From the NCBI GenBank assembly GCA_017649855.1, contig JAGCGA010000019.1:7645-71644 (forward strand): a stretch of 64,000 nt of DNA, in the 5' to 3' direction. Under the pieces are notes generated by a model. That model was not told the origin of the DNA, made no database searches, and saw only the letters and a program-made list of their open reading frames with translations. A program made the position numbers and the translations under genes. The stretch is from Bacteroidales bacterium (GTDB lineage: Bacteria; Bacteroidota; Bacteroidia; Bacteroidales; WCHB1-69). Positions 1 to 64,000 of this stretch are shown one piece after another; position 1 is the first letter of the stretch, and every line of letters starts with the position of its first letter.

Positions 1-569
1 GTGATCTCCCGAATGTTGATCTCCGGATTGAAATTGGTGGCAAAAGCCTTGCCATGGTCACCAGCGTTGCAGTCCACAATGTCCAGATAATGAATCTCGT
101 CGAAATAATGCTTGGCTGCATAGGCGGTGTAAATGCTGGTAACACCCGGGTCAAAGCCACAACCTAAGAGAGCCATGATGCCAGCCTCTTTGAAACGGTC
201 CTGATAAGCCCACTGCCAACTGTACTCAAACTTGGCCTTGTCGCGAGGTTCATAGTTGGCTGTGTCCATATAGTTAGTCTTGGTGGCCAGACAGGCATCC
301 ATCAAGGGCAGATCCTGATAGGGCAACGCCACATTGATCAACAAATCAGGACGATGCTTCTCAATCAATTTGATCGTTTCCGGAACATTGTCCGCATCTA
401 CCTGATCCGTGACAATACGGTTCCCGCCGATTTCCGCTGCTATTTTGTCACATTTGGACTTTGTTCGGGAAGCCAGTACGATTTCTGTGAACACCTCGGG
501 TACAGAGGCACATTTGTGGGCCACCACGGCTCCAACGCCTCCAGCTCCTATTATCAATACTTTTGCCAT
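1..569 (-). CDS. Saccharopine dehydrogenase-family protein, likely carboxy(nor)spermidine dehydrogenase. N-terminal part only; the gene continues past the left edge of the window.
   Basis: Hand translation of the reverse strand from the ATG (CAT at 567-569) gives MAKVLIIGAGGVGAVVAHKCA...GCGFDPGVTS...NAGDHG. This is a Rossmann GxGxxG start plus motifs typical of the saccharopine/carboxynorspermidine dehydrogenase family. It is open to position 1 and absent from the ORF track because it is truncated. Confidence 0.8.
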   Translation of the reverse strand, partial: MAKVLIIGAGGVGAVVAHKCASVPEVFTEIVLASRTKSKCDKIAAEIGGNRIVTDQVDADNVPETIKLIEKHRPDLLINVALPYQDLPLMDACLATKTNYMDTANYEPRDKAKFEYSWQWAYQDRFKEAGIMALLGCGFDPGVTSIYTAYAAKHYFDEIHYLDIVDCNAGDHGKAFATNFNPEINIREI

Positions 570-977
570 AAGATTGTATTTAAAGTTTTTCAAAAAATAA
601 TGCGCAAAACTACTGAAAAATATTGGATAATACGGCACCTTCCCGAAAAAAACTTTTTGCTCCCCCTCTCGCTGGCTATTCTAAACTTCCCCTTTTTATA
701 GGGTCCCAATGAGTCTGTTGTTGATAAATTATGAAAAATATAATCAACTGTTTGCTTTCGACCTTTTTCATGATGAAACCATCAACTATGGCTGGATTTT
801 CGTTGAATGTGAGGTAAATATTGACATTCTTCAAAAAACAATCATTGTTGCCATTTTTAAATTGTTTTTCGCTTGTTTTATTCGCTGAACATACAAATAT
901 AGCCATCTAGAGCTCGATTTCGTCGATATTTATGTTTTTATTATTTTTAATTCATGATTTATTAAAACTTATAAGAA

Positions 978-1739
978 ATGAAAATGCCGATATTGATATC
1001 AGTTTTGGTAAAAGAAGAAAAGACAGCTGCTACGCTAAAAGATTCATTGACAAAGTTTTCCATCTGCAAACAGGTCTTGATTCTCGCAGATACAGAAGAG
1101 GCCTTGGAGTATCTCAATCAAGGAGAATGCGCCCTGCTTTTTATCGATGAAGATTATTTGAATGTGCTATATACGGCTCATAAACCTATATTTATTGTTC
1201 CGATTTGCAAAAAAATCAACATTAATAGGATGAGACGGATGATGAAAAGCGGATGTTTTGACGTTATGGTCTATGAGCACCTGGAGGATCAACTAAAAGC
1301 CGTGCTGGGAAAAATCATCAAAATTCATACCCACTACGCTTCCAGAAATAAAAACCATAACACCGTTTCCGAAAAGGAGGCAGATTATGGCACTTCCCTG
1401 GCCCGATATATCTTCACGGAAGAATCCATCTTCCTGCCTGCCACCAAGAGCGAGGCAGCCGTGAGGATTCTGCTGAAGGAGATCCTGTACATCAAACTTT
1501 TGGACAATAAAATCCGGTTCTTTATGGAAAACGGCGAGTGCTTTGAGAGAAGAAAGTCGCTGCGGTACTTTATCAACAAGCTCCCGGATCACATTTTTCA
1601 GAAGATAAACCAAAAGACCATCGTGAATGTTCAAAAGATAGACCAGATAAAAAGGGGGGACACCTGCTGTATTGGGGATATCCATTTTAAAATCACACGG
1701 TCTTTCAAAGCGGAACTGAAACGAAAACTACCGCTTTGA
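978..1739 (+). CDS. LytTR-family DNA-binding response-regulator-like protein, with no sensor kinase adjacent
   Basis: 253 aa. The N-terminal half is receiver-like (LLFIDEDY). The C-terminal ~100 aa matches the LytTR pattern (ILYIKLLDNKIRFFMENGECFERRKSLRYFINKLPDHIFQKINQKTIVNVQKIDQI). Confidence 0.72.
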   Translation: MKMPILISVLVKEEKTAATLKDSLTKFSICKQVLILADTEEALEYLNQGECALLFIDEDYLNVLYTAHKPIFIVPICKKININRMRRMMKSGCFDVMVYEHLEDQLKAVLGKIIKIHTHYASRNKNHNTVSEKEADYGTSLARYIFTEESIFLPATKSEAAVRILLKEILYIKLLDNKIRFFMENGECFERRKSLRYFINKLPDHIFQKINQKTIVNVQKIDQIKRGDTCCIGDIHFKITRSFKAELKRKLPL

Positions 1740-1833
1740 ACCTGTGTATGACGAAATCTCAAGATGGAAGATAATGCGATGGGCCGGTCAAAAATAGAAT
1801 TGGACAAAATAATCGTGACGACGGTATTTTTAT

Positions 1834-1841
1834 TATTTTTG
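1834..1841 (+). promoter_or_regulatory. Bacteroidota sigma-A -7 box (TAttTTTG) upstream of tRNA-Arg
   Basis: TATTTTTG followed by GCCGCC, 9 nt before the tRNA 5' end. It matches the published Bacteroides/Flavobacterium -7 consensus TAnnTTTG. Confidence 0.6.
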
Positions 1842-1850
1842 CCGCCCATT

Positions 1851-1922
1851 GGTCTTGTAGTTCAATGGATAGAACAAAGGTTTCCTAAACCTTAGATCTG
1901 GGTTCGATTCCCAGCGAGACTA
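1851..1922 (+). tRNA. tRNA-Arg (anticodon CCT)
   Basis: Cloverleaf folded by hand: acceptor GGTCTTG/CGAGACT, D arm GTTC-AATGGATA-GAAC, anticodon arm AAGGT-TTCCTAA-ACCTT, T arm CTGGG-TTCGATT-CCCAG. 72 nt, no encoded CCA. Confidence 0.85.
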
Positions 1923-2134
1923 CTTTCCTCTTCGCAAGGCTATTTCAAACCCCATTTTTTGCTTTCAACAAACAAATAGCACCCTGCATTCGTGCTATCT
2001 TTTTGATTATAAGGACATATTGTCAAAAGAGGTTAAATGCGGCCGTATTTTACGAAAAATGAATGGGAAGTGTTAGGAATAAAAAAAGGGCGAAATTGGG
2101 CAAAATATAACTCAACTAGTTAACTATTAGAAGT

Positions 2135-4009
2135 TTACGATTTATTATTGAGATATATCATCAAAACGGTAATGTCAGAAGGGCTGACGCCGCTGATGCG
2201 GGATGCTTGACCCAGATTATGGGGTTTAACCTTGGATAATTTTTCGCGGGCCTCTTTCGAGATGCTGGTTAAAGAGCGGTAGTCGAAATCGGGAGAAATC
2301 TTGATGTGATCAAGTTGGGAAAATTTTTGAACAAGGGCCTCTTCTTTCTGAATATAATTTTCATATTTGATGCGGGTCTCCACATTCTTGATTTGCTCGG
2401 ATGAAAAGTTGTGCTGGTTCAAAAAATGAGAAAATTCATGATCCGTCAGCATAATATCCTCGATAGAAATCTGGGGACGAAGGAGTATTTGCGACAATTT
2501 GACATTATGGATGAGCGGGGCTGATTCCTTTTGCTCCAATAATGGATTATATTCAACGAGGTTGGTCAGATGAGTTCCGAGATACTCTTCGATTTGTTGC
2601 TGGTTTTGGTATTTACGTTCAAAACGTGCAAACTGCTCGTCATCCAAAAGTCCCAATTCATGTCCGAGCGGAGATAACCGATAATCAGCATTATCCTGGC
2701 GCAAGAGGATCCTATATTCAGCACGGGAGGTGAACATGCGGTATGGGTCTTGCACTCCTTTGGTGATCAGATCATCGATAAGAACGCCGATATATGCTTG
2801 GGAGCGTTTAAGGATAAACGGCTCTTTCTCGTGAATGGAGAGATGGGCGTTGATACCGGCCATCAGTCCTTGGCAGGCTGCCTCCTCATAGCCTGTTGTT
2901 CCGTTAACCTGTCCTGCCAAATAGAGATTTGGAACACATTTGGATTCGAGCGTATAATGCAATTGGGTGGGATCAAAATAGTCGTACTCGATCGCATAGC
3001 CCGGGCGATAAATCACCGCCTCCTCTAACCCCGGTATTTGATGCATGGCTTCTATCTGCACCTCTTCAGGGAGCGAGGATGAGAAACCGTTGAGATAATA
3101 TTCGGTTGTATGGCGACCTTCAGGTTCAAGGAAAAGTTGGTGGTGGTCTTTGTCGGCAAAACGCACGATCTTATCCTCGATAGAGGGACAATAACGAGGT
3201 CCGACGCCTTGGATTCGTCCTTGAAAAAGCGGAGACTTTTCAAAGCCTGTTTGCAGAATCTCGTGTACCCGGGAATTGGTATAGGTAATCCAACAACTAA
3301 GTTGGTCAGAAACCGGGGCGGTGGGTGTAAAGGAGAAGGTTTGCGGATCAGGATCACCGGGTTGTTCTTCCATACGGGAGAACTGAATAGTGCGTCCGTC
3401 AATTCTGACAGGGGTGCCTGTTTTCAGCTTTTTAGTATCTATCCCCCGCTCCTTAAGTTGATCGGAAAGGGAAAAAGAGGCAGACTCGCCAATACGGCCA
3501 CCAGCAAAATTGACCTCTCCCACATGGATTCGACCATTGAGGAAAGTGCCATTCGTGAGGATAATCTTGGAAGCATAGAGCGTTTTTCCCAATTGGGTGA
3601 CAACACCAACTGCGCAATCATGGTCGAAGAGGAGTTGCGTGACGGTATCCTGACGGAGATAAAGATTGGGGGTTTGCTGGAGCACAGAAAGCCAAAGAAG
3701 GGAAAATTGTGCCTTGTCGCATTGGGCGCGCGGACTCCACATGGCCGGCCCCTTGGATCTTCCCAACATCCTGAATTGGATGGTTGCTTGATCGGTTACC
3801 ACTCCCGACATTCCCCCAAGGGCATCAATCTCGCGGACGATTTGTCCTTTGGCCACCCCACCCATAGCGGGGTTGCAAGACATCTGCGCCACCAGGGCAA
3901 GGTTCATGGTCACTAGCAATGTGCGACTCCCCAAACGCGCCGCTGCTACCGCCGCTTCGCATCCGGCATGACCCGCACCCACTACTATAACATCATATCG
4001 CTCGACCAT
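2135..4009 (-). CDS. mnmG: tRNA uridine 5-carboxymethylaminomethyl modification enzyme MnmG (GidA)
   Basis: 624 aa. N-terminal FAD motif YDVIVVGAGHAGCEAA, then GPRYCPSIEDK and the GTTGYEEAA.QGL.AG motif, which are characteristic of MnmG. Confidence 0.97.
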   Translation of the reverse strand: MVERYDVIVVGAGHAGCEAAVAAARLGSRTLLVTMNLALVAQMSCNPAMGGVAKGQIVREIDALGGMSGVVTDQATIQFRMLGRSKGPAMWSPRAQCDKAQFSLLWLSVLQQTPNLYLRQDTVTQLLFDHDCAVGVVTQLGKTLYASKIILTNGTFLNGRIHVGEVNFAGGRIGESASFSLSDQLKERGIDTKKLKTGTPVRIDGRTIQFSRMEEQPGDPDPQTFSFTPTAPVSDQLSCWITYTNSRVHEILQTGFEKSPLFQGRIQGVGPRYCPSIEDKIVRFADKDHHQLFLEPEGRHTTEYYLNGFSSSLPEEVQIEAMHQIPGLEEAVIYRPGYAIEYDYFDPTQLHYTLESKCVPNLYLAGQVNGTTGYEEAACQGLMAGINAHLSIHEKEPFILKRSQAYIGVLIDDLITKGVQDPYRMFTSRAEYRILLRQDNADYRLSPLGHELGLLDDEQFARFERKYQNQQQIEEYLGTHLTNLVEYNPLLEQKESAPLIHNVKLSQILLRPQISIEDIMLTDHEFSHFLNQHNFSSEQIKNVETRIKYENYIQKEEALVQKFSQLDHIKISPDFDYRSLTSISKEAREKLSKVKPHNLGQASRISGVSPSDITVLMIYLNNKS

Positions 4010-4053
4010 GTTTTACGTAAAACAGTGTTTTTAAATTTATACTAATCAGGAAT

Positions 4054-4479
4054 TTATGCGCCAAAACTTTGGTGAAACAAGTCAATATATTGATTCTCTT
4101 TCTGACGCATGACTACTGCTTCCTCTGGCAATTTATCCTTATAGCCACACAAGTGAAGCACCCCATGAACCATCACTCGCAAGCGCTCGTCCTCAATAGG
4201 GACATGCAAGGATTCGGCATTTTCTTGGACACGATCCACACTGATGAAAATCTCTCCCGAGACACACTCCCCTACCCGATTGTCAAAGGTAATAATGTCC
4301 GTAAGGGTATCATGGTTCAGAAACTGGATATTGCGCTGCAACAGGTCTTGATCGTTACAGAACACATATTGGATGTCGCCCGGCTGCAAGCCCTCCGACC
4401 GGATGACTGCTTTCAACCAGGTTTTGTGGTGAACATCACAAGGAAAAACCACGGGACTGAGATAAGAAAAGGTGATCAT
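4054..4479 (-). CDS. ybeY: rRNA maturation endoribonuclease YbeY
   Basis: 141 aa with the zinc-binding HGVLHLCGYKD motif. Confidence 0.93.
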   Translation of the reverse strand: MITFSYLSPVVFPCDVHHKTWLKAVIRSEGLQPGDIQYVFCNDQDLLQRNIQFLNHDTLTDIITFDNRVGECVSGEIFISVDRVQENAESLHVPIEDERLRVMVHGVLHLCGYKDKLPEEAVVMRQKENQYIDLFHQSFGA

Positions 4480-4481
4480 AA

Positions 4482-5534
4482 TTAGGGTATGTAGATTTTA
4501 TGAGAGATCTTGCCTCGTTGGGTTTGATAGGTGACTACATATACATTGGCTGCCAGTTTGTCTAAGGGGAAAAAATAGACGATATCATCTCCCCTACCCT
4601 CAAATTTACGCATTAAACGCCCTTCAAGGGAAGTGACCGTCAAGGTGAAGGGCTGATAATCCTGAGTGGAAAGTTCCAGACTATGGTTGGAGTTATGGTA
4701 GAATATCTGGACTTGGGGAATATCCATATCCTGGATTGACGTACTGTCACTGGTCGGAACCGTGTCTGCGGTAACAAACCATTTCGACAGGCTGTCGTAA
4801 ACCAAAAGGGATACAGCCTCTCGGGCCCGTTGCGCCTGCTGCGATTCCAAGGTGCTGGAGAAAGAAATCAAGCGGGGGTCTTTTTGAAAAAAGACGGTGT
4901 AAAAACAACAAGCGGCAATGTAGGTTCCCATAAGGGAGGGATGACTTCCATCGGAACTGTATAATTCAATGTCGGGGTAATGGTCACGCATATAATGCCA
5001 CACGTAGCCTACCGGGGAGACCCATGCTTGATTGTCTTGGGCCATCATCATGTAGCGTGCATACAAAAGGCTATCCATACCTTCATAGGTGTCCAGAGGT
5101 GGATAAAACTGGGCATTCTGATGATCGCCGTTTTTACGGCCCCAAGTCATGTAAAAAACAATATGGGAATCGGCATTATATTGGCGAATCATATCGCACA
5201 GCTGCTGTGCATAAGGATAAGATTCGTTCATGAACTGGCTGATAGGAAAAGAAGGCAGCTGACTCTGTTCTTGCAAAACCACATAGTCCCAACCTCCCTG
5301 CTGGATATAGGGAGCTGCTCCGGACACATGCTGCTGAAAGGTGCAACCGCCAGGGGTATGACTCTGGAAAACGAGGGTGTCACCCATCGATTCAGCGATA
5401 TCGTGAACCATCTGAGGCAGATTATTCACTTCGGTGTAACTATTGCCAATGAAAAGAGCTCTATAAGATTGGCCAAACAGGGAAAAACCAAATAGGAAGA
5501 AGCAAAAGGCAGTTATAAGAAATCGTCTCATCAC
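4482..5534 (-). CDS. Secreted SGNH/DUF4886-like hydrolase with a T9SS C-terminal sorting domain
   Basis: Signal peptide MMRRFLITAFCFFLFGFSLFGQ. LFIGNSYTEVNNLPQMV is typical of the DUF4886/SGNH-like fold. The last ~80 aa are beta-rich and end ...VYVVTYQTQRGKISHKIYIP, like type-A T9SS C-terminal domains (CTDs). Confidence 0.6.
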   Translation of the reverse strand: MMRRFLITAFCFFLFGFSLFGQSYRALFIGNSYTEVNNLPQMVHDIAESMGDTLVFQSHTPGGCTFQQHVSGAAPYIQQGGWDYVVLQEQSQLPSFPISQFMNESYPYAQQLCDMIRQYNADSHIVFYMTWGRKNGDHQNAQFYPPLDTYEGMDSLLYARYMMMAQDNQAWVSPVGYVWHYMRDHYPDIELYSSDGSHPSLMGTYIAACCFYTVFFQKDPRLISFSSTLESQQAQRAREAVSLLVYDSLSKWFVTADTVPTSDSTSIQDMDIPQVQIFYHNSNHSLELSTQDYQPFTLTVTSLEGRLMRKFEGRGDDIVYFFPLDKLAANVYVVTYQTQRGKISHKIYIP

Positions 5535-5953
5535 AAGTAGGATTCTTTGGTTTGCATCACCTCTTGGAAGGTGCGTTTGGAAACAGTTTGATGAGGTTTT
5601 ACGTAAAAACTTATTGTAAGTGATTGTAAATCATCACTTAACGTATAATCATCGATTAAAACACACCAAACATTGTCCTCCTGGAGTTTCGGGGTCAAAT
5701 TTTCCAAAAAACGGAAAACGGGCTGGTCTGCGGAATAGGCAAATACCAGCTCATTATTCTCCACATGGGCATTCAGGTCTATCGTGAAGTCGGCCGGATC
5801 AGAAAGGATATGTTCTATGATATTCTGATTGGCCATCTCTATCACGCCCCGCTGCTCGCCAACAGCATATTTATCGCATAAGTACTCAATCATGGATTGG
5901 GACTTGCGATATAAATTGTCCCTATTTAACTCGTTTAATTCAAAATATATCAT
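5531..5953 (-). CDS. Hypothetical cytoplasmic protein (140 aa)
   Basis: Clean ORF with a 4-nt ATGA overlap onto the downstream gene and 11 nt from the upstream gene, which suggests an operon. No recognisable motif. Confidence 0.5.
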   Translation of the reverse strand: MIYFELNELNRDNLYRKSQSMIEYLCDKYAVGEQRGVIEMANQNIIEHILSDPADFTIDLNAHVENNELVFAYSADQPVFRFLENLTPKLQEDNVWCVLIDDYTLSDDLQSLTISFYVKPHQTVSKRTFQEVMQTKESYL

Positions 5954-5964
5954 ATAACTGCTTT

Positions 5965-8900
5965 TTAATCAATATTATAAAAATATTCGTTGGCTTTCTC
6001 CTTATAGTAGTGGTTCAATTCGGCAGGTACCGAACGCAACATCTCGTTCTGCTGTTGGTGATTCACATCAAAATTCCACTCTTTAGGCGGATTCAACTGC
6101 GGAATATACTTGGCTTCATTGGACTTGCGCTCCTCATCCTTCTCTTTCTCAATATCGGCTCTCTCGCTCTTTAAAAGCCTCGTAGTGATGGATTGTTGAC
6201 GTTGGATGGTCTGCTGCGTCAGCGTCCTGTTTACGAGCTCTTTTTCGGTCTTTTTCATGTCATTGATGAGCTGCTCCAGCGACTTGTCCCCTACCCCGTT
6301 TTCAGACTTCATCTCATTGTTATAATCTTCCAGCATCTTGCGAATGGCTTCCTGCTGGGCGGCCATCTTGGCAAACTTCTCACTCATCTGCTGCTGCTGG
6401 CCGGTCTGACCCTGCTGACCGTCTTTTTCCATACTCTTCTTCAAAGCCTCCATCTGACGGTTCAACTGCTGCTGCAACTCCCGTGCCGAGGTCTTCTTGC
6501 TCTTTCCCTTACCGCCTGGCTTACTGCAGGAGCCATTGCCAGACTTGTTGCACTTCGACTTGCACTCCTCTTTCTTCTTCTGCATCTCTTGCAACGATTC
6601 GTTCAGCATCAGGGCAAGGTTATTCATGGAAGTGAGCGCGAATTGCTGATTCTTGGCAGCATTGGCCATTCTACGGTCGTTCATTTCCGTCTGAGTTGTG
6701 CTTAAATAATCCTCTATCTTGGAAACTTCCGTCTGGATGAACGGTTTCACCGACATCTGTCGTCGCGCCAAAGCATTCAAGGAGTCGGCAATGTGAGCCA
6801 TATTGTTCTTGACTTGGAACTGCTCCAACATCAAATCGGAAGCCTTTGAAGAACGGGAAGGTACCTTCTGTGTGGAGGTCATGATAGACTCCTGACTGAA
6901 GGAAATCTTGACCAAATTATCCAGAATCTGCCGTAAGGTCTCTATGTCCTCGGACACACTCTCCAATTCACTCTCATTGAAATCCTGCTCCATCTGGTCA
7001 GCCAACCGATCCATATCCTCAGCTGCCTTCTTTTGATTGTCGGAAGACTTGGATCTGTTGTTTTTGTCTAGGTTCTGGGAGCTTTGCTGTAGCTGATTAT
7101 CAATCTGTTGCTGAAGATCTTTGGTATCCTTGAACTTGGTCGGTTCCTCCAATTCACTATTCATCTTCAGCAGCTCCTGAATTTCTTTCTTGACCTCGTT
7201 ATACTGTTCCTGAATCTGCTTCTGTTTCTGTTGAACCTGGTCTTTGGAAATGCTCTTGTTTTCGGTATTTTTGGCATTTTTGTCCAGTTCTTCCGACAAA
7301 TTACGCAGATTTTGAACCGCTTCATTCAACTTTTTCTCAACCTCCAATTGCTTATATAACTGCAATTGCTGATCAAGAGTCTTGTTGATGTCCTCTGTGT
7401 TGTTCTTTAACTTCTGAACCTGTTTTTGGACATCATCTTTCTTCACCGACTGGTTCATCATTTGCTGGAGTTTGTCCATCATCTGTTTCATTTCATCCGA
7501 CAACACATCCTCCATTCTCTTCTGCAATTCTTGCTGTTTCTTTAATATATCTTCTTGGATATCTTTATATTGCGATTCAATAGCCTGGTTATTTTTCTGT
7601 TGGTTCTGAAGCTTGTTGATAGCCTCTTTCAAATCCTGATACTGGTTCATCAGTTGCTCCAGTTTTTTCTTGTCTTGCCAACTTAACTCCTTCTCCTGCA
7701 TCATCTGCTTTTGCAGTTTCTCAATATCCTTCATCAACTGGGCAGACTCGGAAACCAGATTGGAAAAGTCGGACATCACTTCCTTTTCAGACTTGTCCAG
7801 ATCCTCATTAATCTCGTCAAGGGTTTTAACTCGATAGGTCGCGGTTGTGGATTTGGCCGCCTTAGGACCGTTCACGCCATCATTATCGTAGATTTTAAAA
7901 TAATAATTGATTTTTTCACCCGGCTTCAGATCGAAGGAGTTGGCGTCAAAATAATAGTAAAAATCCTGCAGGGTAACATGATTTTGAATGGCAATATTGA
8001 CCACCTGGTTTTGTTTGGTCAAGTGACCCTCCGCATCATACAAGTCATAGACAAACTGCAATTTGGAGAAACCGTAGTCGTCTTTGATGTTGCCCTTGAA
8101 ATAGTATCGCTCACTATACGCGGAATCCTGCTGGCTCATCACCACAATTTCGGGATAGAGATCTTTAATCACTGTGATGTTATCGGAAATCGTATCGCGA
8201 CTAGTGAAATATGAATTTTTGTTAAAAAGGGCATAAGAGAAGGAATTCCTGGCCACCTTCTGAAAAACGAACTGATCATTATCCGAGGTGATGGTTTTGG
8301 TTTCACCATCCACAATAAATATCAGATTATCAGAATTTTTAGTGAAAAATTTCCATTCTATCCGTGTGCCTTCCGGAACCGTGGCATTCCCTATATTTTC
8401 CAAAACCTCGTCGGGTTTGTTCAGATAAGCAGGGTAGTGCAACTGCATTTCATATCCGATAGTTACGGGTTTCGGTAAGACTTCCACCGTATAGGTAACA
8501 GAGGAAAACTCGTCCGTAAACAATTGAAAATCTACATTTTGCTGAATATTAGAAAAAACGTAGTCATATTCCGTATTGGAAATCTTATGGCACTTGTAGG
8601 AACGATTTTTGTACTTGATGAACAATTCATCCGGCACTTCGTCTCCCTCCACTTTGATTTGCACGGTGAAATCATCATGTTGAAAAGCCCGCATATTGCG
8701 ATTGGTGACAACGATAGAGTAGGGGGCTGGTTTTTCAAATTCTGTGCTATAATGTACAATTCTTTGGGTTGGTTCGATGAAAAGTTCTTTCTTTAAGGCA
8801 AAAAGAAGAATGAAAAGCAGAATAGGGATCAAAGCAAAGCGGGCAAACTTCTTTGTCTTTTCAAAAGGGATGGCCTGAATAAAGGAAAAAGGCTTTAAAG

Positions 8901-9321
8901 ACTCTATCTTGGTGTCAATTGCAGCTGCCAAGAGGTCGTAGCTTTGATAATTCCCATTGTCCATTTGCTTTTGCAGCTCAAAAAGATTGAGGAGTTTGTC
9001 ATCTATCTCTTCAAAATGTTGTCCGATGATATGCGCGATCTCTTCTTGTGTCAGTTGTTTTCCAAGCCCGAAAATTTTAGTGACAGGTATGATGATATAG
9101 GCAATCAGGGTGGCAAGGCTCAAAGCAATGAAAGAGAAAAACAGCACCGTACGAACGGCGGTGTTGGAGTAGGAAAAATATTCAAAGAGAGAAAACAAGA
9201 TAAACACCGAAAGAAGAATCAGAATAAGATATACAATTCCCCTATACAGTTTGTTGAGATAAAACTGTTTTAAAAATTGATGGATTTTATCTTGTAATAT
9301 TTGAATATTAGATGATTTCAT
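5965..9321 (-). CDS. Very large membrane-anchored coiled-coil protein, possibly DUF4175-like
   Basis: The ORF is open to 9366 (1133 aa). The start at 9321 (MKSSNIQ...) is preferred because it reduces the overlap with the upstream gene to 14 nt. It has N-terminal TM helices, a beta-rich middle, roughly 500 aa of Q/K/E/N-rich heptad-like sequence, and a Cys/Lys patch CKSKCNKSGNGSCSKPGGKGKSKK. Confidence 0.7.
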   Translation of the reverse strand: MKSSNIQILQDKIHQFLKQFYLNKLYRGIVYLILILLSVFILFSLFEYFSYSNTAVRTVLFFSFIALSLATLIAYIIIPVTKIFGLGKQLTQEEIAHIIGQHFEEIDDKLLNLFELQKQMDNGNYQSYDLLAAAIDTKIESLKPFSFIQAIPFEKTKKFARFALIPILLFILLFALKKELFIEPTQRIVHYSTEFEKPAPYSIVVTNRNMRAFQHDDFTVQIKVEGDEVPDELFIKYKNRSYKCHKISNTEYDYVFSNIQQNVDFQLFTDEFSSVTYTVEVLPKPVTIGYEMQLHYPAYLNKPDEVLENIGNATVPEGTRIEWKFFTKNSDNLIFIVDGETKTITSDNDQFVFQKVARNSFSYALFNKNSYFTSRDTISDNITVIKDLYPEIVVMSQQDSAYSERYYFKGNIKDDYGFSKLQFVYDLYDAEGHLTKQNQVVNIAIQNHVTLQDFYYYFDANSFDLKPGEKINYYFKIYDNDGVNGPKAAKSTTATYRVKTLDEINEDLDKSEKEVMSDFSNLVSESAQLMKDIEKLQKQMMQEKELSWQDKKKLEQLMNQYQDLKEAINKLQNQQKNNQAIESQYKDIQEDILKKQQELQKRMEDVLSDEMKQMMDKLQQMMNQSVKKDDVQKQVQKLKNNTEDINKTLDQQLQLYKQLEVEKKLNEAVQNLRNLSEELDKNAKNTENKSISKDQVQQKQKQIQEQYNEVKKEIQELLKMNSELEEPTKFKDTKDLQQQIDNQLQQSSQNLDKNNRSKSSDNQKKAAEDMDRLADQMEQDFNESELESVSEDIETLRQILDNLVKISFSQESIMTSTQKVPSRSSKASDLMLEQFQVKNNMAHIADSLNALARRQMSVKPFIQTEVSKIEDYLSTTQTEMNDRRMANAAKNQQFALTSMNNLALMLNESLQEMQKKKEECKSKCNKSGNGSCSKPGGKGKSKKTSARELQQQLNRQMEALKKSMEKDGQQGQTGQQQQMSEKFAKMAAQQEAIRKMLEDYNNEMKSENGVGDKSLEQLINDMKKTEKELVNRTLTQQTIQRQQSITTRLLKSERADIEKEKDEERKSNEAKYIPQLNPPKEWNFDVNHQQQNEMLRSVPAELNHYYKEKANEYFYNID

Positions 9322-10402
9322 TTGTAATCTCCTCTTCCGGATTGTTGTTTTCTTCCTGGATGGCAAAGTACGTAGACTTATTTTTCAGGAAATAGTTTTG
9401 AAGCAACTTATTATTTCCGAACATAAGTTTCATCAATAGTCTGTATAAAAAGAAATTGTTCGTTTTATTCAGCTTGGACCGTTTATGGAATAACTTGAAA
9501 AGATAGTTGCTTTTCCAACTGCTGAAATTGCTCTCCACAATCTTCATTTCGTAGGTGAGCAGGTCAGTCAAGGGAATATTGACTGGACAAACCTCTTGGC
9601 ACATGCCACATAAGGTGGTTTGTTTGAAGATATTGGTGGTGCTGTTATACTCATCCAAACAGTTTTGCTTCACAATCTCTATCGGGGCCTTGTCAGTTGT
9701 TTTGGCCACCGGACACACCTCCTTGCATCGGTTGCAGTGAATGCAGAATACAGAATTGATGAGGAAAGGATCTTCCAACAAAGGGCCTACATTATGAGCA
9801 TAAATAATAACAGACACATTGATGTCAAGGGTGTTGTATCCTTTTGTATCCGAAGATACAAAGGGATCCGGGATAATTTGGGTCAGGTTGGAGCGGATGA
9901 TTTTCACATCATGCGGAAAATCGCTTTCCTGATTGTTTTTGATGTGCAGGAAAATCGGCAGATCTGAAAGATGAAGTAAAACCTGGTCTACATTCACAAT
10001 GACGATAATATTGTCCGCATAATTAAAACAGGATTGCGCCTCTTTATCTACAAATACCAAAGACCCGTCATTCACGATCGCATAGTCTGCATCCATAATC
10101 AACGCATCGACATTGTATTCCCTGTTTTTGAGCGCTGAAATAGGACATTCATTCAAACTATTCTGGCTAGGCAAGAAGTTCTGGCTCTCTTTGATATCAA
10201 TGCAAACTTTATTATGCGATTTTTTGGGAAGCAGAGCTTGCACCTGCTCCAACAAACTATCCGGCGAGTTAGCCCAAGAGACCGTCAACCCGTTTTTATT
10301 GATAGCGGCTTCCAGGGCGAGCACATTCTTTTCCATGTCTTTGAAATACAAAGAACGGTAATAATGTGCATACTCTCTTATATCCTGAGAAATCTCTTTC
10401 AT
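9308..10402 (-). CDS. LUD-domain plus 4Fe-4S dicluster protein (LutB-like)
   Basis: 364 aa with two ferredoxin-type motifs, CIHCNRCKEVCPV and CGMCQEVCPV, downstream of a LUD/DUF162-like N-terminal half. Confidence 0.72.
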   Translation of the reverse strand: MKEISQDIREYAHYYRSLYFKDMEKNVLALEAAINKNGLTVSWANSPDSLLEQVQALLPKKSHNKVCIDIKESQNFLPSQNSLNECPISALKNREYNVDALIMDADYAIVNDGSLVFVDKEAQSCFNYADNIIVIVNVDQVLLHLSDLPIFLHIKNNQESDFPHDVKIIRSNLTQIIPDPFVSSDTKGYNTLDINVSVIIYAHNVGPLLEDPFLINSVFCIHCNRCKEVCPVAKTTDKAPIEIVKQNCLDEYNSTTNIFKQTTLCGMCQEVCPVNIPLTDLLTYEMKIVESNFSSWKSNYLFKLFHKRSKLNKTNNFFLYRLLMKLMFGNNKLLQNYFLKNKSTYFAIQEENNNPEEEITNEII

Positions 10403-10417
10403 GACCTGCAGATTGCC

Positions 10418-10843
10418 TTATAAATTAATTTTGTCCACGCGACGCTGATGACGGCCGCCTTCGAAATCGGTGCTGAAGAAATTCTCCATGATGTCAGAAG
10501 CAGTCTTTTCGTCAATAAAACGCGCTGGCATGACCAGAATGTTGGCATTGTTATGCTGGCGCACAAGGCGTGCGATATCGGTATTCCAGCAGAGGCCAGC
10601 TCTGATATGCTCATGCTTGTTGGCACACATGGCCATTCCATTGCCTGTTCCGCAAATCAGAATCCCATATGGAAACTCTCCACCCGCCACCTTTTCGGAC
10701 AAAGGATGGGCAAAATCCGGATAGTCAACACTTTCCTCAGAAAAAGTACCCAGATCTTCAAATTCCAACTTTCCTGAAAACATGATTTTCAGTCTCTCTT
10801 TTAATTCATATCCTGCGTGATCAGAGGCAATAATTACTTTCAT
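10418..10843 (-). CDS. rpiB: Ribose-5-phosphate isomerase B
   Basis: 141 aa. MKVIIASDHAGYELKE... and ICGTGNGMAMCANK are typical of RpiB/LacAB. Confidence 0.93.
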   Translation of the reverse strand: MKVIIASDHAGYELKERLKIMFSGKLEFEDLGTFSEESVDYPDFAHPLSEKVAGGEFPYGILICGTGNGMAMCANKHEHIRAGLCWNTDIARLVRQHNNANILVMPARFIDEKTASDIMENFFSTDFEGGRHQRRVDKINL

Positions 10844-10866
10844 ACCATTTTATTTAAATAAGTCTG

Positions 10867-10874
10867 CAAAAATA
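10867..10874 (-). promoter_or_regulatory. -7 box TAttTTTG (reverse strand) upstream of rpiB
   Basis: The reverse complement of CAAAAATA is TATTTTTG, about 24 nt upstream of the rpiB ATG. Confidence 0.55.
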
Positions 10875-11466
10875 CAAAAAATCAAAAGTTCACCACCACA
10901 AAAACTCTTTTAGTTTTCCTCTATTATCTTTTCATTATTTTTTAGAAATGATATATTATGGCTGTTTATAGGTTGATAAAAAAATGACCCCTTCTCTTGA
11001 CTTTTTGAGTTATCAATATTAATCAACAAAAATTCATATTTGTTGCATATTTTATCCCTTTCATTTTGAACAGGTTTTATATTTCCAAAAAAAGTTTTCA
11101 AAATTTTTAGTTGAAAAAATCCTCACTTTTCACCCCCTTTTTTCGTTGAAAAATTTGGTGGAAAAAACCGCCTTTTTCTTGATATTTTTCTTTATCAAAA
11201 TTTGTCAACAGAGTAATGAAACCGTAACTTCAACTTTTCTGAAAACTCGCTCCTTTATTAACTTTTGGTTGTTAATAAAACTTAATTTTTTCTCATTCAG
11301 GGATTTAGAAAAATAGGGATTCCAGCTGCTAAAACTCGCCTGTTCGGAAAGCAAAAATAATCAAAATTCAGGTGTCATTATCATAATATATCGATGAGAT
11401 TTTCGTTCAGGTTTTTTATGTCAATACATACATTATTATAAGAGAATAAAAAGTATCTTTGCCGCC

Positions 11467-12261
11467 GTGAAAAGAGCACCGTTTATATTAACTCTCCTGA
11501 TGATTTTTGCGATAGGATCTTATGCCCAACGTGTTTCCTATTCCGCCAGGGTCTTTGACGGTGTGACGTATCAACCGCTAGATGGAGCCAGTGTGTACAA
11601 TTCTAACACTAAAAAATTTGTTTTTACGGATAAGTCAGGCAGATTCACCATCTCTGTGAAAGAAAACGATACGTTGATCATTTCCAAATCTGTATATAGA
11701 CAGTTGGTTTTCATCATTAACAAGAATGTGCTTCAATACAAGGATGACATTTTTCTCTACTATAAGTCCACCATGTTGAAGGAGGTGCGCATCATTGCCA
11801 TCAATCCGTCGTATGAAGGGTTTAAGAAAGATATAGTCACCTTGGAATTGCCGGATTATTACAAGACGGCGCAGGATGTGAAGCTTTCGGAGATGGACAA
11901 GGCGAACATTAGATACAGTCAGAACCCGAATGGCAACATTTTGTCTTTGGGAGGAACAGCCACCATGTCGCCCATTTCCTTCTTATATGAAAAATACAAC
12001 CGCAAAGCGCAGATGCAGCGATTGTACAATGAGATGGTCACCTATGAAGACGAGCTTGACCAGGTGCAGGAGAAATACAATCGTGAGGTAGTGCATGAGT
12101 TGACGGGACTGGAAGGCGATGAGTTATTGGATTTTATGACATATTGTCATTTCAGTTACTATGATTTGGTACGGTGGGATCGTGAAAATATCGCTTCCCA
12201 AGTGAAAAACAAGTTTTTTTCGTACCAATATGAAAAGGTGATCAATCAACCCAAACAATAA
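11467..12261 (+). CDS. Secreted protein with a CarboxypepD_reg-like N-terminal domain
   Basis: GTG start. Signal peptide KRAPFILTLLMIFAIGSYAQ. RVFDGVTYQPLDGASVYNSNTKKFVFTDKSGRFTISVKENDTLIISKSVY fits the carboxypeptidase-regulatory-like beta-sandwich pattern. A TAtcTTTG box lies at 11452-11459, immediately before the start, so the mRNA may be leaderless. Confidence 0.6.
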   Translation: MKRAPFILTLLMIFAIGSYAQRVSYSARVFDGVTYQPLDGASVYNSNTKKFVFTDKSGRFTISVKENDTLIISKSVYRQLVFIINKNVLQYKDDIFLYYKSTMLKEVRIIAINPSYEGFKKDIVTLELPDYYKTAQDVKLSEMDKANIRYSQNPNGNILSLGGTATMSPISFLYEKYNRKAQMQRLYNEMVTYEDELDQVQEKYNREVVHELTGLEGDELLDFMTYCHFSYYDLVRWDRENIASQVKNKFFSYQYEKVINQPKQ

Positions 12262-12270
12262 TTCCCTATT

Positions 12271-12513
12271 ATGTCGATGAATGATTTTTTGAAAAAGAAT
12301 CTTAACCTCTATCATGTCATAGGAATGGTTTTAGGGGTGGGATTCAGTATGATTTATTGGGTGAAAGTGGGACAGTTTTCCGACAATATTTTGAAAAAAA
12401 GTCCTGTCTTGATGGCCATTTGGGGCATCTTGATAGGTTATATTCTATGTGACTTGGTTTTTAACAGCCAAAAGCGGAAAGAAGATGAAAATAAACGACA
12501 AGAGCAAGAATAA
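12271..12513 (+). CDS. Small two-TM membrane protein (80 aa)
   Basis: Two hydrophobic helices (VIGMVLGVGFSMIYWV and VLMAIWGILIGYILCDLVF) and a basic tail. It starts 9 nt after the upstream stop. Confidence 0.5.
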   Translation: MSMNDFLKKNLNLYHVIGMVLGVGFSMIYWVKVGQFSDNILKKSPVLMAIWGILIGYILCDLVFNSQKRKEDENKRQEQE

Positions 12514-12519
12514 AAAAGT

Positions 12520-12527
12520 TATCTTTG
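12520..12527 (+). promoter_or_regulatory. -7 box TAtcTTTG upstream of the MFS transporter
   Basis: TATCTTTG followed by CGGC, 44 nt before the ATG at 12572. Confidence 0.55.
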
Positions 12528-12571
12528 CGGCTTTGTATGAAGAAATCTAATAATCATTAAAAATAATCTGT

Positions 12572-14206
12572 ATGACTGAAAAACTTCAAACTTTAAGAGA
12601 CAATGCTGCCGTGCGTTGGCTGGCACTTTTGTTATTGGCTTTGGCCATGTTCTGTTCCTACATTTTCATGGACATTCTTTCCCCCATCAAGGACTTGATG
12701 CAAACAACGCGTGGTTGGAATTCCACGGCATTCGGTACGATGCAGGGTGCGGAAACCTTCCTGAATGTGTTTGTATTCTTCCTGATCTTTGCTGGTATCA
12801 TTTTGGATAAGATGGGTGTCCGTTTCACCGCCATCTTGTCCGGTGCCGTGATGCTGGTCGGTGGTTTGATAAAGTATTATGCCGTATCGGAAGCCTTCAT
12901 GGGCAGTGGCATTGAAACTTGGTTCACCAATCACCTGAATTACATTCCCGGTTTCCAGGAATTGGGTGTGGCTCCTTTCTACGAGGGAATGCCCGCTTCC
13001 GCCAAAGTGGCCGCTGTCGGTTTCATGATCTTCGGTTGCGGCGTGGAAATGGCAGGTATTACGGTTTCCCGTGGTATTGTGAAGTGGTTCAAGGGTCGCG
13101 AGATGGCTTTGGCCATGGGTTCTGAGATGGCTTTGGCCCGTTTAGGTGTGGCCACCTGTATGATTTTCTCTCCCTTCTTCGCAAACCTTGGAGGTAAAGT
13201 GGATGTTTCCCGCTCCGTTGCTTTCGGCGTGGTGTTGCTCTGTATTGCCTTGATGATGTTCATTGTTTATTTCTTCATGGATAAGAAACTGGATTCCCAA
13301 ACCGGCGAAGCGGAGGAGAAAGACGATCCGTTCAAAGTGTCCGACATTGGCAAGATTCTCTCCTCTGGTGGTTTCTGGTTGGTGGCTCTGCTTTGCGTAC
13401 TTTATTACAGTGCCATTTTCCCGTTCCAGAAATATGCCGTGAACGTGTTGCAATGCAACCTCACACTCAATCCGCATGATGGTTTCTGGGCCAGCAATGC
13501 TGCCACTATTATTCAATATCTCATCATGTTGGTTGTTGCCGCCTGCTCCTTCACAAGCAACTTTTCCAAGAACAAGGTCAAGAAATACAGTCTGATGGGT
13601 ATCGCTGTTGTGGCTTTGATTGCATATTGCTGGATGGGATACATGATCGGCACTCCTGGTTCTATTTTCGCAGTGTTCCCGCTGTTGGCAGTAGCCATCA
13701 CCCCGATTCTCGGTAACTATGTGGATCATAAGGGTAAAGCCGCTTCCATGTTGATGATTGGTTCCCTGCTGCTCATCTTCTGCCATCTCACCTTCGCTTT
13801 CATCTTGCCGATGTTCAAGAGCAGTCCAATCGGCGGTGTGGTAATCGCATACGCCACGATTCTTGTGTTGGGTGCTTCCTTCTCTTTGGTGCCTGCCGCT
13901 TTATGGCCGAGTGTTCCGAAATTGGTGGATGAGAAAATCATCGGTTCCGCTTACGCCCTCATCTTCTGGATTCAGAATATAGGTTTGTGGCTCTTCCCGC
14001 TGCTTTATGGTAAGATTCTGGATATGACGAACCCGGAAGGTACTCCTGCCACAGAACTGAACCATACGGTTCCTTTGGCTATGTTTGCCTGCTTAGGTGT
14101 TGCCGCTTTGGTTCTCGGTATTATCCTGAAGGCTGTGGATAAGAAGAATAATCTCGGTCTGGAGCAACCGAATATCGTAAAAGAAGAGGTTCCCGCTGCC
14201 GAGTAG
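12572..14206 (+). CDS. Major facilitator superfamily (MFS) transporter
   Basis: 544 aa, about 12 or more hydrophobic helices in two halves separated by an acidic loop (DSQTGEAEEKDDPFK). No specific substrate motif recognised. Confidence 0.8.
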   Translation: MTEKLQTLRDNAAVRWLALLLLALAMFCSYIFMDILSPIKDLMQTTRGWNSTAFGTMQGAETFLNVFVFFLIFAGIILDKMGVRFTAILSGAVMLVGGLIKYYAVSEAFMGSGIETWFTNHLNYIPGFQELGVAPFYEGMPASAKVAAVGFMIFGCGVEMAGITVSRGIVKWFKGREMALAMGSEMALARLGVATCMIFSPFFANLGGKVDVSRSVAFGVVLLCIALMMFIVYFFMDKKLDSQTGEAEEKDDPFKVSDIGKILSSGGFWLVALLCVLYYSAIFPFQKYAVNVLQCNLTLNPHDGFWASNAATIIQYLIMLVVAACSFTSNFSKNKVKKYSLMGIAVVALIAYCWMGYMIGTPGSIFAVFPLLAVAITPILGNYVDHKGKAASMLMIGSLLLIFCHLTFAFILPMFKSSPIGGVVIAYATILVLGASFSLVPAALWPSVPKLVDEKIIGSAYALIFWIQNIGLWLFPLLYGKILDMTNPEGTPATELNHTVPLAMFACLGVAALVLGIILKAVDKKNNLGLEQPNIVKEEVPAAE

Positions 14207-14282
14207 TCATTCATTACCATATAAATCTATAAACGGGAGACTCTTCTTAGCCAAGGAGAGTCTCTCTTTTCTCTAACCGAAT

Positions 14283-15311
14283 ATGAAGAAAAAGACCGCC
14301 ATCATTGTCATCGCCATTCTCTCGGCCCTGCTTGCCATCACGACGGGTATAACCCTTTGTTTGGCCTTGGACGACCATCCGTTCAAGACGAAGCCCATTC
14401 CCAACTATTATGCCAACAAATTAACAGCACCTTATGTTCCTGAAACTATGATGTTTGCGGGCGAGAAGGTGCCGTTGGATGTCTATTGGGTGCGGGAAGG
14501 GCTCGACCGCGAACTGATTATCAACTGCTACCAGCACTCCAAGACCTTGCGCATTTTCAAGCTTTCTACACGTCTTTTTCCAGTGATAGAGAAGATCTTG
14601 GAAGAGGAGGGTGTGCCCGAAGACTTCAAGTACCTCTGTGTGGCGGAGAGCGGTCTGGAGAACGTGATCTCGCCCGCCGGAGCCGGTGGTTACTGGCAGT
14701 TCATCCCCGCCACCGCCAAGGTGTATGGCCTGACAGTCACCAACGACATTGATGAGCGGTATCATCTGGAAAAAGCCACCCGCGCAGCCTGCAAAATGTT
14801 GAAAAAATGTCGCAACCAGTTCGGCAGCTGGACCTTGGCGGCCGCTGCGTACAATAGGGGAGAGGGCGGCTTGCAGGCGGCCATCACCTCCCAGTCGTGC
14901 AACAGCTATTGGGACCTTTGGCTCAATGCCGAAACTTCCCGCTACGTGTATCGCATCTTGGCTTTCAAGCTGATGTTCGACAACCCGCAGCTCTATGGCG
15001 TGGAGTTGTGCCCCGCTCAAATGTATCAACCTATTCCCACAGAAGAACTGAAGGTGACCTCCAGCATTGAAGACCTGCCCAAGTATGCACTCGAAAAAGG
15101 AATCACCTACAAAGAGTTGCGTGACTTGAACCCCTGGATTCGCAATAGCAAGCTGGTTGTGTCGTCTGGCAAGAGCTATACCTTGCTGATTCCCAAAAAA
15201 TCCAAAGACTATTATCGGGATTTGTTCAAGCATGTGGAAAACCCTTTTGCGATTATCGGGGACACGATTCCCGCGTCCCTTAAAAATCCGAATACGGCTG
15301 TTAGCCGTTAG
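14283..15311 (+). CDS. Lytic murein transglycosylase (SLT domain, MltD-like)
   Basis: CVAESGLENVISPAGAGGYWQF contains the catalytic Glu-Ser motif, and AAAYNRGEGG is typical of SLT domains. There is an N-terminal membrane anchor. Confidence 0.85.
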   Translation: MKKKTAIIVIAILSALLAITTGITLCLALDDHPFKTKPIPNYYANKLTAPYVPETMMFAGEKVPLDVYWVREGLDRELIINCYQHSKTLRIFKLSTRLFPVIEKILEEEGVPEDFKYLCVAESGLENVISPAGAGGYWQFIPATAKVYGLTVTNDIDERYHLEKATRAACKMLKKCRNQFGSWTLAAAAYNRGEGGLQAAITSQSCNSYWDLWLNAETSRYVYRILAFKLMFDNPQLYGVELCPAQMYQPIPTEELKVTSSIEDLPKYALEKGITYKELRDLNPWIRNSKLVVSSGKSYTLLIPKKSKDYYRDLFKHVENPFAIIGDTIPASLKNPNTAVSR

Positions 15312-15394
15312 CCATTGGCTATTAGCTAACGGCCAATGGCCAATAGTCAAAGTATAATTCAAATGCAACAATAAAACCGACAAAAAAGATTATT

Positions 15395-17068
15395 ATGAAA
15401 TATATCATTATCGGTGGCGTGGCGGGAGGAGCTTCTGCCGCAGCCAGACTGAAGAGAATACAGGAAGATGCTGAAATCGTCATCTTTGAGAAAGGCGAGT
15501 ACATCTCCTATGCCAACTGTGGCTTGCCTTACTATATCGGCAACACCATAGAAGACCGCAAGAAATTGTTTGTACAGACGCCAGTCTCTTTCGGTAACCG
15601 TTACGACGCCGATGTGCGCACCCTAAACGAAGTCACAGCCATTGACAGAGAACGCAAAGTGGTGAAAGTAAAAAATTTGCGCAATGGCAAAGAGTATGAG
15701 GAATCATACGATTGTCTGCTGTTGTCGCCGGGTGCGGTGCCGGTGGTGCCCAATCTGCCCGGCATCGACTTGCCGCATATCTACACGTTGCGCAACGTGC
15801 CCGACTGTGATCAGATCAAGCAGCGGGCCATCGAGCAGCTGAAAGAGGGTGCTTCGGCGGTCATCATCGGCGGAGGTTTCATCGGCTTGGAGATGGCGGA
15901 GAACCTGCACCGCATCGGCTATCAGGTCACCGTGATCGAGAAGGCCCCGCACGTGCTGACGCCGTTAGACTGGCCCATGGCCGCCATCGTGCAGCAGCAT
16001 CTGGTCGATAAGGGTGTGCGGGTGGTCCCGAACACAGCTTTGAAAGGCTTCCAGTATCGGGAGGGCCGTTTGGAGGTCCTGACCGATGGGACGGAGATTT
16101 TCCCTTGCGACATGGCCATCCTGAGTATTGGCGTGCGCCCGAACACAGAATTAGCCCTGCAGTGCGGTCTGCAGATAGGGGAGAGTGGGGGCGTGCAGGT
16201 GGACGAATACCTGCGCACCTCCGACGAGCACATCTACGCGGTGGGCGACGCCATCGAGTTCCCGCATCCAGTGACGGGCAAGCCTTATTGCAACTTCCTG
16301 GCGGGACCGGCCAATGCGCAGGCACGCATCGCCGCCATGAACATGGTCTATCCCGAGAGTGTCCGCTACAATGGCTCCGTGGCTACGGCCATCGCCAAGG
16401 TGTTTGAGCTGACCGCCGGCGCCACGGGACTCAACGAGCAGCGGTTGCGTCAGGAGGGGATTCCCTTCCAGACGGTCATCACGCACCCCGCGCCCCACGC
16501 CACCTACTACCCCGGCGGCGAGCCCATCCACTTGAAACTCAACTTCGACCCCGAGACAGGCCGTATCCTGGGAGCACAGGCAGTGGGCAAAAAGAACGTG
16601 GACAAGCAGATCGACATCATCTCCCTGCTGCTGAAGCACCAGGGCACCATCTATGATATGATCAACAGCGAACATGCCTATGCTCCGCCGTATGGCTCCG
16701 CGAAGAGTCCGGTGATGTTTGCCGGCATGGTGGCCGAGAACATCATGGCTGGCCTGATGAAACCCGTCCAGGTGGAGGAATTGGATGCGATGATCGATAG
16801 GGGAGAGGAGTTTCAGCTGGTGGATGTGCGTGAAATACAAGAATTTAAGACTGGTACTATCGCCAATGCCGAGAACTATCCCGTGGATGAGCTCCGTGAG
16901 CTGATGGAAGATTTGGATCCCGAGAAGAAGACGGTGGTGTTCTGCGAAGTTGGACTCAGAGGCTATGTGGCCGCCCGCATCCTGATGCAGTCCGGATTCA
17001 CCGAGATTTACAACTTAATCGGGGGTATGAAAACCTACCGGCTCATCGGTAAACATAATAGGGGATAA
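15395..17068 (+). CDS. CoA-disulfide reductase / NADH oxidase-family flavoprotein with a C-terminal rhodanese domain
   Basis: MKYIIIGGVAGGASAAARL is the FAD motif and SYANCGLPYY holds the redox-active Cys. The C-terminal ~100 aa have a rhodanese-like CEVGLRG loop. Confidence 0.85.
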   Translation: MKYIIIGGVAGGASAAARLKRIQEDAEIVIFEKGEYISYANCGLPYYIGNTIEDRKKLFVQTPVSFGNRYDADVRTLNEVTAIDRERKVVKVKNLRNGKEYEESYDCLLLSPGAVPVVPNLPGIDLPHIYTLRNVPDCDQIKQRAIEQLKEGASAVIIGGGFIGLEMAENLHRIGYQVTVIEKAPHVLTPLDWPMAAIVQQHLVDKGVRVVPNTALKGFQYREGRLEVLTDGTEIFPCDMAILSIGVRPNTELALQCGLQIGESGGVQVDEYLRTSDEHIYAVGDAIEFPHPVTGKPYCNFLAGPANAQARIAAMNMVYPESVRYNGSVATAIAKVFELTAGATGLNEQRLRQEGIPFQTVITHPAPHATYYPGGEPIHLKLNFDPETGRILGAQAVGKKNVDKQIDIISLLLKHQGTIYDMINSEHAYAPPYGSAKSPVMFAGMVAENIMAGLMKPVQVEELDAMIDRGEEFQLVDVREIQEFKTGTIANAENYPVDELRELMEDLDPEKKTVVFCEVGLRGYVAARILMQSGFTEIYNLIGGMKTYRLIGKHNRG

Positions 17069-17131
17069 AAACCCCGTCAAATAATTGAAAAATACTCAAA
17101 AATGGGGATGATGCAGTTTGTGTCATCCCTG

Positions 17132-17139
17132 TATTTTTG
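17132..17139 (+). promoter_or_regulatory. -7 box TAttTTTG preceding a 25-codon ORF
   Basis: TATTTTTG directly follows the hairpin GGGATGA-N11-TCATCCC (17105-17129) that probably terminates the upstream flavoprotein gene. An ATG follows 9 nt later. Confidence 0.5.
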
Positions 17140-17148
17140 CATCCGTAA

Positions 17149-17226
17149 ATGAAACGATTTTGTGGAGGAGGAAAAGGATGTGTGACAATGTTTGATTTTA
17201 TAATATATAGTAAGTTGTTTTTTTGA
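17149..17226 (+). CDS. Candidate 25-aa peptide MKRFCGGGKGCVTMFDFIIYSKLFF
   Basis: Translated by hand. It sits between a consensus -7 box and a strong intrinsic terminator. It is too short for the ORF track and coding status is unproven. Confidence 0.3.
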   Translation: MKRFCGGGKGCVTMFDFIIYSKLFF

Positions 17227-17254
17227 CCGGTCTTGCGAGGCCGGTCTTTTTTTT
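17225..17254 (+). terminator. Intrinsic terminator
   Basis: GACCGGTCT-TGCG-AGGCCGGTC stem-loop (about 9 bp with a tetraloop) followed by T8. Confidence 0.75.
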
Positions 17255-17305
17255 GTTAGGCCAAAGAAAAGACCAAATGAATAAAGTAGATACCACAGTT
17301 TTTTC

Positions 17306-17313
17306 TATCTTTG
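17306..17313 (+). promoter_or_regulatory. -7 box TAtcTTTG upstream of a 35-codon ORF
   Basis: TATCTTTG followed by CCG, about 57 nt before the ATG at 17371. Confidence 0.45.
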
Positions 17314-17370
17314 CCGTTTTAATCAACAGGAAAGTAAATGATTATACTAACACCCTAAATAATTAGCCTT

Positions 17371-17478
17371 ATGATAGCAGATCAGATTGACAATTTGCAG
17401 GCATTGCGCGAATACCTGCAGGACGAGAGTTCCGGTGACTGTTGCAGCTGTCCGCAAACGCAAATCATCAACGGATAA
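17371..17478 (+). CDS. Candidate 35-aa peptide MIADQIDNLQALREYLQDESSGDCCSCPQTQIING
   Basis: Translated by hand: an amphipathic acidic N-terminal half and a CCSC cluster. It is followed by a perfect 28-nt palindromic hairpin at 17488-17515. Confidence 0.3.
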   Translation: MIADQIDNLQALREYLQDESSGDCCSCPQTQIING

Positions 17479-17487
17479 CCATCATTC

Positions 17488-17515
17488 GGTGGAGACGCAA
17501 TATTGCGTCTCCACC
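17488..17515 (+). terminator. Perfect hairpin; possible terminator, attenuator or processing site
   Basis: GGTGGAGACGCAATATTGCGTCTCCACC is fully self-complementary. It is followed by GTTGTT, a weak U-tract, and lies 22 nt before the next ATG. Confidence 0.5.
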
Positions 17516-17537
17516 GTTGTTAAATCAAAATAGTACG

Positions 17538-18176
17538 ATGATGAAAAATATCATGGATTTTTGGCGCAATGAGTGGGATGCTGTCGCCGATACGAGTGAG
17601 GTGACGGAGTCGGAGCAGAGCAATATTAAGGAGGTTAAAATTGTAGTTTCGTCAGAAGTAACCGGTAGAGCAAAAACCTGGAGTTATCCTTATGATGATG
17701 ACAATTTTTACGAAATTCCCACGTATAAATTGTTACTGATAGGAATGATTGGTTATCAAAGGATTATCCATATTTATAATGTTCTTCGATTTGGTGTTAC
17801 CAGAAAAACCGCAACAAGTCCTCCTTATGTTTGTGGTTTGGCAGACAAACAACGACATATCATAAAGCAATGGATTCCGACGTATAAAGTTCATAGTGCA
17901 GCGTCCAATGAAATAGGAGCATGGCAAGTGTATGGAAACTTTTTAATACATGATGGTCCAGACAACCCATTACAAGAATGCTATGCAACAGTTGGATGCA
18001 TTGAAATATTTGGCGGGCCCCAAGGTTTTGACAGGTTTAATGATGATATTATCATTTTTTCCGGAATACAAGGAGGAACTCGTTCAGAACAGCTTGTACG
18101 AATCGGAAAATCGGGCAAGCTTGTTATTGAGTATGAAAAAGCTGATAGGCCTCCACTGGTCTCATTTATTTCATAG
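17538..18176 (+). CDS. Signal-less protein with an L,D-transpeptidase (YkuD)-like catalytic motif; candidate peptidoglycan-targeting effector
   Basis: 212 aa from MMKNIMDF. The longer track ORF from 17442 would read through the hairpin, so it was trimmed. FLIHDGPDNPLQECYATVGCIEIFGG gives His and Cys 16 residues apart in an (I)H(D)G ... (T)xGC(I) context, as in YkuD-fold enzymes. There is no N-terminal hydrophobic segment. Confidence 0.5.
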   Translation: MMKNIMDFWRNEWDAVADTSEVTESEQSNIKEVKIVVSSEVTGRAKTWSYPYDDDNFYEIPTYKLLLIGMIGYQRIIHIYNVLRFGVTRKTATSPPYVCGLADKQRHIIKQWIPTYKVHSAASNEIGAWQVYGNFLIHDGPDNPLQECYATVGCIEIFGGPQGFDRFNDDIIIFSGIQGGTRSEQLVRIGKSGKLVIEYEKADRPPLVSFIS

Positions 18177-18183
18177 AGAGATT

Positions 18184-18609
18184 ATGAAAAGATTATTAAT
18201 GTTGTTTTTGTTGTTCAATGTTTGTACTATTTGCGCTTTCTCGCAATCATACTCAGATACGAGTTGCTATGTTAAAAATATTATTCCTGAAAATGATTTG
18301 AAGGGAATTATTCAGCTCATAGAAAACAGCGGCTTCCAATATATAACATCGAAAGGAAGTGCAGAATCTGGATATTGGATTATTGACAATTGCGTAATAC
18401 CAACTCAAACCCTTCTGACTTGTGTGAGCTTCAAATTCTCATCAACGAAAAAAGCGACAAATAAGAAAATGAAGTTTCAAAAAAGAGGAAACAAGTTAGG
18501 TCGATATGAAATGATTGAAATAGTTCTCAATCATAATCGCGTGACAATTCGTCAACGAGACAATATTTTGGATTTCATAATTGAGTATGAAACGGATAAT
18601 TCTAACTGA
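18184..18609 (+). CDS. Small secreted or periplasmic protein; candidate cognate immunity protein
   Basis: 141 aa from MKRLLMLFLLFNVCTICAFSQ, a signal peptide. It starts 8 nt after the upstream stop. The track ORF from 17950 overlaps the previous gene and was trimmed to the signal-peptide start. Confidence 0.5.
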   Translation: MKRLLMLFLLFNVCTICAFSQSYSDTSCYVKNIIPENDLKGIIQLIENSGFQYITSKGSAESGYWIIDNCVIPTQTLLTCVSFKFSSTKKATNKKMKFQKRGNKLGRYEMIEIVLNHNRVTIRQRDNILDFIIEYETDNSN

Positions 18610-18686
18610 TAACCTTATTAAAGCTCAAATATCTCCAATTCAGGGCGTCATACAGCTGGCATTGAAATAGTTGAAATCTTCGGGAC

Positions 18687-18720
18687 AAAAAAACGGGCAA
18701 TCCTCTTCAGGGTTGCCCGT
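18687..18720 (-). terminator. Intrinsic terminator of gap
   Basis: On the reverse strand: ACGGGCAA-N12-TTGCCCGT followed by T7. Confidence 0.75.
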
Positions 18721-18743
18721 AAGAAATCGGAAAAGAAAACCGG

Positions 18744-19823
<1,080 letters not shown>

Positions 19824-19826
19824 TCA

Positions 19827-19834
19827 TATATTTG
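19827..19834 (+). promoter_or_regulatory. -7 box TAtaTTTG upstream of ackA
   Basis: TATATTTG followed by CCGCC, 34 nt before the ATG at 19869. It is divergent from the gap promoter. Confidence 0.55.
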
Positions 19835-19868
19835 CCGCCTAATTTGTACATCAAATAAAAATATCGAT

Positions 19869-21068
19869 ATGAAAATCTTAGTTTTAAATTGTGGCAGTTC
19901 CTCCATCAAGTATCAGCTGCTGGAGATGGAACCGCAACCGGAATTGAAGGCCAAAGGTCTTGTGGAAAGAGTCGGATTGGAAATGGGTGAATTCACCCAT
20001 AAGCCGGTCGGAAAGGACAAATACAACACGCAGACCCCCATCCCCACGCATGAGGAGGGTATCAAGTTGATCTTGGAAGCTTTGACGGATCCCATTCACG
20101 GCGTGATTTCCTCTTTGGATGAGATCAATGCGGTAGGACACCGTGTGGCGCATGGCGGTGAGTATTTCAAACAATCCATGGTGATTGGGGACAAAGAGCG
20201 TGAAGAGATTGAAAAACTCTGCACCTTGGCCCCGCTGCACAATCCCGCCAGCTTGACCGGTATTGATGCGATGAAGAAGTTGCTCCCGAATGTGAAGCAT
20301 GTGGGTATTTTCGATACCTCCTTCCATCAAACGATGCCCCCGGAGGCATTTTTGTACGCGCTGCCATACAGCTATTATACCGAGAAGAAAATCCGTCGTT
20401 ACGGTTTCCATGGCACCAGCCATAAATATGTAGGACCCAAGGCAGCAGAGTTGGTGGGCATCCCGTATGAGACCGCCAAGATTGTCAGCTGCCATCTGGG
20501 CAACGGTGCCTCCATCTGCGCTATCAAGAACGGCAAATCCATCGATACGTCTATGGGCTTCACCCCTGTTGAGGGTCTGATGATGGGTACCCGTGTGGGT
20601 GACATCGATGCAGGAGCGCTGCTGTATATCATGGAGAATGAAAACCTCAATACGAAGGAGACGAATACGCTCATCAACAAAAAGAGTGGTCTGCTGGGCA
20701 TCTCCGGCAAGAGTGTGGATATGCGTGACATCCGTGCCGGTCGCGACAGCGGGGACGAACGCTCCACCAATGCCTTCAACATGTTCGCCTACCGGGTGAA
20801 GAAATATATCGGAGCCTACGCGGCGGCCATGGGTGGTGTGGACATCATCCTCTTCACGGGCGGTATCGGCGAGAATGCCTGGTTCCAGCGCGAAGCCATT
20901 TGCGATGGTCTGGAGTTCCTTGGCACGAAACTCGACAAAGAACTCAACCAGAAGTTCGCCGGTGAGGATGGCATCATCTCCACGCCGGAATCCAAAGTGA
21001 AGTTGGTATCTGTGACCACCAACGAAGAGCTGGTGATGGCCATGGAAACCTATCAGTTGACGAAGTAA
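19869..21068 (+). CDS. ackA: Acetate kinase
   Basis: 399 aa with MKILVLNCGSSSIKYQL, HRVAHGG, FDTSFHQTMP and GFHGTSH. Confidence 0.97.
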   Translation: MKILVLNCGSSSIKYQLLEMEPQPELKAKGLVERVGLEMGEFTHKPVGKDKYNTQTPIPTHEEGIKLILEALTDPIHGVISSLDEINAVGHRVAHGGEYFKQSMVIGDKEREEIEKLCTLAPLHNPASLTGIDAMKKLLPNVKHVGIFDTSFHQTMPPEAFLYALPYSYYTEKKIRRYGFHGTSHKYVGPKAAELVGIPYETAKIVSCHLGNGASICAIKNGKSIDTSMGFTPVEGLMMGTRVGDIDAGALLYIMENENLNTKETNTLINKKSGLLGISGKSVDMRDIRAGRDSGDERSTNAFNMFAYRVKKYIGAYAAAMGGVDIILFTGGIGENAWFQREAICDGLEFLGTKLDKELNQKFAGEDGIISTPESKVKLVSVTTNEELVMAMETYQLTK

Positions 21069-21111
21069 TCGTCGGCTGTTGGTCTTTAGCTATTAGCTAT
21101 TGCTGAAGAAA

Positions 21112-21145
21112 AAAGAAGAGCGTCGGTTAGGCGCTCTTCTTTTTA
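21112..21145 (+). terminator. Intrinsic terminator of ackA
   Basis: AAGAAGAGCG-N9-CGCTCTTCTT followed by TTTAT. Confidence 0.75.
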
Positions 21146-21385
21146 TGGGAATAAATATATTTGATAGCACGCTGCCAGCTATCTGACGTCGGATCATAAG
21201 TACCATCCTGTAGATAAAAAAAAGGTAATTATATACATGATGGCACAAAAATGATTGTGAAAACAAAACCTCGTTGCTTGAGATTTCTTTGCAAAGAGCA
21301 ATCTTTTGCCTTATTGTAAATACCTGTATGTTAAACAATTATAGTCATTAACTTTTCTCTTGATAGAAAAGTTACAAAAGATCAA

Positions 21386-21640
21386 GCCGACATGAAATCC
21401 GCCCGCTCTGTCCGCCCTCTGACAGCGTCCATTCACGCCGCGTCCGCACCGCATGTCGGCCTGCCCGCCCGCGAGCTCTATGGGGAAGTGTTTCGGAGAA
21501 ACACTATCCTAATAACCCCTTATAAGGTGTCAGCCGCAATATGGGGTACAGGCTACGCGCGGGGAGCATGTCGCGGCGCAGGGAGTCCGTGCCAAGATGA
21601 TGATCCGAGCCGCCGCGAAAGGGAGTGTGTGCCATCAGGT
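21386..21640. ncRNA. GC-rich, highly self-complementary non-coding element; candidate structured RNA of unknown class and unknown strand
   Basis: It lies between the convergent ackA and peptidase terminators in otherwise AT-rich spacer. Perfect helices seen by eye: GCCGACATG (21386-21394) with CATGTCGGC (21452-21460); AGTGTTTC-GGAG-AAACACT (about 21487-21506); GGGG (21482) with CCCC (21516); and TCGCGGCG (about 21570) with CGCCGCGA (about 21610). The only ORF (21392-21646) is Arg/Ala/Gly-rich and looks non-protein. Confidence 0.35.
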
Positions 21641-21650
21641 ATATAATTAC

Positions 21651-21682
21651 CAAAAAAAAACAGGCGCCCGAAAAGGCGCCTG
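21651..21682 (-). terminator. Intrinsic terminator of the C10 peptidase gene
   Basis: On the reverse strand: CAGGCGCC-TTTTCG-GGCGCCTG followed by T9. Confidence 0.8.
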
Positions 21683-21704
21683 TGAAAGTATAGGTGAAAA
21701 CTGA

Positions 21705-23984
21705 TTATTGGATGATCAGTTTTTGGGTGCTTTGTCCATCGTTAGACTTCAGATTCAGGAAGTAGATGCCTTCGGAAAGGTTGCTGGTCTGCATTTGGAA
21801 CACCTGCTCGCCTCCGTTATAGTTGAATTGCTCGGTAGCCACGGTCTTGCCAGCCATATCGACGATGGTGGCGGAGATGGTTTGAGCTTCCTCAGCGGTA
21901 ACGGCAATGTTCACATAGGTATTAGCAGGGTTAGGATAGACGTTCACTTCCATATTGTTGAAGTTCTCAATACCGGTATGGCTGGTATGATAGTTCATCA
22001 CAAAGCCGGTACCCTCCTGATCGTTGTCGGAGGCGAAGCGTACATAGAGCTTGGTAGCGTTCAGGAAGTAGTAGTCATTTTGCAAGGAAGCGGCATCGTT
22101 GATGTCAAAATGACGATAGAGCACAGGGTTGTTGGTGGAGGTGTAGTCATAAACATCCACGAAGTCACCGGCCTTAAGGTCAAATTTGCTGAAGGAGAAG
22201 ATATAACCGGTAGCGCCAGTAGGACGGATCTGCCAGCCGCAAGTTTGGCTTGGGCGATAAGGATTGTCATTGTTGGCGGCATTGCCCGGCTTGTCAGAGA
22301 TGGTACCCGTTTCAGTGGTCATCATCTGCATGTTGGAGCAAGAAGTGGAAGAGGAAGTGAAGGAGGTGGCCTCAAAGTTCAACACGAAACCATAATCCGT
22401 CTCAGAGTTGGCGGTGGAGGTGAAGGTGATCAGCACACTGTCGGCAGTAACCGTAAGGGCGCCAGGCAGAGTCTCACCGACAAAGTCACCATGAACACCA
22501 CCGGAAACACCGCTATAGTCGTTACAAGCAGCCATCAGATAGTCGCCGCTGTAAGATTGCTTGATGCCGGAAGCTTCCGTGCCACCGTTATAGATGTTCA
22601 CTTTGTCACCGGATTTCACTTTCAGTTTGGAGAAGGTGAAGCGGTAGGCCGTAGCGTTGGGGGAGGAAACCACCCATCTGCGGTTAGAGTTCGGGGCATA
22701 TTTCATGTTGCCGGCACCATCGCTGATGGAACCAACGTTGGCTGTGATTCTCGTATCGCTGACAGCGGGTTTCTCAATATTGGCCGAATCCGGAATCAGA
22801 TTAACCATCATGCTGTTGCTCCCGCTCTCATTGAAGTTGCCGGAATGGGTGTTTTGGTTGGTGAGAAGGAAGAAGCCGTTGTCATAGCCGCCCCAACCCC
22901 AGTTAACGTGGAAATAGGTGTTGGAAACCTCGTCTTGGGTGATCGTGGTGTAGCCGTCCACAATCCAGGCGTGACCACCATCCGTGGCATTACGTCCGGA
23001 GAAGAACAGCGGACGGTGTTGGTTCAACTCATTCACAGCCTGATCTACCCAACGATACATAAGGTCTGCAGAAGGAGCTACGTCTTCAATTTGGCTGAAC
23101 TTGCCTGCATTGCTATACTTGAAGAAGTTCTGGAGAGCATCCATAGCATATTCAGACTGGGAGCCAGAACCGTCGTGACCATAACCCATACGAACAGACA
23201 CACCGCAGTGGAACAACATCTTGGCAAGTTCTCCATTGTAGGAAGAGAGACTGTTGGTCATGTTGTTGTAGTTGTAAGTGGCTTGGCCGAAGTTGATCAT
23301 TTGAGGAGGATAGGTGTACAACAGGTTGCCATCGTCATCATACTCCTTGGGAATATAGTACAGGGAACCATTACCCGTCTCCGGATAACGATAATAGTAC
23401 ATGATGTTACCCATAGTCAGAGCCACACATCCTACATAAGCACGCATGTCAAAGTCAAGATTGCTCAGCGGGTTGTAAGGACATTGGGCGTTGTAATAGG
23501 CGTCCTGATTCCAAGTGGTGGTCACCAAAGGTTGCACACAAGGGTTGCCTTTTTCCGGACGAGTCACCGTGAAGTTGTCATTGGTATAATAAGCCCACAG
23601 ACTTCTGCCAGGAAGAGCGGTGGAAGGGTTCTCAATCAGGTAGGTGAGGTCGTTTTTGTATTGGGTGCAATACAAGTCTGCGCCAGTACCAGGTTTGAAA
23701 TTGCTTTCCAAAGAGTAGGCCAAAATCGGGGTGGCCAGGTCCGTTGCGGAAACAATCACAAAACCTTTATTGCCTATCTGAAAACGATAGAAGACGGGAT
23801 CGCCCGACTCGGTGTATTCGGTATAGACGAGTGTAAGATCCATACCCTTGGCATCCGATACACCAACTCGTTCGGACAAAAAGTTTTTGGATGCTTTCAT
23901 AGCGGTTTCCACGGGGATGACGTGTGATGCGAAACCCCAGATAGAAATAGCTAAAAGACAAACTAAAAGAGTAAGTTTTTTCAT
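21705..23984 (-). CDS. Peptidase C10 (streptopain/SpeB-like) cysteine protease with two CUB-like modules and a T9SS C-terminal sorting domain
   Basis: 759 aa. It has a signal peptide, an N-terminal inhibitor-like propeptide, the catalytic Cys context YVGCVALTMGNIMYYY, and the His context GGHAWIVDGY. Two related ~110-aa modules follow (..YRFTFSKLKVKSGDKVNIYNG.. and ..YIFSFSKFDLKAGDFVDVYDY..). The C-terminus VNVYPNPANTYVNIAV...GIYFLNLKS..STQKLIIQ is a type-A T9SS CTD. Confidence 0.85.
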   Translation of the reverse strand: MKKLTLLVCLLAISIWGFASHVIPVETAMKASKNFLSERVGVSDAKGMDLTLVYTEYTESGDPVFYRFQIGNKGFVIVSATDLATPILAYSLESNFKPGTGADLYCTQYKNDLTYLIENPSTALPGRSLWAYYTNDNFTVTRPEKGNPCVQPLVTTTWNQDAYYNAQCPYNPLSNLDFDMRAYVGCVALTMGNIMYYYRYPETGNGSLYYIPKEYDDDGNLLYTYPPQMINFGQATYNYNNMTNSLSSYNGELAKMLFHCGVSVRMGYGHDGSGSQSEYAMDALQNFFKYSNAGKFSQIEDVAPSADLMYRWVDQAVNELNQHRPLFFSGRNATDGGHAWIVDGYTTITQDEVSNTYFHVNWGWGGYDNGFFLLTNQNTHSGNFNESGSNSMMVNLIPDSANIEKPAVSDTRITANVGSISDGAGNMKYAPNSNRRWVVSSPNATAYRFTFSKLKVKSGDKVNIYNGGTEASGIKQSYSGDYLMAACNDYSGVSGGVHGDFVGETLPGALTVTADSVLITFTSTANSETDYGFVLNFEATSFTSSSTSCSNMQMMTTETGTISDKPGNAANNDNPYRPSQTCGWQIRPTGATGYIFSFSKFDLKAGDFVDVYDYTSTNNPVLYRHFDINDAASLQNDYYFLNATKLYVRFASDNDQEGTGFVMNYHTSHTGIENFNNMEVNVYPNPANTYVNIAVTAEEAQTISATIVDMAGKTVATEQFNYNGGEQVFQMQTSNLSEGIYFLNLKSNDGQSTQKLIIQ

Positions 23985-24034
23985 ATATGAAACGGTTTAG
24001 TTATTAATATTTTTCTACTTTACCAAATGAGCGA

Positions 24035-24042
24035 CAAAAATA
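24035..24042 (-). promoter_or_regulatory. -7 box TAttTTTG (reverse strand) upstream of the C10 peptidase
   Basis: The reverse complement of CAAAAATA, about 51 nt upstream of the ATG. Confidence 0.5.
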
Positions 24043-24122
24043 AAAAAAATTTTCAAAGTTAACACATGGTTGAAATCTTTCCTAACATCCTTAGAATAAA
24101 GATGTTATGGAAAACCCCATCG

Positions 24123-25154
24123 TTAGAGTAATTCGATATCCACACCTTTTTGGTTGGTGACTTCTCCAATAATAGATGCTTTTTCGCCCAGGCGGGAGAA
24201 GTTGTCCACAATCTGGTTGGCGTCTTCGGGTTTGGCAATCAGGATCATGCCGATGCCCATATTGAAGATGTTGAACATTTCGCGATGCGGGATGTGGCCA
24301 TATTTTTCCAGCAGGTGGAAGATGGGCAGGATTTCCCAGGAGCCTTCCTGGATGTGGACGCCCTGATGGTCTTTGAGCATGCGGGGGATGTTTTCGTCAA
24401 AGCCGCCGCCGGTGATATGGCAGATAGCGTGGACGTCGAATTTTTGGAGGATCTCCAAGACGGGTTTCACGTAGATACGGGTGGGGGTCAGCAGGGTGTT
24501 GCCGAGGGTGTCGGCCAGCCCTTCATAGGTCTTGTTCAGGTCCAGGTGGTTGTCTTTGAGGACAATCTTGCGCACCAGGGAGAATCCGTTGGAGTGCACA
24601 CCTGAGGAGGCGAGGCCGATGAGGACATCTCCGGTTTCCACTTTGGTTCCGTCGATGAGTTTGGAACGCTCGACGCAGCCCACGGTGAAGCCGGCGATAT
24701 CGTATTCATCCTCGTCGTACATGTCGGGCATCTCAGCGGTTTCGCCACCGATGAGGGCGCAGTTGGAGAGCACGCAGCCATCGGCGACCCCCTTGACGAT
24801 CGTTTCAATCTTGGTGGGATCGTTCTTGCCTACGGCGACATAGTCGAGGAAGAAGAGAGGGGCGGCGCCTTGTGCCAGCACATCATTGACGCACATGGCC
24901 ACGGCATCTTGGCCGATGGTGTCGTGTTTGTCCATCATGAAGGCCAGTTTGAGTTTGGTGCCCACGCCGTCGGTGCCGCTGACCAGGATGGGTTCCTTGT
25001 ATTGCAGGGAGGCCAGGTCAAACATGCCTCCAAAGCTTCCGATATTGCCCATCATGCCAGGGCGGTTGGTCCGGCTGATGTGTTTTTTGATCAGTCGTAC
25101 GGATTCGTAGCCAGCTTCCAAGCTTACACCGGCGTCTTCGTAAGTCTTTGCCAT
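24123..25154 (-). CDS. purM: Phosphoribosylformylglycinamidine cyclo-ligase (AIR synthetase)
   Basis: 343 aa with [17 protein letters not shown] and GGETAEMP. Confidence 0.96.
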
Positions 25155-25173
25155 AATATTAGAGTTTTTTCAG

Positions 25174-26247
25174 TTAAATAATCAACATGGCGTCCCCATA
25201 GGTCAGGAAATGGTATTTTTCCTCTACAGCCAGCCGGTAGGCATTCATCACAAAGTCGTACCCACCGAAGGCGGCCACCATCATCAGCATGGAGCTTTGG
25301 GAGGCGTGGAGGTTGGTGACCATGGCGTCTGCCACCATGAACCGATAGGGAGGATAGATGAATTTGCTGGTCCAGATGTCCTCTTTCCCGTTCATGTGGG
25401 TGGTTTTGACATGGCCGTTGGAATAGACGGAGGATTCCAGTGCCTTCATGGTTGTGGTGCCGACCGCGACGATCTTGTGGCCGGCGTCTTTGGTATCGTT
25501 TATGGTTTGGGCCACTTCAGGCAGGATGATCATCCGTTCGGAATCTGGCTTGTGTTTGGAGAGGTCCTCCACATCGATGTCGTTGAAGTTGCTCAGACCT
25601 GCATGCAGGGTGATGTAGGTGCGTTCCAGTCCCAGCAGTTCCATCCGTTTCAGCAGTTCGCGGCTGAAGTGGAAGCCGGCGGCAGGGGCCACCACGGCGC
25701 CCTCTTCGGTGGCATAGAGGGTCTGGTAGTTTTGGGCATCCTCCTCCTCGATGTTGCGCAAACGCTGTATGTCGTCCGGCAGGGGAGTGGTGCCAAGGTC
25801 CATCAGCTTTTTCTTGAAGGCGTCATGATCCCCGTCAAAGAGGAAGCGGAGGGTTCGTCCGCGAGAGGTGGTGTTGTCGATGACCTCCGCCACCAGACTG
25901 TCATCTTCACAAAAGCTGAGCTTGTTGCCGATGCGAATCTTGCGGGCAGGATCCACCAATACATCCCAAAGCCTACTCTCCTCGTCCAACTCCCGAAGGA
26001 GGAAAACGCGGATTTTGGCGCGCGTCTGCTCCTTTTCCCCAAACAGCAGCGCCGGAAATACCCGCGTGTTGTTCATGACAAAAAGATCCCCTTCGTCAAA
26101 GTAGTTAACGATATCTTTAAATAACTTGTGCTCAATGGTTTTCGTTTTTCTGTTGAGCACCATCATACGCGCTTCGTCGCGCTCGTGTTCCGGATGTAAC
26201 GCTATCAATTCCTGAGGAAGATAGTACTTGAATTCTGATAATTTCAT
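25174..26247 (-). CDS. queA: S-adenosylmethionine:tRNA ribosyltransferase-isomerase
   Basis: The start is moved to MKLSEFKYYLPQELIALHP, the canonical QueA N-terminus. The track ORF extends 18 codons further upstream, through the predicted promoter. Confidence 0.95.
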   Translation of the reverse strand: MKLSEFKYYLPQELIALHPEHERDEARMMVLNRKTKTIEHKLFKDIVNYFDEGDLFVMNNTRVFPALLFGEKEQTRAKIRVFLLRELDEESRLWDVLVDPARKIRIGNKLSFCEDDSLVAEVIDNTTSRGRTLRFLFDGDHDAFKKKLMDLGTTPLPDDIQRLRNIEEEDAQNYQTLYATEEGAVVAPAAGFHFSRELLKRMELLGLERTYITLHAGLSNFNDIDVEDLSKHKPDSERMIILPEVAQTINDTKDAGHKIVAVGTTTMKALESSVYSNGHVKTTHMNGKEDIWTSKFIYPPYRFMVADAMVTNLHASQSSMLMMVAAFGGYDFVMNAYRLAVEEKYHFLTYGDAMLII

Positions 26248-26391
26248 ATAAAAAAATTGGCTGGCAAAATTACAACATTTTCCAGCGTTTGTCAAGCACA
26301 AAATGCACTTTTTTAAAATGTAATTATTTTATGATATTATACAACGGGGTATTGTCTTTTTTACTACTTTTGCGGTTTGAAAATTTTAGTG

Positions 26392-28041
26392 ATGATGAAG
26401 AAAATCGTTCTTTGCAATCTGTTCTTTATCATGGGGTTGCTGCTCTTTGCCCAGCCGGCTCCCGTGAAAAACGTCATCTTGTTGATCACAGATGGTACCT
26501 CTACCGGGCTGCTTTCCTGCGCCCGCTGGTATCAGACCTATCTGGATTCCACGAAAACAACTTTAGCCATCGACCCATATATCAGAGGCCTCGTTCGCAC
26601 CAACTCCTCGGATGCCCCCATCGGGGATTCCGCTCCCACCACCTCCTGCTATATGACAGGCATGCCTTCCCAGACCGGTTTCGTCTCCACCTATCCGGTC
26701 AAGACTGACCATGACTTGGTGCCGGTGGATGCCACGCGCGCCTATCAGCCGTTGACCACCCTCATGGAAGCCGCCCACCGCCGTCAAGGCAAGTCGGCCG
26801 GCATCGTCTGCACTTGCGAGTTTACCCATGCCACCCCCGCCGACTGTGCTGCCCATACCTATTCCAGAGGAAAATACAACATGATCGCCCCACAGATGGT
26901 CTATAACGATCTCGATGTTGTGATTGCCGGAGGCACCTCCTATCTCAAAGAGCGCGAACGCGAATACCTGAAATCCAAAGGCTACAACCTTTTCATGGAC
27001 GACCTGCAGGGAATGCGAAACTGTCATAAAGGTCCCTTCTGGGCCCTCTACCGTCCCTCTTCTATCGAATATTATATGGAGACCGACGCCACTGCTGTGC
27101 CTACTTTGGCAGAGAGTACCGAAAAAGCCCTGGAGATCCTCTCCCAAAACCCCAATGGCTTCTTCCTGATGGTGGAAGGCAGCAAGGTGGACTGGGCCGC
27201 CCACGACAATGATGCCAAAGCAGCACTCATCGAGTTTCTCGAGTTTGACAAGGCCTGCCAAGTGGCTTTCGATTTTGCCAAGAAAGATGGCCAAACCCTC
27301 GTGGTTGTGGTGCCTGATCATGGTACCGGCGCCATGACCATCGGCAACACCAAGTCCAATCACGGCTACGATCGCCTCTCCCTCCAACAAATCATGAGCA
27401 CTATTGACCAGTATCAACTCTCACTTACAACGATGAGCAAAAAACTGAGAGAGGTGGAGACAAGCGAGTGGCCCGAACTCTTCAAGACCTATTTCGATAT
27501 TGATATCCAACCCTCTGAAATACAATACCTCTCCTCAGCCTCCGACTACAGCAAGTCTTCCATGCCCAAAGAGGACCGTCAAAACAATCTCTCCATGGTC
27601 AAGATGCTGAGTCAGGTGATCTATGGAAGCAGAACCTATTTCGGATTCACCACCTTTGGCCATACCATCGAAAATGTGTTTTTCGCAATGTATCATCCCC
27701 AGAATGATGAGCTCTATGGCTGCCCCTCCAACATCGAGCTTCACCAGTATATGAGCAAACAGCTGGGTCTCACCGGCGTGCTGGACGAGATGAACGAAGA
27801 GAATTTTGTGGACCATCGGAAGGTTTTTGCCGGCTATGACTATAAAATCGATAGCCTCGACAAATATCATTACCGTTTCACGGCCAAGTACAAGAAAAAC
27901 ACCTTAGTGTTTGACAGCTACACCAACTATGTAACTGTCAACAAGAAAACATACGACATAGAGTCCTTGTTGGTCTATATGCCCATCAACAAAACATTCT
28001 ATGTCCCCAAAGAATTATACAGATACCTCTTACTAAAATAG
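26392..28041 (+). CDS. Alkaline phosphatase (PhoA family), secreted
   Basis: Signal peptide MMKKIVLCNLFFIMGLLLFAQ. ILLITDGTSTG is the metal-site Asp region, GDSAPTTSC holds the nucleophile Ser, and DWAAHDND and PDHGTG are further motifs. A -7 box TActTTTG lies at 26365-26372. Confidence 0.85.
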   Translation: MMKKIVLCNLFFIMGLLLFAQPAPVKNVILLITDGTSTGLLSCARWYQTYLDSTKTTLAIDPYIRGLVRTNSSDAPIGDSAPTTSCYMTGMPSQTGFVSTYPVKTDHDLVPVDATRAYQPLTTLMEAAHRRQGKSAGIVCTCEFTHATPADCAAHTYSRGKYNMIAPQMVYNDLDVVIAGGTSYLKEREREYLKSKGYNLFMDDLQGMRNCHKGPFWALYRPSSIEYYMETDATAVPTLAESTEKALEILSQNPNGFFLMVEGSKVDWAAHDNDAKAALIEFLEFDKACQVAFDFAKKDGQTLVVVVPDHGTGAMTIGNTKSNHGYDRLSLQQIMSTIDQYQLSLTTMSKKLREVETSEWPELFKTYFDIDIQPSEIQYLSSASDYSKSSMPKEDRQNNLSMVKMLSQVIYGSRTYFGFTTFGHTIENVFFAMYHPQNDELYGCPSNIELHQYMSKQLGLTGVLDEMNEENFVDHRKVFAGYDYKIDSLDKYHYRFTAKYKKNTLVFDSYTNYVTVNKKTYDIESLLVYMPINKTFYVPKELYRYLLLK

Positions 28042-28090
28042 AGATTTCTGCGTTAGTAGTTTATGTTTAATCATTAAAATCATCAATACA

Positions 28091-29026
28091 ATGCAATCAT
28101 TAAGTGACCAGAACGTTGAGAAAAACGAGAATCAGAACCCTTTGAAAAAGTGGGTTGTCATTTTGGGAATCCTGGCGGGCCTTTTCTTTTTGTCCACCCT
28201 GTATTTTGGCTTTTTTGCCAAGCCGGTGACCAACAAGGAGTACATCAAGGTGGCCGATGAGAAGGAGTCTTTGCAAGCAGAATTGGACAACCTGTTGGCC
28301 GAGCATGAGCGCATCAAGGCGCAATATGGCGATCTGACCGACCAGTTGAGCGCCAAAGACAGCATTATCATGGCCAATGCCGCCGAAATCGAACAGTTGA
28401 TCAATACGCAAGCCGACTACAACAAAATCAAGAAACAGCTGGCGCGTTTGCAGAACATCTCTCAGGAATATGTTCAGGAGATGGACAAACTGTATCAGGA
28501 AAACCAGGCACTGAAAGAGGAGAACACGCAGGTGAAGGCAGATTTGGAGACGGAGCGCCAGAACACGGCTACCATCCAGAAGTCCAACGAGGACTTGCAT
28601 GCCAAGATCAACAATGCTGCCGTGTACAAGGCCTATAATATCCACAGTGGAGGTTATAATGTCAAAAACAATGGAACGGAGGAGGTCACCGACAAGGCTG
28701 CTCGTGTGGAACGCATCAAGACCTCTCTGATCTTGGGCGAGAACTCCCTGATCGAACCCGGCCAGGTGAACATCTACTGTCGTATCGCCATCCCCGGCAG
28801 CGGCAAGGTGGTCTCCATGGGTTCTGGCGACAACTACTCCTTCATGCACGACGGTCAGCGTCTGCAATACTCTTGCAAACAGACCGTGGACTACACCGGC
28901 AGCGCCAAGAATGTGACGCTTAACTGGGAAATTCCTTCCGACGACAAGGCCATCAAGGGCAAGTACATTGTCCAACTCTTTACGGATAACCAGTTCCTGG
29001 GCGAGAGCTCGTTCACCTTGAAATAA
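28091..29026 (+). CDS. Membrane-anchored coiled-coil protein, function unknown
   Basis: 311 aa: one TM helix (VVILGILAGLFFLSTLYFGFF), about 130 aa of heptad-like sequence, and a beta-rich C-terminal domain. Confidence 0.55.
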   Translation: MQSLSDQNVEKNENQNPLKKWVVILGILAGLFFLSTLYFGFFAKPVTNKEYIKVADEKESLQAELDNLLAEHERIKAQYGDLTDQLSAKDSIIMANAAEIEQLINTQADYNKIKKQLARLQNISQEYVQEMDKLYQENQALKEENTQVKADLETERQNTATIQKSNEDLHAKINNAAVYKAYNIHSGGYNVKNNGTEEVTDKAARVERIKTSLILGENSLIEPGQVNIYCRIAIPGSGKVVSMGSGDNYSFMHDGQRLQYSCKQTVDYTGSAKNVTLNWEIPSDDKAIKGKYIVQLFTDNQFLGESSFTLK

Positions 29027-29079
29027 ACACCGTACATCCCAGTTTTTTCATTGACCAATTCTAACCAAACACTACATAG

Positions 29080-30030
29080 ATGATAAGCAGACGACATATC
29101 CGAATCAAGGTGATGCAAGCCTTGTATGCCTATCAAACCCGTACTGGGGTGACGATTGCCGCGGCGCAAAAAGAGCTCCTCAAAACGGTGGAGAACTGCC
29201 ATGTGCTCTTTGTCTGGGTGTTTTCCATTTTGCCCGAAGTGGTCCGTTACCGCGCCAACAAACTGGAAAGCTTCAAGGAGAAGAACAACCCCACAGAGGA
29301 GGACCTCAACCCGAACACCAAATTTGTTGACAACAAGGTGATTGCCCAGATTGAGAACAATAAAGCCCTGGAGATACTGATAGAGAATTATCGTATCAAA
29401 TGGGATAACGATCAGGACTTCATCATCAACGTGTTCAAGGAGATTGAGGCTTCGGAGGTTTACCAGAAGTATATGGGAACCCCATCGCGCAGCTACGAGG
29501 GAGACAAGAATTTCGTGCTGGATATCATCCAATATGTGTTTGGGGAGAGCGACTATATCCGTTGGTTTTTTAGTGAAAAAGACCCGAACTGGATGGACGA
29601 CTACTTTGAAGCTCTTTCCATGTTATACAAAAACGTGGATACTTTTAAGGAGAAGAAAGGGGATGATTGCAGAATATTCCCGGTCTTTCACGACAAAGAG
29701 AGTGATGTGGACTTCTGCAAACATCTCTTTAGAGCCGTTTTGGAGCATGGAGAGGAGTATGAGCAGATGATTGAGGGCAAGATTCGGAACTGGGAGATGG
29801 AACGGCTGATAGGAATGGACACGCTCCTATTGAAAATGGCCATCTGTGAGTTGCAGGACTTCCCCTTGATTCCTGTCAAAGTAACGATGAACGAATACAT
29901 TGAGATCTCCAAGATGTACAGTTCCGAAAAGAGCAAGATTTTCATCAATGGGGTCTTGGATAAAATAATTGAGGATTTAAGAAACTCCGGGCAGTTGACG
30001 AAGACTGGCCGGGGTTTATATCAAAACTAA
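29080..30030 (+). CDS. nusB: Transcription antitermination factor NusB (long Bacteroidota form)
   Basis: MISRRHIRIKVMQALYAY is the classical NusB start. The C-terminal part has ERL..MD..LLKMAICEL and INGVLDK. Confidence 0.9.
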   Translation: MISRRHIRIKVMQALYAYQTRTGVTIAAAQKELLKTVENCHVLFVWVFSILPEVVRYRANKLESFKEKNNPTEEDLNPNTKFVDNKVIAQIENNKALEILIENYRIKWDNDQDFIINVFKEIEASEVYQKYMGTPSRSYEGDKNFVLDIIQYVFGESDYIRWFFSEKDPNWMDDYFEALSMLYKNVDTFKEKKGDDCRIFPVFHDKESDVDFCKHLFRAVLEHGEEYEQMIEGKIRNWEMERLIGMDTLLLKMAICELQDFPLIPVKVTMNEYIEISKMYSSEKSKIFINGVLDKIIEDLRNSGQLTKTGRGLYQN

Positions 30031-30034
30031 AGCT

Positions 30035-30502
30035 ATGAAGAAGATCGGTTTATATTGTTTGGTGTTTGCATTATTGTGTTGTGCCGGCTGTCGTCAGAAA
30101 CCTGCCGAGGAGGGAGGCTTCAAGGTGTCGGACGTACACAATCCCCAGACTGCCAACGGCATTTCAGACAAAGAGGCCAAGAACATGCCCGTCATCACTT
30201 TCGAGACCACGAATTACGATTTCGGAGAGGTTGTTCAGGGCGAGAAGCTGACGTATGCTTTCAAATTCAAGAATACAGGCAAATCCAATCTGATCATCTA
30301 TTCTTCGGAGGCCACTTGTGGATGTACCACCTCCACGCCGCCCAAAGCGCCCATCCGTCCGGGTGAGGAGGGTGAGATCACCGTCACCTTTGATTCCAAA
30401 TCACAGAACGGTAAGGTGACCAAGCGTATTCTGGTTGCGGCCAACACCTATCCGACGGAGAATATCCTGACCATCACCGCCAACGTTTCCAAAATCAAAT
30501 AG
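30035..30502 (+). CDS. DUF1573 domain lipoprotein
   Basis: 155 aa with F.FE.T.YDFG.V..GE......FKF.NTG...L.I......CGCT, the hallmark of DUF1573. Confidence 0.85.
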   Translation: MKKIGLYCLVFALLCCAGCRQKPAEEGGFKVSDVHNPQTANGISDKEAKNMPVITFETTNYDFGEVVQGEKLTYAFKFKNTGKSNLIIYSSEATCGCTTSTPPKAPIRPGEEGEITVTFDSKSQNGKVTKRILVAANTYPTENILTITANVSKIK

Positions 30503-30528
30503 AATATTAACTTTTAAATTTTAAAATT

Positions 30529-30924
30529 ATGAGTATGTTTACCCTTTTAGCAGCATCGGGAGCAGCATCGGGAACCTCCACCCTGATTTTTATTGTTTTG
30601 CTGATTGTCATCTTCTATTTCTTCATGATTCGTCCGCAGCAAAAGCAGCAGAAGAAAATGGAAGAGTTCCGCAACAGCTTGGGCAAGGGCGACCGCGTCA
30701 CGACCGTAGGAGGTATTCACGGCAAGATTGTCGGTGTCAAGGACAATACTTTCCAAATCGAAATTGCCAAGGGCATCGTGATAGAGGTGGAGAAAAACGC
30801 TATCAACTATCAGCCCATGGGCCAGGCCAGCAAGAAAGAACCGTCCAACGATGATTTTCGTAAACAGGATGAGCCTGAGACCACCGTGTCTATGGAGGAT
30901 GATCGTAACCCCAACCTTGATTAA
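30529..30924 (+). CDS. yajC: Preprotein translocase subunit YajC
   Basis: A TM helix followed by FFMIRPQQKQQKKMEEFRNSLGKGDRVTTVGGIHGKIV. Confidence 0.9.
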   Translation: MSMFTLLAASGAASGTSTLIFIVLLIVIFYFFMIRPQQKQQKKMEEFRNSLGKGDRVTTVGGIHGKIVGVKDNTFQIEIAKGIVIEVEKNAINYQPMGQASKKEPSNDDFRKQDEPETTVSMEDDRNPNLD

Positions 30925-30948
30925 TCACCAACCACATCATTATCATAC

Positions 30949-31362
30949 ATGGGCAGGGATAAGAAGTTACCGATAAAATTACCTCCGCTGGCATTTTTGT
31001 TATGCCTTCTGCTCTCCATCATGGCTTGGCTGGTGGTGACCTTCTCGCGTGACTATCAGGTTACCCAAGAATATAAGTTGGTGGCCTACAATCTGCCGGA
31101 AGGCAAAAAGGCAGTCACCTTTTCCGACACTGTTATTTCGTTGACTTTCAACCAGAAAGGGGTTAACTACCTGATGAAACCATATTCAAACAAAGAGAAG
31201 TTGGTGTATGTGTCCATCACGGATCTGATCAAATCCAAGAAGAAAGTGTCGGTCTATACCTTCACCAGCAAAGAGATGCGTGACTTTTTATCCCAGTATA
31301 ATTTCGGATCCGAATTGGTGGCTGTGGAAGCGCCGGAGGTGCTGACCATCTACGTCAAATAG
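30949..31362 (+). CDS. YbbR-like or hypothetical membrane-anchored protein
   Basis: 137 aa, one TM helix and a beta-rich remainder. It sits in the position after yajC where Bacteroidota usually carry a YbbR-like gene. The family call is tentative. Confidence 0.45.
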   Translation: MGRDKKLPIKLPPLAFLLCLLLSIMAWLVVTFSRDYQVTQEYKLVAYNLPEGKKAVTFSDTVISLTFNQKGVNYLMKPYSNKEKLVYVSITDLIKSKKKVSVYTFTSKEMRDFLSQYNFGSELVAVEAPEVLTIYVK

Positions 31363-31407
31363 GATTTGTTTCCAAGTCAATTATTCATCTATTAAACAAT
31401 TAATATT

Positions 31408-31722
31408 ATGGCATTAGCAATTACCACAGAAAATTTTGATTCCTTGGTTAAGGGCGACCAGCTGGTTGTCGTTGACTTCTGGGCTACTTGGTGTGGCCCG
31501 TGCCGCCATATCGCTCCCATCGTGGAGGAGGTGGCCGCCGAATATGAGGGCAAAGCCGTCATCGGCAAGTGTGACACGGACGAGAACGGCGACATCGCCA
31601 TGCAGTTCGGTGTGATGAACATCCCCACGCTCATCTTCCTGAAGAATGGCGAGGAGGTGGACCGTCATGTCGGCATCATCAGCAAGGATGAACTCGTCAA
31701 GAAGGTTAACCAATATTTGTAA
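31408..31722 (+). CDS. trxA: Thioredoxin
   Basis: 104 aa with VVDFWATWCGPC. Confidence 0.95.
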   Translation: MALAITTENFDSLVKGDQLVVVDFWATWCGPCRHIAPIVEEVAAEYEGKAVIGKCDTDENGDIAMQFGVMNIPTLIFLKNGEEVDRHVGIISKDELVKKVNQYL

Positions 31723-31740
31723 TCCTAAATTATTACCAAT

Positions 31741-33405
31741 ATGAATACTGCTTTATTAATTTGCATCATCGGTACGATTGTCATCATACCGTTTTTGATT
31801 TATTATGTGCGTGAAGCCAAGCTGCATCACCCGAAGGGTTTGATTGCCGCTGCTTTGAGCAATATGGGCGAGCGCTTCGGCTATTACATCATGAATGCCG
31901 TTTTGTTGCTCTTCTTGGTTTCCAAGTTCGGTCTGCCTGACGGCACCGCCGGCGTCATCTATTCCGTCTTCTATTTCGGCATCTATGTGCTGAGTTTGGT
32001 GGGCGGTATCATTGCCGACAAGACCCAGAACTACAACAAGACCATCCAATGGGGTCTCATCATCATGGCCATCGGCTATGTGGTGATGGCTATTCCGTTG
32101 TTCAGCAAGACCGCCGAGGGCGCGATCCTCGACAGTGGCGCCGGCTGGTGGACCATCTTGATCATCACCTGTATGGCTCTGTTGTTCATCGCTTTCGGTA
32201 ACGGTCTCTTCAAGGGCAACCTGCAGGCTATCGTCGGCAAACTGTACGACGAATTCGAGGCTGAGGCTGCCAAGAAAGGTCCCGAAGCATTGGCAGAGGC
32301 CAAAGATCGCCGCGACTCCGGCTTCCAGATCTTCTACGTCTTCATCAACATCGGCGGTTTCTTCGCCCCGTTCATCGCTCCGTTCTTGCGCGAGTGGTGG
32401 CTGAAGGCACACAACCTCATCTATAATGCCGACATGTCAGGTCTTTGTCACCAATTCCTCGCGAATGGTCAGGAGACCCAGAAGTTCACGGAGACCATGG
32501 CTGCCGTGCTGCAACCTGGCTACAACTTTACCGACACCGCTGCTTTCTGCTCCGACTACATCACCGTTTTCAACCAAGGTGTTCACTTCTCCTTCATCGC
32601 TTCCGTGCTGGCTATGGCTATCTCTTTGGTTATCTTCTTGACCAATAAGTATAAATTGCCGCAACCCGCCAAGAAAGAGCAAGCTCAAGTGGTGGAATAT
32701 ACCGCTGAGGAGAAACTCGCTATGGCTAAGGAGATCAAACAACGTCTGTACGCTTTGTTCGCCGTGCTGGGCATTGCGGTCTTCTTCTGGTTCTCTTTCC
32801 ACCAGAACGGCCAGTCACTGTCAGTGTTCGCCCGCGACTTCGTCCAAACCGAAAAGATTGCCCCTGAAATTTGGCAGGCCTTGAACCCCTTCTTTGTGAT
32901 CGTGCTCACGCCTATTATCATGATCATTTTTGCAGCATTGGCACGCCGAGGCAAAGCCATCTCCACGCCTCGCAAGATTGCCATCGGTATGGCTATCGCC
33001 GGATGTGCGTACCTCTTCCTGGTGATCATCTCCATCGTCAACAATTATCCGTCAGGTACGGATTTCCGTGCTATGGATCTGGCCCAGATGGCAGCCGCCG
33101 GTCTTGCCAAGGCTGCCCCGTGGGTACTGCTGGTAACCTACTTCTTCCTGACAGTTGCTGAGTTGTTCATCTCCCCGCTGGGTCTGTCGTTCGTCTCCAA
33201 GGTGGCTCCGCGCCACATGGTAGGCTTGTGCCAGGGCTTGTGGCTCGGCGCCACCGCTATCGGCAACTTGCTGATCTGGCTCGGACCTGTGATGTACAAT
33301 GCTTGGCCGATCAAATACTGCTGGGCTGTGTTCGCTATCGTCTGCTTCATCTCCATGGCCGTCATGCTCGGCATGGTGAAATGGTTGGAGAGAGTGACGC
33401 AATAA
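31741..33405 (+). CDS. Proton-dependent oligopeptide transporter (POT/PTR2 family)
   Basis: 554 aa with GERFGYY and FGNGLFKGN, the PTR2 signatures. Confidence 0.9.
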   Translation: MNTALLICIIGTIVIIPFLIYYVREAKLHHPKGLIAAALSNMGERFGYYIMNAVLLLFLVSKFGLPDGTAGVIYSVFYFGIYVLSLVGGIIADKTQNYNKTIQWGLIIMAIGYVVMAIPLFSKTAEGAILDSGAGWWTILIITCMALLFIAFGNGLFKGNLQAIVGKLYDEFEAEAAKKGPEALAEAKDRRDSGFQIFYVFINIGGFFAPFIAPFLREWWLKAHNLIYNADMSGLCHQFLANGQETQKFTETMAAVLQPGYNFTDTAAFCSDYITVFNQGVHFSFIASVLAMAISLVIFLTNKYKLPQPAKKEQAQVVEYTAEEKLAMAKEIKQRLYALFAVLGIAVFFWFSFHQNGQSLSVFARDFVQTEKIAPEIWQALNPFFVIVLTPIIMIIFAALARRGKAISTPRKIAIGMAIAGCAYLFLVIISIVNNYPSGTDFRAMDLAQMAAAGLAKAAPWVLLVTYFFLTVAELFISPLGLSFVSKVAPRHMVGLCQGLWLGATAIGNLLIWLGPVMYNAWPIKYCWAVFAIVCFISMAVMLGMVKWLERVTQ

Positions 33406-33425
33406 GCGCTAACCTATAAATTCTA

Positions 33426-33461
33426 AAAGGTGACCTTGTATGATCAGGGTCACCTTTTTTT
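33426..33461 (+). terminator. Intrinsic terminator of the POT transporter gene
   Basis: AAAGGTGACC-N12-GGTCACCTTT followed by a T-run. Confidence 0.75.
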
Positions 33462-33660
33462 ATGCCATCGTTCAAAAAAGGCAACCGGATTTTTTGAGAG
33501 TAATTGCCAATAGTATGAGGGACTGTGTGAGTTGAATGGATAGGAGGGACTACCGGTTGCCTTTTCATGATTTCACACAGGGCAAAAATACACATTAATA
33601 TTTAAGGTAAATAAAAAATATATTAACATAATATTAACAACATAAAAGGAGGGAAAATTA

Positions 33661-33668
33661 TATTTTTG
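33661..33668 (+). promoter_or_regulatory. -7 box TAttTTTG immediately upstream of the helicase gene
   Basis: TATTTTTG ends 7 nt before the ATG at 33676, so the mRNA is leaderless or nearly so. Confidence 0.5.
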
Positions 33669-33675
33669 CACCTTT

Positions 33676-36021
33676 ATGGAACACGAAATGTTGAAAGAAG
33701 AAAACCTATTATCCTCGTTGAACAGACAGCAGCAAGAGGCTGTTAAACAGATAGATGGTCCTATCATGGTATTGGCGGGCGCCGGCTCTGGCAAGACGCG
33801 CGTGCTCACCTATCGTATCGCCTATATGCTGATGCACGACATCAGTCCTTACCGCATCATGGCCCTCACCTTCACCAACAAGGCGGCAGCGGAGATGCGG
33901 GGCCGTATCGTGGATCTGGTAGGGGGCGACAAAGCCAAGGCGGTCACGATGGGCACTTTCCACTCGGTATTCTACCGCATTCTTCGTATGGAAGCCGAAC
34001 TGTTGGGCTATACCCACAACCTTACCATCTACGACACCGATGATTCCAAGTCGTTGTTAAAGAGCATCATCAAAGAACTCAACCTGGATCCTAAGGTCTA
34101 TACCGCCTCCTTTGCCCTCAATCGTATCTCCTCGGCCAAGACCAGCCTGATGTCGGCAGAAGAGTATGCCAATGACAACGAGATCCAGCAGGCCGACAAG
34201 CGCGCGGGCAAACCGATGATGGCGCAGATCTTCATGCGCTATAACGCCCGCCTGAAGAATGCCGATGCGATGGACTTCGACGATATTCTTTATTATATGA
34301 ATGTCCTTCTGCGCGACTTTCCCGAGGTGCTCTATAAGTACCAGCAGCGTTACCGCTATATTCTGGTGGACGAGTACCAGGACACCAACTTTGCGCAGTA
34401 TCTGATTATCAAGAAGTTGGCGGCACTCAACCAGAACATCTGCGTGGTGGGCGACGATGCCCAAAGCATATACAGCTTCCGTGGCGCGGACATCCAGAAT
34501 ATTCTGAACTTCCGCCGCGACTACCCCAATGCCGCCACTTACAAGTTGGAGCAGAACTACCGTTCTACCCAGAACATCGTGAATGCGGCCAATGAGATCA
34601 TCAAGCATAACAAAAACCAGATCCACAAAGAGGTCTTTTCCGAAAATGAAACCGGTGCCAAAATCAAGTTGTTGAGAACGGGCAGTGATAAGGAGGAAGC
34701 CTCCACGGTGGCTAGTTTCATCTTCGAAATCAAGATGAACGAGCATGCCGACAACAAGCAGTTTGCTGTTCTTTATAGGACCAATGTGCAGTCGCGATCG
34801 CTGGAAGAGGCTTTTGTCAAACGCAACATCCCCTACAAGATCCTGGGCGGTCTCTCTTTCTACAAACGCAAGGAGATCAAGGATGTGCTGGCCTATTTCC
34901 GGCTGATCATCAACCATTACGACGAAGAGTCTTTGCGACGGGTCATCAACTATCCGCAGCGAGGAATTGGCGATACCACCTTTTCCCGCATTTTGGCCAC
35001 GGCCAACGAGCAACATGCCAAGTTGTGGGATGTAATCAGCGATCCGGCAACCTATCAACTGCCTGTGAACGGGCCGACCGCAACGCGGCTGGTGGAGTTT
35101 GCCGACATGATTCGGGGCTTTGCCGCCCAGCTCAAGACCCAGGACGCTTACGAGTTGGCCAAACAGGTGGTCTTCAAGACTGGTATTGCCAAGTCTCTGA
35201 AGGAGATTCCCGATGAGAAAGAGCGCCTCGACAATGTGGAGGAGTTGCTGGATGCTGTCAAAGCCTTTATCGACAATCCTCCTGACAACATGTTCAATGA
35301 GCAGACCGGGGAATTGATAGAGGAGTACTTTCCTTCCTTGGACTACTTCATGGAGTCGGTGGCCCTGCTCAGCGACACGGATGAAAACAAGAGTGATGAG
35401 AACGACGACAAAGTCAAGTTGATGACCATCCACTCCGCCAAGGGGTTGGAGTTTGACTATGTCTTCATCACGGGCATGGAGGAGAACCTTTTCCCTTCGG
35501 CGCTCAGCGTGAACACCTTGTCGGAGATTGAGGAGGAGCGCCGCCTGTTCTATGTGGCGTTGACCCGTGCCCGCAAGCAGGTCTTCCTCACCTGTGCACA
35601 GACCCGTTATCGTTTCGGCTCTTTGGAGTTTTGCGAGGAGAGTCGCTTTCTGGAAGAGATTCCCGAGCGCTTTTTAAACACCACCAAGAAAGCTTCCGCA
35701 GGGAAAGGCATGTTTTCCAAGGAGCGGTCTGACGACAGCTTCTCTTCGTTCAGGGCTTCCTATTCCAGACCGCATCCGGCCATCACCCCTGCCGCCCCGC
35801 ACGTCAAGACCAAACAAGAGGTGAAGACGGAGCAGATAGGCACCTTGGCCACTAACGACCAGATACAGCCTGGTGTGCGCGTCTATCATGCCACGTTCGG
35901 CTACGGCACCGTGCAGTCCACCGAAAACCGGAACAACGACGCCCGCGCCGTGGTGGTCTTCGATACCGTGGGCACCAAGACCCTCATGTTGAAATTTGCC
36001 AAATTGATAATCCCCAAATAA
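33676..36021 (+). CDS. ATP-dependent DNA helicase, UvrD/PcrA/Rep family
   Basis: 781 aa with LAGAGSGKTRVLT (motif I), ILVDEYQDTN (motif II), TIHSAKGLEF and LFYVALTRAR. Confidence 0.93.
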   Translation: MEHEMLKEENLLSSLNRQQQEAVKQIDGPIMVLAGAGSGKTRVLTYRIAYMLMHDISPYRIMALTFTNKAAAEMRGRIVDLVGGDKAKAVTMGTFHSVFYRILRMEAELLGYTHNLTIYDTDDSKSLLKSIIKELNLDPKVYTASFALNRISSAKTSLMSAEEYANDNEIQQADKRAGKPMMAQIFMRYNARLKNADAMDFDDILYYMNVLLRDFPEVLYKYQQRYRYILVDEYQDTNFAQYLIIKKLAALNQNICVVGDDAQSIYSFRGADIQNILNFRRDYPNAATYKLEQNYRSTQNIVNAANEIIKHNKNQIHKEVFSENETGAKIKLLRTGSDKEEASTVASFIFEIKMNEHADNKQFAVLYRTNVQSRSLEEAFVKRNIPYKILGGLSFYKRKEIKDVLAYFRLIINHYDEESLRRVINYPQRGIGDTTFSRILATANEQHAKLWDVISDPATYQLPVNGPTATRLVEFADMIRGFAAQLKTQDAYELAKQVVFKTGIAKSLKEIPDEKERLDNVEELLDAVKAFIDNPPDNMFNEQTGELIEEYFPSLDYFMESVALLSDTDENKSDENDDKVKLMTIHSAKGLEFDYVFITGMEENLFPSALSVNTLSEIEEERRLFYVALTRARKQVFLTCAQTRYRFGSLEFCEESRFLEEIPERFLNTTKKASAGKGMFSKERSDDSFSSFRASYSRPHPAITPAAPHVKTKQEVKTEQIGTLATNDQIQPGVRVYHATFGYGTVQSTENRNNDARAVVVFDTVGTKTLMLKFAKLIIPK

Positions 36022-36029
36022 TTGATAAT

Positions 36030-36896
36030 ATGTTATTTCGTTCCAATATCCCGGCACCTGAATACCCTTTCCAAATCGACTATAACAGCACGATCATGTT
36101 GTTAGGATCCTGTTTTTCTGATAACATTGGCAACTATGTTGCCCGTCATCAGTTTAACGTGAATTCCAACCCTTTCGGGGTGCTGTTCAACCCGATCTCC
36201 ATTGAGCGATCCATCCGGTTGCTCCTGCAGCCGGATCTGTTTGACAGGGAGCGTTATTTTTATAAAACGAGGGACCTTTGGGTGAGCTTTGCCCATCATG
36301 GTCGTTTCTCGCGGGAGAATTTTGAGGAATTCGAGCGGAATATCACCGAGCAACTGGAGGTTGCCTCCGACTTTCTGCATCGCACGGATGTGCTCTTTGT
36401 CACCTTTGGCACGGCTTTCTGCTACAAGTTCATCCCCCGCGATTTGATAGTCTCCAACTGTCACAAGATTCCGAATCATCAGTTCCAGCGCTTTCGTCTT
36501 ACGGAGAAGCAGATTGTCACACAGTGGAAAGAGACGATGGATCAGCTGCTGGCTGTCCGTCCCGACCTGAAGATTGTCTTTACGGTCAGTCCGGTGCGCC
36601 ATGTGGGCGACGGGTTGCATGAGAACACGCTCAGCAAGGCGGTGTTGCTGCTCGCCACCGAGAAATTAGTGGACAACGAGCACTCGTTCTATTTTCCCTC
36701 GTATGAGTATTTGATGGATGACTTGCGCGATTACCGGTTCTATGCCAAGGATCTCTATCATCCCAACGACTTAGCGGTGGAATACATAGAGGAGAAGGTG
36801 GCGGAGTCGTTTTTTGATCCCCAGACGGCTGAGCAGGTCCGTTTGGTGGCGCAACAGAACAAGTTCCGTGCCCACCGGCGGCTGCGGGTGGAGTAG
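36030..36896 (+). CDS. GSCFA-family protein
   Basis: 288 aa with the N-terminal LLGSCFSDNIG motif that names the family. Confidence 0.8.
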   Translation: MLFRSNIPAPEYPFQIDYNSTIMLLGSCFSDNIGNYVARHQFNVNSNPFGVLFNPISIERSIRLLLQPDLFDRERYFYKTRDLWVSFAHHGRFSRENFEEFERNITEQLEVASDFLHRTDVLFVTFGTAFCYKFIPRDLIVSNCHKIPNHQFQRFRLTEKQIVTQWKETMDQLLAVRPDLKIVFTVSPVRHVGDGLHENTLSKAVLLLATEKLVDNEHSFYFPSYEYLMDDLRDYRFYAKDLYHPNDLAVEYIEEKVAESFFDPQTAEQVRLVAQQNKFRAHRRLRVE

Positions 36897-36900
36897 CGGT

Positions 36901-38379
36901 TTAGTTGTTCACCACCACTTTCAGAGTGTGGCTGCGGGTTCCTTGCGTTGCCTTCAATAAATACAGGCCATTGCTCCAGCTGGCGGTGGGGATGGTCAGC
37001 TGTGTGTCGAAACACCAGGCCGCATACAATGGCTGTCCGGAAACGGAGAACACCTCCACCCAAACGGCTTCCCCACAGTTGTTGTGCACGGTCATATTTC
37101 CCGTACAGACAGGATTAGGGGTGATATATACCGCAAGCGGCTCTTCCAGCTCCGGAACGGAGAGGATGTCAGGATCTGTTTCCAGAATGGGCATATAGTT
37201 GACTCTCCCGTACATGGGATTGTCAGCATAATGGAAGATGACACTCTCCACTTGCAAAGAGTCATCGCAGCCCCAATAGTTGCCGATAGCATCCATATCG
37301 CTCGTGGCATTGTTGTACAGGGCGTATGTAACACCGTCATTCTCATTGTCAATCAGGCAGTTGTATCCTGGATCACTGGCGGTGCCCAGGTCTATGTAAT
37401 GTTGGTTGATGGCGGTGATGCCCCACAAGTTGCCGCTGATGTAATTGCGCCGGATCTTGGCGGCACAGGTGGTGTCACTGCCATAGATGCTGATGCCGCT
37501 TCCGCCATTCATGGGGTTGGTCTCCAAGTTGTTGTCGCGGAACTCGTTGCCTTCAATGATGGCGTAGATGTCAGATCCGTTCTGGGTATAACCATAACGG
37601 TTGTGGATGATGGTGTTGCCCCGGATGACGGCACAGGTCCGGCTCACATTCATCAGGTTGGCGATGGCGATGCCGCCCGACATGGCAACAGAGCCTTCTA
37701 TTAGGTTATCTTCAATTCTGATGGTGTCGCCTGCCACACCCGGACCCAAGTTGATCTGAGGCTGGTTGACATTATTCAACACATTGTGATAAAAGGTATT
37801 GTGCCGGATGATGGGAGCGCCGGTCACGTTGACGGCAGAGTTGATGGCAGCCTGTCGGTTGTCGTGGAAATAACAATGCTCGATCACGGGACTGGCATTT
37901 ATATATTTGATGCAAGGCTGCGAGAAATACCGGAATTCGCATTGGTCAAAAGAAACGTTCTGTTGCATAATCAGAATGTTGTTGCCATATTCAAAGAGGA
38001 TGTTGGAAAAGGAGCAGGGTTCAGAGCCCTCAAGACGGATGTCGTAGAAATCCCCAATACAAACGGTCGTGTTGCTGGTGATGGTGAGCAAATCAGTGCG
38101 CGGGGCGCAAACCACTGTACCATAGATGGTGATGATAAGGGTGTTGTTGCAGAAAATCTCCTGGGTGTTGGCGTCCAACAACAACGTGTCGCTTTCCGAA
38201 AGGGTAAGCGATTGCCTCAAGGTGTAATAGCCCGGTGATGAGATGCTGATGGCCTCCGGATACGCGGCCGAGAGGTCTTCGAAAGTATAGGCATTTCCCG
38301 TTCCGGGTGTCACCACTTGGGCATAACCTATTGAAAATAACAGACAGAAAAGAAGGGTTACAAAAGACTTCATCATCAT
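36901..38379 (-). CDS. Right-handed parallel beta-helix repeat protein with a T9SS C-terminal sorting domain
   Basis: 492 aa. It has a signal peptide and repeated ~22-aa units rich in N/G/I (IRGNTIIHN.., IEGNEFRDNN.., IRRNYISGN..). The C-terminus is VYITPNPV...GLYLLKATQGTRSHTLKVVVNN. Confidence 0.7.
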   Translation of the reverse strand: MMMKSFVTLLFCLLFSIGYAQVVTPGTGNAYTFEDLSAAYPEAISISSPGYYTLRQSLTLSESDTLLLDANTQEIFCNNTLIITIYGTVVCAPRTDLLTITSNTTVCIGDFYDIRLEGSEPCSFSNILFEYGNNILIMQQNVSFDQCEFRYFSQPCIKYINASPVIEHCYFHDNRQAAINSAVNVTGAPIIRHNTFYHNVLNNVNQPQINLGPGVAGDTIRIEDNLIEGSVAMSGGIAIANLMNVSRTCAVIRGNTIIHNRYGYTQNGSDIYAIIEGNEFRDNNLETNPMNGGSGISIYGSDTTCAAKIRRNYISGNLWGITAINQHYIDLGTASDPGYNCLIDNENDGVTYALYNNATSDMDAIGNYWGCDDSLQVESVIFHYADNPMYGRVNYMPILETDPDILSVPELEEPLAVYITPNPVCTGNMTVHNNCGEAVWVEVFSVSGQPLYAAWCFDTQLTIPTASWSNGLYLLKATQGTRSHTLKVVVNN

Positions 38380-38407
38380 AAAATAATTTTCTAACGTGTT
38401 GATACAT

Positions 38408-38441
38408 AAAAGAAAAGAGGAAGTCTTCCGAACATTCCTCT
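38408..38441 (-). terminator. Terminator downstream of tRNA-Leu
   Basis: On the reverse strand: AGAGGAA-N12-TTCCTCT followed by a T-rich tract. Confidence 0.6.
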
Positions 38442-38444
38442 TTT

Positions 38445-38531
38445 TGGTACCGAAGGCCGGGATCGAACCGGCACGAGTGTTACCTCATTGGTTTTTGAGA
38501 CCAACGCGTCTACCGATTCCGCCACTTCGGC
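38445..38531 (-). tRNA. tRNA-Leu (anticodon CAA), CCA encoded
   Basis: The reverse complement is GCCGAAGTGGCGGAATCGGTAGACGCGTTGGTCTCAAAAACCAATGAGGTAACACTCGTGCCGGTTCGATCCCGGCCTTCGGTACCA. It has a long variable arm, the anticodon loop CTCAAAA and the T loop GGTTCGATCC. Confidence 0.9.
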
Positions 38532-38541
38532 TTAGCGGGCG

Positions 38542-38549
38542 CAAAAATA
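38542..38549 (-). promoter_or_regulatory. -7 box TAttTTTG (reverse strand) upstream of tRNA-Leu
   Basis: The reverse complement reads GTGTATTTTTGCGCCCGC, 10 nt before the tRNA 5' end. It is nearly identical to the tRNA-Thr promoter. Confidence 0.6.
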
Positions 38550-38693
38550 CACTTTTTTTGATTTTCCCCAACAAAAAAATTATCACCTTCTTTCTTATAC
38601 AGAAGAGGTAAGAAAATCGCTTTATACGAAATAGGTTTTTCCTTCCGTTTATCCCAGTATATTTTTTAATTTTGCCGCCTATTAATCTGACGT

Positions 38694-38861
38694 ATGAAAA
38701 AAATGATTTGGCTTTTTGTCGTGCTGTTGCTGCTGGCCACCTCTTGTTCCCGCAAGATCGTGGGTTCGCAGCCTCATCGTCGCGACCGTAACTGCGGGTG
38801 TGAGATGCCCGCTTTCCATGCCCAGGATTCTCTATTGACGATGTCGGCTTATGCGGAGTAG
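38694..38861 (+). CDS. Candidate 55-aa lipoprotein
   Basis: Hand translation gives MKKMIWLFVVLLLLATSCSRKIVGSQPHRRDRNCGCEMPAFHAQDSLLTMSAYAE, a lipobox-type signal. A TAatTTTG box lies at 38667-38674. It is below the track cutoff. Confidence 0.3.
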   Translation: MKKMIWLFVVLLLLATSCSRKIVGSQPHRRDRNCGCEMPAFHAQDSLLTMSAYAE

Positions 38862-38877
38862 TCGGTTGTCACCATAT

Positions 38878-39615
38878 ATGATCCTTTTGGGGCTGGTCTT
38901 CTTGTCCTGTTTGCTGACCGCATGTCATGATTCCGGTCACGGAATCGTGATAGAGGGTGATTTGCAGGGTGGGGGTGATCAGATGATCCGACTTGCCCGT
39001 ATTGACAGTTATGAGACGGTTCCCTTGGACTCCATGCGGATGCGCAACGGTCATTTTGAATTTGTGTTGAAGGCTGCCACCGAGGAGGAGAAAACCCTCC
39101 TGGCGCAGTCCATGCTGTACCGACTGTCGCTGACGGAGGACAACGGTCTGACCACGATGGCCCGCCAGGGTGAAGACCTCCACCTCGTTGCCGAAGCGGC
39201 CAATATGATACAGACCTATCGTGTCACCGGAGGGCACGAGGCGATGCTCATTGCTTCGCTGGATAGTGCGCTCACCGTCTTCGTGCAGAAAACACAACCC
39301 TTGTGGAAGGAATATCAACAGAATATGGACGATGACGCCGTGCGCGAAAAGATAGAGACGCAATACAATGCGCTGGTGGAGCAGCACACGCTCTTCCTTC
39401 ACCGCTTTATCCAGGCACATCCCACGGATATGGCTTCCTATGTTGCTTTTTATCAGAGCTATAACAAAAGATCCTTCCTGAACGAAAGAGAGGATTTTGC
39501 CCTCTTGAAAAAGCTGACCGACAACTTGTCTGCCCAATATCCCGAACATCCGTACATGCTTCGAATGCAACAGAAAATAGATTTTTTACAAACTCAACAA
39601 TATGATACTGATTAA
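38878..39615 (+). CDS. Lipoprotein with a DUF4369-like N-terminal domain
   Basis: The start is chosen at MILLGLVFLSCLLTAC, which contains a lipobox. IEGDLQGGGDQMIRLARID...PLDSMRMRNGHFEF resembles the DUF4369 beta-sandwich found at the N-terminus of TlpA-like proteins, but no thioredoxin CxxC follows. Confidence 0.55.
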   Translation: MILLGLVFLSCLLTACHDSGHGIVIEGDLQGGGDQMIRLARIDSYETVPLDSMRMRNGHFEFVLKAATEEEKTLLAQSMLYRLSLTEDNGLTTMARQGEDLHLVAEAANMIQTYRVTGGHEAMLIASLDSALTVFVQKTQPLWKEYQQNMDDDAVREKIETQYNALVEQHTLFLHRFIQAHPTDMASYVAFYQSYNKRSFLNEREDFALLKKLTDNLSAQYPEHPYMLRMQQKIDFLQTQQYDTD

Positions 39616-40852
39616 CATAGGCGATGAATTATTGATCGGGCAGGTGGTGAATACCAATGCCGCTTTTATCGGACAACAGATGGCCTTGGCCGGCCTGGAG
39701 ATGGATGAGGTGCTGACCATCGGTGATGCGGAGGAAGCCATTCGGAACGCAATCGTTTCCTCTTTTGAGAAGACCGATGTGATCCTCATGACAGGTGGAC
39801 TTGGTCCTACCAAAGATGATATCACCAAGAAGGTGGTCTGCGACTATTACCATCGTGATTTGGTGATCGATGAAGCCACCTTGCAAGCCGTCACCCAGCG
39901 ATTCGCCGACCGTGGTATGGCCCTGACGGAGACCAACCGTCAACAGGCGGCCGTGCCCGAGGGGGCGGTGGTGCTTTCCAACAGTTTGGGCACCGCTCCC
40001 GGCCTTTGGATAGAGGAGGTGGGGAAAGTGCTGATTATGTTGCCGGGAGTGCCTTTCGAGATGGAGAAACTGATCAAAGAGGAGGTGTTGCCCCGTCTTC
40101 AGGCCCGCCGCACCGACCATCACGCCATCCAATATAGGGTGTTGCAATGCACCAACATCACGGAGAGCGGTCTCTCCGACCTGCTGGAAGATTATGAAAA
40201 GCAGCTGCCCGAGAACCTCTCGTTAGCCTATCTGCCCAAGCCGGGCATCATCCGCCTGCGCCTGACGGGCAGGGGAGAAGATGCCGCCCAGCTGCAACAG
40301 ACGCTCGAGGCCCAGTTCCAGCTGCTCAAGCAGGCGGTAGGCGAGTATGCTTTTGCCGATGAGGACAAGGAGATGGAGGAGATTGTGGGACAGCTATTGC
40401 TGAAACGTGGCTGTCGAATGGCCACGGCCGAGAGCTGCACGGGAGGCTATATTGCCCATCTCGTCACCTCGGTGCCGGGCAGTTCCCGTTATTTCCAAGG
40501 CTCTGTGGTCTCCTATAGCAATGAGGTCAAGCGGGAGATCCTGAATGTGCGTGAGGACAACCTGCGCAAGCGCGGTGCCGTCAGTGAGGAGGTGGTCAGC
40601 GACATGGCTCTCAACGTGATGGGATTGTTGGATGTGGACTATGCAGTGGCCACTTCGGGCATTGCCGGCCCTGATGGTGGCACGGAGGAGAAACCCGTGG
40701 GCACCGTGTGGGTGGCTGTGGCTACGCCTGTGCGTCTGGTTACCCATAAGTTCCAATTTGGCAAACGCATGGGCCGCCAGCAGATCATCGAACGTGCCGC
40801 CCGCGCCGCCCTCAACATGCTCCGCATAGAGATTGAAAAAGATATCCGATGA
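39602..40852 (+). CDS. cinA: CinA-family competence/damage-inducible protein (NMN deamidase)
   Basis: 416 aa with IGDELL.GQ..NTNA, TGGLGPT.DD and a C-terminal TAESCTGG. Confidence 0.9.
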   Translation: MILINIGDELLIGQVVNTNAAFIGQQMALAGLEMDEVLTIGDAEEAIRNAIVSSFEKTDVILMTGGLGPTKDDITKKVVCDYYHRDLVIDEATLQAVTQRFADRGMALTETNRQQAAVPEGAVVLSNSLGTAPGLWIEEVGKVLIMLPGVPFEMEKLIKEEVLPRLQARRTDHHAIQYRVLQCTNITESGLSDLLEDYEKQLPENLSLAYLPKPGIIRLRLTGRGEDAAQLQQTLEAQFQLLKQAVGEYAFADEDKEMEEIVGQLLLKRGCRMATAESCTGGYIAHLVTSVPGSSRYFQGSVVSYSNEVKREILNVREDNLRKRGAVSEEVVSDMALNVMGLLDVDYAVATSGIAGPDGGTEEKPVGTVWVAVATPVRLVTHKFQFGKRMGRQQIIERAARAALNMLRIEIEKDIR

Positions 40853-41748
40853 AACCGATCGTTGACCGATTCCGGCAATATCTGATCCTGGAACGCAACA
40901 AGTCCGCCAACAGCGTGGCAGCCTATGTCCATGATGTGGAGTTGTTGCTGGATTTCTTGGGCGACACGCCACCCGAGAAGGCCACAACCGACCAGTTGAA
41001 AGGCTTTCTGCAAGACCTCTACGACCGGGGGATGACCTCCCGTTCCCAGGCCCGCATCCTGTCGGGCATCAAGGCTTTTTACTTTTTTCTGGTCTATGAT
41101 GGCGTTATGAAAGACACCGAGAATCCTACCGAGCTCCTGGATGCGCCCAAGATCGGCTTGCACCTGCCCGATGTGCTGTCCATCGAGGAGATAGAGGCGA
41201 TCATCAACCAGATTGACATGAGCAAACCCGAAGGGCACCGGAACCGCGCCATGGTGGAGGTGATGTACGGCTGCGGTCTGCGTGTCAGCGAGTTGGTGAC
41301 GCTCAAGATCTCCAACCTTTACTTTGAGGAGGGCTTTATCAAGGTGCTGGGCAAAGGCGACAAGGAACGTTTTGTCCCGATAGGGGAGACGGCTCAAAAG
41401 CAGGTCAACCACTATCTCCAAGGGGCGCGCCTGCATTTGAAGATCCAAAAAGGGGAGGAGAACTATCTGTTCTTGAACCGGAGAGGGCATCACCTGACCC
41501 GTGAGATGGTCTTCATGTTGGTCAAGAAGTGGGCGAAGGAGGCCGGCATCACCAAGACCATCAGTCCGCACACCTTCCGCCACTCGTTTGCCACTCATCT
41601 GATAGAAGGGGGTGCCGACCTGCGGGCGGTGCAGCAGATGCTAGGACATGAAAGTATCACCACAACAGAGATTTACACACACTTAGACAACGACTATATC
41701 CGTAGCAACATAGCGTCGTTTCATCCCCGTTACCGGGTCCCTGATTGA
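40849..41748 (+). CDS. xerD: Tyrosine site-specific recombinase XerD-like
   Basis: 299 aa with R..GLRVSEL, HTFRHSFATHLIEGGADLRAVQQMLGHESITTTEIYTH. It has a 4-nt ATGA overlap with cinA. Confidence 0.88.
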   Translation: MKPIVDRFRQYLILERNKSANSVAAYVHDVELLLDFLGDTPPEKATTDQLKGFLQDLYDRGMTSRSQARILSGIKAFYFFLVYDGVMKDTENPTELLDAPKIGLHLPDVLSIEEIEAIINQIDMSKPEGHRNRAMVEVMYGCGLRVSELVTLKISNLYFEEGFIKVLGKGDKERFVPIGETAQKQVNHYLQGARLHLKIQKGEENYLFLNRRGHHLTREMVFMLVKKWAKEAGITKTISPHTFRHSFATHLIEGGADLRAVQQMLGHESITTTEIYTHLDNDYIRSNIASFHPRYRVPD

Positions 41749-41759
41749 ACAGGATGGTA

Positions 41760-42416
41760 TCAGTCTTTCTTTCCGTAGGCCAGGTCGCCGGCATCGCCGA
41801 GACCGGGCACGATGTAGGAGTGGGCGGTCAGCTCTTCATCAATAGCGCCGATCCACAGGGTGCAGTTGGTGGGGGAGCAATGACTCTGCAGATACTCGAT
41901 ACCTTGGCGGCTGGCGATGATGCTCACCAGGTGGGTGTGCACAGGTTCGCCCCGCGTCATCAGCTCTTCGTAGGCGAGCACCATGGATTGACCTGTGGCC
42001 AGCATCGGGTCGGCCAGGATGAGGGTCTTGTTGTCCAGGTCCGGGGAGGAGATATAGTCGATCTGAATTTCAAAGGTGCCGTCTTTCTCATATTTCCGGA
42101 AGGCTGAGATGAAGGCATTTTCCGCATGGTCGAAATAATTGAGCAAGCCTTGGTGCAAAGGGAGTCCCGCACGCAGGATGGTGGCCAGCACCGGCTTGTC
42201 AGCCAGGCGGGGCATCTCGGCAATGCCCAAGGGAGTGGTCACATCCTTCTTCTGATATTGCATGTGCTTGCTGATCTCGTAGGCAAAAATTTCACCCAGA
42301 CGCTCCAGGTTCCGACGGAAACGCATACTGTCCGTCTGCACATTTTCACTTCGAATCTCGGCGAGAAATTCATCAAAAAGGGTATTCCGGTTTCCTAATA
42401 CATTCAAATTATTCAT
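41760..42416 (-). CDS. upp: Uracil phosphoribosyltransferase
   Basis: 218 aa with the PRPP-binding LILADPMLATGQS and YIVPGLGDAGD. Confidence 0.95.
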   Translation of the reverse strand: MNNLNVLGNRNTLFDEFLAEIRSENVQTDSMRFRRNLERLGEIFAYEISKHMQYQKKDVTTPLGIAEMPRLADKPVLATILRAGLPLHQGLLNYFDHAENAFISAFRKYEKDGTFEIQIDYISSPDLDNKTLILADPMLATGQSMVLAYEELMTRGEPVHTHLVSIIASRQGIEYLQSHCSPTNCTLWIGAIDEELTAHSYIVPGLGDAGDLAYGKKD

Positions 42417-42477
42417 AATCGAGGTTGTTTATAAGCAATGTCCAAAATTGTACCCGCAAAAATAATAAAATCAGGCG

Positions 42478-43776
42478 TTATTCTGCTCCGAAGACTCTTT
42501 CAAAGATGGTCGGGACCTCTTTCATATAGTATTCGAGCGTGAAGCACTGAGCCAGCTCTTCGGGCGTGAAGTATTGCCGGATGGTCTCGTTTTGGAGCAG
42601 CAGCTCTTGGTAGTCGTGACCGTCGAACCAGGCCTTCATGGCGATAGGCTGCACGAGGTCATAGGCTTTCTCGCGGGCGAAGCCCTTGTTGATGAGGGCG
42701 GTCATGACGCGCTGGGCGAAGATCACCTTGTTGGTCATATAGATATGTTTCAGCATGTTCTCGGGGAAGACGACGAGGTTTTCGAGGATTCTGCCGAAGC
42801 GGTTGAGCATATAGTCGAGGAGGATGGTGGCGTCGGGGAGCATGATGCGCTCGGCGGAGGAGTGGGAGATGTCGCGCTCGTGCCAGAGGGGGATGTCCTC
42901 GTAGGCGCTGACCATGTAGCCACGGAGGATGCGGGCGCAGCCGCACATGTTCTCGCTCCCGATGGGGTTACGTTTGTGGGGCATGGCGGAGGAACCCTTC
43001 TGTCCTTTGCCGAAGGCCTCTTCCGCTTCGCGCAGCTCGGTGCGTTGCCAGTGGCGCACCTCCACGGCCATCTGCTCCATGGTGGAGCCGATGAGGGCCA
43101 GGGTGGCCATGTAGTGGGCGTGGCGGTCGCGCTGCAAGACCTGGGTGGAGATGTTGGCGGAGTGGATGTCCAGCTGTTCGCACACATAGTCTTGGACGAA
43201 AGGCGGCGTATTGGCGAAATTGCCCACGGCGCCGCTGATCTTGCCACACTCCACATCGGCGGCGGCGGCCTCAAAGCGGGCCATGTTGCGTTTCATCTCC
43301 TCGTACCAGAGGGCCCATTTCAGTCCCAGGGCGGTGATGTCGGCGTGCACGCCGTGCGTGCGCCCGATGCATGGAGTGTCTTTGAACTCGTAGGCGCGCT
43401 TCTTCAGAATCTCCATAAAGCGGTGGAGATCATCGCGTAGGATGTTGTTGGCCTGCAGCAGCAGGTAGCCGTTGGCGGTGTCCACCACATCGGTGGAGGT
43501 GAGCCCGTAGTGCACCCACTTGCGCTCCTCTCCCAACGACTCGCTGACGGCACGTGTGAAGGCCACGATGTCGTGGCGTGTCTCCTGCTCGATCTCATAG
43601 ATGCGCTCCACCTTGAAGGCGGCCTTGTCGCGCAGTTTCTGCACATCCTCGGCAGGGATGACGCCCAGCTTGCTCCAGGCGGCGGCAGCCTCTATTTCCA
43701 CTTTCAGATAAGCACCGAATTTGTTTTCCTCTGTCCAGACGGCGCTCATCTCCGGACGCGAATAACGTGGTATCAT
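42478..43776 (-). CDS. purB: Adenylosuccinate lyase
   Basis: The start is moved to [10 protein letters not shown], the canonical N-terminus. It carries the [10 protein letters not shown] signature. Confidence 0.95.
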
Positions 43777-43816
43777 AGCTTTCGTTTTTGTAGAGTGCAA
43801 AAGTAAAAAAAATAAT

Positions 43817-43824
43817 TATTTTTG
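43817..43824 (+). promoter_or_regulatory. -7 box TAttTTTG reading into the toxin/immunity array
   Basis: TATTTTTG lies about 110 nt upstream of the first open frame of the array. It is divergent from a TActTTTG box for purB at 43798-43805 on the reverse strand. Confidence 0.45.
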
Positions 43825-43931
43825 CTTTTTCAAAAAGAAGAAATCAAAGACATCATAAATGTAATGAGAAAAATAATCTTTTGGATGGCTATTTATAAAC
43901 ATTAGGGGAGGAAGGAACTAAGTATTGGTAG

Positions 43932-44168
43932 ATAAGTAGAAACTTAGGAATAGGGCTGGCCGCTTTGTCTGCTGGAGTAGAGGGGGCAAATTACATCTCA
44001 TACCTCAAGCAATATGGCTATGACTGGAATGTAACTGCAAAAGTCGGGTTGGATTTAATCATGTCTGCCGTAGGCTTTGTTGGTCCTGTCGGCTTGGCAA
44101 TCTCGTCAACATACTTTGTTGTGGATCTTGCAACAGATAGCTTTGGAGGATTTGGTAAAATGTATTAA
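43932..44168 (+). pseudogene. Headless 3' fragment of a polymorphic-toxin C-terminal domain (Gly-rich, hydrophobic)
   Basis: The frame is open from the stop at 43929-43931 with no ATG; the track uses TTG at 43965. It encodes ...GIGLAALSAGVEGANY...LIMSAVGFVGPVGLAISSTYFVVDLATDSFGGFGKMY. It is followed 2 nt later by a multi-TM ORF, the arrangement expected for a toxin remnant plus immunity gene. Confidence 0.45.
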
Positions 44169-44170
44169 AT

Positions 44171-44641
44171 ATGAAAGAAATCAACACTAAAAGAAACAGA
44201 TATATTTTTACGCTCTTTTCGCGAATCTATTTTTGGGTAGAATCGTATGATGTGTTCAATTATTCTGTCCCGCCAATAACATCCCTATTTTATATTTTTC
44301 AATTTATCGGTTGTTTATTTCCATTGTTTCTGCGCATATTTGGCTATTTTTCTAATTATAACTTTGCTTATATGTCTGAAATAGGAGGAAATAAAATGAT
44401 ATTGTATTTTTACTTAACAATACTTCTTATAACTACTATTATGACAATAGTTTTGCAAGCGAATGATGGGAAGAATTATAAAAAAATGGAAGTTTATGCA
44501 GGAAAAGATTTTCTTCAACATTTGGATGAAAAAGGAGAAAAAAGGCCCTTTCTGTTATACGTTTTCGTTTTTGTCAATTTGCTCTTCACACCAATTTTTA
44601 TAAGTGTATTTAGCATTCTATCTTTATGTTCATATCGGTGA
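44171..44641 (+). CDS. Multi-pass membrane protein; candidate immunity protein
   Basis: 156 aa, 4 hydrophobic segments, very AT-rich codons, located immediately after the toxin remnant. Confidence 0.5.
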   Translation: MKEINTKRNRYIFTLFSRIYFWVESYDVFNYSVPPITSLFYIFQFIGCLFPLFLRIFGYFSNYNFAYMSEIGGNKMILYFYLTILLITTIMTIVLQANDGKNYKKMEVYAGKDFLQHLDEKGEKRPFLLYVFVFVNLLFTPIFISVFSILSLCSYR

Positions 44642-44674
44642 AACTACAGGAAGTTTTTATCTATAATAGAAATT

Positions 44675-44848
44675 CACATGACACACAGCAGTAACTTTAC
44701 AAATAGTATCTTAACCTATCCATACCCGGTCATCGCCCGCTTCTTCTCGCCCGACAACTACGTGCAGGCGCCGGGGAGCACGCAGGGCTATAACCGCTAC
44801 TCCTACTGCCTGAACAACCCGTTGCGTTGGGTGGACCCGAGCGGGGAG
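44675..44848 (+). repeat. Rhs core-end ('tip') repeat, copy A, full length
   Basis: A GC-rich block encoding HMTHSSNFTNSILTYPYPVIARFFSPDNYVQAPGSTQGYNRYSYCLNNPLRWVDPSGE. Positions 44675-44784 match 47809-47918 with about 4 mismatches in 110 nt. Positions 44750-44848 match 46577-46675 at roughly 80% by eye. Confidence 0.85.
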
Positions 44849-45535
44849 TTTCTTTGGGAACCGGATAAGCAAGCATTGATTGAAGGTCGAGGCGTTAGAT
44901 TCATTGCACAAGAAGGGGATGATTTATATACCTTCAGTATTCAGTCAGGGCTTGATTATGGTTATTTAAAATCCCTCTATGGGGATATGGTTTTCGAAGC
45001 AGGACATTCTTATTCTTTTGATGAGATTCCCGTCATTGCAAAGATGAATGAGTTTTTACATAATGGGATGAATTGCGAAAACTATAATTGTAGATCATTT
45101 GCTTTGTTTGTCAATGGGATTGTTAATGATAATTTTGATTATGACCCTACTGTTATCTCCGAACAATTACAAAATGTGAGTTCTGTTTCACATTCCACAA
45201 TAGGTGATGTTATTTCATTAGCCGAAACATACGAATATTTCTACAAACAATATTGGACTCATTATGACAACCCATATTGGTATTCCGAGAAGGAATTTTA
45301 TGCATTTTATGTAAGCGGTTATTCAACAAGAATAACACATTATAGTGTTGTCCTGTTGAAAAGTCCAGACGGCAATGACATTTCATGGATTATAGAGAAA
45401 CGAGGGAAATTTCCCGTTAACATATCTACCTTTCCGAGTTTGCAAAAAGAAGATTCCGAAGGACATTATTATCAACCTTATAACCCTACCCCAATCCAAG
45501 CCAATCATTCAACTTTTTTATATCGACATCATTAA
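44678..45535 (+). CDS. Orphan Rhs-type polymorphic toxin cassette: Rhs core end plus a C-terminal domain with a LysM-like segment and a candidate Cys/His papain-fold dyad
   Basis: 285 aa. The N-terminal 57 aa are the conserved Rhs/YD core terminus ending DPSGE. Downstream, IAQEGDDLYTFSIQSGLDYGYLKSLYG is weakly LysM-like, YNCRSFALF is a candidate nucleophile and ITHYSVVLL a candidate His. Confidence 0.7.
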   Translation: MTHSSNFTNSILTYPYPVIARFFSPDNYVQAPGSTQGYNRYSYCLNNPLRWVDPSGEFLWEPDKQALIEGRGVRFIAQEGDDLYTFSIQSGLDYGYLKSLYGDMVFEAGHSYSFDEIPVIAKMNEFLHNGMNCENYNCRSFALFVNGIVNDNFDYDPTVISEQLQNVSSVSHSTIGDVISLAETYEYFYKQYWTHYDNPYWYSEKEFYAFYVSGYSTRITHYSVVLLKSPDGNDISWIIEKRGKFPVNISTFPSLQKEDSEGHYYQPYNPTPIQANHSTFLYRHH

Positions 45536-45550
45536 AGCCATAATTCTGTC

Positions 45551-46072
45551 ATGAATAGAATAATCCTTCTCTACCTATCACTGCTGTCAACGTTATGTTA
45601 CGCACAACAGCCCTCACACAACGACTCCATCTCTGTGGTCAGAACCGTTCATGAGCTAATTAATTCAGATTCTAAAAATGTGATGCTCAGAACGAACGAT
45701 ATTTGTTTCCAGTTTGTATATCTGCATTTGGACACCTCCGACTATCAGACTCGGATTTTATTAGATTCTATTGCCGGTTTTTTGTTGTCAAATGACGATG
45801 TTGAAGCCGTTGAGGTTGACATTCACCTATCCCTTGCTGAATGGGATGAATCCTATTCCGCAAGCTTGCTTTTGTACATGTACGAGGAAATCATATCCTA
45901 TTTAGGAAATTGCGGGGTGGACACAACGTATGTGACCGGAAAGCAATGCTATAATTATTTCCCTATAGTCAATTGCAATGAATTGTCAGGGGAGGAAAGA
46001 AGAAATTGCTTTGTCAATGATGATCCCAAAGTGAATCATCGTGTTGAATTTGTGATAAAAAGGATGAAATGA
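45551..46072 (+). CDS. Secreted OmpA_C-like protein; candidate periplasmic immunity protein
   Basis: 173 aa. Signal peptide MNRIILLYLSLLSTLCYAQQ. The C-terminus ...NHRVEFVIKRMK resembles the NRRVE(I/F) end of OmpA-like peptidoglycan-binding domains. Confidence 0.5.
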   Translation: MNRIILLYLSLLSTLCYAQQPSHNDSISVVRTVHELINSDSKNVMLRTNDICFQFVYLHLDTSDYQTRILLDSIAGFLLSNDDVEAVEVDIHLSLAEWDESYSASLLLYMYEEIISYLGNCGVDTTYVTGKQCYNYFPIVNCNELSGEERRNCFVNDDPKVNHRVEFVIKRMK

Positions 46073-46144
46073 TGAAGCAAGGTTATATTCCTATAGGTTT
46101 TCCTGGTTTTCCATTCCAATAACACCAATAACAATTGTGTATAT

Positions 46145-46522
46145 ATGTTAAGATATTTAGAATATTGTTTCTACAAATATTGCTATCTTTACACCAAATG
46201 GAGTAAACGTTTAAAAAAATTAAATTATTTTTGGGGAGAAAGATTTGTCAGTACGATGGTACTGCTAAATGTTCTAACAATTATAATGTGTATTCAATTA
46301 TTATTATATAAAAAAATTTTTTTCTTGCGTTTGTCAATACTGACACTTATTATTATTACACCCTTGGACATAATCTTTATTGACCATTTTTCAGAGAAAA
46401 AATATGAAGAACTTAAAAATAAATATCAAGGCGAGAAAAATGCAAAACTAAAAGAATTGGGAGTCTTCCTTTATTCTCTTTTATCCATAATCATCGTTGT
46501 TGTTTTACTCATAATATTTTAA
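46145..46522 (+). CDS. Small multi-TM protein; candidate orphan immunity protein
   Basis: 125 aa, three hydrophobic helices, extremely AT-rich, with no toxin ORF directly upstream. Confidence 0.4.
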   Translation: MLRYLEYCFYKYCYLYTKWSKRLKKLNYFWGERFVSTMVLLNVLTIIMCIQLLLYKKIFFLRLSILTLIIITPLDIIFIDHFSEKKYEELKNKYQGEKNAKLKELGVFLYSLLSIIIVVVLLIIF

Positions 46523-46540
46523 TACAAGAAATCAAGCCCA

Positions 46541-47299
46541 ATGTTCAACCTTTTCTCCTCTACTGTTTGCAGGTTCCCCGACAACTTCGTGCAGGCGCCG
46601 GAGAGCACGCAGGGCTACAACTGCTACAGCTACTGCCTCAACAACCCGCTGAAGAGGGTCGATCCTAGCGGGGAGGTCTCTCTAACTCCTTGGTATCTGG
46701 ACCTTATTGGCTTTGTCCATTGGATTGACCATATGGACGAAATGCCTTCGTATGGAACATATTTAGGGGAACAAGGTTGTTTTGTCAGTAATGACGAAAT
46801 GAAATATTATCATGCGGATGGAAGAATAACACAATTGGATATTCCAGAAGTGCAAATTGATGGTACAATAACAAGCACTCCTTTTCCCAATAATAACAAA
46901 TATACAGATTCTCAATACGATTACTCCGAAAAAAACAATAATAATGTTCTGAATAGTCAAGTTGTCGACATTACTTTAAATGCTGTTGGCGTAGTTTCTT
47001 CTGTGGTGTCAGAAGAAGGGAAAGGTGTTCTTAAATATACTGTTGAAGGTGTAGGTTGGATAACCTATGGGACACAAAACGCCAGAGTTGCCAAAAATAT
47101 ATATGAAAATAAAAGATTAACAATCGAAGATAGCTATGATTTGGTAACAATAAACGTTGGTTTCTGGGGAGGACCTGGCGGCGAAATGATTGCTTTCACA
47201 TTGGATATGTATAAAAGGGCAGCCATCTGGATAAGCAATTATTACAGTGAATTGGAAATGGAGTTAAGACGTATGAACACACCCGAGATATTTTATTAG
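46541..47299 (+). CDS. Orphan Rhs-type polymorphic toxin cassette with a shortened tip and an unrelated C-terminal domain
   Basis: 252 aa. MFNLFSSTVCRFPDNFVQAPESTQGYNCYSYCLNNPLKRVDPSGE is followed by a novel domain. Its C-terminal part is Gly-rich and hydrophobic (VTINVGFWGGPGGEMIAFTLDMY), loosely like the fragment at 43932-44168. Confidence 0.68.
   Translation: MFNLFSSTVCRFPDNFVQAPESTQGYNCYSYCLNNPLKRVDPSGEVSLTPWYLDLIGFVHWIDHMDEMPSYGTYLGEQGCFVSNDEMKYYHADGRITQLDIPEVQIDGTITSTPFPNNNKYTDSQYDYSEKNNNNVLNSQVVDITLNAVGVVSSVVSEEGKGVLKYTVEGVGWITYGTQNARVAKNIYENKRLTIEDSYDLVTINVGFWGGPGGEMIAFTLDMYKRAAIWISNYYSELEMELRRMNTPEIFY
46577..46675 (+). repeat. Rhs tip repeat, copy B, 3' part only
   Basis: CCCGACAACTTCGTGCAGGCGCCGGAGAGCACGCAGGGCTACAAC...AGCGGGGAG aligns with 44750-44848. 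Confidence 0.8.
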
Positions 47300-47309
47300 T
47301 TTTATTATT

Positions 47310-47828
47310 ATGAAGTCGAAATGGTCTCTATTTAATATGATTTCGGAAGGGATTATTCCTGTTTTGTGCACTTTGATCATCATTCCATTGTCAATTTGTT
47401 TTATTATGCATATTGGGTGGCTTGATACAGTATGGGAAAACATTTTGCTCGTTTTTTTTATGTTAAATGCACTTTTTCTGTTTGGTATATACCCATTGGC
47501 TGTGTTTGTGAAATGTATATCTTACGATAGGGATACAGTTCTTCGTTATGATATTGCTCAGGATACGATATACTATGAAAGAAAAGACATTATAGTCCGA
47601 TTTTCTTTATCCGAAATTCAGTCCATAGTGATGATTCAGTCACGAGTCCTAACTGTCGGGGAATGTGTTTATGAAATCAAGTTGTATTCAGGCTACGTTA
47701 TTTCCGTAACAGATTTGATTGCAGATGCCAAATATATCATCAAAGCTGTAGAAAATGTTGAATCAGTATATGAGAATCTGCTTTTCAACCCTTTTTATAA
47801 TAAGAATCCACATGTCACACAGCAGTAA
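47310..47828 (+). CDS. Multi-TM protein; candidate immunity protein
   Basis: 172 aa with two N-terminal TM helices and a soluble C-terminal domain. It starts 10 nt after the toxin stop, and its last 7 codons run into tip repeat C. Confidence 0.5.
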   Translation: MKSKWSLFNMISEGIIPVLCTLIIIPLSICFIMHIGWLDTVWENILLVFFMLNALFLFGIYPLAVFVKCISYDRDTVLRYDIAQDTIYYERKDIIVRFSLSEIQSIVMIQSRVLTVGECVYEIKLYSGYVISVTDLIADAKYIIKAVENVESVYENLLFNPFYNKNPHVTQQ

Positions 47829-47918
47829 CTTTACAAATAGTATCTTAACCTATCCACACCCGGTCATCGCCCGCTTCTTCTCGCCCGACAACTTCGTGCA
47901 GGCGCCGGAGAGCACGCA
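47809..47918 (+). repeat. Rhs tip repeat, copy C, 5' part, truncated
   Basis: 110 nt nearly identical to 44675-44784. Similarity stops abruptly after ...GAGAGCACGCA, before the GYNxYSYCLNNP codons. Confidence 0.85.
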
Positions 47919-47940
47919 AAACAGCAATCGAACCAAATAA
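47812..47940 (+). pseudogene. Truncated Rhs core-end remnant with no toxin domain
   Basis: Encodes MSHSSNFTNSILTYPHPVIARFFSPDNFVQAPESTQ followed by NSNRTK and a stop. Confidence 0.65.
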
Positions 47941-47977
47941 TTTACACCTCACTATGTCATCGCTATATTCTTTTTGC

Positions 47978-47985
47978 TATTTTTG
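47978..47985 (+). promoter_or_regulatory. -7 box TAttTTTG upstream of trkA
   Basis: TATTTTTG followed by CGAC, 24 nt before the ATG at 48010. Confidence 0.55.
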
Positions 47986-48009
47986 CGACTTCTTTATAAA
48001 ATCACGATT

Positions 48010-48708
48010 ATGGCACAGGAAAAATTTGTGGTGATTGGCGCTGGACATTTCGGTCAAGCTATCAGCCGGGCTCTCTCTGAAAAGGGGCACGAGGTGTTGG
48101 TGATTGACAACGACATCAAAGTGGTGCAGGACATCTCCGAGGATGTGGCCTATGCTGTCTGTACTGACGCCACCAACAAACGGGCACTGATCAACGAGAA
48201 TATCCAAACCTTCGACGTGGCCATTGTGGCCATCGGCAACGACTTTGTGGGCCGGCTGCTCTGTACCGCCAACCTGCTTGACTTGGGCGTGAAGCGCATC
48301 ATCTGCCGCGTCATGGGCGAGAACCAGCGGACCATCCTCTCCAAAATGGGCATCAGCGAGTTCCTGTCCCCTGAAGACGAGGTGGGCGCCCTGCTCGCGG
48401 AACGCCTCACCAACCCCAATATCATCTCCTATCTGCAACTTCCTGACGGCTACAAGGTGGCGGAGATCATCGCCCCCAGCAGCCTGGAAGGCCTCACCCT
48501 GGGCGATATCGATTTCCGCGACAACCATAAACTGAGTTTGATCACCATCCGCCGGAGCTTTACCGAGACGGATGCCGACAACAAGGAACAGATCCAGCAG
48601 CACATCATCGGTGTGCCCGACACTTCATCCGTCATCCAAAAGGACGACGTGTTTGTCTTGTTCGGCAAGGAGAGCGATCTGGATAACTTTATCAAAATCA
48701 ACTTGTAA
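48010..48708 (+). CDS. trkA: Potassium uptake protein TrkA/KtrA (RCK domain)
   Basis: The start is moved to MAQEKFVVIGAGHFG, a Rossmann motif downstream of the promoter box. TrkA-N and TrkA-C organisation. Confidence 0.9.
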   Translation: MAQEKFVVIGAGHFGQAISRALSEKGHEVLVIDNDIKVVQDISEDVAYAVCTDATNKRALINENIQTFDVAIVAIGNDFVGRLLCTANLLDLGVKRIICRVMGENQRTILSKMGISEFLSPEDEVGALLAERLTNPNIISYLQLPDGYKVAEIIAPSSLEGLTLGDIDFRDNHKLSLITIRRSFTETDADNKEQIQQHIIGVPDTSSVIQKDDVFVLFGKESDLDNFIKINL

Positions 48709-50519
48709 TGTGGTTTAATAAATCACATAAAGAGTACGCTCATAGCAAGCTGAAACTCCATATTGCAACACATAAGGAGAAGGTGTATCGTATCTTACAG
48801 GTGCTCAGTCTGTTCATTTCCCTGACGACCATCGCCTGCATCATCTGCTATCACGGTCTCTATATCTCCACCTATCTGAAGAATGTCTTCCGCTGGGTTA
48901 TCTTCGGCAGTTTGCTGTTCTATGTGGTCAAGTATTTTCTGATGCTTTTCTATTCCCTGCACCGCATCGAGTATCTGAAACGATCGTGGTTTGAAGGCAT
49001 CATTATCGCGTTGCTGATCCTGCAGTTTTTCTCCTATTTCATCTTCAACTTTGACTTGAGGATGATCAGCTCTATCAATTTCGAGAACTATTATCTCCTG
49101 TTCATCCAGTTCTATTTTCTTATCATCGTGCTGATAGAGTTCACCAAGGTCAGCGGCCTGATGGGGCGTCATAAGATCAGTCCGCCCGTGCTGATGTTGC
49201 TCTCTTTTTTCATGTTGATACTTGTGGGAACGGTCCTGCTCTCCATGCCGAGGATGACCACCAACGGCATCTCCTTGATTGATGCGCTGTTTACGGCTAC
49301 CAGTGCCAGCTGTATCACGGGCTTGACCACCGTGAGTACGGGCACGGCCTTCACCATCAAAGGACAGATTGTAATCATGATCCTGGTGCAGCTAGGCGGT
49401 ATGAGCATCCTGTCCTTCGCAACCTTCTTCTCCACTTTCCTGTCGCAGTCGTACGTGGGGCTCCGCTACCAGTATATGGTGCGCGATATCATGAACACGG
49501 ACCAGCTGTCAGATACTGTCTCCCTGGTTCGCAGCATTGTGCTGACCACCTTCACCATTGAGCTGGTGGGTGCGGCATTGCTGTTTACCTATTGGAAGAC
49601 AACCGGCATTTTCCATTCCGACGGGCAGAATCTGTTCTATTCGCTCTTCTATGCCATCTCTGCCTTTAACAACGGTGGCTTTGTCCTGGTTGACAAGAGT
49701 CTGCTGGAGATGGGGGTGGACAACACCTATTTCCCGCAGATCGTGATGATGGCGCTGGTCTTTTTGGGCGGTATCGGCTTTTTGACCATCCGTGATTTCT
49801 TCAGTACCCGTTATATCCGCCAGCGTAACAAGTACAAATGGAAAAAACTGATGCCCCAGACACAGGTGGTGCTGTTGACCACCTTTGCGTTGATTATTGT
49901 GGGCACCATTCTTTTCTTCTTTATTGAGAACAAACATGCGCTAAGTGGTCAGGGAGGACTCTTTGACAGGATGTTTGTGGCGCTTTTCCAAATTGTGACC
50001 TGCCGGACTTCCGGATTTACCGTGTTGGATATCAGCAGTATGCACCTTTCCTCGGTGATGATCATCATCTTGCTTATGTTTATTGGCGGGGCTCCGGGCT
50101 CCACGGGTGGCGGTATCAAGACCACCACTTTGTTCGTGTTGGTCCAGAGCATCAAGGCCACTGTCTTGGGAAAGAAACGGCTGGAACACAATCATCGTAC
50201 GATCCCGTTCTCCATGGTGGATCGTGCCAGCACCATTGTGATGATGTCTTTGATCTTTATTTTCGCCTCTTGCTTCTTGATAGCGGTGGTACAACCCGAT
50301 GTGCCCCTGATGGATGTGATGTTTGAGACCACCTCCGGCTTCACCACCTGCGGTCTATCCACGGGCGCGCCAGCCACCTGGAATTGGGCGGCCAAGCTGG
50401 TGCTGATCTTCGACATGTACATTGGACGTATCGGCACGTTGACCATTGCCTTTGCCTTGACGCGGCAGAGGAAAGAGTCGCAGCATCAGTATCCGGATAT
50501 GTACATCATGGTAGGTTAG
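48708..50519 (+). CDS. trkH: Potassium transporter TrkH/KtrB family
   Basis: 603 aa, polytopic, with repeated selectivity-filter-like segments (SASCITGL, AFNNGGF, RTSGFT, TTCGLSTG). Its start overlaps the trkA stop. Confidence 0.9.
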   Translation: MWFNKSHKEYAHSKLKLHIATHKEKVYRILQVLSLFISLTTIACIICYHGLYISTYLKNVFRWVIFGSLLFYVVKYFLMLFYSLHRIEYLKRSWFEGIIIALLILQFFSYFIFNFDLRMISSINFENYYLLFIQFYFLIIVLIEFTKVSGLMGRHKISPPVLMLLSFFMLILVGTVLLSMPRMTTNGISLIDALFTATSASCITGLTTVSTGTAFTIKGQIVIMILVQLGGMSILSFATFFSTFLSQSYVGLRYQYMVRDIMNTDQLSDTVSLVRSIVLTTFTIELVGAALLFTYWKTTGIFHSDGQNLFYSLFYAISAFNNGGFVLVDKSLLEMGVDNTYFPQIVMMALVFLGGIGFLTIRDFFSTRYIRQRNKYKWKKLMPQTQVVLLTTFALIIVGTILFFFIENKHALSGQGGLFDRMFVALFQIVTCRTSGFTVLDISSMHLSSVMIIILLMFIGGAPGSTGGGIKTTTLFVLVQSIKATVLGKKRLEHNHRTIPFSMVDRASTIVMMSLIFIFASCFLIAVVQPDVPLMDVMFETTSGFTTCGLSTGAPATWNWAAKLVLIFDMYIGRIGTLTIAFALTRQRKESQHQYPDMYIMVG

Positions 50520-50569
50520 CGTAATGGATCTTTGCCACTAATTATCGTGAAATAAAAAAGAACTTTATA

Positions 50570-51532
50570 ATGAAAAAAGTATTAGGAATAGGAAATGCAT
50601 TGGTTGACATATTGGTCAACGTGAAGGATGAAGAGATTGCCCGTTATGGATTGCAGAAGGGCGGCATGAGTATGATCGATGCGGAGCGCAAGCGAGCGTT
50701 GCACGCGCAGTTGCGGGATGTGCCCCAGGTGTGCGCCACCGGCGGCTCCACGTCCAACACCATCCACGCCTTGGCCCGGCTGGGCATGCCGGCCGGCTAT
50801 ATTGGCAAGGTGGGCAATGACGAGATGGGTGACTTCTTCCGTCGCGAGATGGAGCGCTTCGGCGTTACCCCACACCTGATACACTCCGACACCGACACGG
50901 GCATTGCCACCACCTATATCTCCGCCGACGGGGAGCGCACCTTTGCCACCTATCTGGGCGCCGCTGCCGAGATGACCGCCGAGGAGGTCAACCCCGACAT
51001 CTTGTCGCAGTACGACCTCATCCACGTGGAGGGCTATCTCATCTTCAACCACGACCTGATCCTGCGCGTCTGCCAGGCTGCCAAAGCCCAAGGTCTTCGC
51101 ATCTCCATGGATATGGCCAGCTATAACCTCATCGAAGAGCATTACGACTTTGTGGAGATGCTCCTGCGCGAGTATGTCGATATCATCTTTGCCAACGAGG
51201 AAGAGGCCAAGGCATTCACCCATAAGGAGGGACTGGAAGCCCTGGAGGTTCTGTCACATTATTGTGACGTGGCCATTGTCAAGGTGGGCAAGGACGGTTC
51301 CTACATTCAAATGAATGGACAGACCACCCAGGTGGATCCGGTGGAAGCCACTCGCGTTGACACCACCGGCGCCGGCGATATCTATGCCGCTGGCTTCCTC
51401 TACGGCTATCTGAACGGGATGAGCGCCGAAGAAACGGGAAGGCTGGCCTCTTGGCTCTCGGCACGAATGATTGAAAATGTAGGCGCCAAGCTGCCGGACG
51501 AGGTGTGGGCAAAAGTTCCGGAAATGCTATAA
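50570..51532 (+). CDS. PfkB-family carbohydrate or nucleoside kinase (adenosine kinase-like)
   Basis: 320 aa with an N-terminal GNALVD and the C-terminal DTTGAGDIYAAGFLYG signature. Confidence 0.85.
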   Translation: MKKVLGIGNALVDILVNVKDEEIARYGLQKGGMSMIDAERKRALHAQLRDVPQVCATGGSTSNTIHALARLGMPAGYIGKVGNDEMGDFFRREMERFGVTPHLIHSDTDTGIATTYISADGERTFATYLGAAAEMTAEEVNPDILSQYDLIHVEGYLIFNHDLILRVCQAAKAQGLRISMDMASYNLIEEHYDFVEMLLREYVDIIFANEEEAKAFTHKEGLEALEVLSHYCDVAIVKVGKDGSYIQMNGQTTQVDPVEATRVDTTGAGDIYAAGFLYGYLNGMSAEETGRLASWLSARMIENVGAKLPDEVWAKVPEML

Positions 51533-51562
51533 AAAAAGAGGTTTTGAATAGCCAAAACCTCT
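51530..51562 (-). terminator. Terminator downstream of tRNA-Thr; the hairpin is shared with the convergent kinase gene
   Basis: AGAGGTTTTG-N6-CAAAACCTCT. The reverse strand has a T7 run after the hairpin. Confidence 0.65.
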
Positions 51563-51570
51563 TGATGTTG

Positions 51571-51643
<73 letters not shown>

Positions 51644-51657
51644 TTGCTTTGAGGCGG

Positions 51658-51665
51658 CAAAAATA
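51658..51665 (-). promoter_or_regulatory. -7 box TAttTTTG (reverse strand) upstream of tRNA-Thr
   Basis: The reverse complement reads GTGTATTTTTGCCGCC, 14 nt before the tRNA 5' end. Confidence 0.6.
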
Positions 51666-51775
51666 CACTTTTTTTTGATATGAGACTCATTAAACATTTT
51701 TTTGCTTTTGACATGCCCTTTTTCGCAACGACAAGGTTGTCGGGAACTGGCACGCAGAACGAGAATAGATAGGCC

Positions 51776-52327
51776 ATGAACATACTTACTCTGTTACTGT
51801 TAGCACTCAGTCTGGCGATGGATTGTTTCGCGGTCAGCTGCACGGCCGGGATCACCCAGCCCAACCTCCGCTGGAAGAACGTCCTGCTGTTTGCCTTCTC
51901 TTTCGGCTTTTTCCAAGCCATGATGCCCCTGATCGGCTATCTGTTGGGGGTCTCTGTTTCCCAGTTTGTGGAGCGGTATGCCCCGTGGATTGCCTTTGGC
52001 CTGCTGGCATTCATCGGAGGGAAGATGATCTTGGAAGGGGTGCGCAACAATGAGGAGACCATGGTGGACATGAGCACCCTCAAGAGTGTGCTGCTGCTAT
52101 CGGTGGCCACCAGCATCGATGCCCTGGCCGTGGGATTCTCCTTCTCGCTGCTGGAGAACACGTCGATTGCGCTGGCCGTGTTCCTGATAGGTGTCGTCTC
52201 TTTTGGGGCTTCCATCCTGGGTTATGAGCTGACGCGCCAGTTTGGCAAACACATCAAAAGCCATATCGCCGAGATTATCGGCGGCATCGTGCTGATCGGC
52301 ATCGGTCTGCGAATTTTGATTTTTTAA
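51776..52327 (+). CDS. mntP: Manganese efflux pump MntP
   Basis: 183 aa, six TM helices, with the duplicated LAMDCFAVS and TSIDALAVG motifs. Confidence 0.9.
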   Translation: MNILTLLLLALSLAMDCFAVSCTAGITQPNLRWKNVLLFAFSFGFFQAMMPLIGYLLGVSVSQFVERYAPWIAFGLLAFIGGKMILEGVRNNEETMVDMSTLKSVLLLSVATSIDALAVGFSFSLLENTSIALAVFLIGVVSFGASILGYELTRQFGKHIKSHIAEIIGGIVLIGIGLRILIF

Positions 52328-52353
52328 GAGCGAAACGAAGACGAAAGGGACGG

Positions 52354-53418
52354 TTATCGCTTGACGATCTTCCGTATGGTCTGGTGTGCCCCGTTCTGAA
52401 GGTGCAGGAGGTAGATGCCGGATGGGAAATCTTCCAAGGAGATGGTCATATCCTCTGCTTCAGAGAAGGTGGTGGACCATAGTATCTGACCGGTGAGACT
52501 GTACAGTTGGCAGGTCAGGGGCTCGTCCAGCGCCGTGATGTTGATGTGCACATAGTCGGCGGTGGGGTTGGGATAGAGGCTGCAGGTGGCCAGTGCATAG
52601 TCATCCACGGCTGTCACGAAGGGCTGCAGGGTGTCGCTCCCGAAGATCATATTGACCAGTTCGGGAAAGTCGATGAATGGGTTGCGATTTTTCTGAATGC
52701 CATAGATGGCGTTGTTCCGGTCGATCTCCTTCTGGCTTACCGGATCCAGGGCATGCCAGCTGAGCAGCATTTGCTGTGCCCAGGGCTTGAGGGAGCCGCC
52801 ATTAAACATGGACTGACCGTAGCCCATGTTTTTGTTCATATAGCAGACAGCCATGTAAAAGTAGGAGCGGGCCAGGTCGCCTTTATAGGCATCGATGGGT
52901 TCGAAGACCTGTCCGTTATAGCCAGGTGTGGCGCAGGAGCCCACCTTGGAGCCGTTGAGGCTGGTCCAGGTGGCGTTGCCGACCTTTCCGAAGGGCAGGT
53001 TGCCGCGTTTGTTGTTCACCCATCCGTCGGTGGGGTAGAGGTGAAAAAGGTCGGTATACATGGAATCAGCGCCATTGAACCAGCTTTGGGGTACGGAGTG
53101 CTCGCGGTTGTAACAGTCACCCTCTGAGTCGTAGTTGCCACACTGGTTGGTCCCAAAAGTGTAGAGATAGGGCGCCTGGCCGTTGGGATTGTCGGAATAG
53201 ATGTCCCACACCTTGCCGTCGGGGCGGGCGTCGGTGCTGTAGAAATCCGCCCACAATTCACCATAGTCTTCCTCTATGTGATTTTTGATGATCTGGTGCA
53301 AGGCCACCCGCAGGGCATAACCGTGCAGGTTTTCGGCAGATTGGTAGTAGTCGGTTGGAATTTGGGCAAACAGGCTGGTAGCCACGGCCATCCATAGTAT
53401 GCTGAGAAAAGGTTTCAT
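52354..53418 (-). CDS. Secreted endonuclease I-family nuclease with a T9SS C-terminal sorting domain
   Basis: The start is moved to MKPFLSILWMAVATSLFAQ, a signal peptide. NREHSVPQSWF and DLFHLYPTDGWVNNKRGNLPFG match the endonuclease I (EndA/Vvn) pattern. The C-terminus is SLYPNPTADYVHINI...GIYLLHLQNGAHQTIRKIVKR. Confidence 0.85.
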   Translation of the reverse strand: MKPFLSILWMAVATSLFAQIPTDYYQSAENLHGYALRVALHQIIKNHIEEDYGELWADFYSTDARPDGKVWDIYSDNPNGQAPYLYTFGTNQCGNYDSEGDCYNREHSVPQSWFNGADSMYTDLFHLYPTDGWVNNKRGNLPFGKVGNATWTSLNGSKVGSCATPGYNGQVFEPIDAYKGDLARSYFYMAVCYMNKNMGYGQSMFNGGSLKPWAQQMLLSWHALDPVSQKEIDRNNAIYGIQKNRNPFIDFPELVNMIFGSDTLQPFVTAVDDYALATCSLYPNPTADYVHINITALDEPLTCQLYSLTGQILWSTTFSEAEDMTISLEDFPSGIYLLHLQNGAHQTIRKIVKR

Positions 53419-53438
53419 TGTGTTAAAATTGTGAGGGC

Positions 53439-53446
53439 AAAAATAG
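53439..53446 (-). promoter_or_regulatory. -7 box TAttTTTG (reverse strand) upstream of the nuclease gene
   Basis: The reverse complement of CAAAAATA, about 21 nt upstream of the ATG. Confidence 0.5.
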
Positions 53447-53528
53447 CAAAATATATGGTCGGAGAGATATCCCTTTTTTCGTGGTGATAGTTTTTTGCAA
53501 AAAAGCGCGAATTGTCTGATAAATTGAT

Positions 53529-53536
53529 TATTTTTG
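53529..53536 (+). promoter_or_regulatory. -7 box TAttTTTG upstream of the mutA-like gene
   Basis: TATTTTTG followed by CGC, 24 nt before the ATG at 53561. Confidence 0.55.
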
Positions 53537-53560
53537 CGCTTTCTTTTTATTGACGAAAAT

Positions 53561-55408
53561 ATGGCAGACGAAAAGTTATTTACCGAATTTCCGCCCATCT
53601 CCACGGAGCAATGGGAAGCAACCATTCAAAAAGATTTAAAAGGCGCTGATTATCAGAAAAAGTTGGTGTGGCGTACCGATGAAGGATTTCAGGTACCCCC
53701 CTATTATCGTGCTGAAGATTTGAAAGAGTTGGATTATCTGAAAACGCTCCCGGGTGAGTTTCCGTTTTTGCGTGGCTCCAAGGCTGACAGCAACCAGTGG
53801 GATATCGTGCAAACTATCGACGAGGCTGATCCCGCCAAGGCCAACGCCATTGCCATGGATGCTCTGATGCGCGGTGCCACCTGTATCTGTTTTGATGCCA
53901 GCAAGATTGATGGCCCCGAAGCCCTGGCCACGCTCCTCAACGGCATCGAGCTGACCGCTGCCGGCGTGCAGTTCAACCATGTGAAGAGCTATCTCGACCT
54001 GATGAAACTCTTCGTGGCTTATGTGGAAGAGAAAAAATATGACAAGCAGCAGATCTCCGGCCATATCAACTTCGATCCGCTGGTATATCGTCTCAAACAT
54101 AACAAGTTCTACTTCTCCCAGCAGGAGGATATGCAGCAGACGCTGGAGTTGTTGAAGCTGGGCGAGGGGATGCCGAAGTTCAAGGTCATCAACGTCAATG
54201 GCGTGGTGTTGCACAACGCCGGTGCCACCATCGTGCAGGAGATGGCCTATACGCTGGCCCTGGCCAACGAGTATATCAATTTCTGCGTGGAGCAGGGAAT
54301 GCCGGTCGCCAAGGTGGCTTCCCGCATCCAGTTTACCCTTTCCGTGGGTTCCAACTACTTCATGGAGATTGCCAAGCTGCGTGCCATCCGTCTGCTCTGG
54401 TCCACGATGGTGGAACAGTACAAGCCGGAATGCGATTGTGCTTACAAGTTGCGCATCAACACGGTGGCATCCACGTGGAACAAGACGCTGTATGACCCCT
54501 ACGTCAACATGTTGCGCAGTACCACGGAGGGCATGTCTGCCGTGATCGGCGGTGCCGATGCCATCTCCCTGCAGCCGTTTGATGTGGCCTACAAGCCGTC
54601 CGACGAGTTCTCCCGCCGTATTGCCCGCAATGTGCAGGTCATCCTCAAGGAGGAGGCCTTCTTGGACTATGTGGTGGATCCGGCCGCTGGCTCCTACTAT
54701 ATCGAGAATCTTACCAATTCATTGGCCGAGCATGTGTGGAAGCTGTTCCAGCAGGTGGAAGCCGATGGCGGTGCGCTGAAGGCCATCGAAGACGGCACCA
54801 TGAAGGCCGCCATCGAGGAGAGCTGCCAAAAGCGCGACATGGATATCGCCACCCGTCGCTATGTATTGCTGGGCACGAACCAATACCCGAATATCAATGA
54901 GAAGATGGCGGACAAGATCGAGCGGGTGTTCGAAGATGACGATGAGGGCCTGAAGACTTACCGCGGGGCCGCTGCCTTCGAAGCTATCCGTTTGGAGACG
55001 GAAAAATATGCCCAGACGCACAAGCGCCCCTCTGTCTACCTGCTCAAGTTGGGTAACTTGGCCATGCGCCAGGCCCGTGCAGGCTTCATTACCAACTTCT
55101 TCGGCTGTGCCGGCTACGAGATCGTGGAACCTGCCGGCTTCGCTACCGTGGAGGAGGGCATAAAGGCGGTTGCCGAAGCAAAGCCGTCCTTGATCGTGGT
55201 CTGCAGTTCCGATGAGGAGTACGCCACCCTCGGCGTGGAAGCCGTCAAGCAGGCTAAAGCCCAGTTCCCCAGCACGCCTTGCCTCATCGCCGGTAACCCG
55301 ACGGAAGCTATCGAGAGCCTGAAAGAGGTGGGAGCCGATGACTTTATTCACGTAAAAACCAATCTTCTGCAAAGTTTGAAGAGCTATAATGAAAAATTGT
55401 TGAAGTAA
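53561..55408 (+). CDS. mutA: Methylmalonyl-CoA mutase small (beta) subunit-like protein
   Basis: The start is moved to MADEKLFTEFPP. It has EQWE...DLKGADY..L.W.T.EG, PGEFPF.RG, a TIM-barrel-like middle, and a C-terminal Rossmann-like domain without an obvious DxHxxG cobalamin-ligand motif, as is typical of beta subunits. Confidence 0.8.
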   Translation: MADEKLFTEFPPISTEQWEATIQKDLKGADYQKKLVWRTDEGFQVPPYYRAEDLKELDYLKTLPGEFPFLRGSKADSNQWDIVQTIDEADPAKANAIAMDALMRGATCICFDASKIDGPEALATLLNGIELTAAGVQFNHVKSYLDLMKLFVAYVEEKKYDKQQISGHINFDPLVYRLKHNKFYFSQQEDMQQTLELLKLGEGMPKFKVINVNGVVLHNAGATIVQEMAYTLALANEYINFCVEQGMPVAKVASRIQFTLSVGSNYFMEIAKLRAIRLLWSTMVEQYKPECDCAYKLRINTVASTWNKTLYDPYVNMLRSTTEGMSAVIGGADAISLQPFDVAYKPSDEFSRRIARNVQVILKEEAFLDYVVDPAAGSYYIENLTNSLAEHVWKLFQQVEADGGALKAIEDGTMKAAIEESCQKRDMDIATRRYVLLGTNQYPNINEKMADKIERVFEDDDEGLKTYRGAAAFEAIRLETEKYAQTHKRPSVYLLKLGNLAMRQARAGFITNFFGCAGYEIVEPAGFATVEEGIKAVAEAKPSLIVVCSSDEEYATLGVEAVKQAKAQFPSTPCLIAGNPTEAIESLKEVGADDFIHVKTNLLQSLKSYNEKLLK

Positions 55409-55410
55409 CA

Positions 55411-56298
55411 ATGCATAAGCTCAGATTCCTTATATGGATTGTCTGCCTGGTCTCTTTGTGCGGGTGTAAACACCCACAGCAAGCCGAGCAGACAATTTTT
55501 TTAAAGTACACGGATTCCTACAACAGAGAGGTGGTGCTGCAGCAAGAACCCCAACGCATCGTCTCCCTCTCGCCCGCCATCACGGAACTGCTCTTTATGA
55601 TTGGCGCCGGCGACCGGCTGGTAGGCATCTCCGATTATTGCCAGTATCCCGAGGAGACCCGCCGGATTCCCAAGGTGGGTGGAATGCAGAGCATTAACAT
55701 GGAAGCCCTGGTGGCCCAACATCCGGATGTGGTGCTCATCGGATCGATGGTATCGCAGGAGGATGTGGACAAAATCGAGAAACTTCATATTCCGGTCATA
55801 GCCTTGATAGAGGAGTCGGACATCACCGGCATCTCCACGCTGATGCTGAACCTGGGCAAGATTACCCGTCACGACTCCACAGCCAAAGTGGAGGCCGAGC
55901 GATGGCAACAGACCCTTGAAAACTTCCAAAAGGAGAATACCCAGCGGCAAGAGAAGCCTAAAAGCGTCTATTATGTGGTGGGCTTTGGTGAAACGGGCGA
56001 CTTCACGGCTCCCCAAGGAAGCCATATTCACCAGATCATCGAATTGGCCGGCTGCCGTAATGTGGGGGCGGAGGTCACCACTTGGAATGTCAGTCGCGAA
56101 TTCCTGTTCCAAGCGGATCCCGACATTATTGTTGTGCGCAAGGAAGACCTGCAGAACTTCTGCTCTTTGTATCCCTATACGTTGCTAAGTGCGGTGAAAA
56201 ACCACAAGGTGTATCCCATTGAGAGTTCGTGGATAGACATTGTCACTCCCCGGAACTTGCGCGCCATTGCTTATCTGCGGGACATCACTTCCGAATGA
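55411..56298 (+). CDS. Periplasmic binding lipoprotein of the BtuF/FhuD class (cobalamin or Fe-siderophore ABC substrate-binding protein)
   Basis: Lipobox LVSLCGC. RIVSLSPAITELLFMIGAGDRLVGISDYCQYPEE is typical of BtuF-like proteins. No permease or ATPase gene is adjacent. Confidence 0.78.
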   Translation: MHKLRFLIWIVCLVSLCGCKHPQQAEQTIFLKYTDSYNREVVLQQEPQRIVSLSPAITELLFMIGAGDRLVGISDYCQYPEETRRIPKVGGMQSINMEALVAQHPDVVLIGSMVSQEDVDKIEKLHIPVIALIEESDITGISTLMLNLGKITRHDSTAKVEAERWQQTLENFQKENTQRQEKPKSVYYVVGFGETGDFTAPQGSHIHQIIELAGCRNVGAEVTTWNVSREFLFQADPDIIVVRKEDLQNFCSLYPYTLLSAVKNHKVYPIESSWIDIVTPRNLRAIAYLRDITSE

Positions 56299-57172
56299 TG
56301 GTCACAGAACCCTTGAGGGTCTCTTCTATCTGGTTTCCACTGAAGGTGAACTGGTAATAATAGACCCCGTCATGACAATTGTCCCCGCCCCAATTGTTGT
56401 CATATTGATCTGATTGGAAGACAACTTTTCCGGACCGGTCGCGTACCGTCAGCTGGCGCTTATGGCATTGTTCGATGCCCAAGATGACGAACAGGTCGTT
56501 GATGCCATCGCCATTAGGCGTGAACACATTGGGGATTTCAATTTTCAGAGGCGTCGAGAGGTTCTCTATGTCGTCAAGATGTTCCACTGCGACAGGGTCT
56601 TCTTGGGGCGTGGTGATATGAAGGACAGGGGTGGGCAAGGTGGAGGGGATAGGAGCCGCGACAGGCGCCTGGGGAGCGGGAGGCAGCGGGGTGGGAGCCT
56701 CGGGCGTCGTTGGGAACACTTCAGGCACAGGTTGAGATAAAACCTCCTCTGTTACAAGCTCAGTTGTGTTTAATTCCTTTATATACTCAGTTTGATTTTT
56801 TGGATAAGAGTCTGTAACATCGGAGGTTTCGGACAGATTAGGAAGGGGTTGATCATCGTTGTGCAGGCTGTCTGAGACAGTGCTGGAAGCGGGAACAACA
56901 GGATCGGAGGGATTTTGGCGTTTGCTCAGGGAAACCATCGTGATGGCCCCACCGCCCAGGACAAGGCCGGCAATGGCCACAATCAACTTGGCCTTGGCGG
57001 CACCTGCCAGACGGGCAACATGTTTCCCCGCCTCCTGTGCCGACAGTCCATGACCGGAACCTCCCTCCGTGGAGGTAGGCATCACCTGGTCCAAATGCTG
57101 ACTGATCTTTTGCCAGCATTCTGCCGAAGGCTGCACCTCATGGCTCTCCAATATGTCCTTTATGTTGTTCAT
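56285..57172 (-). CDS. Anti-sigma-like single-pass membrane protein with a Pro-rich linker and a T9SS type-B (CHU_C / gliding-motility-associated) C-terminal domain
   Basis: 295 aa. The N-terminus MNNIKDILESHEVQPSAECWQKISQHL is a pattern seen in partners of Bacteroidota ECF sigma factors. It has the TM helix LIVAIAGLVLGGGAITMVSL, the linker PTPLPPAPQAPVAAPIPSTLPTP, and the C-terminus IPNVFTPNGDGINDLFVI...GVYYYQF...GSVTIIRK. It has a 4-nt ATGA overlap with the sigma gene. Confidence 0.65.
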   Translation of the reverse strand: MNNIKDILESHEVQPSAECWQKISQHLDQVMPTSTEGGSGHGLSAQEAGKHVARLAGAAKAKLIVAIAGLVLGGGAITMVSLSKRQNPSDPVVPASSTVSDSLHNDDQPLPNLSETSDVTDSYPKNQTEYIKELNTTELVTEEVLSQPVPEVFPTTPEAPTPLPPAPQAPVAAPIPSTLPTPVLHITTPQEDPVAVEHLDDIENLSTPLKIEIPNVFTPNGDGINDLFVILGIEQCHKRQLTVRDRSGKVVFQSDQYDNNWGGDNCHDGVYYYQFTFSGNQIEETLKGSVTIIRK

Positions 57173-57726
57173 CCGTTATGGTTTTCTTCTTTCCGTATTC
57201 TTTTCTGCAGCCACTGCCGAGCCCTGAACAGATGCACGCGCACCGTGTTGATAGGTTCTTGAAGTCTCTCTGCAATTTCTTCAAACTCGTACCCCTCTAT
57301 CTCCCTCAAGTTGAATATGATCCGCTGTTTCTCGGGTAGCCCCTCCATGATCCGGAGGATGTGCTCTGCATCCAGACGGGTCGTGATATCTTCCGACAGG
57401 ATCGCTACCTCCTCCGCCTCTATCGCCACCTCCGCTTCATATTGCCGTTTGTGCGACCGAAAATGATCGATGGATTGGTTTACCATGATGCTTCGGATCC
57501 ACGAATAAAGCGAGCTGTCGTTCTTCTTCTGGTACTGATCCAACTTCTGGAATACTTTCATAAAACCCTCCATCATGATGTCCTCCGCCTCCTCTTCTGT
57601 ATGACAGTATCTGCTGCATACTCCCAACATTTTAGGTGCAAAAGTCTGATATAAAGCATATTGAGCTTTTCTATCATTCTTAAGGCAGCCCTGCAGAATG
57701 GATTCTATGTTCATATTCTCATTCAC
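57169..57726 (-). CDS. ECF-type RNA polymerase sigma-70 factor
   Basis: 185 aa. Region 2 is LYQTFAPKMLGVCSRYC...AEDIMMEGFMKVF and region 4 is LPEKQRIIFNLREIEGYEFEEIAERL. Confidence 0.9.
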   Translation of the reverse strand: MNENMNIESILQGCLKNDRKAQYALYQTFAPKMLGVCSRYCHTEEEAEDIMMEGFMKVFQKLDQYQKKNDSSLYSWIRSIMVNQSIDHFRSHKRQYEAEVAIEAEEVAILSEDITTRLDAEHILRIMEGLPEKQRIIFNLREIEGYEFEEIAERLQEPINTVRVHLFRARQWLQKRIRKEENHNG

Positions 57727-57784
57727 ACCTCAAAGACGCAAACAGGATGGCTTTTATTACACTTGGTGATTTTTTTTGAGGGCA

Positions 57785-57792
57785 CAAAAATA
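57785..57792 (-). promoter_or_regulatory. -7 box TAttTTTG (reverse strand) upstream of the ECF sigma gene
   Basis: The reverse complement of CAAAAATA, about 59 nt upstream of the ATG. It is a housekeeping-type box, so basal expression need not be autoregulated. Confidence 0.45.
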
Positions 57793-57846
57793 CTATTTTA
57801 TTATTGTCGGGTGAAAGATAACGTTTATGGGACAACATATTTTTTA

Positions 57847-57854
57847 TATATTTG
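57847..57854 (+). promoter_or_regulatory. -7 box TAtaTTTG upstream of the OmpA-like/TPR lipoprotein gene
   Basis: TATATTTG, 59 nt before the ATG at 57914. Confidence 0.5.
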
Positions 57855-57913
57855 CACTTTCTTTTATAGTGTATTCAATTAACCTAATATCAATATAATA
57901 TAAATCTAAAACA

Positions 57914-59737
57914 ATGAAGAAAAATGCTCTTTTAGGCGTATTGCTGCTTGCAATTCTTTGCAGCGGTTGTGGATTTGGCAAGATGGTTACCAAATACCCC
58001 GAAGTGTCTATCACGCTGGATGATGAAAACCTGGAGACCAGAGGAGGTCAGGTTGCATATACCATCAAAGGTGCCATTCCTCCGAAATATATGAAGAAAA
58101 AAGCCACGATGGTGCTGGCCCCGACGTTGAAGGTGGACGGTCAGAACATCCCGCCCTTCACCACCATCACCTTGAAAGGTGAGAAGGCTAAAGGCGAAGG
58201 AACCACCATCAGCTACAAGAAAGGTGGTACTTTTACCAAGTCCGGTACTTTCACCTACAAAGATGAATACGACATGGCTGAGATCGTAGCTCCGGCTACG
58301 GCACAGCTCAAGAAGAAATCCACCACGCTGAATCCTGAGAAGATCCTGGGCGAAGGCATCGCCAACACCTCTTCCCGCGTGGGTTTCCAACCGAGACTGG
58401 CGGACAACAACAACAACGGAACGGCCTTCTTGTATGCTCCCCACAATTTCCAGACGGAGTTCATCGGCAAAACGGCCACCATCTTTTTCGACTTGAACAG
58501 TTCCAACATGAACTGGAGCAACAAATACAACAAGTCTGCTGCTGCCAAAGACTCTATCAAGGCTTTCCAGAAATTCATGAACGAAGGCAATATCATCAGC
58601 AAGGTGATCATCTCCGGCTGGGCTTCCCCGGAAGGTGAAGAGACCAACAACCAAGGCCTTTCCGAAAGACGTTTCGAGCAAGGTAAGAAATGGTTTGAGA
58701 ACCAATATGACCAATATCTGAAAGATTATGCCAAGGCCAACAAGATCAAGATGAAAGATCTGCAACGCCCCACTTTCGAATATGTGAATAACGCAAGAGG
58801 TGAGGACTGGGATGGTTTCGAGTCTGCAATTGCCCAATCCAACATTGCCCAGAAGAATCAGATCCTCAACGTGGTGCATTCCCAACCGAACAACGACATG
58901 CGGGAGCAGAAGATTCGTGAGATGACGGATATCTATCCTGAGATTGCAGATGTCATCCTGCCTCCTTTGCGTCGCGCAGAGATGTCTTTGATTTGCCAAA
59001 AGCATGAGACCTACACCAACGAGGAGCTGATCCGTCGTGTGAAGGCCAACCCTTCCGATTTCTCCGTTAATGAGCGTCTCTATGCCGCTTCAGTATCTAC
59101 CGATCTTTCCGAGCAGGAGCTGATCTATCTCGCCCTGATCAATGACCGCAACACCGAAGGTGACTGGCGTGCTTATAACGACCTGGGTGCCCTGAAACTC
59201 AACGCCTATTACAATAGTGGCGACACGAAAGATCTGGATGACGCCATCAGCTATCTGAACAAGGCTGCTGCCATCTCCCCGAACAATGGTATTATCCTTA
59301 ACAACTTGGCTCTGGCTCAGTTCTACAAAGGCGATCTGGCAGCTGCCCGCGAGAGCTTCAATGCTTCTAAGAACGCTTCCACCAATGCCGTTAACCAAGA
59401 CGAGGCTACGGCTGTCTTCGACATCGTGGATGGCAACTACGACGGCGCCCTTCAACTGATCGGAAGCGGTTCCTGCAACTACAATGCTGCTCTGGTACAA
59501 CTGCTGAACAAAGACTATAACACCTGTCTGAACACCCTGAACTGCATTGCCAACCCGGATGCCAAGACCTATTATCTGAAGGCTGTGTTGGCTGCTCGCA
59601 TGAAAGATGAGAACGCATTGTACAGCAATCTCGGATCTGCCATCAATTTGGATCCCTCTTACAAGAAGACGGCCAAAAGAGATGCTGAATTCAAAAAGTA
59701 CCGTCATACCGACACCTTCAAGAATCTTGTAAAATAA
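57914..59737 (+). CDS. Lipoprotein with an OmpA-like segment and C-terminal TPR-like repeats
   Basis: 607 aa. Lipobox LAILCSGCG. ISGWASPEGEETNNQGLSERRFEQG resembles the OmpA_C core (G.....G....N..LS..RA). The C-terminal 200 aa have TPR-like A/L/Y/N periodicity. Confidence 0.55.
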   Translation: MKKNALLGVLLLAILCSGCGFGKMVTKYPEVSITLDDENLETRGGQVAYTIKGAIPPKYMKKKATMVLAPTLKVDGQNIPPFTTITLKGEKAKGEGTTISYKKGGTFTKSGTFTYKDEYDMAEIVAPATAQLKKKSTTLNPEKILGEGIANTSSRVGFQPRLADNNNNGTAFLYAPHNFQTEFIGKTATIFFDLNSSNMNWSNKYNKSAAAKDSIKAFQKFMNEGNIISKVIISGWASPEGEETNNQGLSERRFEQGKKWFENQYDQYLKDYAKANKIKMKDLQRPTFEYVNNARGEDWDGFESAIAQSNIAQKNQILNVVHSQPNNDMREQKIREMTDIYPEIADVILPPLRRAEMSLICQKHETYTNEELIRRVKANPSDFSVNERLYAASVSTDLSEQELIYLALINDRNTEGDWRAYNDLGALKLNAYYNSGDTKDLDDAISYLNKAAAISPNNGIILNNLALAQFYKGDLAAARESFNASKNASTNAVNQDEATAVFDIVDGNYDGALQLIGSGSCNYNAALVQLLNKDYNTCLNTLNCIANPDAKTYYLKAVLAARMKDENALYSNLGSAINLDPSYKKTAKRDAEFKKYRHTDTFKNLVK

Positions 59738-59747
59738 AAACCTTAAA

Positions 59748-59785
59748 AACGTGCCCTTTGCTCCAACGTGAAGGGCACGTTTTGT
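59748..59785 (+). terminator. Intrinsic terminator
   Basis: AACGTGCCCTT-N12-AAGGGCACGTT followed by TTTGT. Its presence argues against the GTG start at 59768 for the next ORF. Confidence 0.7.
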
Positions 59786-59803
59786 CCTTTTAGCTGCATC
59801 GTC

Positions 59804-60679
59804 ATGAAAGAAAACAGAAATATGGCCATTGCCTACGACTTTGACGGAACGCTGGCGCCCGGCAACATGCAGGAGTACAGTTTCATTCCGGATCTGAATA
59901 TGGACAAGGGCGCTTTCTGGCAGGAAGCCAACGAGATGGCCAAGACTCATGATATGGATGAGGTGCTGGCTTATATGCATCTGATGCTGCTGAAAGCTAA
60001 AGAACAGAAAATCCCGCTCCGCGAGGAGGTCTTCATGAAATATGGCGAGAACATCACCTTCTTTGAAGGGGTCACCACCTATTTCGAGCGTATCAACGCC
60101 TATGCCGCCTCCAAAAACATCCGGCTGGAGCATTTCATCATCTCTTCCGGACTGCGGGAGTTTGTCCGTGGCACCCGCATCGGACATCAGTTCCGCTCTA
60201 TCTTTGCCTCGGGGTTCCAGTATGATGCCGATGGCAATGCCTGCTGGCCTGCACTGGCAGTCAATTATACCAACAAAACCCAGTTTCTCTTCCGCATCAA
60301 CAAGGGTATCTATAACTCTTACGACAACACCTCCATCAACAAGTCGATGCCGGAAGACTCCCGCGCGGTGCCCTTCTCCAACTTGATCTATGTGGGAGAT
60401 GGAGAAACCGACGTGCCGGCAATGAAGATGGTCAACCTCTATGGCGGAACCACCATCGCTGTCTATAATCCCAACTCTGTGGCCACCCCAACCCATCCTC
60501 GTTCTTCCAAGGATATCTGCATTGACCTGATCCGCCAAAATCGCGCCGACTATATCGCGCCGACCATCTACACGGAAAACAGTGAACTGGACATCATCCT
60601 GAAGAAGATCATCGACAAAGTGGCGATGGAACAGGATTTGCTGAACATCAAATACCAAGAACTAAATCCAAATACCTGA
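59804..60679 (+). CDS. HAD-superfamily hydrolase
   Basis: The start is moved downstream of the terminator to MKENRNMAIAYDFDGTLAPG, which contains the DxDGT motif I. A later GDGETDVPAM is motif IV. Confidence 0.7.
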   Translation: MKENRNMAIAYDFDGTLAPGNMQEYSFIPDLNMDKGAFWQEANEMAKTHDMDEVLAYMHLMLLKAKEQKIPLREEVFMKYGENITFFEGVTTYFERINAYAASKNIRLEHFIISSGLREFVRGTRIGHQFRSIFASGFQYDADGNACWPALAVNYTNKTQFLFRINKGIYNSYDNTSINKSMPEDSRAVPFSNLIYVGDGETDVPAMKMVNLYGGTTIAVYNPNSVATPTHPRSSKDICIDLIRQNRADYIAPTIYTENSELDIILKKIIDKVAMEQDLLNIKYQELNPNT

Positions 60680-60684
60680 TAACG

Positions 60685-61074
60685 ATGAAATGGTTGAGTA
60701 AACTGATCGGTGTGGTGCTGTTGTGTATGGCCTCCTCCTTATACGCCCAGAGTGTGCGCTATGATGTGGAGCCGGGCATCCGCAAGATACAGGAAGACTA
60801 TATTGCCCGCTGGGGCAGGGTGCGCAACGTGGAGGGCTATCGCATACAGATCATGGCGATTTCGGGATCCAATGCCAGAACCCGCATGGAAAGCGCCAAG
60901 GCCAACATCAAGGCCGACTACCCTTCACTGCCGGTATATGCCACCTATCAGGAGCCCTATTTCCGTATCCGTGTGGGCAACTTCACGAACCGTATCGATG
61001 CCTATCGGATGCTGCAGCGGATCCTCCCACAATACCCCTCCGCTTACATCATCGCCGACCAGATCGAATATTAA
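60685..61074 (+). CDS. SPOR domain protein (peptidoglycan-binding)
   Basis: 129 aa with a signal peptide. GYRIQIMAISGSNARTRMESAKANIKADYPSLPVYATYQEPYFRIRVGNFTNRIDAYRMLQRI fits the SPOR pattern. Confidence 0.75.
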   Translation: MKWLSKLIGVVLLCMASSLYAQSVRYDVEPGIRKIQEDYIARWGRVRNVEGYRIQIMAISGSNARTRMESAKANIKADYPSLPVYATYQEPYFRIRVGNFTNRIDAYRMLQRILPQYPSAYIIADQIEY

Positions 61075-61092
61075 TCCCTAATCCCTTAAGAC

Positions 61093-61950
61093 ATGCTGCT
61101 GCTAGACGGAAAGAAAACCGCACAGGAAATCAAACAGAATATTGCAGAGGAGGTTTCCTGTCTGCAGCAAAACGGAAAGCGTCTGCCCAAACTGGCCCTG
61201 GTGCTGGTGGGCGATCGCCCGGATAGCCTCTCCTATGTCAACAGCAAAGAGAAGAATTGCCTCTCCCTGGGGATGGCTTGCGAAAAGCATCATCTTCCAT
61301 CTGACACCACCGAGAAATCCCTTTTAACCTTGATTCGCCAGCTGAATGAGGATCCGGCAGTGGACGGTATTCTCGTGCAACTGCCCATCCCCGAGCATAT
61401 CCATACCGATCATGTGCTGGAGGCCGTTGATTTCAGGAAAGATGCCGATGGCCTGCATCATGTCAACTTGGGTTTGATGCTGATGGGTGATCCCTATGTG
61501 TTGCCTTGCACGCCCAACGGAATCTTGCAGTTGCTGAAACGCTATCAGATCCCGATGGCTGGCAAAAAGGCGGTCGTGGTGGGCCGCAGTATGCTGGTGG
61601 GGGCTCCAACGGCCATCCTGCTCCAACAGCAGAATGCCACCGTGACCCAGTGCCATTCCCACACCCTGAATCTGGTGGAGGAGTGCCGAAATGCGGATAT
61701 CGTGGTGACGGCCGCAGGCGTTCCCGGACTGCTCCGCCCGCAAGACCTGAAAGAGGGTGCCGTGTTGGTGGATGTGGCCATGAACCATGATGCCGACGGC
61801 TTGTGTGGCGACGTGTATAGCAAGACAACCGCTTCAGCGTTGGAGCAAAGACTCTATGCTGCCACTCCCGTGCCCGGAGGGGTGGGCCCCATGACCATCG
61901 CCATGCTGATGTATAATGTGCTGGAACTGTACCGGAAGCACGAACAGTAG
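61093..61950 (+). CDS. folD: Bifunctional methylenetetrahydrofolate dehydrogenase/cyclohydrolase
   Basis: 285 aa with LLDGKK.A, YV..K.K, DGILVQLP.P, CTP.G and PGGVGPMT. Confidence 0.95.
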   Translation: MLLLDGKKTAQEIKQNIAEEVSCLQQNGKRLPKLALVLVGDRPDSLSYVNSKEKNCLSLGMACEKHHLPSDTTEKSLLTLIRQLNEDPAVDGILVQLPIPEHIHTDHVLEAVDFRKDADGLHHVNLGLMLMGDPYVLPCTPNGILQLLKRYQIPMAGKKAVVVGRSMLVGAPTAILLQQQNATVTQCHSHTLNLVEECRNADIVVTAAGVPGLLRPQDLKEGAVLVDVAMNHDADGLCGDVYSKTTASALEQRLYAATPVPGGVGPMTIAMLMYNVLELYRKHEQ

Positions 61951-62007
61951 CCAGCCCAACCGGTCAAAGTCAACAGCTAATCATCGCCAAATGTGAAGCG
62001 TTTTCTC

Positions 62008-62041
62008 AAAAAAAAAGCCCCACCGAGGATAACGGTGAGGC
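62008..62041 (-). terminator. Intrinsic terminator of rubrerythrin
   Basis: On the reverse strand: GCCTCACCG-N7-CGGTGGGGC followed by T9. Confidence 0.75.
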
Positions 62042-62067
62042 TGATGTCCTAATTGGATGAAGAGATG

Positions 62068-62640
62068 TTAGTAGTTGTCTTTCATCACCTCAAAATAGGC
62101 TTGCGGATGCAGACAAGCCGGACATTCCACCGGAGCGGTCTCCGATTCAATGATGAAACCGCAGTTGCGGCATTGCCAGAACACCTTGCCATCTTTCTTG
62201 AAGCAGGTGTATTCCTCCACGTTCTTCAGCAGTTTGCGATAACGCTCTTCATGGCCTTTCTCAGCCACGGCAATTTTGCGGTACATCTCGGCGATTTCCG
62301 GGAAACCTTCCTGTTCAGCCACATCTGCAAAATGCGGATATGCTTCGGTCCACTCCTCGTTTTCACCTTCGGCGGCAGCACGCAGGTTCTCGGCCGTAGT
62401 GCCTATCACACCGGCAGGAAATGAAGCCTGTATCTCTACCATGCCACCTTCCAGATATTTGAACATCCGTTTGGCGTGTTCTTTCTCTTGGTTGGCAGTC
62501 TCTTCAAAAATGGCGGCCACTTGCTCATAGCCCTCTTTCTTGGCCTTGGAGGCAAAATAGGTATAACGCATTCTGGCTTGGGATTCGCCGGCAAAAGAAT
62601 GCATCAGGTTTTTCTCGGTTTGGGTTCCTTTAAGTGTCAT
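62068..62640 (-). CDS. rbr: Rubrerythrin
   Basis: 190 aa. It has diiron ferritin-like E..H motifs (EKEHAKR, EEWTE) and a C-terminal rubredoxin CRNCG...CPAC. Confidence 0.95.
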
Positions 62641-62670
62641 AATGTAAGTTGTTTTTGTGTTTAAAATTCA

Positions 62671-62928
62671 TTATTCGCAAATGGTCCTCTGGGTCACATA
62701 GCCGGTTCCGTTGATGTTGCCCAACGTGTCATAGCTGTGCATCTCGTAGGTGGTATCCACATTCATCAAGGAGCACTCCTGTCTTGATTCGACAGTGGTG
62801 GAGTCAACATTGACAATGGTTTGTCCTGGACTGATGAACTGATAGGTGCTGACGCAAGTGCATTCGTTCATGCAACTCATGCCCAACAAGGCGATGCCTG
62901 CAAAGGCTGCGATTAAGATCTTTTTCAT
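62671..62928 (-). CDS. Small Cys-rich lipoprotein (85 aa)
   Basis: Signal/lipobox MKKILIAAFAGIALLGMSC, with four further Cys residues in the mature part. Confidence 0.5.
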   Translation of the reverse strand: MKKILIAAFAGIALLGMSCMNECTCVSTYQFISPGQTIVNVDSTTVESRQECSLMNVDTTYEMHSYDTLGNINGTGYVTQRTICE

Positions 62929-62940
62929 AATATTGTTAAA

Positions 62941-63375
62941 TTATTGATTTTCTTTGGATTGAAAAGCTAATGCATACAATTTGATTTGCTTGATCATGGA
63001 GGCCAAGCCATTGGAACGGGTAGGGGAAAGATGTTCCTTCAAGCCGATGGCATCGATGTAGGACAAGTCGTTTTGGAGGATCTCCTGCGGGGTGCGCCCT
63101 GATAAGACGAAAATGAGCAGGTTGACGATGCCTTTGGTGATGATGGCATCACTGTCGGCCGTAAAATAAAGCAGCCCGTCGCGACATTCCGGATGCAGCC
63201 AGACTTGCGATTGGCATCCCTCTATCAGATAGTCAGGCGTTTTATATTGTGCGTCAATCATAGGAAGTTCTTTTCCTAATTCAATGATATAGTTGTATTT
63301 GTCCATCCAGTCATCAAACAGGGAGAACTCCTCTATGAGTTGTTGTTCTCTTTCTTGCATGGTATTCATAATCAC
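62941..63375 (-). CDS. sufE: Cysteine desulfuration protein SufE
   Basis: 144 aa with IEGCQSQVWL (active-site Cys) and GLSPTRSNGL. Confidence 0.9.
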   Translation of the reverse strand: MIMNTMQEREQQLIEEFSLFDDWMDKYNYIIELGKELPMIDAQYKTPDYLIEGCQSQVWLHPECRDGLLYFTADSDAIITKGIVNLLIFVLSGRTPQEILQNDLSYIDAIGLKEHLSPTRSNGLASMIKQIKLYALAFQSKENQ

Positions 63376-64000
63376 TGCTTTATAAATTTAGTAACCACAT
63401 CTTGCCGATTCGGGGCCGATATCCGGAGGAGATAGCAGCCGGAAGATAAACGGGAGATGTCCATTTTTATTTGAAGGTCCTCACTTTTTTGTTCCAGCAG
63501 CACGCGGCCGAACAGGTCAACCACCTGGATGTTCTTTTCTGAAGCCATATCGGTCGTGATGGTCAGCATATTGCTTGCTGGATTGGGATAGAGGCTGACG
63601 TTTCGCTCATAATCTTCAATGCCGACATACTCTAAATAGTCGAACTCCATGAAAGTGGGAGGGTTGCTGGGGATATAGGAGGAGAAGTTGCCGAAGGAGA
63701 CATTCACCACCGAGCTGTCAGAGAGGAAAGGATACGGGTTCGTTGTCGGGTTAAAGTCGTTATGTATCTGGTTAAAATTGGCTGCGCTGGAGTTCGTTCC
63801 GCGTCGGAAAACGTACACCTCATCCAGTACATCATCTCCGTTATAGTTGGCGTTTCCATCCCACAGAGGGTTGACGCGGTAGAAGATGAGGCCGCCTTGG
63901 GGTGTGGGGTCATACAGCATCTTTTTGTTTCGGTATTCCACGATGATATACTCGAAAGGGTTTTGAGTGGGGACACGATAGGCCAGTTGGTCTATGATGT
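63372..64000 (-). CDS. T9SS cargo protein, C-terminal part only; the gene continues past the right edge
   Basis: The reading frame stays open from 63941 to position 64000 (checked by hand: ...IIDQLAYRVPTQNPFEYIIVEYRNKK...). The C-terminus VSLYPNPASNMLTITT...GCYLLRISAPNRQDVVTKFIKQ is a type-A T9SS CTD. It has a 4-nt overlap with sufE. Confidence 0.6.
   Translation of the reverse strand, partial: IIDQLAYRVPTQNPFEYIIVEYRNKKMLYDPTPQGGLIFYRVNPLWDGNANYNGDDVLDEVYVFRRGTNSSAANFNQIHNDFNPTTNPYPFLSDSSVVNVSFGNFSSYIPSNPPTFMEFDYLEYVGIEDYERNVSLYPNPASNMLTITTDMASEKNIQVVDLFGRVLLEQKSEDLQIKMDISRLSSGCYLLRISAPNRQDVVTKFIKQ

Follow-up and report, generated by a model that had tools for sequence, protein, structure and literature searches.

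The AT-rich block (36% GC) between purB and trkA in the window, by which we mean the whole 64-kb stretch of DNA analyzed, is likely what survives of a canonical rhs locus whose shell gene was deleted, and in the disarmed strain it would most probably serve as a poly-immunity operon. The block contains three GC-rich Rhs core ends (tips), two of which head intact tip-plus-toxin open reading frames (ORFs), and it also carries two toxin 3' remnants and four small partner genes encoding membrane or secreted proteins (Table 1). In closely related rumen Bacteroidales, whose flanks are 94 to 97% identical to those of the window, rhs is still present in this interval at full length (1923-1952 aa), with orphan cassettes behind it, and this comparison establishes that the block is an rhs locus altered by one deletion. 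In the window lineage, the deletion removed rhs from codon 8 on and took with it the first two-thirds of the toxin behind; still there are the start of rhs and its probable promoter, a dead ORF of 13 codons, the two toxin remnants, the two shell-less tip-plus-toxin ORFs, and the four partner genes. The arrangement of the array is explained by shell loss and is of a known kind, not a new one.

Composition of the array

The array (43887-47940) has 36.4% GC, or 34.2% without its tips, compared to 59.5% in purB and 54.6% in trkA, and the three tips themselves have 63-67%. Repetition of the tips is far beyond chance, with 94% identity across 123 nt between 44662-44784 and 47796-47918 and 85% across 99 nt between 44750-44848 and 46577-46675. 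Against a cutoff of 32.5 bits for NCBIfam model TIGR03696 (Rhs_assc_core), the ORF at 44678-45535 scored 37.0 bits (model positions 40-75 of 76) and the ORF at 46541-47299 scored 25.2 bits, below the cutoff; tip 1 is 89% identical to residues 1684-1729 of Rhs on sister contig L016 (tblastn). There is no shell gene in the 64-kb window, which is only part of the genome, and a second rhs may lie beyond these 64 kb. When the full-length Rhs of a sister strain was searched against the window by tblastn, matches fell only at the three tips and CT2. GC content, repeat comparison, TIGR03696, and tblastn thus bear out the original prediction of an AT-rich block with three Rhs core ends and no shell, the core ends being the repeated N-terminal segment; its tip extent of about 100-170 nt is corrected to core homologies of 125, 99, and 61 nt.

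All array genes lie on the same strand with gaps of 2-72 nt, and no convincing terminator was found inside the array. The leader at 44662-44723 recurs at 47796-47857 and also precedes orphans in L016. Both cassettes have the predicted in-frame ATG, and it lies in this junction sequence, which several cassettes share. Since the second copy overlaps the final PH_40 codons, the sequence need not be a dedicated translation start.

Table 1. Features of the purB-trkA interval and its flanks (positions in the window)
Feature	Position	Strand	Remarks
purB (adenylosuccinate lyase), left flank	42478-43776	-	Pfam Lyase_1 + ADSL_C; reads away from array
-7 box TATTTTTG, Bacteroidetes-type, predicted native rhs promoter	43817-43824	+	TTTG 30 nt upstream
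rhs 5' remnant	43864-43905	+	ATG + 7 codons MRKIIFW (43864-43884), start of Rhs signal peptide
Deletion junction	43886/43887	+	Read-through gives MAIYKH, then stop
Type-A toxin 3' fragment	43902-44168	+	About 88 codons, internal stop, no tip; hydrophobic glycine-rich C-terminus
156-aa multi-TM protein, presumed type-A immunity partner	44171-44641	+	3 hydrophobic segments
Inter-cassette junction "leader", outside Rhs core	44662-44723	+	Contains ATG of first orphan ORF
Tip 1, Rhs core end PVIARFFSPDNYVQAPGSTQGYNRYSYCLNNPLRWVDPSGE	44724-44848	+	TIGR03696 match; GC 65.6%
Toxin domain CT1 (predicted)	44849-45535	+	Whole ORF 44678-45535
173-aa secreted protein, presumed periplasmic CT1 immunity partner	45551-46072	+	N-terminus MNRIILLYLSLLSTLCYAQQ, signal-peptide-like by eye
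Type-B toxin remnant	46069-46122	+	Last 17 codons + stop, MMKQGYIPIGFPGFPFQ then stop; abuts stop codon of 173-aa gene
125-aa multi-TM protein, presumed orphan type-B immunity gene	46145-46522	+	Distantly Bfi1-like
Second orphan ORF	46541-47299	+	Tip 2 (core homology 46577-46675) + CT2 (46676-47299)
PH_40-type membrane protein, presumed CT2 immunity partner	47310-47828	+	163 aa from start 47337; 163/172 aa
Terminal junction + truncated tip 3	47796-47918	+	Core homology 47858-47918; no payload; old right-hand rhs island end
trkA, right flank	48010-48708	+	Pfam TrkA_N + TrkA_C

Sister strains and the deletion scar

In sister strains, purB adjoins rhs in L016/L034, L035, L036/L019 (where the contig end cuts off the Rhs), L122, and L123, and the L004 contig, which carries rhs, orphans, and trkA, is 100% identical to L122 across a 5.6-kb overlap. 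The encoded Rhs comprises a Sec signal peptide, SpvB, an FG-GAP propeller, YD/RHS repeats, and the Rhs core, with TIGR03696 at residues 1631-1723. The tip 3 scar also sits before trkA in L016, L004, and L123, and a shorter piece does so in L024. Judging from these contigs, one full-length rhs with co-oriented displaced orphan modules and a terminal tip scar is normal at purB-trkA among these uncultured rumen Bacteroidales, which form a group at species level. The array had been considered outside the textbook arrangement, which is contradicted by the main rhs and downstream orphans at the same interval in sister strains. Of the promoter-equipped detached store that had been proposed, the cassettes and the missing shell stand; the separate origin does not, as the main rhs was deleted from a textbook array.

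The edge of the deletion is sharp. Window positions 43600-43886 are 98.6% identical to L016 1921-2207, with homology ending 2 nt into rhs codon 8; past the junction, the window sequence is unrelated to L016 and out of frame, and L016 goes on MRKIIFWILILAFSLHVNVHAQ. In L123, positions 1-990 match window 42896-43886 and positions 6018-16829 match window 44724-55568 (96.5%), so that 837 nt of the window stand in place of 5,027 nt of shell. We infer a deletion of about 5.8 kb or more, its mechanism and exact size being read from a comparison in which the parental sequence right of the junction is absent. The -7 box TATTTTTG predicted at 43817 is present; in L016 it stands 40 nt before the ATG of the full-length rhs, and L024 and L037 keep it as well. 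Because it is conserved before an intact rhs gene, the box at 43817 is probably the native rhs promoter left by the deletion.

The same junction was found in at least five independent assemblies and two diverged backgrounds. Three of these assemblies (L001-L003) show 100% identity across 43500-48200, and L037, of the other background, has the junction with a different allele from about 44046 on. Further decay is seen in more distant relatives. Apart from the promoter, the 747-nt interval of L024-L027 retains just one PH_40 gene and the tip scar, and in L029-L032 the purB-trkA interval is empty (80 nt); in L023, a tip scar of 64 nt stands alone at a different locus. Comparison of the interval across related strains has found intact rhs, junction, eroded, and empty states. 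The exact purB protein is present on five contigs, shell-less in all those shown, and a protein identical to that of trkA occurs on shell-bearing as well as shell-less contigs.

Toxin domains and presumed immunity genes

CT1 and CT2 are mutually unrelated, as predicted, and a Pfam search of the two matched no family. From sequence comparison, these "orphan" toxins appear to be active C-termini of full-length Rhs in sister strains. CT1 occupies that position in L004 and L122 (97.5% identity) and collinearly in L123, and CT2 does so in L016 and L035; the second orphan ORF is 86% identical to residues 1681-1931 of full-length L016 Rhs (94.5% at the nucleotide level). Alignment of CT1 revealed invariant Asn-Cys, His, and Asp residues, and the domain is possibly a papain-like hydrolase that works in the periplasm; its AlphaFold model has a pLDDT of 44. 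CT2 is nearly without relatives (1 cluster; 10 representatives). The tip-less toxin fragment with a transmembrane partner is also real: 43902-44168 shares 56% identity with residues 240-327 of a 327-aa orphan toxin in L016 (tblastn), with weak similarity to the Bfe1 family (E 0.016). The type-B remnant aligns with the end of a 297-aa toxin in L016 and precedes the 125-aa gene, whose L016 homologue stands behind an intact type-B toxin.

The small ORFs had been described as secreted or multi-TM, which is borne out: the 125-aa protein has at least three hydrophobic segments, as many as the 156-aa protein or more, the 163/172-aa PH_40-type protein has two at its N-terminus, and the 173-aa protein is signal-like. 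The 156-aa protein is 73% identical to the product of a 156-aa gene behind type-A toxins in L016 and L004. The 173-aa gene always follows CT1 in L004, L016, L122, and L123, its protein differing from sister alleles by 1-2 residues, and the PH_40 gene stands behind CT2 in L016, L004, and L123; together, the two proteins are 1-3 residues from alleles adjoining active CT1 and CT2. The 125-aa protein matched NCBIfam NF053699 (bfi_fam) over its full length with E 1.7e-5 and 24.8 bits, the cutoff of 100 bits being far above. The PF26566 (PH_40) score of the 163/172-aa protein is a precomputed annotation, a match not reproduced with local Pfam. Toxin and immunity roles in the array are presumed, as predicted from position, topology, and analogy.

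The most likely function of the remnant would be that of a poly-immunity operon on the old rhs promoter. Lying right behind this promoter since the deletion, the four partner genes could be transcribed as one operon and may shield the disarmed strain from toxins that sister strains still fire, and the immunity-island role suggested earlier is plausible. Because the shell and signal peptide are missing, the two toxins presumably cannot be delivered. Incoming rhs DNA could still recombine homologously with the intact tips. A pure immunity model does not call for the two toxin ORFs to have stayed intact and to have kept an in-frame ATG, as they have.

Alternative readings and known systems

An alternative hypothesis is that the deletion is recent and that the leftovers are being lost and have no current function. 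We regard this as possible but rather unlikely. In relatives, stepwise erosion has left a single gene, a scar, or an empty site, and the array holds dead pieces in the 13-codon ORF and the two toxin remnants. Cassette divergence among strains (0-5 substitutions per gene) is too low to show purifying selection on immunity genes; a recent neutral remnant would give equally low divergence. However, the six full-length ORFs of the array are all intact, and the junction allele is not brand new, because it is kept in backgrounds whose flanks differ by about 5%, the allele downstream having been replaced later. Furthermore, the sole cassette gene retained in the most eroded lineage (L024-L027) is the immunity-type PH_40 gene and no toxin.

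It is improbable that the array is kept as a cassette store whose tips recombine with a distal full-length rhs, swapping in CT1 or CT2. Consistent with such a role, both tip-plus-toxin ORFs are intact, the tips share 85-98% identity with the core ends of sister strains, and cassette genes are closer between strains (pS 0-0.02) than purB or trkA (pS 0.06-0.08). Tip-mediated rearrangement does occur at the locus, with CT1 and CT2 main or orphan by strain. However, the window has no shell, every placeable full-length Rhs of the cluster sits at purB, the exact 23-nt tip in the nearest GTDB MAG occurs only at the purB locus and in one solo scar without a shell, and the deletion fully accounts for the arrangement.

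Translation of the tip-plus-toxin ORFs alone from their in-frame ATGs, as free-standing toxins or intracellular toxin-antitoxin-like pairs, is very improbable. Both ORFs have such an ATG, and truncated rhs genes are transcribed in bee-gut Snodgrassella (PMC5727410), but signal peptides and hydrophobic segments are absent from both, and the secreted or membrane nature of the presumed partners suggests targets outside the cytoplasm. The ATG leader is, moreover, shared between cassettes, one copy coinciding, in a different frame, with the 3' end of PH_40. It is hardly credible that the shell gene was skipped in assembly owing to the repeated tips, for although these are short-read metagenome assemblies of a repeat-rich locus, the junction falls in unique sequence, not in a repeat, and is identical in the window, L001-L003, and, with different neighboring alleles, L037.

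As a remnant of an rhs locus, the array resembles enterobacterial and bee-gut loci with orphan modules and C-terminal displacement (Jackson 2009, PMC2935791; Poole 2011, PMC3150448; Koskiniemi 2014, PMC3967940; Steele 2017, PMC5727410), in which a GC-rich core end (…DPxGx) heads AT-rich toxins, each with a small immunity gene, co-oriented orphans lie downstream of the main gene, a payload-less fragment ends the array, and one toxin is main or orphan by strain. In contrast, 7 codons of the main gene are left here, the parent Rhs belongs to the signal-peptide/SpvB/FG-GAP class and not to the PAAR/VgrG-linked T6SS class, and the array comes from an uncultured member of the rumen Bacteroidales. 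The sister-strain Rhs has exactly the domain order of TcdB/TcaC-type polymorphic toxins (signal peptide, SpvB, integrin-like propeller, RHS), and the array resembles the heterogeneous polyimmunity loci described with them (Zhang et al. 2012, PMC3482391); unlike these toxins, the window lacks any trafficking domain, and no TcA-like partner was seen. As in orphan immunity arrays formed after effector loss or displacement in Vibrio cholerae T6SS auxiliary clusters (PMC5361080) and Snodgrassella (PMC5727410), immunity genes stand beside toxin remnants after loss of the cognate delivered toxin and match toxins that relatives still use. The window differs in also keeping two complete toxin domains, and protection is here predicted.

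Gut Bacteroidales reportedly carry the rAID and AID-1 interbacterial defense islands attributed to Ross et al. in 2019. Measured against the definition quoted in PMC12247911, the array is similar in its co-oriented short low-GC genes (below 41% GC), predicted immunity proteins, toxin remnants, and repeated intergenic sequence. It differs in that its toxins are Rhs payloads and not established T6SS effectors, and in that it appears to be the in situ decay of a resident rhs locus and not a mobile element. The array also lacks a dedicated tyrosine recombinase; the recombinase nearby, located past purB and upp, is the housekeeping XerD.

The purB-trkA array as an rhs locus without its main gene

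The block between purB and trkA spans 4.2 kb at 36% GC, between flanks of 55-60% GC, and its plus strand carries every ORF, including six co-oriented ORFs of 125-285 codons (see table). Three GC-rich stretches (63-67% GC) are mutual repeats encoding …PVIARFFSPDN[YF]VQAP[GE]STQGYN.YSYCLNNPL..VDPSGE, and consist of Rhs core ends (tips) and a cassette junction. Tips 1 and 2 both read …NNPL..VDPSGE, i.e., a core domain ending in the DPxGx boundary directly before a variable toxin (CT1 and CT2, respectively). Against the NCBIfam Rhs-associated core TIGR03696 (cutoff 32.5 bits), tip 1 scored 37.0 bits over model positions 40-75 of 76 and tip 2 scored 25.2 bits, below the cutoff; tip 2 with CT2 was 86% identical to the core end and CT2 of the full-length Rhs of a sister strain (L016). 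Run by tblastn against the whole window, that Rhs matched only the three tips and CT2; Pfam found no RHS repeats in the window's long ORFs, and neither search revealed a full-length YD/RHS shell gene in the window, where seven codons remain. The original description of the block as Rhs core ends lacking a shell was therefore accurate. A 1133-aa ORF elsewhere in the window was rejected as a shell, with a weak DUF4175 match only and RHS repeats absent. All array ORFs were run against Pfam and PADLOC, with no informative matches.

Features of the window and of related loci in other contigs (L-numbers)
Feature	Position	Strand	Remark
1133-aa ORF	5965-9366		
XerD	40849-41748		
purB	42478-43776	minus	left flank
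TACTTTTG box	43798-43805	minus	22-29 nt upstream of purB start
TATTTTTG box	43817		
rhs ATG	43864	plus	
Array	43887-47940	plus	ORFs in order: 67-aa fragment; 156, 285, 173, 125, 252, 172 aa (163 aa from second ATG); a 61-aa ORF runs out into non-coding DNA
Type-A toxin, 3' fragment	43902-44168	plus	156-aa partner
ORF with tip 1 and CT1	44678-45535	plus	tip 44724-44848; CT1 44849-45535
Type-B toxin remnant	46069-46122	plus	125-aa partner
ORF with tip 2 and CT2	46541-47299	plus	tip 46577-46675; CT2 46676-47299
Tip 3	47858-47918	plus	no payload
Repeat pair	44662-44784 / 47796-47918		94% match
Repeat pair	44750-44848 / 46577-46675		85% match
trkA	48010-48708		right flank
Split type-A orphan toxin	L004:5935-6688		202-aa + 39-aa ORFs
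Reduced interval	e.g. L024:5320-6068		
Solo tip scar	L023:2340-2403	minus	64 nt
~150-aa T9SS-tail protein	L017:441-893		
~150-aa T9SS-tail protein	L023:2443-2907	minus	
~150-aa T9SS-tail protein	L043, L044, L046-L049, L051, L053, L056, L061, L064, L066, L068, L071, L076		

Looking up the exact TrkA protein of the window in public assemblies returned two kinds of contig. The first is identical to the window (L001-L003, 100% over 43500-48200); the second has a gene of ~1,930 aa just upstream of a similar cassette array. In L016, purB is followed by a full-length Rhs, then by six orphan modules and a tip scar of 42 codons before trkA; the purB and rhs start codons are 87 nt apart. The true start of this Rhs is an ATG giving MRKIIFWILILAFSLHVNVHAQ, a signal peptide, and the protein comprises SpvB, FG-GAP repeats, RHS/YD repeats and TIGR03696 (residues 1631-1723) before ending in VDPSGE. 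A long Rhs-sized gene adjoins purB in five more contigs (L035, L036/L019, L038, L122 and L123; L122 overlaps L004 at 100% identity). A shell gene with YD/RHS repeats is thus present at the purB locus of sister strains, whose flanking genes are 94-97% identical to those of the window. These strains are recorded as "Bacteroidales bacterium" MAGs, and the genome-collection match for the lineage is from sheep rumen. Orphan modules lie downstream of the main gene, co-oriented and with its core end, in L016, L004 and L123, and the window array is collinear with that of L123. The array corresponds to the classical rhs-plus-orphans architecture (PMC2935791, PMC3150448, PMC3967940, PMC5727410) minus the main gene.

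The deletion junction lies at 43886|43887. Window 43600-43886 equals L016 1921-2207 at 98.6%, where the match ends; the shared stretch takes in the entire purB-rhs spacer and, from the rhs ATG, seven codons (MRKIIFW) plus two further bases. Beyond the junction the window reads MAIYKH-stop, and ~15 nt further along, in a different frame, come the ~88 final codons of a toxin. This toxin shares 56% identity with a sister-strain orphan at the C-terminus and is followed by its usual 156-aa membrane partner. L123 1-990 also matches window 42896-43886, and L123 6018-16829 matches window 44724-55568 at 96.5%; between these collinear sides, 837 nt of the window stand in place of 5,027 nt of shell in L123. 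On the simplest history, the ancestor would have had an Rhs carrying the type-A toxin, and behind it the 156-aa gene, tip-CT1 and the 173-aa gene, followed by the type-B remnant with its 125-aa gene, tip-CT2, the PH_40 gene and a tip scar. A deletion of ~5.8 kb, starting at rhs codon 8 and reaching into the type-A toxin, would then have produced the window lineage, while in the L123 lineage the main core would instead have recombined with tip 1. The junction lies in unique sequence and is present in the window's own record and three independent metagenome assemblies; rumen samples with the allele include ERZ27256979, ERZ28018878 and ERZ28653882. The junction also occurs in L037, whose flanking 10 kb is ~5% diverged from the window and which turns to a 74-76% identical allele ~160 nt past the junction, with a different next cassette. 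The deletion is therefore a single event that is not brand new and has since recombined. The interval had originally been taken for a stand-alone, shell-less store of cassettes; comparison with sister strains that carry rhs at the same site bears this reading out only in part, and one deletion explains the apparent oddity of a shell-less array with its own promoter.

A box at 43817 had been predicted to serve the array and is indeed there; however, the same TATTTTTG box is identically placed before the intact rhs gene. With the rhs start retained in the window and the box shared, it is predicted to be the native rhs promoter. A sigma-70 scan gave 19 sites against 17.5 expected, is not informative for Bacteroidetes, and was replaced by a count of TAnnTTTG. 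A second such box, TACTTTTG, lies on the minus strand near the purB start, so two divergent promoters appear to stand back to back in the 87-nt spacer. The ATGs in frame with the orphan ORFs, likewise noted in the original prediction, are real, but they sit in a ~62-nt junction sequence common to the cassettes, one copy of which forms the end of the PH_40 gene read in another frame. They are therefore weak evidence for independent translation. Both orphan ORFs lack a signal peptide or hydrophobic segment.

Toxin domains and their partners

CT1 is the main toxin in L004, L122 and L123, where it ends the full-length Rhs, and is everywhere followed by a 173-aa protein with a signal peptide. Asn-Cys, His and Asp residues are invariant in the alignment of CT1 and its relatives and recall the NC-H-DxQ papain-like toxins known from SpvB-type carriers (PMC3482391), although profile searches gave no match; our guess is that CT1 may be a periplasm-acting hydrolase. 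AlphaFold2 on a 6-sequence alignment returned a mean pLDDT of 44. Against PDB, the alignment profile gave no match for the toxin itself; all matches were to Rhs, teneurin-like and YenC2 core ends, which are present in the longer rows. The CT1 domain also occurs behind a shorter, different core type, YRYFFNGQE…YDSRLGRWWSVDP…D.KGE (P0002-P0004, alignment A2), so that the payload moves from one Rhs subfamily to another.

CT2 is the main toxin of L016 and L035, again at the C-terminus of the full-length Rhs, and precedes a two-TM protein assigned to PH_40 in precomputed annotation, a match that our local Pfam copy did not reproduce. CT2 has almost no relatives: homologue searches yielded a single cluster and, in a set of 1.84 billion proteins, no more than 10 representatives, which do not indicate a function. 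In the representative search, residues 3-77, its N-terminal third, and residues 87-208, towards the C-terminus, match different proteins separately, and CT2 may consist of two modules. Neither CT1 nor CT2 matched any known toxin family; toxicity and neutralization by the downstream gene are putative, on positional and topological grounds. Ahead of the 125-aa membrane protein stand the last 17 codons of a type-B toxin, joined directly to the 173-aa gene at its stop codon. Kinship with the Bfe1/Bfi1 pair of the B. fragilis GA3 T6SS is distant at most: the toxin fragment scored 14.7 bits against Bfe1 (E 0.016) and the 125-aa protein 24.8 bits against Bfi1 over its full length (E 1.7e-5), neither reaching the NCBIfam equivalog cutoff (315 and 100 bits), and the complete type-A toxin of L016 had no Bfe1 match. 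The type-A orphan toxin of L004 is split into two ORFs beside an intact 156-aa partner in an armed strain; orphan toxins decay even with a shell present.

Possible poly-immunity, neutral decay and cassette exchange

Lacking the shell and its signal peptide, CT1 and CT2 would be undeliverable. The four partner genes lie on one strand with gaps of 2-72 nt, directly behind the rhs promoter and with no convincing terminator among them, and only 1-3 residues separate the 173-aa and PH_40 proteins from their counterparts beside the active toxins of sister strains. From the absent shell, the operon layout and the near-identical immunity alleles, we infer that the array is probably the poly-immunity operon of a disarmed strain, whose intact tips would stay available for recombination. 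A serious rival is that the array is a recent neutral remnant, because divergence is too low to show selection: substitutions were too scarce for a useful pairwise pN/pS, CT2 (0.3-0.5) excepted. Relative to L004 and L016, synonymous divergence is 0-0.02 in CT1 and the 173-, 125- and PH_40-type genes, and 0.06-0.08 in purB and trkA, with CT2 as the exception (0.08-0.18). The lower divergence of the cassettes relative to their flanks suggests recent exchange between strains. Donation of cassettes to a distal rhs gene is possible but unsupported; an exact-tip scan of one genome per species (6 stretches, none from the window's own strain) showed that the nearest MAG, RGIG7025, has the tip at two sites only, the purB rhs and a solo scar of 64 nt next to tsaE.

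Beyond the poly-immunity reading, we speculate that shell loss in rumen Bacteroidales could be, rather than mere decay, a recurrent, selectively kept strategy to 'disarm but stay immune', although as a whole we consider this rather unlikely. Through the deletion, a poly-immunity operon would come under the direct control of the strong rhs promoter; the allele would spread between diverged strains by homologous recombination, which would account for the same junction in two backgrounds, and the retained tips would keep capturing new immunity cassettes from armed relatives.

The interval occurs at 14.2 kb when armed (L016), 4.2 kb when shell-less (window), 747 nt with one PH_40 gene, a promoter stub and a tip scar (L024-L027; purB 97.5% identical to that of the window), and 80 nt when empty (L029-L032; purB 85% identical). 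Contigs L024-L027 keep the promoter stub to window position 43836, a 173-aa PH_40-type gene and 15 nt of tip scar, and represent an independent, more extreme reduction that keeps an immunity-type gene. A single chromosomal site in uncultured rumen bacteria thus offers a natural series (armed, disarmed with immunity, single immunity gene, scar and empty) useful for the cost and benefit of contact-dependent toxins and of "cheater" immunity in dense gut communities.

Relation to known systems and a second rhs locus

The locus reveals no new kind of system and is a new example of a known architecture. [quoted passage not shown] Membership was rejected because that definition places a dedicated tyrosine recombinase directly upstream, and the only one nearby is the XerD equivalog (TIGR02225, 337 bits, cutoff 329.6), parted from the array by upp and purB and also found in shell-bearing strains. 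Nor is a T6SS-delivered effector indicated: a signal peptide and SpvB open the Rhs of sister strains, Pfam finds no PAAR in it, and the genes called in the surroundings of the locus encode housekeeping and T9SS-tail proteins. This Rhs falls into the "TcdB/TcaC" trafficking class defined for polymorphic toxins (Zhang et al. 2012, PMC3482391) rather than the PAAR-type T6SS class. A literature search for SpvB/FG-GAP Rhs in Bacteroidetes found nothing specific.

The solo scar in RGIG7025 (L023) lies directly after a small T9SS-tail gene and before tsaE, so that here another rhs locus has been reduced to a scar, with its small gene kept; such erosion is evidently frequent among the rhs loci of this group. 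A literature search found no description of a ~150-aa T9SS-tail protein paired with Rhs, and no such gene adjoins the purB-locus rhs. Elsewhere, in L017 and 15 of the 19 diverse metagenome loci tested, an SpvB/FG-GAP/Rhs gene is preceded on its own strand by the gene for a ~150-aa protein, which combines a signal peptide with a single YD-repeat motif (PRTYEYDEAGNRIVRK) and, at the C-terminus, a T9SS sorting domain; the gap is less than ~300 nt in most loci and 2-3 kb in three. This protein could be a T9SS-linked partner of the SpvB/FG-GAP Rhs class.
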